From Basidiobolus meristosporus CBS 931.73 (Eukaryota > Fungi > Basidiobolomycota), in the NCBI GenBank assembly GCA_002104905.1, contig MCFE01000267.1, positions 1-64,000 of the forward strand: a stretch of DNA of 64,000 nt. The letters run 5' to 3'. Position 1 is the first letter of the stretch, and every line of letters starts with the position of its first letter. Positions 1-64,000 of this stretch are shown here, in pieces. The notes under the pieces were generated by a model that did no database searches, had not been told where the DNA came from, and was given only the letters and a program-made list of their open reading frames with translations. The position numbers and the translations under genes are program-made.

Positions 1-2922
1 ACGACCCACAAATACCAAATTGCCGTCGGGCAGGTAGCGGGCCAAATCACCCGTCTTGTACATACGAGCTTCCTTTTGCTTGCTAAACGGATCGGGAAGG
101 AAACGCTCGGCCGTCAGCTCAGGACGGTTCAGATAACCGCACGCGACACCATCACCGCCAATGTGTAGCTCCCCAACTGTTCCCAATGGTGACGGCTGGC
201 CATGCTTATCTAGAAGATAAAGTCTCGTATTCGCAATCGGACGACCAATAGGGATGTCTTTACCTACATCTGGGGGAGAGGAAATTCTATATGTAGTCGC
301 AAAAGCCGTACTTTCCGTGGGCCCGTATGCATTTAGCAGCTGTTGAGGTGGAGCATTGCGCATCACTCGTGCTATGACCCTGGAGTCGAGTGCATCTCCA
401 CCGGTAATTACTATTTTGAATTGCGGCAAGATTGGCTCTAGATACACCGCCATGTGATTAAACAAGCCAATTGTCAAAAACATCACGGTTACCCGCTCTT
501 GCCGCAAGACTTGCACAAAGGAGTTTGGTGAAAGCACGGTACGGTGATCGATTATGACAACTGTTCCGCCATTAAGTAAAGGCGCCCAGACTTCAAAAGT
601 GCTTGCGTCAAAGGCAGGGTTGGCTGCAAAAGCAACGCGATCATCGACTCGGATGTCAGCATAGTCATTATTGATGACTAGTCGAGCAACCGCTCGATGT
701 GGCACAACCACACCTTTAGGTAAGCCGGTTGAGCCGGAGGTGTACATTACGTAGGCTGCATCGTGACTGTCGCTTTCTCTATCTAGATTTGTAGTCTGTG
801 CTTCATCATCCGTTTTCAATGTTACTCGCAGCAATGACGTCCGTATGATAGTTGGGACTTCAGTATGTGCATCTGTTACTAAAAGCCGTGCGTTGCAGTC
901 ATCTAAAATCCAAGCTTGGCGTTCTGCAGGAGCCTGAGGATCTAAAGGAACATATATTGCCCCCGCTTTCAATATTGCCAATTGAGTGATGATCAGCTCC
1001 ACTGAGCGCCCGATCAAGGTAGCAACGTAGTCGCCTGCATGAATGCCCAACTCAATAAATTGGTATGAGAGACTGTTGGCTTGGGCATTCAGATCGGCAT
1101 AGCTCAATGCCTGCTGCGAATAAACCAATGCGATGGTCTGTGGTGTACGCGCAGCCTGCTCCTCATATAAGCGATGGATACACTTCTGTGCGGGATATTC
1201 GCGCTCAGTTGCGTTCCATTCCACTAGCTGTAGCTGACGCTCGGCAGCATCGAGCAAATCAACGTTGCCAACCGCCCGTGTTGGTTGTGATGTAAGGGCA
1301 TTGAGGAATTTCAAGAACCGGTGCCCGAGTGCAGTCTGCTCTTCATTTGGGCAATTAGCATTATAGATCCATCGGAAACTGCCATCTCGTTCGCATATTT
1401 GGAATGTGATGCATCTCCCATATCCCTCTTCAGTGCTACATTTAAAGGTATCCTGTGCGGCGTCCTCAGAATCGCGCTCAGGTATGACGGCTACCGCGAT
1501 ATGCCAAGGTTGCGGTGAGCGTAATCCTTCGATACCACGGAGCGTCGGGTGACGAGCTATGATATCTTTGGGGAAGGCTGAATGTTTTGCAAGGCGTGCG
1601 GATTCAGTGGTCACGTCTTCACGAACCTTAAGGAAATTTTTCTTTAAATCGACATTAACTTCCATCGGCACTACGGCAGCAAACAAGGCTGGAACTGTCG
1701 GTTTTGGCGGAGTGATGGGTACCCAACCAAGTTGAAGAGATGTCTCACCGGTAATCCGAGCCAAATAAATTATGAAAGCAGTTAAGATACACTCCATTCG
1801 ACCAACGTGAGGCAGGTTCTCCAATTCATCAGGAAGATTCCATGAACTCGCTTTCCAGCAGAATGGCAAGGAGATAGTATGGGGCTGCTCGATTGGCCAC
1901 TCCGACGAATTGAAACGTTGTAGTCGCTTTAACCAGAAAGACTCTTGTTTTGCAGCAGCCTCATATTCACTGGTCAACGCTCGAATCTGCGTTTCTGATA
2001 ACGTTGGGAGGCAGTCGCCAACCCCGAGGCCCGACTGCAGCGCTAATGTCTGAGCATCCAACGGTTCTCCAAAAATGGTAGTAAACTTACTGATAGCGAC
2101 GTCTTCGCTTCCGGTTGTAACATACCAACAATATGAATCTATTTTCACTATGGTTCCCGGCTTGGCTCCAGATCGCTGGGTATGTATATCCAATTGAGCC
2201 ACATGCACGATGCAATTTGGTAGCAGCAGTTTAGGCAAGGAAAATGAGTTAGGATGATATTCTCCAAAGTCTAGTGCTCGTACAAGGGCCGATAAATCCT
2301 CTGCTGTATTTTGCCAGGATAAACACCCCGCAGCTCCTGGGCGACGGTGAAATGGGAAAAAACTCCTGTGCTCTAGATCTTGAGCTTTTGAAGGTATCGT
2401 GCCTTTAACAAGGCTCTCGACAAGCGCGGAGAAACCCTTGATAGCTGCTTGATAGCACTTCAAGTTCAGCGAAAGAGCAGTATCACTTTGGGAGATGTCT
2501 ACGGGACACTGAACAACAATATCTCCGGCGTCAACTTTGCTAACAATACGATGCCATGTGACAGCATAGTCCCTCTCATGTAAAAGCAAGGCCCAGGATG
2601 TGGCATGAGTACCGGCGTAACGTGGTAAAGGAGCATCGTGGTAGTTGAATGCGTGCAGCACACGGTCAAATAGTGAGGCCGGCAAGATGATAGGATTGAT
2701 GATTGAAAAGAGCATATCGGCTGGATTGTTTTCAAGCATTTCACAGAGATCCTTGACAGAAGCTACGCGGGGTAGATTTTCACGAGCAGCCCAGGTTTCT
2801 ACTGTTGTGTCGGTGGGAAGTACTGCTTGAAGACGAAAGCCAGCTGCTTGCAAGCACCGAGCACACTCGACGGCTAATGTAGTACCGCCTATCACAACAA
2901 AGGAATGTAATTGTCTTACCAT
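1..2922 (-). CDS. Non-ribosomal peptide synthetase, 5' part (formyltransferase F domain - vestigial C-like segment - adenylation domain); continues beyond window start
   Basis: Manual translation gives an uninterrupted frame from ATG at 2922 (in-frame stop upstream at 3013-3015) to base 1, 974 codons, no introns. F domain: MVRQLHSFVVIGGTTLAVEC...AFNYHDAPLPRYAGTHATSWALL...VTWHRIVSKVDAGDIVVQ, followed by an FMT C-terminal-like part (RALDFGEYHPN...PGTIVKID). A domain motifs: LSYADLNAQAN (A1), YVMYTSGSTGLPKGV (A3), FDASTFEVW (A4), NAYGPTE (A5), GELHIGGDGVACGYLNRPELTAERF (A6), MYKTGDLARY (A7). Confidence 0.95.
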   Translation of the reverse strand, partial: MVRQLHSFVVIGGTTLAVECARCLQAAGFRLQAVLPTDTTVETWAARENLPRVASVKDLCEMLENNPADMLFSIINPIILPASLFDRVLHAFNYHDAPLPRYAGTHATSWALLLHERDYAVTWHRIVSKVDAGDIVVQCPVDISQSDTALSLNLKCYQAAIKGFSALVESLVKGTIPSKAQDLEHRSFFPFHRRPGAAGCLSWQNTAEDLSALVRALDFGEYHPNSFSLPKLLLPNCIVHVAQLDIHTQRSGAKPGTIVKIDSYCWYVTTGSEDVAISKFTTIFGEPLDAQTLALQSGLGVGDCLPTLSETQIRALTSEYEAAAKQESFWLKRLQRFNSSEWPIEQPHTISLPFCWKASSWNLPDELENLPHVGRMECILTAFIIYLARITGETSLQLGWVPITPPKPTVPALFAAVVPMEVNVDLKKNFLKVREDVTTESARLAKHSAFPKDIIARHPTLRGIEGLRSPQPWHIAVAVIPERDSEDAAQDTFKCSTEEGYGRCITFQICERDGSFRWIYNANCPNEEQTALGHRFLKFLNALTSQPTRAVGNVDLLDAAERQLQLVEWNATEREYPAQKCIHRLYEEQAARTPQTIALVYSQQALSYADLNAQANSLSYQFIELGIHAGDYVATLIGRSVELIITQLAILKAGAIYVPLDPQAPAERQAWILDDCNARLLVTDAHTEVPTIIRTSLLRVTLKTDDEAQTTNLDRESDSHDAAYVMYTSGSTGLPKGVVVPHRAVARLVINNDYADIRVDDRVAFAANPAFDASTFEVWAPLLNGGTVVIIDHRTVLSPNSFVQVLRQERVTVMFLTIGLFNHMAVYLEPILPQFKIVITGGDALDSRVIARVMRNAPPQQLLNAYGPTESTAFATTYRISSPPDVGKDIPIGRPIANTRLYLLDKHGQPSPLGTVGELHIGGDGVACGYLNRPELTAERFLPDPFSKQKEARMYKTGDLARYLPDGNLVFVGR

Positions 2923-3673
2923 TGAAAATGTTCTGAGTGTGATGTAGGAGCATTCTTCCGGTTTTATACAAACTACCACCCATTCAGGAGAGAACTGTTG
3001 CCGAAAGAATAATTATACGAAGCCAGTAGTAGTGTATTAATTGCATAAAAAATTCCTGTGATCCCCAGATAACTGCAAATGACGGTCAGACCATGCATAT
3101 CTTGGGATATACTTGATGACTTCATTTTGACTGCACTGCGCATTGGATCAGTATGCGTACAATAGAATGTCGAAATCATTCAGTCATTACAAGATCACAG
3201 TAATACTCGGTTCGCCTAAACTATGGCATATTGTGGACAATCATCATTGCATGGTTCGGTGATGCTGATGGTTTGCCAATTCATTGACTACTGGAGAATA
3301 TTGTGATCAAAGCTTGGACCCATGTGGGGGGCTTGAAAACCCCGCTTATCTTGGGACACTGCTTAATCTGAGGTCGGCCGGATCCCCCCCCAAAAAAATT
3401 GATCTATCGAAATCTCGAAATGCCATATCACAACAAATAAATATCTAGATACAAATCTACTTATTTGAAACAGCCTCTTAATTGGCAACATAATGAAATT
3501 GGAAGGATTTTCAACCTTCCTAAATGACTACAAATATCCGGTATAGCGGATGCGACCTTTCTCCAGCCTTGTAACTGCACTTGCACCATTGGTATCAGAC
3601 AATCTATACTACTGAACTGACCTGCAATATACTTTTATAGCTCCCAGCAACACTCCACTAATTCGTTGTAGTA

Positions 3674-3962
3674 CATGGTAAGAAAAGAAATTAAGCAAAG
3701 GCCAGCACAAGTCCATCATAATATCAGCTAAATTCCAGGTTTTACTAAACATATAACTCTCAATATCTCAGTTTCTAGCTATTTGGTAGACGAGCACGCA
3801 TATTCTCCCTGAAATGACTAGGTTAACTAGCATTTATACCTAGTTTAGTAATCAGCTACTCACTACTTCTACCAAAAATTGCTACTCAAAATTTGAAGGA
3901 AAAACACCAGCAGAATCGCAGCAGATTATCAATGAGTTCCATGATTGAGATTTTCCACAAGG
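3674..3962. mobile_element. Decayed MITE-like element, homolog of the insertion at 47035-47356
   Basis: Colinear similarity by eye, e.g. aaaggccagcacaagtccatcataatatcagctaa vs aaaaggtcagcaaaataccatcatagtatcagctaa and tttagtaatcagctactcactactt vs tttagtaattagctgcccattactt; termini eroded, boundaries approximate. Confidence 0.6.
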
Positions 3963-4804
3963 ACAGAGTGTTGCAGATCCTCTCATTATATCTAAATAGT
4001 TATAAATAGTTATAAAAGCTTGGTGTATCAGTTTTTCTGGCTCCTGCATAAACTCTCCTTCAATGTTACTCTGAAATATTTTTCATTCAAATACTAGATA
4101 ACTGGTTTATGTTGTTTCTTGGGGTTGTCCAAGAAGACCTCAAAATATGTATACACATACCTGAGACCCCTCTGAGTCTTTTCTGCCACTTTTACTAGCA
4201 CACTGAAGTAGTACATATATTACTTTGCTTTGAAATGAATCATCCAGCAAGTTATGTATTATCACAGCTCTCCATATAACTCTAAACCTTCAAAGCTATG
4301 CTATAACACTTCAGGTATAGTGCTGCTTTACTCTGCTGATGACCCAAACACCCAACATATCTGACTGCTCTACTCTTAGGGGCTAATTGGGAGCTGCAAG
4401 ATTGTGGGTTGAATTGGAAGCGCCTTTATAGGCCACAAAGCCCCAATAATGTCTTACTATTTTTACTGAGCTCAGATATATTACTTTTGCATTGAGGAGA
4501 ACTGTGTAGTACTAGTAATGTGAGTAGCCTAATCAAGGTTCCAGGAGATTGAATCCAAAGCTTTGGGCAGCTGGATAGCTGTCAGCATTCTTATAAAAAA
4601 ACTCCAAGTATAGGCTGTACCTGATTAAGATAGATTATGATCTAGTGTTCCACAGTTAATCATTGCACTAAGTAATGACTTGTATTACATGGGTGGTTTA
4701 GGATCAACTAACCATAAGCAAGAAGAGAAATATGATGACTTCATCTCAAAGTTAGCACTATACTGCTGTTTCCAAGTGAATTTTTAATAGCACCTGTACT
4801 TAAG

Positions 4805-5020
4805 TGTAATGTATAAAACTGCTTTAAATTTTGTAGCTACACTTAAGTAGTCACATAACTTAGTCACCTGACTCACTGCTTACAATCATTAGAAAATTCT
4901 GATCAAGTTCCCTGGTGGGTTCACTTGAAATATTCTCACCAAAATATCAGCTACCCAGTATATTAGACATATCCTAGTTGTCAAAGCAACCCCAAACCTT
5001 ACACACATTGTTGTATCCAA
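4805..5020. repeat. Diverged fragment of a copia-1-related LTR
   Basis: Shares acttagtcac, gaaatattctcaccaaaatatcagctaccca and ccccaaaccttacacacatt with the solo LTR at 6413-6763 and the reverse complement of 33942-34291; appears truncated. Confidence 0.45.
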
Positions 5021-6412
5021 GAGAAAAGTGTAATAAAACTCTTGAATGAGTTGACTGAACCTAAGTGACAACTAAGTGCAGAATCTTAGAATTGTCAAGG
5101 GTGACAGAAATATTAGCAGAGAATTTCTGGTCCAATATTGGTTTTGTATATAGTTGAGTTAGGCTATAAAGGCAACAGAGTTGGTTTGCTATACAGGCTA
5201 GGCTTGGTGTTCTTGGGAATGCTAGATATGCTAGGCTTGGGTGGAAACTCAAATGGAATTGTTGAATTCTTAATTTTGCTGAGGCACAATCTTAATTTTG
5301 TTGAGACACACACTAAACTAAAAGGTTCAGTAAACTTTATTTATACTTTTCTGATCAAGTTGAGTTAGTAAGCGCCAAGAGACTGGACTAATTGAAATCT
5401 GTTGGGGTGTGGATAGGTGCATAGGATAAATGAGAAATTGCATCATTAATCAGCCAATGTCTTGGCAACTACTAAGTGGTTGGATAGATCTCAGATGACT
5501 AACCCTTTGGAAAGGCTTAGCAGATCAGTTGAGGACATAACAACCACTTAAAAATTGATCAGGTGTAACAGCTAAAAATAGATTCTGAGAAGTGATAAAA
5601 TAAACCATAACAGGGATTAGTTATGTTTTGGTTAGGGAAAATCAGTTAGGGTATTAGATTTTCTAATGGAGTAAAATAGGCTAAATTTTAAATGTTGATG
5701 TACAACACATATGATCTCAGGACCATCCTAAACATATGCTATGCATTTGCTTTGCAAAGACCATGCAATAGCATAAGTACTATTTTTGCATTCAATGAAT
5801 CAATAAGTGGAAACCACCTAATTTATGTGGGCTGCCAATTACTTCTAATATCTCCAGGTTTCTGACTACAGAAACAATGCAATATCCAATCAATGTACAC
5901 AAATGTAGGAGAAAATTGAGTGTCTGGTATCAGGAAGGGAGAGAAAAGGCAGAGAGCCAATTAAATGCAACTTAAGGGCTATTGGGGGTGGGGAATAGTT
6001 TCACCAAGTAATTTGGGAAATTCAGAATGCAAATTTGTTTCAATTGTTTTAATACTGTATCATAGCAGCATCCATACTTCTTGGTTGCAGGATTTGAGTT
6101 TTATGACACCCTATTTGTAGAAGCATTGCTATTACTCTTCATATGGGATGAGCCAGTTGTGCTAGGCTTATGAGGAAAACTGCAAGGGTAAGTTTCTAGA
6201 ATATGCATTGAAATATTTGTTATTTAAAATATACATATAACCAAAATACTGAGCACACTTTGTCATAGTTTCTAATATAAAGCAACTCACTCAAGCCAAG
6301 TAATTGGATTGCTCTGTCAAGTTTGTCAGAGCTTTAATTTGGAAAATGATTGCAAATATTAAGTCACTTGATAAGATGATGTCCTGGCAAGTTATCAACA
6401 ATGGGATACATT

Positions 6413-6763
6413 TGTTGTGATTATTGAGTTGTCACCACAATATTCATGCAAACTTAGTCACATGGATCCTATTCTTTGACTAGCATTCTGTCCTGACCAA
6501 ATTTCTTGTTAGGACTTGCTTGGAATATTTTCACCAAATTATCAGGTACCCAGATTATGATCTTTCTCAAAGTTGTCCAAAAACCCCCAAACTTTGCACA
6601 CATATTCTTGGGACCTTTCTTAACAAGCTCTAGACGTTTGCTTGCTCTACTTAGGTATATAGGTATAAATACCATACTTTTGATCAATAAATCTACAAGT
6701 GAATAACATGTAAATCCTCTAGTTCTCCACATCACTTCCAATACTCCTCAGAATATTGCAACA
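6413..6763. mobile_element. Solo LTR related to the copia-1 LTRs, opposite orientation
   Basis: TGTTG...CAACA termini; flanks ACATT (6408-6412) and GCATT (6764-6768) form a 4/5 target-site duplication; reverse complement aligns with 33942-34291 (e.g. aaggtcccaagaa.atgtgtgcaaagtttgggg). Confidence 0.85.
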
Positions 6764-8680
6764 GCATTGCACTTGTTCTGAAAAGACTCTGCTGATTTGA
6801 AAGCTGCTGAATTTGGTATAAGATGCACTCTGTTCAATGGCACATTAGTACAAGTCTAAAAGTAACCATCAGGTATGTAACAGCTGTATGTACTTAGCTT
6901 ATACCCAGCCATTCATATACTACAAGATTGTACTTGACATATTGTTTAGTTAGGAGCTGCTTGCCTAAGATTAAATGTGGGAAATACAGGCTAATTGCCA
7001 GATATAGCAAAGATCTGAAAGTTATTACATTTTCTCAAGCCTATCTGGAGCCTCAAAATAAATTCAACAAGATCGCCAGATTGTCTGTGTAATATTTAGT
7101 GTCCTCTTGTTAGGATTGAAAAGCATCAGATCACATTTGGAATTGACAGTGATGAATTGTATGTATTTTCACTACTCGGTGCATTTTGACCTATTGAGTC
7201 AGATATAAAGTTGTTCAAGAATGGGAGTTTTGTAGTGGTAATGATAATGAGTTTTTTAGGTAACCCCCCCCCTGAAAGGTAGTGTTGAGTTTAGGGTCGC
7301 AAAGTGGTTAAAAATGTACGAATAAATCGCCGCAAACAAAGAGCATTTGCGTTTATCTTGGATGCACCTGACATTGGCGAGATCGGCAGAAACGGGGGAA
7401 CTTTGCTGAGAGGTGGGAGATAACCAACGGGTTGTGGCTTGGTTGGAAACATAAAGGAAAGGGAAGGGAAGGGGTCGCGAATGATACCTTGGTCAAGATC
7501 GTAGACACCGTGTTGCAGAGCAACAATACCAGATTTTGGAGTTAAGCTTGTTGGCAAAAGTACCGTCGAAAAGTTTATCGTATACATCTCCGGAGATTCT
7601 TCTACTACACCAAGAGCCCATTAGAATATAGAGTCGACTCAGGTACGTGAGTTTCTCGCCACACCCACCATCATGCCTCGAGCAGATGTCATGGAATTTG
7701 AAGGTCTTCGGGTTCACTGGCCTTGAGCTACGTGAAATCCATATACCCCATTCCAGTACAATATGTAGCACAGGGTTAACCAAGAAACTCAATTACGTAT
7801 ATGGCCCAGTGATGAGATCTGACGAGGTTATCTATTTGAACTTGTCTGAAGTGGCACCACGGAAATTTTGAGCATCCACTAGCTCCCACGCCCCGTTCCC
7901 AACCTTATTGCTGACGGCTACCCCAGGGGTAGGCCTAAAGCCACCTGATGTTCGAGCTTTTCCATCTCACAGAGTTCCTAAAATCCCGTATTGTGGCGAA
8001 GTCCAATGGATTCCTCTGATCACCGATTGCAGAGCGGGGTTGTCGATACCCAGGCATGACTAAATCCATATTCCCCTCCAAACCCAACTCTATCCTACGA
8101 TTCGACGCTTCTGTCACCGGTGAAAGGCCCGCCTGACCTCGAGGTGAGCCTGAAGCCACGCCCAAGCACGACGATATCCGCTGGACGTTTTCAGAGACCT
8201 GACGACTGTGTCATAATTGCTGTCTCCGCCCGTTGGCCGCGTTCTCAAAGAAGTGTGTGCTTCATTTGCGCGGCACGTATTCGATGCAGGTCCGTCCGTA
8301 GGAGAGCTAGATGTGAGGGCTTCTGCCACTCCTCCAGGAGGCTGCGGACCTTGAAATACACCGAACAGCACAGCACCTGGTGAGATGAGGGGAGGGGCCG
8401 GGGTTTTCCCGACGCCTCACAATAATTAGAAGCGCCCGGTATAATTCTAACGCTGTCTTTAATATTGAAAAGTATCAAAATTATCTGGTGTCTAGTACAC
8501 CACCTGCCTATCACCGCCAGCCCAAACTCTTTGCGACCAACCGGGAGAAATGTGGGGGAGGGTATGGACAGAATAAAGTAGCACGAACAAGGTTATCAGC
8601 TTCTATCGCTACATGGCAAAATCCTCTCGACTACAATTATTAACTGGGGCCCTGGTATAGCAACTTCTGGTAACTTATTT

Positions 8681-10153
8681 TCATTCACATACTATTTTAG
8701 CATCGAAACTAGTTAGGGCGATCCCAAAAGCTTGCAGCGCGCAGAGAGGATAGCTGTAATCCAGCGTGAAGGCATTGTAGGAGACTCTGCCAAACTGCAT
8801 CACTGTGTAATCCACTGTGGGTCGGAGAACCGGTTAATAACACGTTCTGTCAAACGTCGAGCTGCTGAAGCATTACCATCATCCTGGTGCACAATCTGGA
8901 AATTTTTTACTGACGCTAGAGTGACCCGGCCATTGAAGTTGAGAACGTAGGACATCGTATCTGTGGTTGACGGATCAGACATGCACCACTTTCACCGGAC
9001 AATAATCCCTGCTTACCCTCATTCCACTGTGGCGACTTATTCCGCAGAGCCAAAACCGACTCAGCTCCACAGTTCTTGTACTGCGAAATCAGTCCGTCCT
9101 CTTTCTGTGGAATGCCAGCGATCAATTTCCCCCCGTTGTGCTAACTCGAGTGTCCCTGCTTACCTTGGTCGGGTGTAGGGGTAGGCGAACTCCAGCTTTG
9201 CTCATCCCGTTGAGCAGCACGGTCATTTTTCGAGGTCCTTTAAATCCTAGTATATTTGGTTCCTGATCAACATGCAACAGTTCAGTTCCCTGAGAAGCCG
9301 CAAACAAAATAGCATATCCACATACGTATATAACACCACATAGCTCTTCCCGAAGCTGGCCAGAGGTATGAGTTTCCTGGTCGGACGTCGCCGATTCAAA
9401 GGTACCACTGCTATCTATATTACATTTGGGACTTCTCCCATGATCATATACAACAAATGCGGTGCCAATGAAGTTTGACCTATGCCAACCGTTAGTCAAA
9501 GAACCTCGCTATCTCGTCGTACACTTACCGGACTTTGCCCACTATCGTTCCGTGTTTAGAATTACTTTTGGGCACCATGATTTGATAGTAGGACGTGGTA
9601 CTTTTTATGCACTTCGTCGCGGTTAGCAGTAAAGTCTTGCATCCATCTTCCTCTTCCTTGTACATCTCATATACGGGATACAGCGAAGAGCGTGTTCGGC
9701 GTCTCAGCACGCGACATAATATCGGCTCACCTTGGGGCGCAGGGCTAGTACGAGGGGTCGTTAACAAAAGCCCACAATGGAGCAAAGCCGTGGCACAGCT
9801 TACCGCTTGATGAACTCGTTTAGATCGAACCCGTCTTCGACCAGACTTAATTTAGACTCGTCCATATCAAAAGGCGAAAGAGTAGCTCGCGAAGGTGATA
9901 GGGGGGACAAGGAGGGCGAAGACTGGCAATGGACATCTGGTTAGTCGATGGCAGTGAGAGAGTTTTAGACCCAGGGCATTACCAGCGATGGGGACAAGGG
10001 GTTTGTGTTAGAGGACCCTCCGAAGTTTTCCATGACGTCCAAGCTCAGGCCTAGTTTCTCTTGCGACTCCACGGGGCGAATACCATTGGAGCATTGCGGC
10101 TCTCTGCCGGCTTCCAGTCTGAGTACCGAAGTGTTCCAGTCTGCTATCTGCAT
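8681..10153 (-). CDS. Tubby-domain (TULP-like) protein, multi-exon; 5' end uncertain
   Basis: Splicing GT-AG introns gives [15 protein letters not shown]...LYPVYEMY...[16 protein letters not shown]...[21 protein letters not shown]...[34 protein letters not shown]...[40 protein letters not shown], all canonical Tub-domain motifs; stop at 8681-8683. Confidence 0.92.
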
Positions 10154-11460
10154 ACCTTGGAGTATCTATCGCCAACTAAAACGTTATGAAATATTCGGAG
10201 GCCTTTGAGGGCGTGATTTGACAGGACGAGAAGGCGCTTTCTATGTGTGCTCTCTATCTACTGGTCGAAATGAGGGCGTATCTGATCCACGGGGACTGAT
10301 GATAATTAGCTGCTGGTTGGAATGAATAGATGGCCCTTCGTTTCCGCTCTTTAAAGGGTCAGAGGCTGAGTAGCGGGTAGAGGTGATATAAATCGAGTAC
10401 GCGGACATTCCGTACCTCGCCCCATTTATACACACAGGGATGGACGATTATTGAAGGGCAACCTTCAAAAGCACCGATTGAGTTTCAAAATGGTCAATAG
10501 ACCTTCATCCAAATAAAATAGGTTCTCATGCAGGACAGAAGTAATGTGAAGTGATGCGATATGCCAATCCATTCGATCAGTCCTTTAGGTAGCTTATCGG
10601 CTAACAAAGGATACGTATTGGAATCGTCGCCATGCACAAGCTGTTGACTATTCAATATAGCCATCGATGTCCCGCTTGTTGCCTACTGTTTGTGTAAAAT
10701 GCCGTTCTCTGCATGGCATGCACGTCGTACAAAATGTTGATGAAATCTTGCTTGATTTCCATGTTTCATTTGAAGGCCACCTGCCTTTACTACTTCCAGA
10801 ATCAGGCAATCCACAAAATCCCCTAGCAAGGTCATTCGGAACCCAACACCCATGCTGTAAACGAGCATTGGGGCTGCATCCAATTTCCCCGCGATGGAAA
10901 ATCTTCAGCAGCAACATTTCCAGGCATGAAGGATCCTTTGGCTCGGCAATTAAGCCCGGCAAGCAAGATGAAGGCTCTGTAGACTGTCGTGTGAATCGGC
11001 AGTGTCCTCTGTCAAAGCTGAGCTGGCCTCTCCTGTGCCACGGAGATCCGGAGAGTATAGTGACTTGAAGCTGGTCCCTCTGCAATATGCTAATGCGAAT
11101 TCGGTGTTTCTGGAAAGCCTATATTTGAAACCTAAAAATGGCGCCATTCTTAGTCCCAATCTAGTCATGAATCCGGCTGGGATGATGAATATGACCTGGT
11201 AGTGGTAAAATGTGCACTGCTATGTGACTACTAATCAGGTCACATCATGACCATTTGACGTGCCCTGTGGTACAGCGGCGATATTATCCTAATTCACCCT
11301 CCCCTCCATAATAATCCGGATCAACTAGTATTGCTCAATAATCGCTGTTGCTTGCATTCATCCCAGCATGAAAGTCAACATCAGATTGGGCTAAAACCAT
11401 CAGCTAGTCGGGTGACCTGGGTGAATTGGCCTCGCCACTAGCGTTTTATAGGGCCTGCGG

Positions 11461-13443
11461 ATGGGGAGAGAACTCACAGCTTGTTCTTGTTCTACAATGG
11501 AAAACTTTCTCTCTTTGCCACTTCAGATTGTTGAAGATATTTTAGCTCATTCGGAGTCTTTGGCAGCGTGGACTCTGGTTTCGAAAGAGCTCTATCAGCT
11601 AGTGTACACCTCTACTGGCCTTAAAGCAACCTGGCTTCGCCGTAGCTATATACGCGCCAAGAAGAAATTCCCCTCGGACAGTGCCTTTTGCCTAGATAGG
11701 AACAACTCCGGTTACGAAGAAGATCTGGATGACATGTCCAATGCGGATCTAATGATAGACGAATTAGCCGCTGAACAGGATGCGGAATTACTTTTCTTGT
11801 ACTGGAGACAGTACATGGGGGATTGCACTTTTGCAGAGGATGAAACTACATATCATCGGTGGATTTTGGATGACCAGTATCACAACCATTGGTTTATTTC
11901 TCGGTTCGCCAATATTATTCCGCGGCACACTGCCTTTCTAACACAGGAATTAGTGGAACTGCTGAAAAGTCACTATGCGAGCATATATGGCGAGATGTAC
12001 GACTCGCTCTTGCTAGCAACCATAAGAAACAACAGTCCAGATGCGATGCGTAGTCTATTACGGCAATCCCCAGACCCATTCGTACTCAAAAGACTACCCT
12101 TAGCATACGCTATCGGACAAGGATCCAGAGAAGTAACTCAGCTAATGTTGAGACAGTTTCGGGTGAAATTTAGCATGTGCCACGCAATCGCCTGTATCAA
12201 GGAAGGCGATATGGATGCCTTGGAGTGGATGCTACAGCGCTCGCTGAACAAATGCGACATATGGGATGGGAACTTTTGCGGGTTTATGCGTGCGCTGGGA
12301 ATCAGCCTGTCAAAAGGTGCGCATCGTAGTATTCGGTTGATTCTCGGCACGCTCGCGTGCTCAAATGGGCTTCCATCATTTGGCTTGCACAGATGGGTAA
12401 TGTATCCTACTCGTGAGCAATCACTCAACCCAGAGCCTTGGAAGTCAATCCTACGACAGGTGTGCTTTTGCTCTGCGGATATAGATACCTTTGAATTCGC
12501 AATTGGACTATGCGCCGAGATTAGCCAAGTCGACAAAAGGGTATGGCGTGAACAAGCGTTTCTCTGCTGCAGCAAATACTTCCCACGGTACATCACTCGA
12601 ACATTGGTGGAGCACCTTTTGTCCGGAGGGGTGGATCCCAACGTCTCAGAAGGGCTGGCTATGTGGTACGTTGGATCCAGCTTTATGAATGAAGAGCATT
12701 TTGAATATGAGATTCGAACTTTTGCTGCAATTCCCATCGACGACCCGATCGTCAACGGTGAGGTGTATCTCGATTTTGCCAACTCCTTGATTACCAGAGG
12801 GCTCCGAATTACTGAGAAACTAATTGGGAATTTTGTAACCGAGAATTATCGAAGGTTTCTCCAGATCCTCCATGCAAAACACAACCTGCCGCTGACTACC
12901 CAGTCGAAGTCTCTGCTATCTGTTGCACTGGACGCCCATATAATATCTACCAATATGATCCGATTCCTGCTGGCTAGCGGTGTTGCAGTCGATCCTAATC
13001 ATTTTCTTCTAGGCGTAACTAAGGGTCGATTGGACATAGTAGAGCTGCTATTCAATGGTTTGCATGATATCCAGCCTGCAACGATGGCACATGCGCTGGA
13101 GATTGCCGTGAAATGCATGCATCTGGAGATAGTCAATTTCTTGTTGGAGCACGGAGCAAGCCTGGAAAACTTGCTTAAGGAGTTCTGCATCAGCTATCCC
13201 AAAGACGGATCGTACTTGGAGATTAAATGGATAGTCAAGTTTCAGGATGATCATATTCAAGTGGACTTGGCCAGCAAGAAATGGTCGCTACAAACGCCAC
13301 GAGACGATGTATTTCTTGAGATCCTGAAAACTCTGGGCACCACCTGGTCAAAGCTTCAGAATATTCCCCGGGTGACGCTGCTGTTTTGCTCCGAAGGAAA
13401 GGCCGAACCACAGAATGTGATCAAGAAAGTGGTGCTTTCGTAG
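11461..13443 (+). CDS. F-box-like / ankyrin-repeat protein, intronless
   Basis: 660-codon ORF; N-terminal FLSLPLQIVEDILAH...WTLVSKELYQL is F-box-like; C-terminal ankyrin-like repeats (GVTKGRLDIVELLF, ALEIAVKCMHLEIVNFLLEHGA). The true start may be the second Met (MENFLSLP). Confidence 0.8.
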   Translation: MGRELTACSCSTMENFLSLPLQIVEDILAHSESLAAWTLVSKELYQLVYTSTGLKATWLRRSYIRAKKKFPSDSAFCLDRNNSGYEEDLDDMSNADLMIDELAAEQDAELLFLYWRQYMGDCTFAEDETTYHRWILDDQYHNHWFISRFANIIPRHTAFLTQELVELLKSHYASIYGEMYDSLLLATIRNNSPDAMRSLLRQSPDPFVLKRLPLAYAIGQGSREVTQLMLRQFRVKFSMCHAIACIKEGDMDALEWMLQRSLNKCDIWDGNFCGFMRALGISLSKGAHRSIRLILGTLACSNGLPSFGLHRWVMYPTREQSLNPEPWKSILRQVCFCSADIDTFEFAIGLCAEISQVDKRVWREQAFLCCSKYFPRYITRTLVEHLLSGGVDPNVSEGLAMWYVGSSFMNEEHFEYEIRTFAAIPIDDPIVNGEVYLDFANSLITRGLRITEKLIGNFVTENYRRFLQILHAKHNLPLTTQSKSLLSVALDAHIISTNMIRFLLASGVAVDPNHFLLGVTKGRLDIVELLFNGLHDIQPATMAHALEIAVKCMHLEIVNFLLEHGASLENLLKEFCISYPKDGSYLEIKWIVKFQDDHIQVDLASKKWSLQTPRDDVFLEILKTLGTTWSKLQNIPRVTLLFCSEGKAEPQNVIKKVVLS

Positions 13444-13682
13444 GGACGATCAGCTTACCGGCTTACACCTCGCCTGCGTTGGCAGAAGTCACTCCATTAC
13501 CCATGATGTTGTTACAACTCGACCGGTAGTACTCAGAATACCTTCTCTTTTCCTTCCTATCTTCGCTTTAATTTTCCATTGTAATTTATTTGCTTTCTTG
13601 TCGTGTATGGAGCATTTGCCTGAACACCACACAAACAACAACAGCCTTGTTGCTGCGGCGACGAGTCAGGATTTGCATTTAG

Positions 13683-14451
13683 CTATATACATGTATCCAA
13701 GTGTATTTTACTCGAAGCAGTGTGATATATATTTGGTGTTACTAAAAATCCAGTGAAGGTAATGTACAGTTGATTCGCTTGTACAAAAAACTCGATCTTT
13801 CGTGCCAATAGATATGGGTTCAAACATTCTTTGGAAAGACGTGTTGTATTGTCTGGACAATACTGGACAAAGATGGTCGTATCTAGTTGTGGGGTGGCCT
13901 CAAGGGCGGCGCAAAATCTGGTTAGTCCGCTAAAATCGCTTACTACGGTTACCATCATGCTGCAGGGTTGACATCATGGGGTTGGTATAACCACATCCAT
14001 CAGGGTGGCATTATCGCATTCATTTAATTCAGGCTTGGTGAATGATTCGTTCTGGGAAATCAGGATTCTTTGTAGCTAGCTACAATTCGCCAAAGGGGCA
14101 ACAATAGGCAAGGCCCAGAATCAGTTAAGGTTATCTGGTGTATTCTCGGGATGGCACATGGGGCCATTTGCAAGCCAGATGAGGGGTAAATAAGTAGTCG
14201 TTGGCATGGATTACAGCGAATTCACCTGTCAGGCAGACTTTCCTTCAGGCCAATTCAGGTGATTTGACTCCTTCACTAGGGTATGACTGAGGCAGTTCGT
14301 GTGACCGGGCTTGCGCCAAGGCAGAGAATCGCATCCCAAGGGGCATTGGCATGGTGATTATTGTCGAAGCCCGATGGAGTGCGATCGCGGAAAATGAGAA
14401 TAATCCGCAGAGCAACGCGGTTGAGAGAAAAGACACAGCTTGGCTAAACAT
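13683..14451 (-). other. Possible small secreted-protein gene or pseudogene (unresolved)
   Basis: Signal-peptide-like start MFSQAVSFLSTALLCGLFSFSAIA (14451) and a downstream open segment (...VQYCPDNTTRLSKECLNPYLLARKIEFF...) preceded by ctaaccag; no consistent splice model found. Confidence 0.25.
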
Positions 14452-15028
14452 AACCCAGTATCCATTTTCATGAACCTGGTTTCGTCATTCAGCGCTATGC
14501 AATACATCATTGACCGGAATGCGGCTTGGCACCATTTGCTGAAACATGACTGCTAACGAGCCCGTAGTTGGGATGGCTCACATACGTCAGCCATATATAG
14601 AACAGAAGGGTCATCAGGTGATCAACGCTATATGCACCATTACGCAGAAATAGAATGGTGCGTACAATTTAGGAAGGGTTGTTTGATCCATGGAGAGTCT
14701 TGGCTGCTGGCTCGATGCGTCATAGAGTGACTTCATTGACTCAATCAAAGGTTTTATACTGATCTCCACTGACCCGCTCAGGCGGTGATCGATCATACTC
14801 AAGAACCAGAATCATAGTTGACTAGTTCGGTAACCCATGATCCACCTTATAGTCAAACTGTGCTGGCTGTTCGCTCCGTGTCCAATCAAGCTTTGCAGGA
14901 CCGGGCTCTTGGTTGTATAAGAGATGATGGTTTGCAAGATAATCCCATTTAATCCGCATTGTCCTATTTCAATACATCTGCAATCTGTTTCGTAGGTGCG
15001 CCTCTTCACCGCCTAATACTACTATTTC

Positions 15029-16055
15029 ATGTTCAAGAATGATTACCCGCCAGGACATCTGCGCAAGCTTACTCTCTCCTATTTGAAGGATTGGGTTCTA
15101 GTTGCCGTTCTCACCGTTGGCTTCTTTTTGATCGATAAAATCTCACCTTTTCATAGAGATTTTTCGTTGCAGAACAAGTCAATCAGTTTTCCCTATAAGA
15201 CCAAGGAGACGATCCCCATCTGGCTGGGCGTCATCTTCGCCCTGGTAGTCCCGCTTGTGATTATTGTGTTCATTGCCATTGTGATCCGAAGAAGCCCCTA
15301 TGACTGTCATAACGCTTTGCTAGGCCTATGTTTATCATTTTCACTAGCCCTTATGTTTACTGACGCCTTGAAGATCACAGTCGGGCGTCATCGTCCAGAC
15401 TTCCTCTCTCGATGCCAGGTTCGCTACGAGGATGGAAATCCACCTCAAGATCCACCCTTGGGCCTGACCACCACCGCCATCTGCACCCAGACGGACGAAT
15501 TTATCTTCAACGACGGTCTTAAGAGTTTCCCAAGTGCGCACACCTCACGTAAGTGCCAACCAGCAACCGAGGGGGGATGTCCACTAATACTAACATTGTT
15601 GCAAACCAGTGGGCTTTGCTGGCTTAGGATTCCTTAGTCTGTATCTAGCAGGCAAACTGCACCTCTTCGATGGTCGTGGGCACACCTACAAAAGCTTCTT
15701 AGTCGTTCTCCCGGTGGTTGGCGCCCTGCTAATAGGAATCTCGCGTATCTGTGACTACAGACATCATTGGTCAGACGTGTTTACTGGGGCTATCATTGGG
15801 ATAGTGACCGCGTGTTTTTCTTATCGTCAGTACTTCCCCTCACTTGGGATTACTCGATGTGACAAGCCCTTTTCCCCACGAATTCCAAGACCCATATCCA
15901 GGGCTGTGGATAGGATCAACAATAATAACCGCAACGAAATAACTGAAAGCCCGGAGCAATATGACCTGCCTCAGTTTGCCAGATCGCACTCCAAAGCCGA
16001 CCAGCTCTGTAGTATCGTGGTGAACGACCAGCAAGGCAGGAGCCCACGAAGCTAG
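15029..16055 (+). CDS. PAP2-family lipid phosphate phosphatase (DPP1-like), 2 exons
   Basis: Intron 15549-15609 (GTAAGT...CTAAC...CAG) joins the two ORFs in frame; motifs KITVGRHRPDF (C1), FPSAHTS (C2), SRICDYRHHWSDV (C3); several hydrophobic helices. Confidence 0.93.
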
Positions 16056-16593
16056 GCAGCCGTTCATTACATGGGCGACGGTTTCGGGTTCTGTTGGCGC
16101 TTCTGCCAATCCAACTGACTCGACCCCTTGCCCGCCATGGCTGTTTAGTCGCACTAGATATAATAAGCCTAGTTTAATGCGCCATTCTAGTGCACCAAAC
16201 CTTAGTGTATCGCAGGAGCAATCACCCACATTGATTACAATTGTACCATTAATATTTCCTACAATATACGCGGCTTGGCCTGACATATGTGTGGCACAGT
16301 CATCAGGTATTGGATCGTTCCATACGCTTGGCAGGTTTCATGATGATACTACAGGCACTCTGGGGATTGACTTTGTGGGTCATGCAGACGTGCCAGAGTC
16401 CCCAGCAGTGGGGGAGATGTCCCATTCAGCTACGACGTTGGATGGTCACGAGGTTTTCCCGGTGACTCTATCATTGCGGGAGGGATTCAGCGCGTGCTCA
16501 GTTGAGTTTAGGAAATAAAGGTTTATTGGGTTTCTATTTACGACAAAATTGATGATTTACAATTTAGATTTCCATTTGGCGCAAAATTAGCCA

Positions 16594-17169
16594 TCATTCG
16601 TTCAGAACGTACAATCCAAGCCAGCCCAACCCCAGTAGCCCAGGGACGATGCTGAATTCATGGCTGCTCACTGCACCAGAGATCGACCCCAGATGGCTCA
16701 TTGGGTTGGCCTGGATGGGCTTGGAGTTTTCCAGATGTTTCCAATCTAGGTCCACGTTTGTTTCGTGAACGGCGTGAGATAGGTCGTTAATGTCGGGGAT
16801 CCCTACCGCGAGGATGGTGAAGTTGTGCGAAGACTTGTGGAAGTCATTTTCTGGGTCAACAAACTCAAGGTAGTAGTCCGTACCAGGGGAGATGGACTTA
16901 GGGACGGTCCACTTGATCATCCCTTCGGAACCGACATTTTGCGCTATATTTGTTACCTGTTTTGGGTGATCCGGATCGCCATTTGTTCGGTACAGATCCA
17001 ACGAGACGTTCGGGTATGTGGTGTCGAAATTGTCTGCAGTTTCGTACGTGATTTCCACACGTTGTCCTCGAGTCCAGGCCGTTTTGTGGGTGGGTGAGGT
17101 GATTTTAAACCTGACTGCCATTGTGATGGGGAGAACAAACAGTCCCCAGGTGAGCCAAGGTACGCGCAT
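16594..17169 (-). CDS. Secreted/GPI-anchored protein with Kre9/KNH-like Ig-like domain
   Basis: Signal peptide, ITSPTHKTAWTRGQRVEITY...KWTVPKSISPGTDYYLEF...SHNFTI beta-sandwich signature, small-residue omega region (SGAVSS) and hydrophobic C-terminal tail. Confidence 0.85.
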   Translation of the reverse strand: MRVPWLTWGLFVLPITMAVRFKITSPTHKTAWTRGQRVEITYETADNFDTTYPNVSLDLYRTNGDPDHPKQVTNIAQNVGSEGMIKWTVPKSISPGTDYYLEFVDPENDFHKSSHNFTILAVGIPDINDLSHAVHETNVDLDWKHLENSKPIQANPMSHLGSISGAVSSHEFSIVPGLLGLGWLGLYVLNE

Positions 17170-18808
17170 GCTTCAGGAAGTGCTCCGTAGAGGTGATTAT
17201 CGCAATGGTGGTATGTCCGGTGGGATTCCCAGGGACGAGTGAGAAGAGAAAAGGTTGAATGACCAAAAGAAGGGCCTGCCGGCGATGGCAAGGTGCTTTT
17301 ATTTCGTGGTGGTTGTTTGAGAACTGTTACGTGTTTCATGGGGTTTTGGGAGATCGGTGCATATCCATCTACCGGCCAGTCCAGGTAAAGCACAGTCGAA
17401 CAAACAGTGTCCCGATTGTTTGGAATCGACATCGGAAAACAAGCACCACCCCGGTTCTGGTGTTTGAAATGCATCGTCGATACGCGCACCTCGACCCACG
17501 CAAAAGTGATGAAACGACTCGCTCTCTCACTAACATTCCGGTATTAGGAATGCAGTCTGTGGAGTTGTTAGCCACATGGCCGCTTCTATCCGCGCGACCT
17601 CTAGCCGCAGAATTCCAGAATGCCAACAAGGGGTAGCGCCTCTTTGTCTGAGACTGGTTTGAATATCTTTATTAGACTGGGGACACTGCGACGCCTCAGA
17701 CGTAATTCAAGGCACAACAAGTCGCGGCCTGCTTCCAAGAACCCATTTGCCAGTCGTTCCTACTGCTGGCCCACTCACCAAAATGCTCTGATCAGACTCG
17801 ATCCCGGGTGGGTTACATTTATCACGAATGATGCTGTTTGGGTTTTGAGAATATTCCGGCGCATCAGACTGAGGTTGTGAAATCTCGATCATATTAATTA
17901 GTGCCAGGGCGCCTCGACTGGCGATGTGTTTCACGTCTACACAATAACCTGGCTGCTTATGGAAAGACAACAATGGCATGTATTGGGAGTTCCTCATGAG
18001 CACAAAGTCATGCAGAACGCTCACAGATCAACGAATCCCATCAGTGTGCATCTCCATGGAGATCCCTGGTGGCAGTCACCGCCTACCCGGGCACGCCAGA
18101 CGCGGGAGCATTGGTAGCGGAAGGCCCAGAGCAGCATTGCACGATGATGAAGAGCCCAGTGTCCCAAGTAAGACCATATGCAGGACGATCCTAGGAGGAG
18201 GCTCTTGTTCCATTCTTTTTCATTCGTGTTGTGGAATTCTTGCACAGGTTTTACCATCCACCGTCCATCCTCCACGTCAGCCTGCATCCTAACACCACGC
18301 AAGGCAGGATTTCAAGAGTGCGGGGCAAATTATGCTGAACTAATCAGGAGGCTAGAGATCGCGGTGCTGGCCCATTTTATCCATGCCATTCCCAGCCAAT
18401 GGACCAGGGTGAAATTCCCACTGCACTTGACAGTGTGGCATTCTGGCCAATAAATCGCCGGATGGGCCACGGATTGGTGTGATACCGCTAAATAAGTATT
18501 CGTGTCCCCTTTTTAACCTGAATTCTACTTCATATATCGGGATTCCCTTGTAGATTAGCTAGAACTCAATTCCATCTGTCTTATGCATTAACTCGGGAGT
18601 TTTGCCCCAACTGATAGGCTTCAATCTTTGCGACCACTTTCCATTGCCATTGAGTAATCATCTATCAGTGGGAATTTTGGCGTCTACCCCTCTGCTTGAC
18701 AAGTTTTTTTGGTGTATTTTTGACGTATTCCGCAAACAGTGACTCCTCCACACCTATAAGCGGCCAGGAAGTGCTGAGGGCTTGTTTTATTCTTTGTTGT
18801 TTATAGCC

Positions 18809-21800
18809 ATGCAAGTTGCCCCTTCATCCTCTCCAATACATGTTGGAAATGGCTTACATCCTATCAGCCAAAAGCGTCACTCCCCCTATAAGCTTTCGCA
18901 GCTGCCCCCTGCCCCGGCGCCAGCACATACGAACACCAGTACTCCCTCACCAATTACTGCAATATCTCCTACAAACATCGAGTTCCAAGATGGACCCAAT
19001 CTGCAGACGGCTCCACCTATGGTCAGAATTAGGCATAAAAGGTCCATCTCCTTCAGTGGCAATTCATCAGCATTATGGAAAAATAGTAGCCCAATCGACG
19101 GAGGCCCACCCAGTCTCTCGCCTGGTGAGTTCCTTCTGGCAGGCATCTGCGTCATCTTGACTAACCTTATAGCATCCGGTATCCTCACTTAGAGCTCCCT
19201 GCCCCCCGCACTGCTCAACCTCGGCCCACCGTAACCACCGTTCCAAAATCCTGGATTCAGCTCCCATCCTCCCCCAAAGTAAGACCCACTGAAAGCCCGC
19301 AAAAGTAAGACCTCTCGTGGACTCTGCTCATCAAGTTATTGAAGGCTCACCATTCCGACTTCCTCTAGCTCCAAAGAAGCCCCTTCCTCTAAACTGAGCC
19401 TTTTCAGGTCGTCCACCACCGATTCTAGAGCCCGAGCCAAGACGGAGCGGATCCGGAATTTCTCCCAAGGCTCCTCTGGGCTTGGGAGTATGTCCCTCTC
19501 TAAGCCATCCTCCTTTGATACCCTCAAACTTGAATCAACAGTCAGTGCTTCATTTCTGCTTGCTTACTTACTTGCTGGTATTCACCTACGTCTAGAAAAA
19601 ACCCAACAGGGAATTGAAAAGCTCTACACTGGGTAATCCATCGATGTTCACCCGACTACGCGCAAACTCCCTTTCCACAAACAGCACAGGGTCCAGTCTA
19701 AACAGTGCCCCTCGCGTGTCGTTCCTTCAGGCCAACACTGCAGCCAAGCCGGAGGCAGAGAGGAGTCGACTGGAATCAAAAAGTAAACTCAAAAGCAGTA
19801 CTGCTCTAGCGTCTCAAAACTCCTTACCGGATAGAGGTATCCAAACTGGGAACAGCGAAGCATCTCCTAGAGTCCCTAACCGGAGGAACACGTTGTCCAA
19901 TAGCATGTCGGGACAGCGATCCCTACCCAAGCCAACCAACATCGAGTCTTCTTCACTAGGTTCCAAGACCTTTACGGATGACTCTCGATCCGTAGACTCG
20001 AAAATATCCTCTCGTAAAAAGGTATTTATATCCAACCTCCGACCAATACCATAGGAAAGCTTGCTGACAAGTGGTTCTAGCCGCCGACGATCCCGGAGAT
20101 TGATCAAAGTGCTGTAAAAGGAGCAAAAGAGCAATCAAAGGGTCTACTGACGCCAAGACGAATCGGCAAAATGGGCTCTAAAAGCCGGGAATCCTCTCCC
20201 TACCTTTCAGACGGAGACAATTCTACGATCTCCAAACATAGCCCCTCAGCGAGGTTGCGTCCAACTCCCACGAAGTCGCTGACGCCGTCACAGAAGTTGG
20301 CCCAGGATCCCCGGGGGAAGTTCGAGAAATCCCCAACCAAGCAGAAGCACAATCACATCAACGAAGTCAAAGCCTCCTCTCCGCTCAATCCCAGGCAGAG
20401 CACCTCCAGAACCGCAAAGCCACGAACGTTGGGGCTGGTTAAAGAGGAAGAGCCCGCGAATGTGGCAGTGACCCCTGAGTCTGCAACCAAAGACCTGAAA
20501 AGCAGCTACACCGACAAGTACTTGCAATACAGCCATCTCAATCGGAGTCGCATGCCCACCAAGACCCAACCGACGGAGACTGATAAGGCCAAACAAGGCG
20601 AAGATGGGGAGGAATCGCCTCAAGAAAACGCAGAAACCGGGTTCAGTCCACAGCGTAGGTCATATCCAATATGCCACATATGTAGCTTGTACTAATGCAT
20701 CAACATGCCTCAGATATCTTGAAAAGCCCTAGTTATAAGCTGTATTCTTATGAAAGAACCGAGATCTTACAGTATCCGCGCATCTATTACTGTGGCCAGC
20801 ACAATCGCAAGAGGCCGAATCTTGCCACTGGAACTGCCAATTTCGGTAAGCAACCTTGATATCTTTGCATCGGTATGCGCTCTCCAACCCGATTTAATCA
20901 ATTCGCTGCAGGGTTTGACGACGAGCGAGGCGATTACCTGATCAATTTGAACGACCATCTGCTCTATCGCTACGAGATTCTGGATGTGCTCGGGAAAGGA
21001 TCTTTCGGGCAGGTCATCAAGGCACAGGACCACAAGACTGGCCAGCAAGTAGCGATCAAACTCATACGCAACAAGAAACGGTTCCACACCCAGGCTTTAG
21101 TGGAGCTGAAGATTCTTGAATGCATCAAGAAATGGGTACGCAAACTCCATGCGCGCGGAAAGCAACCACGTACTAACCGGGTTTTCCCCAGGACCCTGAC
21201 GACACTAAGAATTTGGTTCACATCCACCACCATTTCTACTTTCGAAGCCACCTGTGCATTGTCTTCGAGCTGCTGAGTATCAACCTCTACGAGTTCTTGA
21301 GAAGCAACGCGTTCCAGGGTTGCAGCGTAAACTTAATCCGCCGTTTTACAGTTCAAATGTTACGAGCATTGTCGCTGCTGAACAAACACCACGTCGTTCA
21401 CTGTGACCTTAAGCCGGAGGTACACCATGCTCCTGCTGAATGAAGTCACTTGACACCCCTCACTGACCTCCCGAATCCCACTAGAATGTGCTTCTGAAGT
21501 ATCCCAACAAGAGCGCCATCAAGGTCATCGACCTAGGAAGCAGCTGTTTCGAGAGTGAACGAAGTAGGTTGGCCTCTTTTATGTAGGAAAGAGGGACATG
21601 CTAATGAGTCTTTTGTCTCCCTAGTTTACACTTATATTCAAAGCCGCTTTTACAGATCTCCTGAAGTTATCCTAGGTAGAGTTGGGTGATAGTGGCACCT
21701 TGCCTGCGGCCATCTTACTAAAGTGTGCTATCAATTGTAGGCATACCGTACAACACGGCCATAGATATGTGGAGTTTGGGGTGCATCATAGCCGAGCTAT

Positions 21801-22485
21801 ACACCGGATATCCACTCTTCCCTGGAGAAAGTGAAAGAGAGCAATTGAGCTGTATCATGGAGTTGTTGGGGGTACCTCCAACCTACCTGATCGAAAAGAG
21901 CTCCAGAAGAGCCGCATTTTTCGGTAGCCACCTCTCGATAACTGCAAAGCACTCCCCAAGCTTTCGCTAAACTAACCTCATCATTATGTAGACTCGGGCA
22001 GCAACCCACGCCCCGTGATCAACTCGAAGGGGAAGCGGCGGTCCCCGGGAACCAAAAGTGTGAACCAGGTGTTAAAATGTACGGACGAAGCATTTATGGA
22101 CTTCATAGCGAAATGCTTAGAATGGGACCCGGAAAAGCGAATGACCCCGGATGAGGGATTGGGCCATTATTGGATCACGGGTGTTGTTGAAGCACCGAAG
22201 CCCTCTATACCAGCTGCTCCTCCTTCCTCCACTCCTATCTCATTGAGGCGAAAATCGATGGTTGTGAGGAACACCAACGCATCCAACGAATCATCGGAAC
22301 CCTGCTCTTCGTATCGCCACTCACCACTTGCACCGGTCGTCACCGTTGCCACCACCAGAGGGACCTTGGGAGATATGGCAACGTTGTCGAAACCGGCTAG
22401 TGGGAATCTGCTAGGCACCAGTTATCAGAGCAGCATTGACATATTAAGGAAACAAAGCAACGGCGCCCGGCCATCCGACGCTTGA
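18809..22485 (+). CDS. Dual-specificity tyrosine-regulated kinase, class 2 DYRK (Pom1/DYRK2-like), multi-exon, long Ser-rich N-terminus
   Basis: DH box [40 protein letters not shown]|[29 protein letters not shown] (YxY activation loop), [20 protein letters not shown]; GT-AG introns of ~60 nt. Start ATG at 18809 is tentative. Confidence 0.93.
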
Positions 22486-22653
22486 TGTCGTAGCTTCTGG
22501 ATCAAGGCACTCATCAAATGCGTGCCACTAAATCACTCATCCACAGCTCATAGCTACTTCTGGTCAAATACGAGTCGGTTGGCATCCCTAATGAGCGATC
22601 CCTCTCCACTCCTTTTACCAGCCACTCCGATTTAATGTATACTAATGGAATCG

Positions 22654-22692
22654 CACACACATACACTTACACATACACACCCACCCACCCAT

Positions 22693-22723
<31 letters not shown>
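22654..22723. repeat. Compound (CA)n/(TA)n microsatellite downstream of the DYRK gene
   Basis: cacacacatacacttacacatacacacccacccacccatacacacacacacatatatatatatatatata. Confidence 0.9.
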
Positions 22724-23595
22724 CTGATATCAAAATCTGAACATATCCATTAATATATTCGACTCACTTCCCACCTCATCGAGATGAAGATCCCAGCATG
22801 CTGTGCTGTTTACGGGGCCAAGTCCCATGACCGGTTCTGCAGCGACGTTGATGCTATGATTCATTTGAGCGTTCTGGATCGGGCTCAATTTATCAAAACT
22901 TCTCTCTTGAAGATCACATTGGAGCCGACCAAGATCGCCAGCCCCAGCTATACGAGGTCTCGAGTTCGCCCAAGGCCGAATGCTTCGTCCAGGGACCAGA
23001 CAGTGCATACATCTGCCAGCCACATCAAACGCTGCACCCGTTCTCGTATGTTAAAGCCGTGATAGACGTGGCCTCCTTCGTCAGGGATTTTACTTATGTG
23101 TAGTGTGTGCTGAGCCAGTCCTTATCTTGTCCAATGATCATCGCTCGGCCTATTTATGCGCCACATGGTGCTTCTTTAGGAGATCTGACCATACCTCTGG
23201 AATCAAGTCTGCCGGGGCACGTGACTAGAAATGGTTCACCGATTTGAATGGATTTATTGAGGCGGGGGGAGGGGGCTAGGTGGCATGGAAGTTCTCACTG
23301 AAGGTCGGGATGTTCAGTGGCAACTACATCGACCTGATGCATATGGTTAGGATGTGATTTTCTCCCGGAATGGTGGGTCTCCCCGATTCACATTCAAGGA
23401 TACTACAAAGAATGAGGATTGGGTACGTTTGGGATAGGTAGTCGTGGGAGGGTCCTTGAACCGGTCAATCTGGTGATACACGTTGGGCATGAACGAATTT
23501 TTCATGGCTTCGACAAACGGGTGGGTGGATCTAACTTCTACGGATGGGCGCTCAGACTAGCGAGGTTCCATGTCAAGGGGACTCCGTATTTGGCT

Positions 23596-24861
23596 TTATT
23601 TGAGGGACTCCAACACTCGTATGTTAGGGCAGTGGGTGGCCAGCATGGGGATCACGTGGCCGAGTCTCTTGTCCGACGTACCGAAGCTAAGCTCCTTCAA
23701 TTGCGGTCCGGAGTGCTTGGCCAATGCTTCTATGGTCACATGGGTGATCGAGGTTCGTTCAAGGACCACTTTGGTGAGGGAGCACACCTCCACCACCTTT
23801 TCCATTCTCTCGTCGTTGGCACTCGGGCAACCTCGGAGCTCCAGGCACCTTAGATTCTCGAACCGGCTGAGCGCTCCGATGGAGGCGTTGTTCTTCCTCG
23901 TGCCGGGTAGCGGGAAGAGGTAGAAGTTCAACTTCAGGGTGGTCAGGCTCTGCCGGTGAAATTGGAGAAGAGTGTTGATCGTGTTGGAAATGGAGAGTGG
24001 CTCTGGGCACTCCAGTATCAACTCCTTGAAGGAGTTCGACTGTTGGCAAGCTAGCACCTTGGCCAATCCAAGGTCAAATATGGAGATGCAGGTACTGATG
24101 CGTATCCTTTCCAGCTGTCGGCAAGATCTCGAGATGATGGTGGCGTGTTCCATATCGAAGTCGGCAATCTTCAGGTCCAAATAGCTAAGCATGGTGTACT
24201 GGGAGTTCAGGGGAAAGATCCGGTCCAAAGGTATAGTCATTCCAACATGCAGTTTCTCCAACGTCGAGGAGTATTTGTCACAAAATGGAACCCAGAATCG
24301 GTGTAGAAGCTTCTCGATGCATATCTCCGGCAGCATCTTGTTAGGGTAGAAATTCGCGTGGTTGATGCGCTGCAGACCTTTGTGCAGCCAGCGCAAATCC
24401 ACGTCTCTCAGTAGTTCGGGGTAATTCTGCTCTTTGCGTAGTAATGAGCGCGAGAGAACGGGGCAGGGTGATTCGTAGCCGGAGATGGTTTTGGGATTGA
24501 CAAAGTGTGGGTTGGTGATGCAGGAGGTGAGATGGCAGCTTAACTTTCGTACAATTCTGGTCGCACCATTCAGCAGCGGGCTGGGGGTGAGCCGCTGCGA
24601 GATGGTTCTCTTGCGTTTGCTCTGCTTTTGATCAACCGCTTCTATCTGCTCCAGGAGGACTTTCAGCAGCTTCTCAAAACGCAACAACCCCTCGGGGCTT
24701 CTTTCTACGTCGCCGAACGTTCGCCACGGGCTCTCGTACAGATACGCAATTGAACATTCAAACCATCGTCGGTTCACCTGACAACTTTGATACAGCGTGG
24801 AATGATCCTTTCTGAGCCATTTGAAGATGCTGTCCAAGGATGCACTGGGTAAATCAGACAT
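23596..24861 (-). CDS. F-box / leucine-rich-repeat (RNI-like) protein
   Basis: MSDLPSASLDSIFKWL...LYQSCQVNRRWFECSIAYLYESPW is F-box-like; C-terminal LRRs (LSYLDL, LERIRISTC, LTTLKLNF, LRCLELRGC, LTKVVLERTSITHVTIEAL, CPNIRVL). The 3' end could extend through a weak 60-nt intron (GTGTTG donor). Confidence 0.82.
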   Translation of the reverse strand: MSDLPSASLDSIFKWLRKDHSTLYQSCQVNRRWFECSIAYLYESPWRTFGDVERSPEGLLRFEKLLKVLLEQIEAVDQKQSKRKRTISQRLTPSPLLNGATRIVRKLSCHLTSCITNPHFVNPKTISGYESPCPVLSRSLLRKEQNYPELLRDVDLRWLHKGLQRINHANFYPNKMLPEICIEKLLHRFWVPFCDKYSSTLEKLHVGMTIPLDRIFPLNSQYTMLSYLDLKIADFDMEHATIISRSCRQLERIRISTCISIFDLGLAKVLACQQSNSFKELILECPEPLSISNTINTLLQFHRQSLTTLKLNFYLFPLPGTRKNNASIGALSRFENLRCLELRGCPSANDERMEKVVEVCSLTKVVLERTSITHVTIEALAKHSGPQLKELSFGTSDKRLGHVIPMLATHCPNIRVLESLK

Positions 24862-26101
24862 ACAAAGTTCCAGGATCAATGAGGGAATTGTGTACGAATG
24901 GGCAAGAGGCTTGAGAGCAATGTGGTGATCAGACTCGATTGGGGATGCCAGAGTCTTATATGCCCGACCCGCCCATCCACATTAGGGGTGGGTGGATTGG
25001 TGCGAAGATTTCTTGGTTTCTCCCAGGTGTATCCTGACTCTAAACCGCTTCTCAAACAGTGTTTATAGAGGAGTTGCCATTTGAAATTCGCAGCATGTGC
25101 CGGCACTTCGAGTGCGCTGATGCTGGGTAAATCAATGTCTTGGTGCAGTTTAGCTTGGGACCTGTGTTCGTCATGACTGCCGTGTTATTCAGGGATTCAG
25201 GCTTAGAGGCTTACAGGTTTAGCCTGATTGAGACATTGCTCGTCATTTTTGGGTACAATCAACCCATAAACACTAGGGTTGGGCACTCATTGATTAGAGG
25301 AACATGGGTAACACACCCGTTTCACTCGGAATGCCCACCTATGTCCAAAGGGGTAGATCCGAAGAGTCTCAAGCTTAGTGGGAATTCTCAAGATTGCCTT
25401 CGAATGCCCAGCGTCTATTTGCTGCAGGTGGGTCATCGGAATCCTCCATCAAGTTACTGAAAGAAATGAACCCTCGTCATCTGGCGGCCCTACTCGTGAC
25501 ACAGCCCATCTGCGTTGGGCTTCCCTTGCTACTCTGATGAAGCCTTTGTGTGCTGGGCTCTCTACCTTGTTTCTCTTGTGTGCATTGCCTTGTCAGTTTC
25601 TCCTTTTTTGTTCCCCAAAAGTGATTAATTAAATCATGTACTCTGCATGCCATGTCGTTGTTGCTAAACCGGATGACATGATTAGATACCGAGGAGGATG
25701 AAACACACAACAATAAGCTTGCAGCCGTCGCGTGAGGGTCCCTGACAAATTCGCTTGGAACACTTTATTCAACTATGAAGCTAGGTCAAGGGAGCATAAT
25801 GGGCGCTTCAGTGGGTTTGTATCGTCCGATCCGCATCAGTTTACTGTTCAGCTTGGAGGTGTCGGCTGATCATGAAACAAAGCCATGTCACACGGACTCA
25901 TTGAATTCATATAACGTGAATTGGCTCCGATGACGCACCTCTCAGGGGCGAAAGTTGTCAACAGAGGGTTATGCGAATGCTAAGAACTATGTTACCATGC
26001 ACAGAGAATCCCACCCAGCTGCCCCGTGTATAGACAACCCACCCAGCCGGACCATTCCGGAGCCACGCTCATATCAAGGAGGAAGAGTTCCGGGGATTTA
26101 T

Positions 26102-27575
<1,474 letters not shown>

Positions 27576-29625
27576 ATTCGTTCGATGGCCTCTCGTTTCT
27601 CTAGCTGACTTCGGTAGTTTCTGGCCAGCGGTACCCTGCTACAGATTTATAAACATCGACCACCGGATTCGCCGTCTCGGATCTAACTCCCCCCCCCGCA
27701 TTCACGTCATCCAGGGTCAATTGGCGATGATTTTGGCCCCGTGTGAAGACGTCCCATCATCCCTTCACTTGACGGTGATGTGGTACACTTCATTCTTACA
27801 TCCCAACCTTCGCTGATTTGGGTGGAGGGTTTCGATCACTGTGGATGGTCCAGGTTTCATTGGTTGGGAATTACCAGGACTCCAATGGTGGTTTCTGCAT
27901 TGCGATGTTTGTTTGCTAGCTGGCCTCAGATCCTCCAGAATTATGGGGGCTGGGTGCCTAACCCTCGATGCAAGAGGCTGGCTTACTAATGTTGATGTGG
28001 AACGTTCGCCTGGTGCCTCTCTGCTTAACGGCACTTTGTCAGGGGCCGGTTGTGCTTCTCTTGGTACCATGCCATCGGCCTTCCGGCATTGGCCCATCCA
28101 ACCTATGGGCTACATGCCATTTGCAAATCCCTCGTCGATGCATAACGATGCTAGGCATCGTCGGTTCTCCATCAGCAAGCGTCAATATCGACGAGGTAAC
28201 AGTCGAGATGGGGAATTTGTGGCGGAAAGTGTAATATCCTGAAATCGGCAACGGGGGTGCTTCAGTACCCAAATGAGGATATCCATACCTATGACTGGCT
28301 TACTGATACTGAGGGTCCATTCGCACCCTCGAATACAGTACCCAATGCCTCATAACGATAGAGCTCCGGAATCGGCCATTTCCAGTGAGACGATCATCTT
28401 TTCCATGATTACCAAGGATTGTTTCTCCTCACTAATAGTTCTTCTGGGACCGAGAGCTTGAATACCACTGTTCGCCAGAGGGAATATTCCAATAAATTTT
28501 GTGATAACCGGTTCTCCCTACCTGGTTCTCCATGGAGGGATCGGCCGGATGCTGCTGTGGTTACTCACCCTATCAACAGATTACTGTTCTGCATTTGCCT
28601 AGGATCGGATTTTTGTGGTGATTCTCCAGAAATTAGACCAGTATAAATTATATGGTTGAGCCTGTCCTGCCATTCTCAACCTTGGCCATATCGGGGTTCA
28701 TGGCGGGTGGTGGTGGACTAATTAATCGAATCATGCTCCTCCTTGATTTAGGCCTGCTCCGTGAGACAGCCGTGGGGACTGACTTCTCCGTCAAGGCGTT
28801 GGCCCCAACATCATCGTCGGGGGCAGGCCCGAAGGTGGCGCTGGTAGGTGCTGGATCATTACCGGAGAACAAGCTTCTCGAAACCTTGAAATGATGGCGC
28901 CTGTATTGGGTTGTGATGCGGTGAAGTGGAGGAAAGGCGTGCTCGAGGCCCTATGGTTTAGTTGATTGGTGATGAATACGGGCCAGGCCGGCAATATCCC
29001 GAAATCATTTCGAAGACAGGAGTGGGGCGGGGGGTTCCAGTTGCAAGTAATCGGTTTGACACTGAATTTTTCCTATTTCGAAGATACGGCACTTTCATCA
29101 ATCCATGTCACCCAGCACTGATCCCAGATAAGACTCTCCAATTGCTGTAATGTGAAAATACTCAAGGTGACCGGATTTTTCATTCACATCCAAAAGCCCC
29201 GGAAATTTGTACCCAACTTTCTGGGACCTTCTTCCAACCATGTATGTTGTTGGGCTTTTCAATACTCACACTAAAGTCTATCTACTTATGCTTCTGTTCA
29301 ATTCAATACATCCCCATGTGAAAAATCACCATTTCTTCTAAACCCCTTAAAATCCCTGTCAGAAATGATCACATTTGGAATCTTAGCCTTGGCAAATTAA
29401 ATCAGCCTCCACAACCATAATGAATATGATCTTACGGAGTGATTGGTGCTTGTATGTTACTAGACATACTGTATATTTATAACATGTTGTTACCTGCATT
29501 GGAGATATACCAGCCATCAGCAAGATTGCTGGCTTTTCTGAGGCCAATGAATGGTATCACTGTGGAATGAGTGAGATCCAGGGGATTCACCACACAATTA
29601 ACACACACAATTATTATCTTCATAC

Positions 29626-32600
29626 TGTTATAAGAGTCTTAGAGATATTGGAAGTGATTGGGAGAACAAGTAGATAATGTGTTTTTCACTTAATGATTTA
29701 TTGAATGTAAAAGTAGTATTTATACTTTTACCTGGTCTTGGCATTACAAACACAAAGAATAGGTTAAGGAAGGTCCCAAGAACATGTGTGCAAAGTTTGG
29801 GGCTGTTTGGACAACTTATCTAATTTTCATATTCTGGGTAAATATTCTAAGTAAATCCCAACAAGGAATTTTGGTCAGTATTCTCTAGGATTTGAAGGTG
29901 ATGATCTAAGTGACTAAGTTAGGTGAATATTTAGGTGGAAATACGAATTTTTACAACACTCCCACTCAGCTAAATGTTCATACTGACTAGTCCTAATTTT
30001 GACCTAAGATATTCAAACTTGTCTCTAGCTAATGGTTTGGTAAATATGTCTGCAATCATTTCATCTGTAGGACAGTAAACTAAGCTAACTAAGTTATTCT
30101 CTATAGCTTCATGTATGAAATGATGATGTCTAATATCTATGTGCTTGGTTCTAGCATGAAAAGTTGGATTTCTACCTAATTGTATACATCCTTGATTATC
30201 TTGAAATAAAGTTATAGGCGTTTTTTGACATAGGCCTAAATCTGTAAAAAGTTTTCTTAACCACATTGCTTCTTTTGTAGCTTCACAAGCTGTCATATAC
30301 TCTGCCTCTGTGGTGGAAAGTGCTACAGTTGGTTGCTTTCTTGAATCCCATGAAATTGCTCCTTTACAGTAAAGAAAGGAGTATCCTGTGGTGGATCTTC
30401 TGTCTTCAAAATTTTGTCCCCTATCAGCATCAGAGTATCCCACAAGATCCTGTTCTGAATCCTTATAAGTGTATCTTAAGCAGATATCAGCAGTTCCTTT
30501 TAGGTATCTAAAAATCTGCTTAACTGCTGCAATATGATCAGATCCATAGTTCTGATTATGTTGGCTGACAACTCCCACTGAATATGAGATATCTGGACGT
30601 GTTCCAAGCATGATATACATCAGACTGCTGACCATAGATTGATAGGGAAAGTCAGGGCCTTCAGATGGCACCAAGCTCTCTTGATTTGGTTGAGTTTTGA
30701 CCAAGTTAAGGTTTGTCTCCATTGGGGTAGCTGCCGGTTTACAGTCTTCCATTTGGTACTTCTTTAGTATATCTTGAATATACTTGAATTGGCTTAGGGT
30801 GATAGTCTGGGTACTTCTGTCTATGGAGAACTTAATCCTTAAGTAGTAACTGAGTTCTCCTAGATTGGACATCTTGAACTCTTTAGATAGGCTGGATTTA
30901 GTCTCTTCCAATGTTGCAAGGTTATTGGCAGCTATAATAAGATCATCCACATATAGAGCTAATAGAACTGGATTTGCTCCATCTGGCTTATAGTATATAC
31001 TATAGTCAGCATTACTCCTTTTGAAACTCAAAGATTCCAAATAAGAATCTATCTTGCAAATCCAGGCTCTTGGTGATTGTTTGAGACCATATAGTGACTT
31101 TTTCAGCTTGCAGACCAAATGGGGGTTATCTTGGTCAACAAACCCATCAGGCTGGTCCATATACATCATTGTCAAGTTCTCCATTCAAAAATGCAGTTTT
31201 ACATCCATTTGATGAATAAAAAACTTATATTTTGCTGCAATAGCCAATATTAGTCTGATGGAATTAAACTTGGCTACCGGTGCAAAGGTCTCAGTATAGT
31301 CAAGTCCTTTTGTTTGAGAGTATCCTTTGGCTACAAGTCTTGCTTTGTATCTTTCAATTGTACCATCAGCCTTGAATTTTGTCTTGAAGACCCATCTGCA
31401 TCCAATTGATTTTGGTTGATTGGTAATTTGACTAAATCCCAAGTTTGATTTTCCATCAGGGCCTGATATTCCTCAGTCATTGCAGATCTCCAAAACTTTG
31501 TCTGAGGGCTATTTAGGGCCTCTTTTACAGTCTGGGGCTCATCAATATGGACTGAATAGGAATAGGCTAAGTTTGTACTCTCATTGATATAGTAATTTGG
31601 GCTATTTCTTGTCCAATTGGATCTCCGGGCATTTGATACTGGAATGAGCACTTCTGGGATATTCCTGGGCACTGATTCTGGCAGAACCATGGTTGTTGAG
31701 TCCTCTGGAGTGAAAAAATTTTCATTGTTTTGCTCTGATTCAATCCTCACAATTGGTGGACTTGAGATCAAATTTTTGTCATCATCTGATGTCATTTTTT
31801 GTGAAAATTTTGAATTTTCATCAAACAACACATCCCTGGACTTGATCAGCTTCTTAGCTTTGGTATTGTAGAGTCTGTATGCCTTACTCTCATTGCAGTA
31901 GCCCAAAATATGCATTTTACACTTTTTAGCTCAAATTTTGACTGATTTCCGGCTAGTTTTTTGGCATATGCTGTACACCCAAATATTCTTAGATGTTCTG
32001 CACTTGGTCTGTATCCATACCATGCTTTAAATGGAGTAGAATCACAAAGTATTCTGTTATAACTCCTATTTTTAAGGTATACGGCAGTGGCAACTGATTC
32101 CGCCCAAAAATCATAGGATAATTTTTGATCATAGATCATAGATCTTGCCATATCAATTATTGATCTGTTAGCTTGTTCTGCTACTACATTTTGCTGTGGG
32201 GAGTATGGTACAGTAGTCTCTTGCTTTATCCCATGAATTTTGCAGAAGTGAATGAAGAGTTTTGAGGTATATTCTCCACCATTGTCAGAGCATATTTTCT
32301 TGATGTTTTCACCAGTTTCTCTCTCCACCATGGCTTTAAACTCACTGCGCTTAGACAGAGCTTCTTCCTTTCTCTCCATGAAGTAGACCCATGTGTATCT
32401 TGTATAATCATCAATAAAAGTGATTAAATACTTCATCCGCCTAAGGATAAATTTTGCATAGGTCCACACAGATCTGAGTGAAGTAGATCTGATTTTTTCT
32501 TAGTTTTGATTAACCTAGAGCTCTTGAACGGTTGTCTAGCTTGTTTCCTGTATATTCAGGCTTCACAGTGCTCCAAATTAGCTGGGGGATCAATTTTCAC

Positions 32601-34291
32601 TCCAGAAATTAGCTGATCTTTGATCATTTTACGCAAATAATCAAAATTGATGTGTCCAAGTCTCCTGTGCCAAAGCATTGGTGTTTCTTCATTTAAGTTA
32701 CTTATATTGGCTTCCAAATATGATGGAATATAAGTCAACTTGTATAGATTCTGATCTTTGATGCCCAAAGCAATATGAGCACCATTTTGATCAGTGATCC
32801 TACATCCAGAATTGTCAAAACTGAAACTGATTCTTCTGCTGTGGCCTTGCTTACAGAGAGTAGGTTCTTGGCTATCTCTGGTACATAGAGTACTTCTTTA
32901 AGGGTCAGTGTATGGCTTCCTTCACTGCTTCTAAGGTTTACTTGGATAGTTCCTTCTCCCACTGCATTAAGTGTTCTATTGTCACCCATGAAAACCTTCT
33001 TAAATGGAATTTCTTGATATTGGGTAAAAAGTTCTTTTTGGTGTGTAAAGTGTTGAGAAGCTCCAGAGTCAATATACCACATCTGAGAATCCTTGTTTGT
33101 GGTCATATTTAGTGCAGATATGAATAGTCTATCTTCAGTTGTTGCAGCATTTCCATATTCAGGCTTCTTTTGCTGATTATCTTTCTTCTTGAGACACCGG
33201 TCTGATGTGTGTCCTTTCCTTTTGCAGTAGTTACAAAACAGGTTGCTGTTGCCTTTGTAGGGTCTTGGGTACCTCCTTTGTGGGTTATTATTGCTTATTA
33301 AAGCATTTTCTTTTTCCTTCCTATTGGCACTTGATTTTCTTAATTCTTCATCCAGGAGCCTTCCATATACGTATTTTAAGGTCAAATCTTCAGTTCTGGA
33401 CTCTAGGGCTGATACCAGGCCCTGAAACCTGTCTGTGAGGCTATTCAGGATGGAAACTATCACATCCTCATCAGCAGTTGGTACGCCCCCAGATTCCATC
33501 TCATCTACCAGCAGGGTAATTCTGTTAATTAGATTTTTCATTTCTACTCCTGACAGCATCTTTGTAGTTAAGAATTTTCATCTCAGATACATTTTCTTAG
33601 CAGCTGAACATGACTGGTAGGTGTCTTCTAATGCTTTCCAGGCATTCTTTGCTGTTTTTGCTCTTGAGCATTGAATTAGCAATTTGTCCTTGACATTAAG
33701 GCAAATGGAGTTAAAGGCACTTTGTTCTTTCTTCTGGTACTTTAAGACTTCCTCTCCCACGTTTTTAGGAGGGCATTCTTCTCCCATGACAATATCCCAA
33801 AGGCCTCTTTCTTGTAACAACATCTTCATCTTCACCTTCCACACTTGGTAGTTAGATCCATCCAACTTTTCAGCAGAGGGAAAAGTTCCAGTAATAGCAG
33901 TAGTAGACATTGCAGAGAGTGACAGCTTGGGGCTCATAACCTGTGGTAAGAGTCTTAGAGATATTGGAAGCAAACGGGAGAACAAGTAGATAATGTGTTT
34001 TTCACTTAATGATTTATTGAATGTAAAAGTAGTATTTATACTTTTACCTGGTCTTGGCATTATAAACACGTAGAATAGGTTAAGGAAGGTCCCAAGAACA
34101 TGTGTGCAAAGTTTGGGGCTGTTTGGACAACTTTGAGAATTTTCATGTTTTGGGTACCTGGTATTTTGGTGAAAATATTCCAAGTAAATCCCAACAAGGA
34201 ATTTTGGTCAGCATTCTCTAGGATTTGAAGGTGATGATCTAAGTGACTAAGTTAGGTGAATATTTAGGGGGAAATACAAATTTTTACAACA
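29626..34291 (-). mobile_element. Full-length Ty1/copia LTR retrotransposon (copia-1), inactivated
   Basis: 5' LTR 33942-34291, 3' LTR 29626-29958 (17-nt internal deletion), perfect 5-bp TSD CATAC (29621-25 / 34292-96), PBS GGTTATGAGCCC, PPT GAGTGGGAG. Gag (KLDGSNYQVWK; CNYCKRKGHTSDRC), PR (WYIDSGASQH), IN (LWHRRLGH; FIDDYTRYTW; SDNGGEY), RT ([14 protein letters not shown]; LYVDDL), RNase H (GYSDAD; EAEY; DIFTKPL) in copia order with several stops/frameshifts. Confidence 0.97.
33930..33941 (-). other. Primer-binding site GGTTATGAGCCC of copia-1
   Basis: Immediately follows the 5' LTR end (...CACA) on the minus strand. Confidence 0.85.
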
Positions 34292-34689
34292 CATACAAGC
34301 ACTAATTGTATCCTAATTCCACAGGGGGAGCATATAAAAGTCAACAAGCTACTAGCCAGAATCTCCAATTTACTAGAAGACAATGATATTAGAATGAAAG
34401 GAGTTAGCTAGCCACTAGTAGTAGACCAGAAAGAATGGCAACAAATGTGCAAAAAATGCAAGAGAACTCAATGGTTCCTGTTGAGCAGATGATGGATGGA
34501 TGTCATGCAAGGAACAAACACAAAGTGGTGGACTTTAATGGAGTCAAAGTATGGGATTGGGTGTGAAGCTCATATAGGGCATGTGGGATTTCTGTTTTTG
34601 GGGTGGAAATCTGAGAAAAAAGGCAGTGAGCCCATCAGAATCAACATTGCAACTATTAAAGTGAAAGATTTGTTCAATGTGATTCAAAG

Positions 34690-35310
34690 GTTGCATTACA
34701 GTTTTGGTGAAGTCCTAGGGCTTGCTACCTCTGAGCTATATGATCCCAATTTTGCAATAGCCTTTTGTCAGGACTGTCAAATTTACTTTTCACTAGCCTT
34801 ACTCTCCACCAGGTTGCAGTCAATATGGCTATTAGGCTGTATGAAAATTAATTGTGATGATCCAGTCAAATGGCAGTCAAAAAACTTATATCCTACAACT
34901 AATTGGTATTGATACCGTAGGGGCACTATGCAAAGACTGTGGGAAAAAAATTGCACCTCTGATTTCACAAAAACTCTGTCAAAACTTCTCATCCCAATGT
35001 CCCTGAGTTGCTTTTGTTTGTTTTCTGCCATTTATTGCACTCTCTGATGCTTGACACTCAATTGCCTCCTACATTTGTGTACACTAATAGACAGTTGCCT
35101 CTTATTCATGCTCCTTACTTACTGATTCAACTGGTGTGCTTACCTGTCATGCATACAAATTGTTTATCCACATGGAATCTCTTGCTGTAACTCAATTACA
35201 GAATGTACTGACTCATGCAGTCCCTATACCCACTACTAACATTAGGCCAAGCCTCATACTCAACAAATCATTCCATTAAAATTCACCACTCAATAAGTGC
35301 CTCTGCTGTC
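34690..35310. repeat. Unclassified dispersed repeat family X, copy 1 (others at ~37500-38520 and, inverted, ~41560-42260)
   Basis: Shared segments such as gtagggg.cact.tgcaaa...attgcacctc.gatttcacaaa and gtccctatac...aacatta.gccaa; the 41560-41885 segment is the reverse complement of 38195-38520. Confidence 0.6.
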
Positions 35311-36150
35311 AATCTCTTTGCCCATAGCTTTGGCAGGAACACAGAAGCTTTATGCCATTGTCTGTTTACTGGTTCTGATACATCCTAATCTTCAGCCAGC
35401 ACTGCAAGGTCTAGTATTTCATCTGCAAGTCTTTGCAATAAGTCCTTTAAGTGATTGAGTGCATTTTCTTGAGCACTGTTCTGGAAGATGTGCTGCAACA
35501 CCTTTGTGTGCCTATACCATTCCAAATTCCATTGTAGATATAACAATTGGTGTTAGATTTCTTGACATTTTTGCTTTGCCTATCAATGGGATCTCCACTC
35601 TGTATACAATGGAGACTGAAGAGGCTGTGGTAGGCCAATTGCCCTTCTCTACAAACTCATCCTAAATGAACAGCCATCATGCAGCTTGCACCATAAGACC
35701 TAGAGACCCTTTTGATGCCAGCATGTGTTACCAGTTACATGGCACTCACATCAAAGAATGCCAGTATTGCAAGGTGCTCAACTTGTCAGGAATTCACTAC
35801 CATAAAAGAAAAGCATTATTTGTATTCCAGATACATTGCAGTAATTCTGTGTCTAAAGAAGCTCATGCAGTCAAACAAGTATTTTGAAGCCCCAAGTTAC
35901 TGCACCTAGTATCAATCAAGCACAAATATTTCTATTCTATATATATTGGTATATATTGCAAATAGCTAAGAAGTAAGGGCTACTCTAAAGGTATGTATGA
36001 GAATACCCTTGCCTTGACACTTGATGAGTTCTTGTTAAACAGGTACTCAACCAGCAAGTCCTACAGGCTACTAGTTTTCATCAATCAGCATCTGCTGTCA
36101 TTTGTATGGTGTAGTGGGGTTATAGTACAGCCCACTGACATATGTGCACA
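35310..36150 (+). mobile_element. Internally deleted CACTA/EnSpm-like remnant (ORF2 3' end fused to mid-transposase)
   Basis: tcttcagccagcactgcaagg matches 60285 region; 35666-36090 is a decayed copy of 62980-63370 (LRKLMQSNKY, ALTLDEF vs ALALDGF). Confidence 0.75.
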
Positions 36151-38711
36151 TTCCCATATCTTCTGCTTACCTATTTTCCATTACCCTTGTTTTGATTTTA
36201 TTGGGCATGTCTTGTTTAATCAGTACTATCCCATAAGATGGCTGACTATTACATGTGCTTATTCTACTGTACAAGTTACTCCTCACTTAATATAAAATTA
36301 CCAAATACATGTGCCTCTATATAAGGCAAGTATTGGCACTAATATCTATGACACATGACTCATGTTGTATTACCATACCCATTATTCTCATCTCATATTT
36401 GCTATCCCTATGTTACAAAGGTTTCACAATATTAATCCCTGACTGGTTGGACTCACTGTGCTTCTTAGAGCCTTCTGGCAGCTTAATAGAGCACTCTTAG
36501 CTATTCTGATGTTTTTAAGAATGCTGTTGATCTGAGGAACCTTCAAGAGCACCATGATTAGTAATCACTTAACCAGTGAGGCATATATAAATGAGAGATA
36601 CTACCTCAAAAATAAATTGTCATCCTTTTTTCAATGTTCCAACCAGTTAATTGGTGCAATCACTGCTGCCTGCTGCTCCCTGAGCTTTCAATCCAAGGTC
36701 ACGGGACACTTGTAGGAAGCTGTGCTAGCAGCCAACTGTCCTTGGAAGCAATCCTGCAGACAAATACTTGGGGTAGATATCTCTTATTATATTTGATTCT
36801 TTCCCCAGCTGATGATTGTGTGATCAAAGATACTTTTCTGTCATTGTAACTGCTGATCATAGCTGCATTCCTAAAAACTCCATGCAAGTAGAGTTTACAG
36901 TTGTTTTGCCTTTGGAAGCTTTGGTACATTGTCTTCTCAAGGGACACTGAGCCCTGAGTATAATTATGCTAAGATGCTAACAAAGTTGGGGATTGTAGCT
37001 CAATAGTTCTGCCTTGTCAAGCTTGAGGCATTATTTTACTTCATATCTGTGTAGAAACAAAACCTAAATATACCTAGCCAGCTTTTGCTGGAGGTTTCAC
37101 CCAGTGAGCACCCTACATATTAATATACTTGTGAAGTGCTGGATGTATCTCTCACTTGGACTGAGATAACACTTGATGGTATCTGAGCAGAAATCTGATG
37201 GTGGTTTCTGTAGTAGCTGGGTCAAAGTTGCCATCCAGCCTGCATAGCTACCTATATCTATTGCAGGATGGGTTTTATATACCATTCAGCTGGCTACTAG
37301 TAAATTGCTGTCATGCCAAAGGATATATTACTAGTTGAACTGGAAATACCCCAGCCATCAGTCAGATAAACAGCTTATCTGGGCATAGTGGCTGGTGTTA
37401 CTGATGAATGTGTGAGATCCCAGGATTTATTTCATAGCTCACATAGATTATTGCTATTCAAATGCCAGTACAAAAAACTTCAGCCTTCCACAGAGTAAAC
37501 ATGCAGAAGTTATTGCACAATGGCAGCATAGCTAGCAAGCTATGAGCCATTGCTTAGAATATAGAACTAATCAAGAACCAGTTCTATACAAGATAGAGGA
37601 GATCTACTGGTGTAAAAGCCTTTCACTGGTAGGAATCTATGTGCTTACCAACATTATTTCAGTCTCCAATCATTATTTACCTGCATATGCAACAATGCAA
37701 GTTAGTATAAAAATAACTTACATAATCCCATTAATAGGCCATGATAAAATTTCAATCATATGACTAAGACGTATTTATCCTGTAGGGACACTGTGCAAAA
37801 ATCATTGCAAAGTATTGTACCTCATATTTCACAAATATTTGGTCAAAATACCTCAACACAACAATTCCTAAGTTGCTTTTGACTGGTAGTTGCCATTTCT
37901 GCCACTCTCTGATTCCAGCAACTCAGTTATCTTCTATGTTGGTGTACATTGATTGCCCATCATCTCTTTTTCACACTCCTTATTTTCTGACTCAACAAGT
38001 GCTCTTACTTTTCATGCATAAAAGCTGACTTACTTGTGTTGCATCTTCAGTTGAAGCTTAATCATAGATGGTACCAACCTATTCAAGTCCCTATACTGAC
38101 CATTAACATTAAGCCCAACCTGATGCTTAGTAGGTAACTACATTAAGCTATACCATTCATAAAGTGTTTTGATTGTCATGCGCTGACTATAAATAGGGAC
38201 AAGGCAGGAGAGTAGAGCTAGGCAAGGCAGAACTAGGAAAGGGCTTAGGTGTGGATCAACAAGGCAAGGCATGTTTCCAAGGCAAGGTTGCTTATTCAAG
38301 ACCTGTGTTTATCAGACTGAAAAATACATAAGGGGGAATAAGACTGTATATACTTTTAGGCTACATGCATGCCAAGAGATATTGGCCAATACTGTTGGGG
38401 TTCTTGGGTAAGGCTCAGTAAGTGTGCCAAGATAGAAATATACTAAAGAACAGACCATAATATCACATGGGGACATGCCAGTGGTCAGCTGATCATGAGA
38501 CTAGGTCATATGACATGTACCTACCATATGGTATTGAGCTACATATATCCCAATGGGAAGCTTACATGGAATATTCCATTGTGTGAAATCACCTTGGAAC
38601 TTTCAAGAAATTGCTAGAATGTTGTAGAACTCTTGAGAACAAATTGGTATTTTTTTGCTATCTTGAATTGGCCAGATCATGAAAGGTCAAGGATGTGATG
38701 TGAACATGACA

Positions 38712-40300
38712 GCCCTTTGCCCATGACATCAGCAGGAGCCCAGAGCTCTAGGCCATTTTATGCTCACTGGTTGCCATCTACCCTGGTCTTCAGCTGGCAG
38801 TAAAAGGTAAAGAACCTCATCTGCCGGTCTTTGCAGTAAATCCTTATGCTGTGAAACTGTGACTTTTGAGATATGCTCTTAATGAAGTGCTGTAACCTCC
38901 TTGTGTGCCTAGTAGTGTTTCAGAATACTACTGTAGAAATCATGATAGTCATCTAATTTCTTGAGATTATTGCTCTGCCTGTCAGCTGAATCTCCACTTT
39001 GTCAGCTATGAAAGACATGCATCAGACAAGTTGCACTTCTCTACAAAATCATCCACCTCACTCAAATATGGATCAACAAAGTGTGCTTCTAGCAATTGTG
39101 AAAGCAGCTGTCACCATGTTGGTAATTCATCCTGGCTATTATAGGATATTATTTGTAATAGGCTCACTGCATTAACGGGTTAGTACAGCAACTTCCTCTC
39201 AGACTACTCTGTCTCAAGCTTTGATATGCAAAATATTATATGTGATTGTTATGGCAATTTACTGATTTTTCTGCCAAATACAGCTAAACACTTCACAGTG
39301 CTTGACAGTTTTTTTTCAAGAGTTGTATGGTATTCTAACAGTCTTAATATGCTCAACAATTACTTGAGTGGAGCTAACCAGCTAATACCTCTAACTGCCT
39401 TTTATGGCAAGAAGCTTTACTGTGCTCCAATAGCTGCATTGCAGACCTCTGCTGGCACTATAATTGCAGTTCAGCAGTTTACAGCTAGTTCTGTACAGTA
39501 CCACTATATCAATTTACAAATTGGTATTGCCTTTCTCCACAGCCCCTTGCACTATTCATATATTCCACTGTATAATCACCCCTCCTTATTTGAATATCCA
39601 CTATTACCTTGGGTATTTCATACTTAGTTTAGTTCAAAAAATCTGGCCTCCTGCTTACAAACCTATGCAAATGTGCAAACCTGCTGCAGTTGACAAATTT
39701 CTATCACCCCATCTTTATGGCCCTCCAGTATGTTACTTGCAAAGTTGCCATACACCTTGTATTGCATGTAAAATTTGCATCTTGCAAACATATGCATGGT
39801 TGCCACCACTTTTGCCATGTATACCTCCTGAATATCTGCAAAGAGCTTTTTGGTAACTTGCCAATATATTACTTCTCCCTGCTGGATTGTAGTTCCCCAT
39901 ATAGAAGCACTCTGGATCTTATTTGTGTAATTTCTGTATTTAGTGGTATTGAAGCCTACTTGTAACTAGGAGAAACTAGGCATACTTTGGCAAAGTTGTC
40001 CAAATAAGAATTAGTTGCTTGTTGTGTTCAATGAAGCCTAGCATAACTTAACTGATTACCTGCACATTAGGGCTGCCTAACTTTTTAATGCCTAAGGTAT
40101 AGGTGTCTCCATGTGCACATCTGTCCTTTGTACTTTCTCACTCTTCCTGGCTGCTCTTCATATGCCAACTCATCACATCCATGAGAGAGCTCAAGGTAAT
40201 ATTCTAGATGAGATTGGGATATAGTGGTACATGCAACTGGACTTGAGATGCTTAGATGTTTTCAGTGACTATTATGGAAAAGTCTATCCTACTGTCATTT
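38712..40300. mobile_element. Scrambled CACTA/EnSpm-like fragments (ORF2 end, then transposase C-terminus in the opposite orientation)
   Basis: 38780-39050 resembles 60280-60570; 39380-40290 resembles 42770-43720 in the same strand sense. Confidence 0.7.
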
Positions 40301-42263
40301 AAATATCTAGACAAGTATAGAATATTGGCGCTCCACCATTACTGAAGAAAATTGAGTAGTTTTAGCAATTAAGAATCCAGATCATATTAATTCCCATTCT
40401 GAGCTACCAATTGATGGAGTAAGAGGTTGGAAGCAAGCTCCCTCAATTGTCAGGAACCTACTGATATATAATACATGCATATCCACCTGGAGTACGGATA
40501 TCTACTACTAAGTCCATTGAAAGAAAGTTATAGTTGCATCAAGTGTTCTGATACTAAAGCCAATGTATCAGGAGATGAATTTGGAGCTGTCAGACATGCT
40601 ATCACTCTGTTTAAGTCTCAAGACCATGGGAGAAAGTATTGTACAAATCTGGCAAAATCAACTTGAGGATATTCTACCACCCACCAAAAATAGTGAAGCA
40701 AATGATTGCAAGCCCAATTGGAGTATACAACCTAGCAACAGTTGGTTGCATACAGCTAACAGCCTCACAGAAAATACTATGGTACCTTATATGTGCTAAG
40801 TATATATTACTTATTACAGTGGGGGAAAACATCTGGTTATGCTGGATTCTCTAAATCAGATCAGAGAAATTGCAATTGCACAAGTCACTGACAAGCTCTG
40901 CAACTCTTATTACTGATATGCTAAGGCCTAATACTAAATCACTGATGCAACTGGCTTTCAAATGCAGTTTGCTTGACCATATTTGGTTAACTCTATGAAA
41001 GTATATGATTGATCCAAGTCAATGCTAATTTTGGTTACACCATTCTCAAAATAGTCAAGTAATATGGACCAATGATGCCATGAGATCTTCTGTGCCCAAA
41101 CATAAGAAGACCCACTAATAGGTAGGTCAAAAACCATTGTCCAAAAGGAATTTCCCCTGGATCATCAGCAGCAAGAGAAAAAGAAGAAAATATTTGAAAA
41201 ACAACTAGCACAAATTAGGGTACTTCCCAAATAGAGCCAAAACTTATATAGGCTATCTTTGAGCTATCTGGCAATGTAATTATGTTTTATGGAGCCTCTT
41301 GCACAAAGCTCTCAACTCAGAAGTCCCAACAGTGCCTTGAAAGGTCAACAAGATTTGTCAGGCATTGTAGTATACTGTGGACAATTCTTTAATGAGGAAG
41401 TCTTGATGTTTTCTGTTGGGGATTTGGAAGAAAAAGGTTCCAACATTAACTAGATATTTCTTATGGATTCTGAAGGCACTGAGAAGCTTAGTCAGCATTC
41501 TGAACCAAGCTCAAGACAAAAATAACTATCACGAGAATAAGGATACTCAAAGCCCTTGCTAAGGAGATACCAGGTCACATGACTTAGTCACATGATCAGT
41601 TGACCCAATCCATTTCCCCATCCTGTCTTGGTACCTTGCCTTCTATATTATCATCCCCAGCACTGCTGCTGTGCATCACCCCACAACCCCATTAGTATTA
41701 GCTAATATTTCTTGGCATCAGTATAGCCAAAAAGTATATATAGTCTTATCCCCCCATAAGTATTCCTCAGTCTGATAAACATAGGTCTTGTATAAACAGC
41801 CTTGCCTTGAATCCTGCCTTGCCTTGATGGTCCACACCTAAGTCCTTTCCTGCCATGCCTAGCTTTTCCTCCTGCCTTGTGTATATTCATAACAGTATGC
41901 ATGAAATGTAAGAGAAATGGTTGAGTCAGGAAGTAAGGAGCGTCAAAGAGAGGCAATAACCAAACAATGCCAACAAACCTAGGAGGTAATAGAGTGACCA
42001 GGATCAGAGAGTGAGAAAACTGGCTGAGAACTAATCAAGAGCCACTTTTATATCATTGTGATGAAAGATTTTGACCAAGTTTTTTGTGAAATCTGAGGTG
42101 GAATTATTTTTTGACAGGCCTTGTACTGTGTTCCAATAGGATCAATACCACTTAGTCACTGGACTTTAAATTTGTGGCAGCCTTTTGATGGGATCATCAC
42201 AATAACTTTTCATATTGCTTAAAGTAAAGGGGCTTCTTACAGTGGTCTTTAGAGTAGACATAC

Positions 42264-42480
42264 ACTAGACTTGTTCCATCATTCCAGCTGATCATAATGC
42301 CCAATAGTGCCATAGCATGCCAGACAGTGCCTGATCATGCCACAGAGTGCCAGATGGTGCCATATAGTGCCAATTTGGGATCAAAATTGACATGCATATG
42401 ACCCTAAAATATCAAATTAATAACAAAATATACAGCACTCTCTGGCACTATGATCAATGGCACAATGGAACAAGTCTACT
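42264..42480. mobile_element. MITE with ~37-bp terminal inverted repeats and internal GTGCC/ATGCC repeats
   Basis: Left actagacttgttccatcattccagctgatcataatgcc vs reverse complement of right end agtagacttgttccattgtgccattgatcatagtgcc; seven ~10-bp spaced (a/g)tgcc units inside. Confidence 0.75.
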
Positions 42481-42649
42481 AATTACCCTATGAAAAATAA
42501 TTTGGTCCTGTGGGTGGATCCAATCCAGATAAGCTATCAGGATACCATTAACAGACTGTCATAACACCAGCAGCTTGGAATTAGTGACTCTCTTAACAAT
42601 CTTGTGACAGGATCATGATAGTATTTTGCTAGTTTTATTACCCAACAAA

Positions 42650-45600
42650 GTGATAAAACTTGACAAGATTTGATTGGTGCTGTGACAATAATTGCACAGT
42701 ATTGTTGCAGTCTTATTGCATGCTACATCTATTTTTAATGGATCCAACTGGCCTGAACATCTAATTGTCTTATATGGCAAGAAACTTTACAGTATTTCAA
42801 TGACCTTACAGCAAGACTCTGATGGCATTATATTGGCAGTATGGTGGCCTACAGCTGGTTCTGTATAATGCTACCATAACAATTCACAAAATGGTATTTC
42901 CTTTTTCTACCTCCCCTTGTGCAATTTTATATTCCATTATAGAATCACCCCTCAGCATTTGCTTAACCACTACTTCCTGAGGTACTCCACATATAGTTTG
43001 AATCCAAAAAATCTATGGCCTCCTGCTTACTCACCTCTAAAGCACAAACTTCTGCTGCAATTAACATACTTCTATCACCTCAGCATTACTGCTTTTTGGT
43101 GTAATGCTTGCAAAGTTGCCATTTACCTTGTACTGCTGGTAACATATACATCTTGCAAACATATGCTTGGTTGTTGCCACTTCTGCCATGAATACCTGCT
43201 GAATATCTGCAAAGAACTTCTTGGTATTTGGCCAATATATTCCTTCATCCTGCAGGATTCTAGTCCCCCTTATAGGTGTGCTCTGGCTCTGGTCTTTGTG
43301 AATGCCATATTGTATGATGTAGAAGTTGGCTTGTGACCAAGAGAAATCTGGCATACCTTGGTAGAGTTTTCTTAACAAAAATAGTTGCTTGTTGCACCCA
43401 ACCCAACTTTGCATTACTTAACTGATTACCCACACATTGGGGATGCTGAGCATCTTGATGCCATAGGCATAGGTGTCTACATGTGCACATTTGTCCTCAG
43501 TATTTTCCAACTCTTCCTGGCTGTCCTCCATGTGCCAACTAATCACATCCATGATGGACTTGAAGGTAATATTCTTGATGAGATTGGGATATGGTAGCAC
43601 CTGCAACTTGACTTGTCTTCCTATCTCCCCACACATCTGCTCCATAGGAAGCTCCCAAAAGGTGAAGCAAGGCCCAATATTCTCCACACACCATGCAAGA
43701 TGGAGTACAGAATGGATACAGTAGTGGCAGAGATCTACGCATTCAGCTTTATGCTTGTAGTGTAGCTGCTTGAATCCCATCACAAACTCCTTGCACAACA
43801 GCTGTAGATGTGTCAAGTTGGCATTGGTGATCTGCTTCTGGATAAATATTCCCACAATGTCAACAAATATCACCCATTGTTTCCAATGTAATCTTGGTAG
43901 AAGTGGCTTCAGATAGACACCTGAATCAATACATACCCATTCACTAAATTATTACATTTGTGTTGTGGCATAAGTGTAGGTAGATTGATTGGAGCCTGTG
44001 AGAGGTACTTCAGGTAGCAGATACTCTGTCATATCTTGTCAATTGCCCAATGAAAAAAAAAGTGGTGATCCCTTCAAATGGCTGTCACAAAATTAAAGTT
44101 CCATGACTAAGAGGTATTGATTCTGTCAGGACACCATGCAAAAGCTGTTGAGAAATAACTGCACCCCAGATTTCTTCTTAATGCCATAGGCATAGGTGTC
44201 TCCATATGCACATTTGTCCTCAGTAATTTTCAACTCTTCCTGGCTGTCCTCCATATGCCAACTTATCAAATCCATGATGGACCTGAAGGTAATATTCTTG
44301 ATGAGATTGGGATTGGGTAGTACCTGCAACATGACTTGTCTTCCTATCTCCCTACATATCCGCACCATAGGAAACTCCCAAAAGGTGAAGCAAGGCCCAA
44401 TATTCTCCACACACCATGTAAGATGGAGTACAGAATGGATACAGTAGAGGCAAAGATCTACATGTTCAGCTTTATGCTTGTAGTATAGCAGCTCAGATCC
44501 TGTTACTAACTCCTTGCACAACAGTGGTAGATGTACCAAGTTGGCATTGGTGATCTGTGTCTGGATAAATATTCCTACAATGTCCACATATGACTCCCAG
44601 TGCTTCCAACATACTCTTGGTAGGAATGGCTTCAGAACACCACTTTAACAAACATATATCCAGTTCATCCAGTCTTTGCATTTGTATTGTTGCATAAGCA
44701 TATTGGTATTGATTCAAGCCCATGAGAAGTACTTAGGGTAGCAGATACTCTGTAATATCTTGCCAATTCTTTCAAATTTCTCTGGTATCTCAAATGGCTC
44801 ATTTAGCTTGAAATGCCCCATGTACAACTTGGTTGTCAGTATAAGGATATTGTTGAAAAGCAAATGCACTGCTCTCTGTGGAAAGCTTTTGCTCCAACAA
44901 GTACCCTCTATCTTAAGTAGCTCTGGCTTCCAGTTGACTCCATATTCCAGCCAATGGCTTATAGCTTGCCAACTTTGCTGCAATTGCATGCTGACTTCTG
45001 TACATTCTCTCTGCGGAAAGTTGGTATTCTAAGTACTGGTGTTTGGGCAATAATAATGTGTGTGAGTTATAGAGTAAATACCCTGGATCTTACAAATTCA
45101 ATAGCAATACTGTCCATTGCGCCCAGAAAAACCTGCTGTCTTGCTAATGGCTGGGGTATCTCCAATGCAGATGATAATATGCGCATTTAAATGACAGCCA
45201 TTTACTGCTATCCTGCTGGTAAGTATACAAATTTCATCCAGCAATGGCTACAGGTAGCTATCCAGGTTGGACAGTTATTTAGGCCCAGATATCAGTGAGA
45301 CTAGCATCAGGTTACTGCTCTGATACTGTAAGATGGGTGGCAGATTTAGATTGATGAGAATCAGTGGCCAGTAGGATTTGGTGGTAGAGTGCTTGTTTAA
45401 TGAGAATCCATCAAGTGCTAAGGCAAAGGCATGGTCATACACACCTTCAAAGTAGCCCTTGCTTCTTGGCCGCTTGTAATGTTAGCCATCAAATAAATCA
45501 GATATGTTTGAGCTTGATTGATACTGAGTGCAGTACTGTATGGATTGCCAATATTTGTTGGACTGCATCAGCTTCCTCAGACAGTGTTTTACTGGAATAC

Positions 45601-46436
45601 ATCTGGAGTGTGAACAATGTTTTCCGTCAATGGTGGTGGATTCCTGACAATTTGGACATGTTGCAATGGTAGCATTTTTGGATGTAAATGCCAGGCAATT
45701 GTTGACACATGCTGGAATCAGGACTGTCTCTTGATCATATGTTGCCAGCCGCATGATAGTTGTCCACTTGTACCATGTACATGGTAAGTTGCATCCCAGA
45801 ATGATTTTGCCAAGAAGAAGCAATAAATATTCATAGCCCCTATTACTATATTAGTGGAAATGCATCACTTCTCTAGCCACAACATTACATCATTCACTAG
45901 TAAATGGAATACTGGGCTCACTTGGCTCCATAAATATCCTTGGGATTTGTTTCAACAGGTGTTGTCTCATTGCATATTGAGATTTGACCAGGCTCATACA
46001 TGGTACTGTTGTTAGGGGAGATAAGCTCACAATCCATCAGTGAACCTTTGTTGTCAGAGCTATCACTCTGCATGCCATATTCAGAAGGCTGAGGTGAGCA
46101 TAAAGGTATCACAAACTCACCTGACTCAGTTTGCATAAGGTGACAAAGACAACCAGGTGCCAATACAGAAGTATTAACCAGCCGGCAAGATAATGTTGGT
46201 ACAGAAGTTACCAATTAATAATTAAATATGACTTGTGTGGCAAAGCACTAGCCATGATCATTGTAATGCTTCCTATGTTGTCTGCATGCTTCATGGCTGA
46301 TAGGCTTGCTACAATAGCCACATGGTCTTTTTTCTCTTCTCTTACAATGTTTAGTCAAAGTAGTCTTGTCAATGGGGAAAGCAGTTTGACCTTCAACAAT
46401 GTAATCATATTATATCACTTTTTGGTCAATACTCAT
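42650..46436 (-). pseudogene. CACTA/EnSpm (CMC, Transposase_21/tnp2-type) transposase pseudogene, copy A, with internal ~720-bp tandem duplication
   Basis: Homologous to 62286-63760; fragments CGYC-type N-terminus, LATYDQETVLIPACVNNC, HLLFNNI, CIHSVLHLAWCVENIGPCFTFWELPMEQMCGEIGRQVK (the H-LLH...GP...W.FPMER signature); many stops. Confidence 0.88.
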
Positions 46437-46595
46437 GTGAGTTTGAGATAGTCTTGTTTTTGAGACATTGCACTTAGATGAATGTAAGATCCAATGATGA
46501 CCTGCCATAGTAAGCATTATGAATAAAGTTGTGGCACCATATACACATGTATATATAATATTATTTCCCCATTGATTTGACTCACTTCCATACAT

Positions 46596-48400
46596 ATGCT
46601 ACCAAAAAATAAAGCACAGTTGTCTGGTCCCCAACCACACTGTACCACTGATGGCAACAGGAGAACAGTTGGACAACAGCTTACTTTGACATTCAGTGCA
46701 ACAAGGGGGGCTACATCTAAAAAAGGTCATGTTAACAGTGTGCCCACCAAAGGTACTAATGCAGACTCCTCAGGCTCTCAGTCAAGTAGGCAATTGAGAA
46801 CCTATATGGAGCCACAAGCTGATCATTATGCTAAGGCTGATGAGAATGTAGCAAATGCAGTACCCTCAGTCAAAGACCAGCAAGTGGCTATCATAACATC
46901 ACCACCACACATATTAGCAAGTATATTGTCAGCTCATACCAAAGCATTAATGAAGTAATTTGGTGCTGTGGCTCATAGGATAGATGGAATGGCCAAGAGA
47001 GATCAGGAAATAGTCCAGAAACAGGATGACCAGACCCTATGAAAAAAAATTGATAAAAGGTCAGCAAAATACCATCATAGTATCAGCTAAGCTTCAGGTT
47101 TCTCAAAATTGACAACTCTCAAAATCACAGTTCTGAGCTGATGGGCAGGCAACTAAACAAGTTGTCCAGGAGGAGACTAGGCAAGCTAGCATCCATACCA
47201 AATTTAGTAATTAGCTGCCCATTACTTTTATCAGAGATTGCATTTGAAATTTTGAACACAAAACACCAGCTGAATACCTGCAAAATATCATCAGAATAAC
47301 AGCAGAATAACAGTTAAAAATTCAATGAATTCCAAGTTTGAAATTTTTCTTAGGGGGATAATATGTGTAGAGCAATCAATATCCCAGGTAGAGAAAGCAT
47401 TATCTTTGCTGCAAAGAAGGAACTCAAGTAGCTCAATGTCACAACCAAGAATTGAGTCATTTCCCCATGTAAATGCAGAAGAACACTGTAGAGTCTATGA
47501 AGCGCAAAAACAGTGCCCAACAATAAAGCCCACACAATAACTTATCACAGCATGGGAGGGAGACAATGAGATGTTGATACCAAAGCCTAAATATGAAAAG
47601 ACATTGAAGATTTGCAAAGTTGTTGAGTGCAATAATGAAGAGTGGGCTAATGTTCAAGAGGCTGTCAAAAGTCTAGCACACCATCATATCAAGGCCAGCA
47701 TACCATGGGACCATCAGGAACTTAAGGCCAAGCAGAATGCACTTGACTTGTTCCATGAGCATTATCCTGGACTCAAATGGGCAAACAGATTTTGGGCCTG
47801 CATTGGTATGCTAAGAGAGTATCTTGAGAATAGCACAAACTAACAAAGCCACAAGAACAAGGGTGCCATGGCTAAAAACCAGTTACTTCCTCAAAAGCCC
47901 ATTACAAGCAGGGCCAAAAGCTCCAGACAGGCATCAAAGAGAAGTGAGGTAGCTGGAAGAGTGCCAATTATGGACAAGCAGGCAGACAAAGATGCACCAG
48001 CACAACATATATCAAGGAAAAAGCATATTACCACTCTGGAAGAACTCAGTAAAGGTAGCAGTGAAGGACTTTGCAATGATAAAAACCAGCAGCATTTACA
48101 GGAGCCTGCAACAACTATGGTTGAGAGCTTGAAACAAGCAGAAAAGAAATGTCAAGTTGCAGGAAGAGTGCCAGCAAGGGACAAGTAGGACAGAACAGAT
48201 GTGTCAGAGCAGAATTTATCAAGGAGCAAGTGTATTTCATTGCAAGAAGCACTCAGACCAAGTAGCAATGAAAGACCTAGCAGTGATAAAGGAAGAGGCA
48301 AGGGATAAATGTCTACCCAAGCCTGGGACAGGGAGGCATGCAAAAAAACTGCAGTTCTAGCCAATTAATGCAGCAAGGTGTTAACATGGTTTGGGCTGAC
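46596..48400 (+). pseudogene. Accessory ORF2 of CACTA-like copy A, divergent from the transposase
   Basis: MLPKNKAQLSGPQP... is the homolog of the 61150-62127 ORF; 159-bp spacer to transposase ATG; interrupted by a MITE and stops; 3' end approximate. Confidence 0.8.
47035..47356. mobile_element. MITE inserted in ORF2, CCCTA...TAGGG termini
   Basis: Absent from the homologous position in copy B (gagcaga-aaatatgtgtagag); ends ccctatgaaaaaaaatt / aatttttcttagggg are inverted repeats; tentative 2-bp TSD GA. Confidence 0.8.
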
Positions 48401-49889
48401 ATGTGCTGGCATGCTGAGGTTGCAAGGGATGGTGGCAAATCCAGCAAGGTGTGCTGGCGCAATCTGGACGCTGTTGCTTGCAGTCTGTATTCTTTCTCCA
48501 AAAGCCCACCATCTGATTCCTTAAGGTATTAACTTACTCTCCGTCTGATAATTTGGAACTGTGACCTGGATGAATCCTGTGTATGTTGCTCTTGGAAGCC
48601 ACTTAGTTCTACTCATATATATCACATAGTATATTAGTCATTTAAGGCAAAAACTCATTCAAAATCTCTTTGGTTCCAAAAGTTGAGGCACAAACAGATG
48701 TGTCCAGCCTGTACTGAGCAAATAGTGCATAGAATTACTCCCATGCAGCTTCTTCATCAAATCCCCTCATTCTTAGCTCATTTTTGACTTCAATTCTTGT
48801 CTTGGTAATATCTTCTTGCATTCATCCACTGGCATCTTGATGTAGAACTCATGACACAGCTTTCTAGTCAGGTTCATCTATCTCTATTGACTCTTTGAGG
48901 TACCTAGTTTGGCTAGATTAGTGAGTAGTGCCCAGATATCTGTATGAAGGTGCATCATAGACACTTAGGTCACACCAAATCATTTGGCAAGAACTTGAAT
49001 GGATTCAACTTGAACTTCTTTGGTCCAGACCGTGCTTGTGATCTGCAAGATGGGTTTTTTCCAGGTTGTACTAAAGATGAGTTGAGACTTGGCATAGTGA
49101 CCAGAGTGACAGATTTGGAAACTTATAGAGTAATATACTGGCATTAACCTGCTCTTATATAAAATACATATGATAACTAATGGGATAATTGATTTTCCAT
49201 ATATTATGCATGATGCATCTTGAATTGCATAGACATGGATTGCATCACATCAATTGCAGATTTCCTGTTTAATTATAGACCTGCAACTAAAGCATCAATA
49301 AAAATACCAAGTCAATGTCTGAGGATGATATTTGCAACATAATAATGGGATACCTGGCAATTGATGGAGATTTATTCATAATGCATGGAAAATCAGATAA
49401 ATGAAGCGGATTATGCCAAATTGATCCAAATCACCTCAGCCCAATCACCTATCATTTTGAAAAGAACTTACTCATCTGTATGGTCTTCTCTCATCAATCC
49501 CATCACTACCATTGGATCTCCTTTTGACACACTAGAGGAGATCTATACCAAGTACTATGAACTATCTATCCCAATCTACATAAGGAGATCCCATGTTAAA
49601 TTTTTCTGCTACTGCAAGAGCTATTGCCATACAAGGTTCATCCAACTATCCATGGTAACAAAAGTCTGGGAAGCATTCATTCCCAGCTGACAGAAATGGA
49701 GAACCACCTTGCAGAGGGTATGAATGACTTGGACCAAGCTTGGAGTACCAGGTTCAGAAGCTCCAATAGACTTCCATATTGTGGAGTGTTCAGCAACAGG
49801 TTCCATATAAGGAGTACTTGGAATACCTTCCCAGTCAGAAATAACAGACCTTCTAGAGAGCAGAGGCACTTTTATTCTGCAAAGTACAA

Positions 49890-50420
49890 TGTTACAAGTC
49901 TTGGTAGAAGAGTTGCAGAGGAATAGGAAGTTTAACTAGAATTGTACCCACTAAAAACTGAACTGATTTATATTGAGGTTCTAGCTGCTCCTTGTATACA
50001 TTTTGCTAGATCAATTGCTGACTAATTATATCTCCCTTGATAGGTTGTGGCTGATGACTCATTTGATTGCATCATCATCACCCAATTAGATCCTACTTAA
50101 TATAACTATTTCTGTCTGATAAGGATCTGCTGATTCATCTGCTGACTAATACTACTGATTTGATAGGTAACACCAATATACTGATAGGCCAAACATATAA
50201 CTAATTGATTTGACTAAAAGCTGATCTAACTTAAATATTAAAAGCAGTAGATCACAATATTCTTCCCTACCAAAGTTGAGAGGGTTCTGCTGAATCTCTT
50301 TTCTTGCAATACCAACATCTTGATGGTTCAGTGTTGTCAGCATGTCTTGCAAGCTTGAGTCTCTCTATGAACTAAATCTTCCTGGATATTCCCTAGTTTG
50401 TCCACTAAGTCTCAAGTTTA
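49890..50420 (-). mobile_element. 3' end (internal tail + PPT + 3' LTR 49890-50259) of a second copy of the gypsy family, inverted
   Basis: Reverse complement matches 59860-60250 (IQEDLVHR.RLKLAR region, PPT AGGGAAGAA, LTR). Confidence 0.88.
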
Positions 50421-50580
50421 ATTTTCCATTAGGGCCTGATATTCCTCAGTCATTGCAGATCTCCAATACTTTGTCTGAGGGCTATTTAGGGCCTCTTTTA
50501 TAGTCAGAGGTTCCTTGATATGGATTGAATAGGTAAAGGCCAAGTTAGTACCCTCATTGATATAGTTACTTGGGCTATTT
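50421..50580 (-). mobile_element. Fragment of a copia-1-family element (IN-RT linker)
   Basis: Near-identical to 31451-31600 (gggcctgatattcctcagtcattgcagatctcc...tctgagggctatttagggcctctttta). Confidence 0.88.
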
Positions 50581-52166
50581 TGTTATGATCTGCTGCTTGG
50601 ATGTTTAAGTTGGATCAGTTTTTAGTCAAATCAATTAGTCATATGTTTAGGTTATCAGCATATCAGTATTATCCATTAAATCAGTAGCATTAGTCAGCAA
50701 ATGAATCAGCAGATCCTTATCAGACAGAAATAGATATATTAGGTAGGATCTTATTGTGTGATGATGATGCAATCAAATGAGTTATCAGCCACAGCTTACA
50801 TTAGGTAGTACAATTAATCAGCAATTGATCTGGCAAAATGTATTTAAGGAGCTGCTGGAATTTCAATAAAGAGCAGCTCAAGTTTTAGTGAATACAATAC
50901 CAGCTAAACTCCCTATTCCTCTACAACTCTTATACCAAGACTTGCAACATTAATAGCAGCATTAACCAGAAACATCCCTCTTGAATAAAGAAGAAGCCTC
51001 CCTCAAGATGTCCAAAAATCAAGAATGGAAGAATGCTATGCACCAAATCCTAACCCAACAGCAACAAGGAATGACCACCATGGCCCAAAGCCAGCAAAAC
51101 CCAGTCAAGAGCAACTTTAGTGTGAAGGTCAACCAGCAACATGGTAGAGTCAATGAAAACCTGGGAACATGGCACTTCCAGATTGAAGAAGCTTTCAAGG
51201 CTAAGGCAATTGATCCAGAAAGCAAGTTACAATATGCAGCTTCTTACCTGGCAGACACAGCTTTACAGTAGTACTGCAACATGATCAGGTCTTCCACCAT
51301 GATGGGATGCTCTACAATCTCTACTTGGGATGAGTTTGTGTCAGAAATTCAGGATGCCATTGAGCCCCCACATCAACAGACATTACTAAGAAGAAAGTTG
51401 AAGACACTCAAATAGAAAGCAATGGTCCAAGAGTACATCTATGAATATAAATGTCTACTTGGGCAAATTGAAAGAATGGACCCCCTGGATCAAGTTGAAA
51501 ACTTTATTGATGGGTTGAAAGTAAGAACTTGTAAGGAAGTGAATTATTAAAGACCTCAGACTATTTGAGAAGCCATCATGATTGCCATTGACTATGACTC
51601 AGCTATGTTTGGAGTTGGGAAGCCCACAATGACTAATCAGAGAGGCTACAATCACTGTGAAAGAAGACAATCAGAAGCAGTGCCAATGGAAATAGATGCT
51701 ATGTAGAAGAATCCTACCTCAGAAGAATGTAAGAAGAAAGGACTTTGCTTCAATTGTCACCAGCAGGGACATATTGCAAAGGACTGCCCTCAAAGAAGAA
51801 ATGGACACCAGCCATCAAGAACCTTTAACCATATTGAGGCCATGGAGCATAGTAACATGGAGGATGAACTTGAAGAAGACTTGTAACTCACCTTCTATAT
51901 GACAGAAGAATACCTATCCCAGATGACCTCAAACTCAAAAAAGCTAGTATACTTGAATGGAGTAATCAATGGAGTACCTGCCAAGATCATGATTAACTCA
52001 GGAGCATTGCATAAGTACATGCCCAAGCAACTTGCTTTGAAAGCTGGATTCAACTTGGAACCCACCAAATCAACTTCAGTCTCAACAATTGATGGGAACT
52101 CTCACATAATCAACCATATTGCTCAGCCAGTATGGATGAAGATTAATGACTATGAAAAAGATCTAC

Positions 52167-55100
52167 TGTTGAAATATTAGACTATTTGGTATCATTCTGC
52201 AGCTAAAAATTTACTTAACAGTTCTAGACTAGTCTTAGTCACTGTAGGACTCATTTACTGCCTTAACATTGCCACTTTCTTCTGATATATGATCTTATGA
52301 TTATTCCCTTATAGTCAGGATCAAATTAGCACTATTACCAATCATTATGTACTAGCCCTGAAACTGTTCCAGAATGCTCCTGAATATTTAGAAACCCTCC
52401 CTACTTAGTGTTACAGCTGTATTACTTCTACAAAGGTATAAATACTGAGCTTCTTTACAAATAAACAGCAGTTCAACTATTATCACTATTTCTTGATAAG
52501 TTCCTTATTTTCAAATCACTTCCAAAATTGCAACAGGTTATGAGCCCTGATTGCCTTAATCTACTCTAAAGATGACTTCTACCAGCAAACTAAGCAATAC
52601 CAACATCTTCCCTGTAAAGGAGAGGTTTGATGGGAAGAACTACAGACTTTAGAGAATCAAGATGCAGATCCACCTTGAGGAAAGAAAGCTTTGGAACATT
52701 GTAACAGGAAAGGAAGTTGTGCCCAAAGGAGCAGCAGAAGATGTGGAGGAGTCTCAAGAGAAGGAGAGAAAGGCCTTCAATGCCATATGCATCAATGTGC
52801 AAGACTCCTTCATTGGACAAATCCATGCCTCAAATACTGCCAAAGCAGCATGGGAATCCTTAGAGAAGATCTTTAGAGCAAAGTCAGTATCAAGCAAGCT
52901 TTATTTGAAACAAAAGTTCTTCAACATGAGGAAGAAGCCAGATGATGACATGCTACAACTCATTACCAGAATGGAGGCACTTGCACAAGAACTTTATAGT
53001 ATTAATACTGGTGTAGATGATGAAGAAAAGATATTCTATCTGCTTTGCAGCCTACCAGAAGAGTATGCGCTACTCATACTTTCTTTTGAAAGCAGAGAAG
53101 ACAACTTGACTTTAGACTACGTCAAAGGAATACTTCTCCATGAAGAACTCAGACATAATGATCAAGCAGAGAAAATTGAAGATAATGCTTTATTCAGTTC
53201 AGAAAGGCACACAGAAAAGAAGGGAAAGCAACAAAACCAAAGAAAACCTGGCTGCTGTAACTACTGTAAAATGCCAGGACACTGCGCAAGAGAATGCAAG
53301 AAGAAACAAGCAGACAAAAAGCAGAAACTAGAGCAGGCAAACCATATAACTACTGATGAACAGTTATTTGTAACTGTACAAGAGAGTGCAAGTAACCAAG
53401 GTAATGAATGGTATATTGACTTTAAAGCATCACAGCATATTGGTGGTATAAAGGATTGGTTCAGCAACTTAAAGACTATTCCCGTAAGAAAGGTTTATCT
53501 GGCAGATAACTCTGCATTGGAAGCTACCGCCAGTGGGTCTATACAACTATGTATGAGTGATAATTCAGGGGCAACAATGGCAAAACTGACTGACATACTC
53601 TATGTACCTGGAATAGCTAAGAACCTACTCTCAGTCAGTAAAGCAACTACTCAGGGACTGAAATTTGTTTTTACTAAGCTGAGCTGCTCAATATTGAGTG
53701 AAAATGGACAAAAATTAGCTTTGGGAATCAGAGATCACAATATATACAGGTTACAATGCAAGATCATTGTACCTGAGTATGTCAACATTGCTGAAACAGA
53801 TTAAGCAACTGAGAGACGTGGCATAGGAGGCTACGGCACATTGGGGAATAGAAAATGAGCCAATTGGTGAAAAATCAGCTTGTTTTGGGCCTAAAATACT
53901 CAATTCCAATCAAATTGAATGTTTGTAAGGGATGTTCATATAGCAAACAAGCTAGGCAACATTTCAAGAGCTCAGAAGGCATTAATACCACCGAAATATT
54001 GGCTATTGTACACTCACACATATGTGGCCCCATGAGAACACTGTCCACTGGAGCCAACAGATACTTTATGACGTTTATTGATGACAAGACAAGATATACA
54101 TGGGTGTACTTCCTCAAAATAAACAATGAAGCTTTAGAGATGTTTAAGCACTTCAAGAACATGGCAGAAACACAAACTGGGTGTAAATCGAAGTTACTAT
54201 GAAGTGACAATGGAGAAGAATACTGCTCAAAGGAGTTTGCAAAATACTGCTTGTCTACTGGCATACCTCAACAGACCACAGTTCCTCATACTCCACAGCA
54301 AAATGGAGTAGCAGAATGCGCAAATAGAACAACAGTAGAGATGGGACAATCTATGCTACATGATAAGGGAATGGACTACAGGTTTTGGGCTGAATTTGTT
54401 GCTACCGCTATATACATCAAGAACAGATGCCCAACAACAGCACTACGTGATTCTACACCCTTTGAAGCATATACAGGCAAAAACCGGATCTCCAGCATCT
54501 CAAGATCTTTGGTAGTGATGTTTTTTATCACATCCCTGACCAAAGACGCTCAAAGTTGGAACCAAAGAGAAGGAAAGGGATCTTTCTTAGGTATTGTGAA
54601 GATACTAAAGGGTATAGAGTGTATGATGGCAAAGTTCAGAAGCTGATCAGGAGCAGGGATGTTGTATTTGAGGAGAATTCAGATCAGAAAGCCACAGAAA
54701 TCATTGGTCAGCTGCCTGATGATGCAATCAGCACTAATGAAGAAAATACGTACTGAATCCTGCCAGATATGGAAGATACTTCTACCAGTTCCAGATCACA
54801 ACAGATTATCCCAGTTAGGAGATCTACTAGAATAAGAAATGCCCCTGGATCCTGGTGGCAGAAATCCAATGATCATGAAGAAGCTTATCTTGCCTTATGT
54901 GCCAAACCTCAGACTCTGGAACAGGCAATGCAAAGTCCAGATGCTACTAAGTGGCAACAAGCCATGCAGGAGGAGTACCAATCACTGATCAAGGCAAAAA
55001 CATGGGCACTGGTAAATTTACCAAATGGGAGAAAGCCAATAGGATGTAGATGGGTATACAAGATCAAGATAATCTCAAATGGTGCCGTTGATAAGTACAA

Positions 55101-56844
55101 GGCTCAATTGGTAGCTAAAGGCTATTCCCAGATCCGGGGACTTTGAGGAAACATTTGCTCCAATTGCCAAGCTTAGCTCTATTAGAACCGTTCTAGCCCT
55201 GGCAGCTGTACACAGTCTAGATCTACACCAAATGGACGTCAAAACAGCCTTTCCAGAATGGGATTTGCAAGAAACTATATATATTGAGCAACCGGAAGGT
55301 TTTACCAATCCAAAAGGCCCCCATAAGGTGTACAAACTTAGAAAATTGTTGTATGGGCTTAAGCAGGCACCCAGAGCATGGTATAACAAGATTGACACAT
55401 ATCTAGAGGATATTGGGTTCTCTCGTAGCACTGCAGATCAAAGTATACATGTGAAACAGCTTAAAAAGGGTGTGATCATCCTTGTTCTTTAGGTAGATGA
55501 CCTAATCATAGCTACAAGTGACCAAGTGGCACTTAAACAGACAAAATCAGATCTCTTCAGCAAGTTTGAGATGTATGATCTTGGAAAATGAGCTATTTTC
55601 TTGGAATTGAGGTCAAATTTGACATACCTATGCAGAAAATTTTGCTGAATCAGTCTAAGTACATCAGGGACATTCTTAGTTGCTTCAAAATGGAAAATTG
55701 CAAACCTGCAGCAACCCCTATGGACAATAACCTCAAATTAAGCAAATCTAAGCCAGTTATAGATGAAAGTGGCTCAAATATGGACCAAAACTTTCCCTAT
55801 CAATGAATGGTTGGTAGCCTAATGTACTTGATGGTGTCTACATGTCCACATATTGCAGTGGCAGTTGGAATAGTCAGTCAATTCATGCAGAATTATGGAT
55901 CAGGTCAAATTGCAGCAGTTAATCGGATTTCCAGATATCTACAAGGTACCATAAATATGGTACTGGAATACTCTGGAGCAGCTAATAGGCAAAAATTTGA
56001 TGGTTATAGTGATTCAGATTGGGGCAGGGATCTGATTGACAGATGCTCTACCACAGGCTATGTATTTCTTTATGCTGGTGCAGCTATTACTTGTAGTTGC
56101 AAGAAACAACCAACTGTGGCACTATCTACAACTGAAGCTGAATATATGGCTGCATGTCAAGCAACTAAGGAGGCTATATGGCTACAAAAATTATTCCAAG
56201 ACTTAGGTTTTAATTCAGGTGAACCAACAGGTATTTACAAGGATAACCAAAGTTGTATTTCATTAGCTAGAAATCCTACTAATCATGCCAGAACTAAGTA
56301 CATTGATATAGAGCATCACTTTGTGAGGGAAGCTGTAGAAAATAATTTAGTGGAGTTAGTTTACTGCCCAACTGACAAAATGGTGGCAGACATATTGACA
56401 AAACTACTAGCTAGGCCACAGTTTGAGATTCTTAGTGAGAAATTGGGATTAAGAAATTATTTAGTTGAGGGGGAGTGTTGAAATATTGAACTATTTGGTA
56501 TCATTCTGCAGCTAAAAATTTACTTAACAATTCTAGACTAGTCTTAGTCACTGTAGGACTCATTTACTGCCTTAACTTTGCCACTTTCTTCTGGTATATG
56601 ATCTTATGATTATTCCCCTATAGTCAGGATCAAATTAGCACTATTACCAATCATTATGTACTAGCCCTGAAACTGTTCCAGAATGCTCCTGAATATCTAG
56701 AAACCCTCCCTACTTAGTGTTACAGCTGTATTACTTCTACAAAGGTATAAATACTGAGCTTCTTTATGAATAAACAACAGTTCAACTATTGTCGCTATTT
56801 CTTGATAAGTTACTTATGTCCAAATCACTTCTTAAATTGCAACA
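52167..56844 (+). mobile_element. Ty1/copia LTR retrotransposon (copia-2) nested in the gypsy protease region, inactivated
   Basis: 369-bp LTRs 52167-52535 and 56476-56844 (about 17 differences counted by eye), PBS GGTTATGAGCCCT 52536-52548, PPT GAGGGGGAG 56467-56475; Gag (CNYCKMPGHCAREC), PR (WYIDFKASQH), IN (FIDDKTRYTW), RT ([12 protein letters not shown]), RNase H (GYSDSD, EAEY). No TSD at the right end. Confidence 0.95.
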
Positions 56845-58546
56845 GGTTATGAGCAGTGTATGTGGAACAAGTGAACTTAGCAAGGCACAGTTCTGTAGAG
56901 CACTAAGAAAAGGCACCCAGATGTTCCTCATGGCAGTGTTACAGGAGGATTTTTCTACTCCAGTACCACAGAAGGTTCAGACTCTTTTGAAGGAATATTC
57001 AGACATATATCCAGAAGAGCTTGTAAGCCTACCACCAGTCAGAGATGTGGATAATGCCATTGAAATAGGAGATAGCCCTCCAGTGAGTAAGACACCTTAC
57101 AGAATGAGTCCATTGGAGTTGGAAGAGATGAAGCAATTAATAGATCAGTTACTGGAGCAAGGATATATCAGACCCAGCAAGTCACCTTGTGGAGCACCAG
57201 TACCTTTTGTGAAGAAGAAGGATGGAATACTTAGGATGTGCATTGACTACCAAGCCCTCAAATTAGTTACCATGAAGAATAAGTACCCCATACCCTGGAT
57301 TGATGAGCTCTTGGACCAACTCAATGGAGTCACAATTTTCAGCAAGATTGACCTCATGTCAGGATACAACCAGATTAGGGTGAAGCCAGAAGACATCCCT
57401 AAGACAGCATTCAGGACCAGATATGGAGATTACAAGTACTTAGTCATGAGTTTTGGACTCACCAATGTCCCTACAACATTCATGACCCTGATGCAGACCA
57501 ACTTCCAGGAGTACTTAGACAAGTTTATCATAATCTACCTAGATGATATATTGATATACAGCAAGACAGAGGAGGATCACTTGGTGCACATTGAAAAGGT
57601 CTCAAAGAAGCTAAGAGAGAACAAGCTTTATGGCATGCTACCCAAATGTGAATTCTTCAAACAACATGTTGAATGTCTGGGACACATAGTGACTGGCACA
57701 GGAGTAACCTTAGACCCTAAGAAGGTTGAAGTTATCAAGAATCTGAAGCAGCCCCATAGCATATCAGAGCTTGGATCATTCCTTGGAATGGTTTCCTATT
57801 ATCAAATACTTGTCAAGTCCTTTGCAAGAATTGCAGCCCCTTTAACTGATATCCTCACAAAAGACAATACCTACAAGTGGGACATAGCTTGTGAAACGCC
57901 TTCCAGATGCTCAAGAATGAACTTGCTAAGCTGCCAAGCTTAGGAATACCTGACTTCAGAAAAGAGTTTACTCTGTGCACAGATGCTTCAGATTATGCAA
58001 TTGGTGAAGTGTTGAGCCAAGAACACAAGGGAAAGAACTACCCTGTTGCCTTTGAATGCAAGAAACTGAACTCAGCAGAACAAAACTATCCAGTGCATGT
58101 GAAGGAGATGCTTGCTATAATACACTGTTTGAAGACATGTAGATGCTATACTGAAGGAGTCAAATGTACTGTAAAGACTAATCATGCCTCCCTCAAGTAT
58201 ATATTTACTCAGAAGGTACTCTCTAGAAGAATGACAAGATGGAGTGAATACATTTGGCAATTTGACTTGTAGATTGTCTACTGCCCTGGAAAAAACAACA
58301 CAGTTGCTGACACCTTATCAAGATTAGAACAAGTTGCACAACTCAACTTGGTGCATGAATCAGATTGGCCTAGCCTATTACCAAAGTACCTGGAGGACCA
58401 AGCCAGTCCTAATGCGGTGGATGAAGATATCAAGAAGATAATCTGGGATGAAGCCAGCAAATATGTAGTACAGGATGAAACACTCTACCAGATTGTTGAT
58501 GGAAGCCCCATTGCCTATTGCCCTTATGTTTATTGACTGGATCTGA

Positions 58547-58911
58547 TGTTACAATCTGCCGCTTGAATGTTTAAGTTAGATCTGTTTTTAGTCAAATCAA
58601 TTAGTATATGTAGGTTATCAGTATATCAGTATTATCTATCAATCAGTAGCATTAGTCAGCAAATGAATCAGCAGATTCTTATCAGACAGAAATCAATATA
58701 TTAAGTAGGATCTTATTGGATGATGATGACGCAATCAAATGAGTCATCAGCCACAACCTACATTAGGAAATGCAATTAGTCTGCAATTGATCTGGCATAA
58801 TGTATATAATGAGCTGCTGGAACCTCAATAAAAATCAGTTCAAGCTTTAGTGAATACAATGCTAGCTAAACTCCTTATTCCTCTACAACTCTTATACCAA
58901 GACTTGTAACA
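58547..58911 (+). mobile_element. Solo LTR of the same gypsy family inserted in the gypsy integrase N-terminus
   Basis: TGTTA...TAACA termini; flanks CTGA/CTAA (4-bp TSD, one G>A); removing it restores L-D-L-I-H-K-L-H-N-G-Y-G-H. Confidence 0.9.
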
Positions 58912-60252
58912 CTAATACATAAGCTACACAATGGATATGGACATCTTGCGATTGAAGGAACCTATAGCCTTGTGACAGACAGAGCATGGTAGCCCAGAAT
59001 GAATCATAACATTGAGAAGCTAGTGAAAACATGCACAAATTGCCAAATCAACCAAGGCCAACCACAGAGAATTGCTGAACTCTTTTCCTTGGAGCCTGTA
59101 AGACCATTTGAAAGATGGGGAATTGACTTTATTGGAAGACTGGCCACTACTAGGAAATGCAACCATTGGATCCTAGTAGCAATTTGCCATGCCACTAAAT
59201 GGCCAGTAGCTAAAGCTGTACCCATAGCCAGTGAACAAGAAGTTGCAAGTTTCATCTACCATGCTATCCTTGTGAAGTCCAGATGCCTAGTAGAGGGTCT
59301 AGGTGATAAAGGTGCAAACTTTATGGCAAAGACATTGGAAGTATACCTGGAAACTCAGCAGATCAAACACTTGAAAACCTTGGCATATCACCCCTGAACT
59401 AATGGAGTCACTGAGCGGTTTAATGGATTATTTGGAAAAATGCTGACCAAGTATGCAAATGCAGTTGTCAGTAGATGGGATGAGTATATAGACCACGCAC
59501 TCTTTGCATGTAGAGTTAGAGTACACAACACCACCCAGCAATCACCATTTTACTTAGTATATGGATGTAAACCAAGGATTCCAGGAGAACTCACACAACC
59601 AAAGCTTACAGACACCTTAGAAGATGAACTCAGTTAGCCAAGTAGACACCAGCAATTGGAACAAAGATGTCAAGAGGCACAGACCCAAGAATCTCAAAGT
59701 GCAGCAAAGATGAAGCAGAGATTTGACTAGACTATTGCACTAGAAGCATTGACAGTTGGGAACATTGTATTGCTAAGAGACAACACTTGGAAGAAGTTTG
59801 AGCCACAATGGACAGGACCATTTAAAATCATCAGGGAAAGTCCATTGGCAACTTATCTACTAGTGGACAAGCAAGGCAATATCCAGGAAGACTTAGTGCA
59901 TAGAGACAGACTCAAGCTTGCAAGACTTGCTGATAATACTGAACCGTAAAGATACTGGTATCACAAGAAAAGAGATTCAGAAGAACCCTTTCAACATTGG
60001 CAGGGGAGAATGTTATGATCTGCTGCTTGGATGTTTAAGCTAGATCAGTTTTTAGTCAAATCAATTAGTTACATGTTTGGGTTATCAGTATATCAGTATT
60101 ATCTATCAAATCAATAGCATTAGTCAGCAAATGAATCTGTGGATCCTTATCAGACAGAAATAGATATATTTGGTAGGATCTTATTGGGTGATGATGATGC
60201 AATCAAGTGATTTGTCAGCCACAGCCTACATTAAGAAGTACAATTAGTCAGC

Positions 60253-62127
60253 ACTATTCATTCACTATTTCCCACATTTCCTGGTCTTCAGCCAGCACTG
60301 CAAGGCCAAGCACCTCATCTGCCAGTCTTTGCACTAAATACTTGCATTATTTAAGTGCATTTTCTTGAGAACTGCTCTTGAAGAAGTGTTGCAACCTCTT
60401 GGTGTGCATGTTAATGTACCAAAATTACACTGAAGGCATTGTGATAGTCTTTTGAGCTCTTGACCTTGTAGCCTTGTCTGTTAGTTGGATCCCTACTCTG
60501 ACAAAAATGGAGGTATGTGGAGGCTGTGGTAGACAAATTGCCTTTTTCTGCAAACTCATCTACCATGCTGAAGTGTAGCTCACCTGGCTGCACTTCCAAC
60601 TCTTGTGAACATAGCTGCTTTCTTATTGGCAGTTCTTCTTGCCTATCCAGGAATTCAGTCTGTTCCAGGCTTGTGGCATTAATTGGCAAGAACTGCTGTT
60701 TTTTTGCATGTTTCCCTCTCTCAGGCTTGGGCAGACATTTTTCCCTTTACCTTTTTCTTTATCACTGCCAGGTCTTTCACTACTATTATGTCTGAGCACT
60801 TCTTGTAGTTAAATGCATTTTCTCCTGGATAAATTCTGCACTGACGCATCTGTTTTGGTCTGCTTGTCCCTTGCCAGCACTCTTCTGGCAACCTGACATT
60901 TCTTTTCTGCTTGCTACAAGCTCCCAACTGTAGTTGTGACAGGCTCCTGTAAAAACTGCTGGCTATTATCACTGCCAGGTCCTTCACTGCTACTCTGACT
61001 GAGTGCTTCTTCAGTAGTACTACACTTTTCCTTGATAAATATTGTGCTGGTGCATCTGTGTCTGCCAGCTTGTCCCTAATTGGCCCTCTTTCAGCTACCT
61101 GACAACTCTTTGATGCTTGTCTGCAGCTTTTGGGCCTGCTTGTAACAGGCTATTGAGGAAGCTGCTGGTTTTTAGCCATTGCACCCTGGTACTTCTGCCT
61201 TTGATAGTTTCTGCTATTCTTAAGATACTTTCTTAGCACACCAATGCTGGCCAAAAATCTATTTGCCTGTTTGAATCCACAACAATGCACATGGAACAAG
61301 TCAAGTGCATTCTGCTTGGCCTTGAGTTCCTGATGGGCCTGTGGTGTGCCTGCCTCAAGATGATGGCCTGCTAAACTTCTGATGGACTCTTGTATATTAG
61401 CCCACTCTTTGTTATTGCACTCAACGGCTTCATACATCTTCAATGTCTTTTGCTTTTTAGGCTTTAGTATAAACACCATATTGTCCCCCTCCCATGCTGT
61501 GATAGGTTTTTCTGTGTGCTTTATCTTTGAGCACTGTTGTTGCGCTTCGTAGACTGTACAATGTTCTTCTACTGTTACATTGGGAAATAGCTCAATTCTT
61601 GGCTGTGACATTGAGCCACTGGAGTTCCTTCTTTGCAGCAAAGATACTTCTTTCCCTACCTGGGATATTGATTGCTCTACACATATTTTCTGCTCATCCT
61701 GTTTCTGGACTAATTCCTGATTTCTCTGGCCCAATGCATCTATCCTATCAGCCACTGCACCTAATTGCTTCATTAATTCTTTGGTATGAGCTGACAACAT
61801 ACTTGCCCATATAGGTGGTGGTGATGTTATCATGGCTACTTGCTGATCTTCAACTGAGGGTACTGCATTTGCTACATTCTCATCTGCCTGAGCATAATGG
61901 TGAGCTTGTAACTCTGCAGACATTCTCAAATGCCTACTTGACTGAGAGCCTGAGGAGTCCACATTATTACCTTCAATGTGCACACTGTCCACAAGGCCAT
62001 TTTTGAATGTATCCCAACCTGTGGCATGGAATGTCAAAGCAAGCTGTTGTCCAACTGCTCTTCCATTGCCATCAGCAGTGGGGTTTGGTTGGGAACCAGA
62101 CAACTTTGCTTTATTTTTTGGCGGCAT
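60253..62127 (-). pseudogene. Accessory ORF2 of CACTA-like copy B (first 325 codons open, then decayed)
   Basis: MPPKNKAKLSGSQP...coiled-coil-like LGAVADRIDALGQRNQELVQKQ...helical domain AKQNALDLF...FLASIGVLRKYLKNSRNYQR; repeated VAGRVP-containing units downstream. Confidence 0.8.
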
Positions 62128-62285
62128 ATATATGGAAGTGAGTCAAACCAAAGGGGAAATAGTGTTACATATACGTGTGTATGTAGTACCACAACTTTAT
62201 TTATAATGCTTACTATGCTGGGTCATCATTGAATCTTACATATTTGTAGGTAAATGTCTCAAATACAACACTGTCTCAAGTCAAC

Positions 62286-63760
62286 ATGAGTATTGACCAG
62301 AAAAAGATATAATAGCGTTAAGTTGTTGAAGGTCAAACTGTGTGCCCCATGGACAAGACTACTTTGACTCAATGCCGTAAGAGCAGAGAAAAAAGACCAT
62401 GTGGCTATTGTGGCAAGCATCTCAGCCATGAAGCACACATACAGCATAGGAAGCATTACAAGGATCACAGCCAGTGCTTTACCACCCAAGTCATATTTGA
62501 CCATTCATTGGTCACTACTGAACTAACATTATTATGCTTGCCAGTTGATACCTCTATATTGGCACCTGGTCATCTTTGTCACCTTTTGCAAACTGAGTCA
62601 GGTGAGTTTGTGATGCCTTTAGGCTCACCTCAGCCTTCTGAATATGGCATGCAGAGTGATAGCTCTGACAAAGAAGGTTCACTGATGGATTTTGAGCCTA
62701 TCTCCCCTAACAACAGTACCACATATGAGCCCAGTCAAATTCCTACATGCAATGAGATAACACCTGTTGAAACAAATGCCAAGGATACTTTATGGAGCCA
62801 AGTGAGCCCAGTAATCTATCTACTGGTGAAGGATGTAATGTTGTGGCTAGAGAAGTGGGGAATTTCAACTGATATCAGTAATGGGGTCTTTGAGGATTCA
62901 TTACTACTTCTTGCAAAAATCATAGCAGGATGCTACTTACCATGTACATGGTGCAAGCAGACAACTGTCATGTGGCTGGCAACTTATGATCAAGAGACTG
63001 TCCTGATTCCAGCATATGTAAACAGTTGCACAGCATTCACATCCAAAAATGCTATCATTGCAACATGTCTGAATTGTCAGGAATCCACCACCATTGAGGG
63101 AAAACATTGTTCACACTCCAAATGTGTTCCAGTCATACACTGCCTGAGGAAGCTGATGTGGTCTAACAAGTATTGCAAAGCTATACAGTACCGCACCCAG
63201 TATCAATCAAGTGCCAACATATCCAATATATTTGATTGCAATAATTACAAATGGCCAAGAATCAAGGGCTACTTTGAAGGTATGTATGATCATGCCTTTG
63301 CTTTAGCACTTGATGGATTCTCATTAAACAAGTACTCTACCAGCAAATCCTGCTGGCCACTGATTCTCATTAATCTGAATCTGCCACCCATGTTACATAA
63401 TCAGAGCAATAATCTGATGGTAGTCTCACTGGTATCTGGGCCTAAATCACTGTCCAACCTGGATAGCTACCTGTATCCATTGCTGGATGAGTTTTGTATG
63501 CTTTCCAGCAGGATGACATTAAATGGCTGTCATATAAAAGCACATATTATTATCCACATTGAAGATACCCCATTTCTACTGGGAGCAATGCATTTGCTTT
63601 TCAACAATACCCCTTTGCTAATGACCAAGTTATACATGAGGTATTTCAAGCTAAATGAGCCCTTTTGAACGCCAGAGATATTCAAAAGAATTGCTATGAT
63701 AATAATTTGGTCCTGCAAGTGGATCCAATCTGGCTCAGCCATCAGGATCCCAAAATGGGT
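62286..63760 (+). pseudogene. CACTA/EnSpm (Transposase_21/tnp2-type) transposase, copy B, partial and decayed
   Basis: CGYCGKHLSH zinc-binding start, CLNCQE, ALALDGFSLNKYSTSKSCWPLILINLNLPP...LVSGPKSLSNLDSYLYPLLDEF...HIIIHIEDTP; stops near the start and a deletion after the second catalytic Asp region relative to copy A. Confidence 0.92.
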
Positions 63761-64000
63761 CCATCATAATGCCTGCAGCATGAAATTATTGACCCTCCAC
63801 ATAATCTTATAATGCAACTGGGACAGCATTTTTCTGATTTAACTGCCTAATAAAGTAAAAAACCTGACAGTCTTTTAGCAGTCTTTTGAAAAGAATTGCA
63901 TGGCATGCAAACAGTCATAGTGTGCTCTTCATTTACTTGAGTGGACTCAGCCAGCCAACTCATCCAATTGCCATATATAGCAAGAAATGTGGCACTTTGG

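What the first reader, a model, noticed from the sequence alone, without database searches (positions are those of the whole stretch)
2025..2922. Fungal NRPS starting with a complete-looking formyltransferase (F) domain
The ORF missing from the track begins with an N10-formyl-THF-dependent formyltransferase fold. The N-x-H catalytic pair (AFNYHD, 2638-2646), the SLLP-like APLP loop and the catalytic Asp (VDAGD, 2521-2535) are all intact, and an adenylation domain follows. Established: F-A-T initiation modules make N-formylated peptides in bacteria (e.g. LgrA of linear gramicidin). They are not a standard feature of fungal NRPSs. Inference: this fungus makes an N-formyl non-ribosomal peptide, a class that in animals can engage formyl-peptide receptors or form membrane channels. 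The product is probably uncharacterised.
Basis: partly seen in the sequence, partly recalled or inferred. Interest (0 to 1): 0.88.

Follow-up and report, generated by a model that had tools for sequence, protein, structure and literature searches.

The report
Formyl-capping starter of a fungal NRPS
An unannotated, intron-free gene in the fungus Basidiobolus meristosporus begins a bacterial-type peptide assembly line with an intact-looking formyl-adding domain, probably acquired from relatives of fungus-dwelling Burkholderia; the domain type is already known in bacteria, and the window cuts the gene off before its carrier domain.

Summary
A minus-strand open frame runs from the ATG at 2922 off the left edge of the window (974 codons, no stop, no intron).

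- **Domains.** Residues 1-305 are a two-lobed ArnA/Fmt-type formyltransferase. Asn93, His95, Asp131 and the LP loop are invariant across 40 relatives. Residues 587-974 are an adenylation domain with motifs A1-A8 intact.
- **Fungal DNA.** The flanks carry fungal and retroelement genes. DNA-run contigs cover gene and flank at equal depth (109 against 107).
- **Origin.** The F half groups at 100/100 support with two Basidiobolus ranarum proteins and a Glomeribacter MAG, inside Proteobacteria. The A domain is instead nearest to Mycoavidus, Mycetohabitans and Mortierellaceae modules.
- **Formylation.** A 51%-identical F domain heads the probable szentiamide synthetase of Xenorhabdus szentirmaii, whose product is N-formylated. 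LgrA is only a distant relative.
- **Not shown.** I could not see a T domain, the rest of the gene, any expression or any product.

The scan had already noted this same stretch (s1-233679). General transfer of bacterial NRPS genes into Basidiobolus was published in 2020. I found no paper on a fungal F domain. I class it as a new member of a known kind, of moderate interest.

The parts
1..2922 (-). 5' part (974 codons) of an intronless NRPS gene. It starts at the ATG 2920-2922 and runs off the left edge of the window.
   Evidence: DNA-run contigs continue at least 733 nt beyond window base 1.
2338..2922 (-). Formyltransferase domain, N-terminal catalytic lobe (residues 1-195)
   Evidence: Pfam Formyl_trans_N. 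ArnA alignment. Model pLDDT mostly above 90 and Foldseek match to ArnA/Fmt.
2638..2646 (-). Catalytic Asn93-x-His95 (NYH), followed by the APLP loop
   Evidence: Invariant columns N93, H95, L99 and P100 in 13 and 40 sequences, including ArnA and Fmt.
2530..2532 (-). Catalytic Asp131 (in VDAGD)
   Evidence: Invariant in alignment A1, aligned with the catalytic Asp of ArnA and Fmt.
2008..2337 (-). Formyltransferase domain, C-terminal beta-barrel lobe (residues 196-305)
   Evidence: Pfam Formyl_trans_C. Foldseek aligns about 308 columns to the whole ArnA formyltransferase domain 2bln, TM 0.85 by target.
1228..1962 (-). Remnant of a condensation domain: its C-terminal half only (residues 321-565), with no HHxxxD motif. 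It forms the platform in front of the A domain.
   Evidence: Pfam Condensation profile positions 193-454 of 456, E 8.7e-4. Model pLDDT 84.5; Foldseek matches to Txo1, RzmA, CDA and LgrA C domains at E about 1e-10. No HHxxxD.
1..1164 (-). Adenylation domain, core motifs A1 to A8 (residues 587-974), cut at the window edge. Specificity positions read DAFGIGAAF.
   Evidence: Pfam and TIGR01733. Motifs located. Specificity code from alignments.
2923..5000 (.). AT-rich upstream flank (GC 0.38) without long ORFs. It has the same read depth as the gene.

Best explanation
The ORF is the initiation module of a bacterial-type non-ribosomal peptide synthetase that sits in the Basidiobolus meristosporus nuclear genome after horizontal transfer from a proteobacterial lineage.

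**Origin.** The donor was most likely among the Burkholderiaceae that live in or with early-diverging fungi (Glomeribacter, Mycoavidus, Mycetohabitans).

**Mechanism (inferred, not shown).**
1. The A domain activates an aliphatic hydrophobic amino acid and loads it on a downstream carrier (T) domain.
2. The N-terminal ArnA/Fmt-type domain uses N10-formyl-tetrahydrofolate and its Asn-His-Asp triad to formylate the alpha-amino group of the tethered residue.
3. The half condensation domain between F and A has no catalytic motif. It only keeps the usual C-A platform.
4. The formyl-aminoacyl starter is then passed on.

By analogy with all nearest relatives (F-A-T-C-A-T-TE), the product would be a short N-formyl peptide, perhaps a dipeptide.

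**Shown:** domain identity, intact catalytic residues, fungal integration, bacterial ancestry.
**Inferred:** formyl donor, substrate, presence of T/C/TE domains, expression, product.
For: - **Domains.** Pfam and NCBIfam calls (5, 6). F fold: model pLDDT 88.6, Foldseek to ArnA 2bln TM 0.85 and to Fmt 0.82-0.84.
- **Catalytic residues.** The triad and LP loop are invariant in 13 and 40 sequences.
- **Half C domain.**
- **A domain.** Motifs A1-A8 are intact.
- **Coding constraint.** All 28 columns invariant across the 40-sequence family are kept. The tree branch length (0.34) is like that of the bacterial sister (0.35).
- **Fungal locus.** Neighbours include Kre9/KNH, PAP2, ankyrin, copia and Tnp2 genes. 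Word depth is 109 on the gene against 107 on the flank in two DNA runs.
- **Ancestry.** The clade (Glomeribacter MAG, (window, two B. ranarum)) has 100/100 support and is nested in Proteobacteria. More than 1280 bacterial 50%-identity clusters match at E<1e-30. Atlas neighbours are 97-100% bacterial.
- **Formylation precedent.** The X. szentirmaii DSM 16338 locus L005 has 51% F-domain identity. Its layout is F-A-T-C-A-T-C-A-T, its second A code is Thr-like (DFWSIGMVH) and its third is Phe-like. That fits szentiamide (formyl-Leu-Thr-Phe-Val-Tyr-Trp), an N-formylated product, and SzeS is drawn with an FT domain.
- **Likely architecture.** The nearest relatives are bimodular with a TE.
Against: - The window ends at A8, so no T, C or TE domain is visible.
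- No protein for this gene exists in the protein collections at 535-3830 aa, so the gene may be broken further on.
- No RNA run could be listed. One run of the same sample, X3, has no contig on bases 1-5000.
- Codon usage does not resemble four neighbouring host ORFs (r 0.01).
- Formyl transfer has not been assayed for any member of the Basidiobolus/Glomeribacter clade.
- L005 is identified as SzeS by organism and partial A-domain codes only; its first-module code was not assigned to Leu.
Confidence: 0.65

Rival explanations
1. Silent or decaying relic. The transferred gene is truncated, frameshifted or never transcribed in B. meristosporus, so no N-formyl peptide is made.
For: The gene is not in the annotation track (as the finding states). 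No matching protein is in the public protein sets. No RNA run was listed. The gene lies beside an AT-rich repeat and transposon block. Tabima et al. report at least one transferred Basidiobolus NRPS without expression (PMC7466969).
Against: There are 974 codons without a stop (chance about 2e-21). All family-invariant residues and A-domain motifs are kept, and the branch is not lengthened. Contigs from reads continue at least 733 nt beyond the window edge. Missing annotation could simply reflect the window or contig edge.
Confidence: 0.22
2. The N-terminal domain has the formyltransferase fold but does another job: transfer of a different group, hydrolysis of formyl-THF as in FDH, or a purely structural role. 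The peptide would then not be N-formylated.
For: The fold family includes hydrolases (10-formyl-THF dehydrogenase N-domain) and sugar-specific enzymes. No biochemical work exists on this clade. Pfam matches only the second half of Formyl_trans_N (profile positions 88-177).
Against: The Asn-His-Asp triad and SLLP-type loop are invariant across the family. A 51%-identical domain heads the probable synthetase of N-formylated szentiamide. Its position in front of the first A domain is that of known F domains (PMC10510592).
Confidence: 0.08
3. Bacterial contaminant or chimeric assembly. The NRPS piece belongs to a bacterium and was joined to fungal DNA by mistake.
For: The gene is intronless and its nearest relatives are bacterial. 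There is a unitig break at 2542-2569 inside the gene.
Against: Depth is equal on the gene (109) and the fungal flank (107) in two runs. The break lies inside the ORF, not at its border, and the contigs overlap there. The protein alignment to homologues is colinear across it. GC is 0.49, as reported for Basidiobolus genes. Sister genes sit in B. ranarum contigs with AT-rich flanks.
Confidence: 0.03

Closest known systems
Szentiamide synthetase SzeS of Xenorhabdus szentirmaii DSM 16338 (probable identity of locus L005)
   Same: Same loading layout: a long formyltransferase domain, a half condensation domain, then the A domain. F-region identity is 51%, and it falls in the same proteobacterial clade of the tree. 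Its product is N-formylated (PMC3343279). SzeS is drawn with an FT domain (bioRxiv 10.1101/2020.05.06.080655).
   Different: It is a bacterial, multi-module line (six residues). Its first A domain has a different code (DAWAIGAVC against DAFGIGAAF). The identity of L005 with SzeS is inferred, not proven.
Glomeribacter sp. 1016415 MAG protein MCX8566191.1 (P0251) and the Mycetohabitans 2536-aa NRPS (P0254 and P0252 cluster)
   Same: These are the nearest bacterial relatives. P0251 is 66% identical in the F domain and 43% in the half-C, and forms a 100/100 clade with the Basidiobolus genes. Architecture is F-halfC-A-T-(C)-C-A-T-TE.
   Different: The first A domain of P0251 is only 40% identical. 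The window's A domain is 65-67% identical to C-A-T modules of Mycoavidus sp. SF9855, Mycetohabitans and Linnemannia gamsii, so the gene is a mosaic. I know of no products for these bacterial genes.
Basidiobolus ranarum hypothetical proteins KAK9703355.1 (P0121) and KAK9763050.1 (P0250)
   Same: Fungal, intronless and in the same clade. P0121 is 54% identical over all 974 residues. P0250 is a complete F-halfC-A-T-C-A-T-TE.
   Different: At 54% they are paralogue-level or older relatives, not orthologues by identity. Their A codes differ (DVFALGATF and DAFALGGTF). They are annotated only as hypothetical or carrier-domain proteins.
LgrA initiation module of linear gramicidin synthetase (F-A-PCP; PDB 5ES5 and related)
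   Same: Same proposed chemistry and the same position at the start of the line. The Asn/His/Asp formyltransferase core aligns over about 100 residues (PMC10510592).
   Different: The LgrA F domain is 193 residues and abuts the A domain directly. Here the F domain has both Fmt lobes (about 305 residues) plus a 245-residue half condensation domain. Sequence match to LgrA is E 2e-3 against 3e-17 for ArnA.
Mollusc FmtATR of the bursatellin/oxazinin pathway (PMC11869996)
   Same: A eukaryote-encoded NRPS with an N-terminal formylation domain, thought to stem from ancient bacterial transfer. The Entomortierella relative P0001 has the same F-A-T-R layout and has introns.
   Different: It is an animal gene with introns and ends in a reductase. 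I did not compare it by sequence here, and formylation by the full enzyme was not reproducibly shown in that paper either.
ArnA N-terminal domain and Met-tRNA formyltransferase Fmt
   Same: Best solved-structure matches for the whole F domain, with both lobes and the catalytic triad.
   Different: Identity is only 21-26%. They are free-standing or fused to a dehydrogenase and act on UDP-Ara4N or Met-tRNA, not on a carrier-bound amino acid.

Membership tests
NRPS formylating initiation module (F-A-T) | Formyltransferase fold at the N-terminus of the first module | tested here: met
   Pfam Formyl_trans_N and Formyl_trans_C. Foldseek to ArnA and Fmt, TM 0.82-0.85 by target.
NRPS formylating initiation module (F-A-T) | Catalytic Asn-x-His, Asp and SLLP-type loop conserved | tested here: met
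   N93, H95, D131, L99 and P100 are invariant in alignments A1 and A2.
NRPS formylating initiation module (F-A-T) | Adenylation domain with intact core motifs downstream of F | tested here: met
   AMP-binding E 6.8e-83, TIGR01733 above its cut-off, motifs A1-A8 found.
NRPS formylating initiation module (F-A-T) | Carrier (T/PCP) domain after the A domain | not testable with these tools
   The window ends at motif A8. Contigs from reads go 733 nt further but their letters are not available. All close relatives have a T domain.
NRPS formylating initiation module (F-A-T) | Formyl transfer from N10-formyl-THF to the tethered amino acid; N-formylated product | not testable with these tools
   The only support is by analogy with szentiamide from X. 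szentirmaii.
LgrA-type short F domain | F domain of about 190 residues joined directly to the A domain, and closest in sequence to LgrA | tested here: not met
   LgrA matches at E 2e-3 over 99 residues, against ArnA at 3e-17. Here the F domain is about 305 residues and is followed by a half C domain.
Bacterial NRPS genes transferred into Basidiobolus (Tabima et al. 2020) | Nested among bacterial sequences in a tree | tested here: met
   The 100/100 clade with the Glomeribacter MAG lies inside Proteobacteria. A single all-fungal clade is rejected at p-AU 0.00125.
Bacterial NRPS genes transferred into Basidiobolus (Tabima et al. 2020) | Integrated in fungal DNA and not a contaminant | tested here: met
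   Fungal and retroelement neighbours. Depth 109 against 107.
Bacterial NRPS genes transferred into Basidiobolus (Tabima et al. 2020) | No introns; composition like the host genome | tested here: inconclusive
   No intron in 2922 nt. GC is 0.488, equal to the published mean for genes. But GC3 is 0.45 and RSCU is uncorrelated with four neighbouring ORFs, a small and unverified sample.
Bacterial NRPS genes transferred into Basidiobolus (Tabima et al. 2020) | Transcribed | not testable with these tools
   No RNA run was listed. The supplements of PMC7466969 are not held.

The most novel reading that the evidence does not exclude
Basidiobolus, a vertebrate-gut fungus and occasional pathogen, makes short N-formyl peptides from a small family of F-domain NRPS genes taken from endofungal Burkholderiaceae. 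These would be the first formylated non-ribosomal peptides of a fungus, and they might act on the host (for example through formyl-peptide receptors) or on gut bacteria. A second possibility is that the shared F, half-C and A modules among Glomeribacter, Mycoavidus, Mycetohabitans, Mortierellaceae and Basidiobolus mark a common pool of NRPS parts exchanged between early-diverging fungi and their bacteria.
Probability: 0.1. Interest if true: 0.8.

Novelty: new member of a known kind. Interest (0 to 1): 0.5.

Why it matters
N-terminal formylation is a rare way to start a non-ribosomal peptide. In the literature I could search, it is described for bacteria and, since 2025, for molluscs, but not for fungi.

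This locus, together with two B. ranarum genes and an intron-bearing Entomortierella gene, shows that early-diverging fungi carry such starter modules with the catalytic residues intact.

It also sharpens the published picture of gene transfer into Basidiobolus. For this gene the nearest relatives are bacteria that live inside other early-diverging fungi, not typical gut bacteria, and the gene is a mosaic of parts from that pool.

If the gene is expressed, it gives a concrete target for finding a new class of fungal metabolite: look for +28 Da N-capped short peptides. If it is silent, it is one more transferred NRPS relic.

Tried and rejected
- **Full-length protein.** I looked for it three ways and found no match to this gene in the length ranges searched, 535-3830 aa (535-1704 for the A-domain search). 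The searches were the F region with the 974-aa frame, the F region through the longer B. ranarum homologue, and the A region. The rest of the gene therefore stays unknown.
- **RNA evidence.** None was listed. The second run search gave only DNA-type runs. Laying contigs showed presence and depth but no transcription.
- **Tabima et al. supplements.** They are not held, so I could not map the gene to a published gene model or TPM value.
- **Codon usage against host ORFs.** No correlation. I do not lean on this, because the four host ORFs are mechanical ORFs and few.
- **Earlier scan notes.** They gave no piece that continues this gene. No note mentions 'formyl'.
- **Reimer et al. 2016.** The paper is not held, so its view on the origin of the LgrA F domain could not be checked.
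- **Rejected readings.**
  - LgrA-type membership.
  - Mitochondrial Fmt: 21% identity, and this domain is fused to an NRPS.
  - An active starter C domain: there is no N-terminal lobe and no HHxxxD.
  - Contamination.
Full report
**What is there.** The window comes from Basidiobolus meristosporus, according to earlier notes of this scan. That agrees with the nearest fungal homologues being from B. ranarum. On the minus strand an open frame starts at the ATG at 2920-2922, 31 codons after an in-frame stop at 3013-3015. It runs without a stop or any sign of an intron to window base 1, which is 974 codons. From base composition the chance of such a frame is about 2e-21. ORF lists omit it only because it runs off the window.

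**Domains.**
- Pfam finds Formyl_trans_N (residues 76-164), Formyl_trans_C (199-293) and AMP-binding (587-931). NCBIfam finds an amino-acid adenylation domain above its curated cut-off and an ArnA-like N-terminus.
- Among solved structures the best sequence match to residues 1-330 is the ArnA formyltransferase domain (E 3e-17), followed by sugar N-formyltransferases and Fmt. LgrA appears only at E 2e-3 over 99 residues.
- An AlphaFold model of residues 1-590, built with 40 homologues, has mean pLDDT 88.6. Its first roughly 308 residues superpose on the whole ArnA formyltransferase domain (2bln, TM 0.85 by target) and on Fmt (0.82-0.84). Both lobes of the fold are therefore present.
- In alignments with E. 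coli ArnA and Fmt, fetched from NC_000913, Asn93, His95, Asp131, Leu99-Pro100 and Gly104 are invariant.

Residues 321-565 are not a linker.
- They match the Pfam Condensation profile at positions 193-454 of 456. The match is weak in this protein (E 8.7e-4) and stronger in relatives.
- They match the C-terminal part of C domains in Txo1/Txo2 and RzmA.
- They are 24.5% identical to the true C domain that precedes the closest A domain.
- A separate model of this segment (pLDDT 84.5) hits NRPS condensation domains (Txo1, RzmA, CDA-C1, LgrA) at E about 1e-10, covering about 40% of a C domain.
- There is no HHxxxD motif.

The loading module is therefore F (two lobes), then the C-terminal half of a C domain, then A. 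All relatives share this layout. It differs from LgrA, whose 193-residue F domain abuts the A domain (PMC10510592).

**The A domain.** Motifs A1 to A8 are intact. I used the window's own motif positions as anchors and checked them on a Thr-like module of Xenorhabdus, which reads DFWSIGMVH. The nine specificity positions visible here read DAFGIGAAF. The closest A domains read DAFGIGGTF. From my own knowledge this resembles the canonical valine code DAFWIGGTFK, so an aliphatic hydrophobic substrate is likely. That is an inference.

**It is fungal DNA.**
- The rest of the window holds Kre9/KNH, PAP2 and ankyrin ORFs, copia-type Gag/RT pieces and a Tnp2-type transposase.
- In two DNA runs of what may be the source sample, assembler contigs cover bases 1-2569 at word depth 109 and bases 2542-5036 at 107. 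A 3302-nt contig runs 733 nt beyond the left edge of the window.
- The one contig break, at 2542-2569, lies inside the ORF at its most conserved motif. Protein alignments are colinear across it.
- Contamination or a chimeric join is therefore very unlikely.

**Where it came from.**
- The F region belongs to a very large, almost wholly bacterial family: 1280 clusters at 50% identity match at E<1e-30, and Atlas neighbours are 97-100% bacterial. Common layouts in the family are F-A-T-TE and F-A-T-C-A-T-TE.
- The best matches are two B. ranarum hypothetical proteins (60% in F, 54% over all 974 residues), a Glomeribacter MAG protein (66% in F) and an Entomortierella protein (55%). Burkholderia, Photorhabdus/Xenorhabdus, rhizobia and Mycetohabitans follow.
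- A maximum-likelihood tree of the F plus half-C region (43 rows, LG+C20) gives (Glomeribacter, (window, (B. ranarum a, b))) at 100/100. Basidiobolus monophyly has 89/74 support. The clade lies inside a 100/100 proteobacterial clade (quick tree).
- Forcing all four fungal rows together is rejected (p-AU 0.00125), so Basidiobolus and Entomortierella acquired their genes separately.
- The Entomortierella gene has introns and intron-bearing neighbours, so it too is a real fungal gene.
- The gene is a mosaic. Its A domain is only 40% identical to the first A domain of the Glomeribacter protein, but 65-67% identical to C-A-T modules of Mycoavidus sp. SF9855, Mycetohabitans sp. B6 and Linnemannia gamsii.
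- All of these point to the gene pool of Burkholderiaceae that live in or with early-diverging fungi.
- Tabima et al. 2020 (PMC7466969) described widespread transfer of bacterial NRPS genes into Basidiobolus and favoured gut bacteria as donors. They do not mention formyl domains.

**Does the domain formylate?** This cannot be tested here. Three lines support it.
- The catalytic residues are intact.
- The position is that of known F domains.
- There is a relative with a known product. The best hit in reference genomes is a locus of X. szentirmaii DSM 16338 (51% identity). Its gene reads F-A-T-C-A-T-C-A-T and onward, with a Thr-like second code and a Phe-like third code. This fits szentiamide, formyl-Leu-Thr-Phe-Val-Tyr-Trp, described as N-formylated. 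SzeS building blocks are drawn with a formyl-transferase domain. The identification of the locus as SzeS is my inference.

**What is not known.**
- The T domain and everything after it lie outside the window.
- No public protein corresponds to this gene, no RNA run could be listed, and the 2020 paper's tables are not held.
- Codon usage is closest to the B. ranarum paralogue (r 0.74) and unlike four neighbouring ORFs (r 0.01). GC (0.488) equals the published gene mean. I treat this as inconclusive.
- The nearest relatives are all bimodular with a thioesterase. That is the best guess for this gene, and it would give a short N-formyl peptide.

**Comparison and novelty.**
- The kind of system, an F-domain initiation module, is known from LgrA and other bacterial lines. 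Since 2025 it is also known from molluscs, as FmtATR (PMC11869996).
- I found no paper that links formyltransferase or formyl peptides with Basidiobolus, or that describes a fungal F-domain NRPS.
- Homologous fungal proteins are already in GenBank as hypothetical proteins.
- The scan had also noted this same stretch as an intronless bacterial-style NRPS (s1-233679).
- I rate it a new member of a known kind. It is a sound, moderately interesting lead whose value depends on showing the complete gene, a transcript and a product.

Noticed in passing
window 5000-5650: A repeat with assembler word depth of about 1e5 in DNA runs X1 and X2, against about 107 for its flanks. It ends in GGTTAGGG...GTTAGGG near 5621-5652. 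It looks like the telomere-repeat-tailed SINE/LINE family noted elsewhere in this genome.
   Followed up: partly
window 2401-2600: The depth rises to about 155-158 (against 108), and there is a unitig break at 2542-2569, just beside the F-domain motif NYHDAPLPRYAGTHATSW (about 2593-2646). This may point to a second F-domain paralogue in the genome, as B. ranarum has two.
   Followed up: no
window 29970-34183 (-), 52662-57943 (+), 62340-63668 (+): Copia-type Gag, Pol beta-barrel and RT pieces, an RVT_1 ORF and a Tnp2-type transposase ORF. The right half of the window (GC about 0.39) is a transposon field.
   Followed up: no
L001 (GCA_031963465.1, JASSUG010000001.1) 1-12368: In an unnamed bacterium the single-module F-A-T-TE relative P0002 sits next to a Trp_dioxygenase/DUF6875 gene and a 4013-aa NRPS. 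This is an odd pairing of a formyl-adding NRPS with an enzyme family that makes N-formylkynurenine.
   Followed up: no
L085 (Entomortierella beljakovae JAAAVF010000749.1) 1937-6863: An F-halfC-A-T-R gene with introns in a Mortierellomycotina fungus. It has the same layout as the mollusc FmtATR enzyme that makes N-formyl-tyrosinol, and was acquired separately from the Basidiobolus genes.
   Followed up: partly
window 1-5000 in runs X3 and X4: Run X3 (same sample as X1 and X2) and run X4 (same species label, other sample) have no contig on the gene or its flank, though X1 and X2 cover both at about 108x. Either the library kind differs or the strain does; this is unresolved.
   Followed up: no
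family-wide: Hundreds of bacterial single-module F-A-T-TE proteins of about 1440-1480 aa occur in Acidobacteriota, Cyanobacteriota, Verrucomicrobiota, rhizobia and others. Variants carry nitroreductase (PF00881) or hexapeptide (PF00132) domains. I know of no product for these.
   Followed up: no
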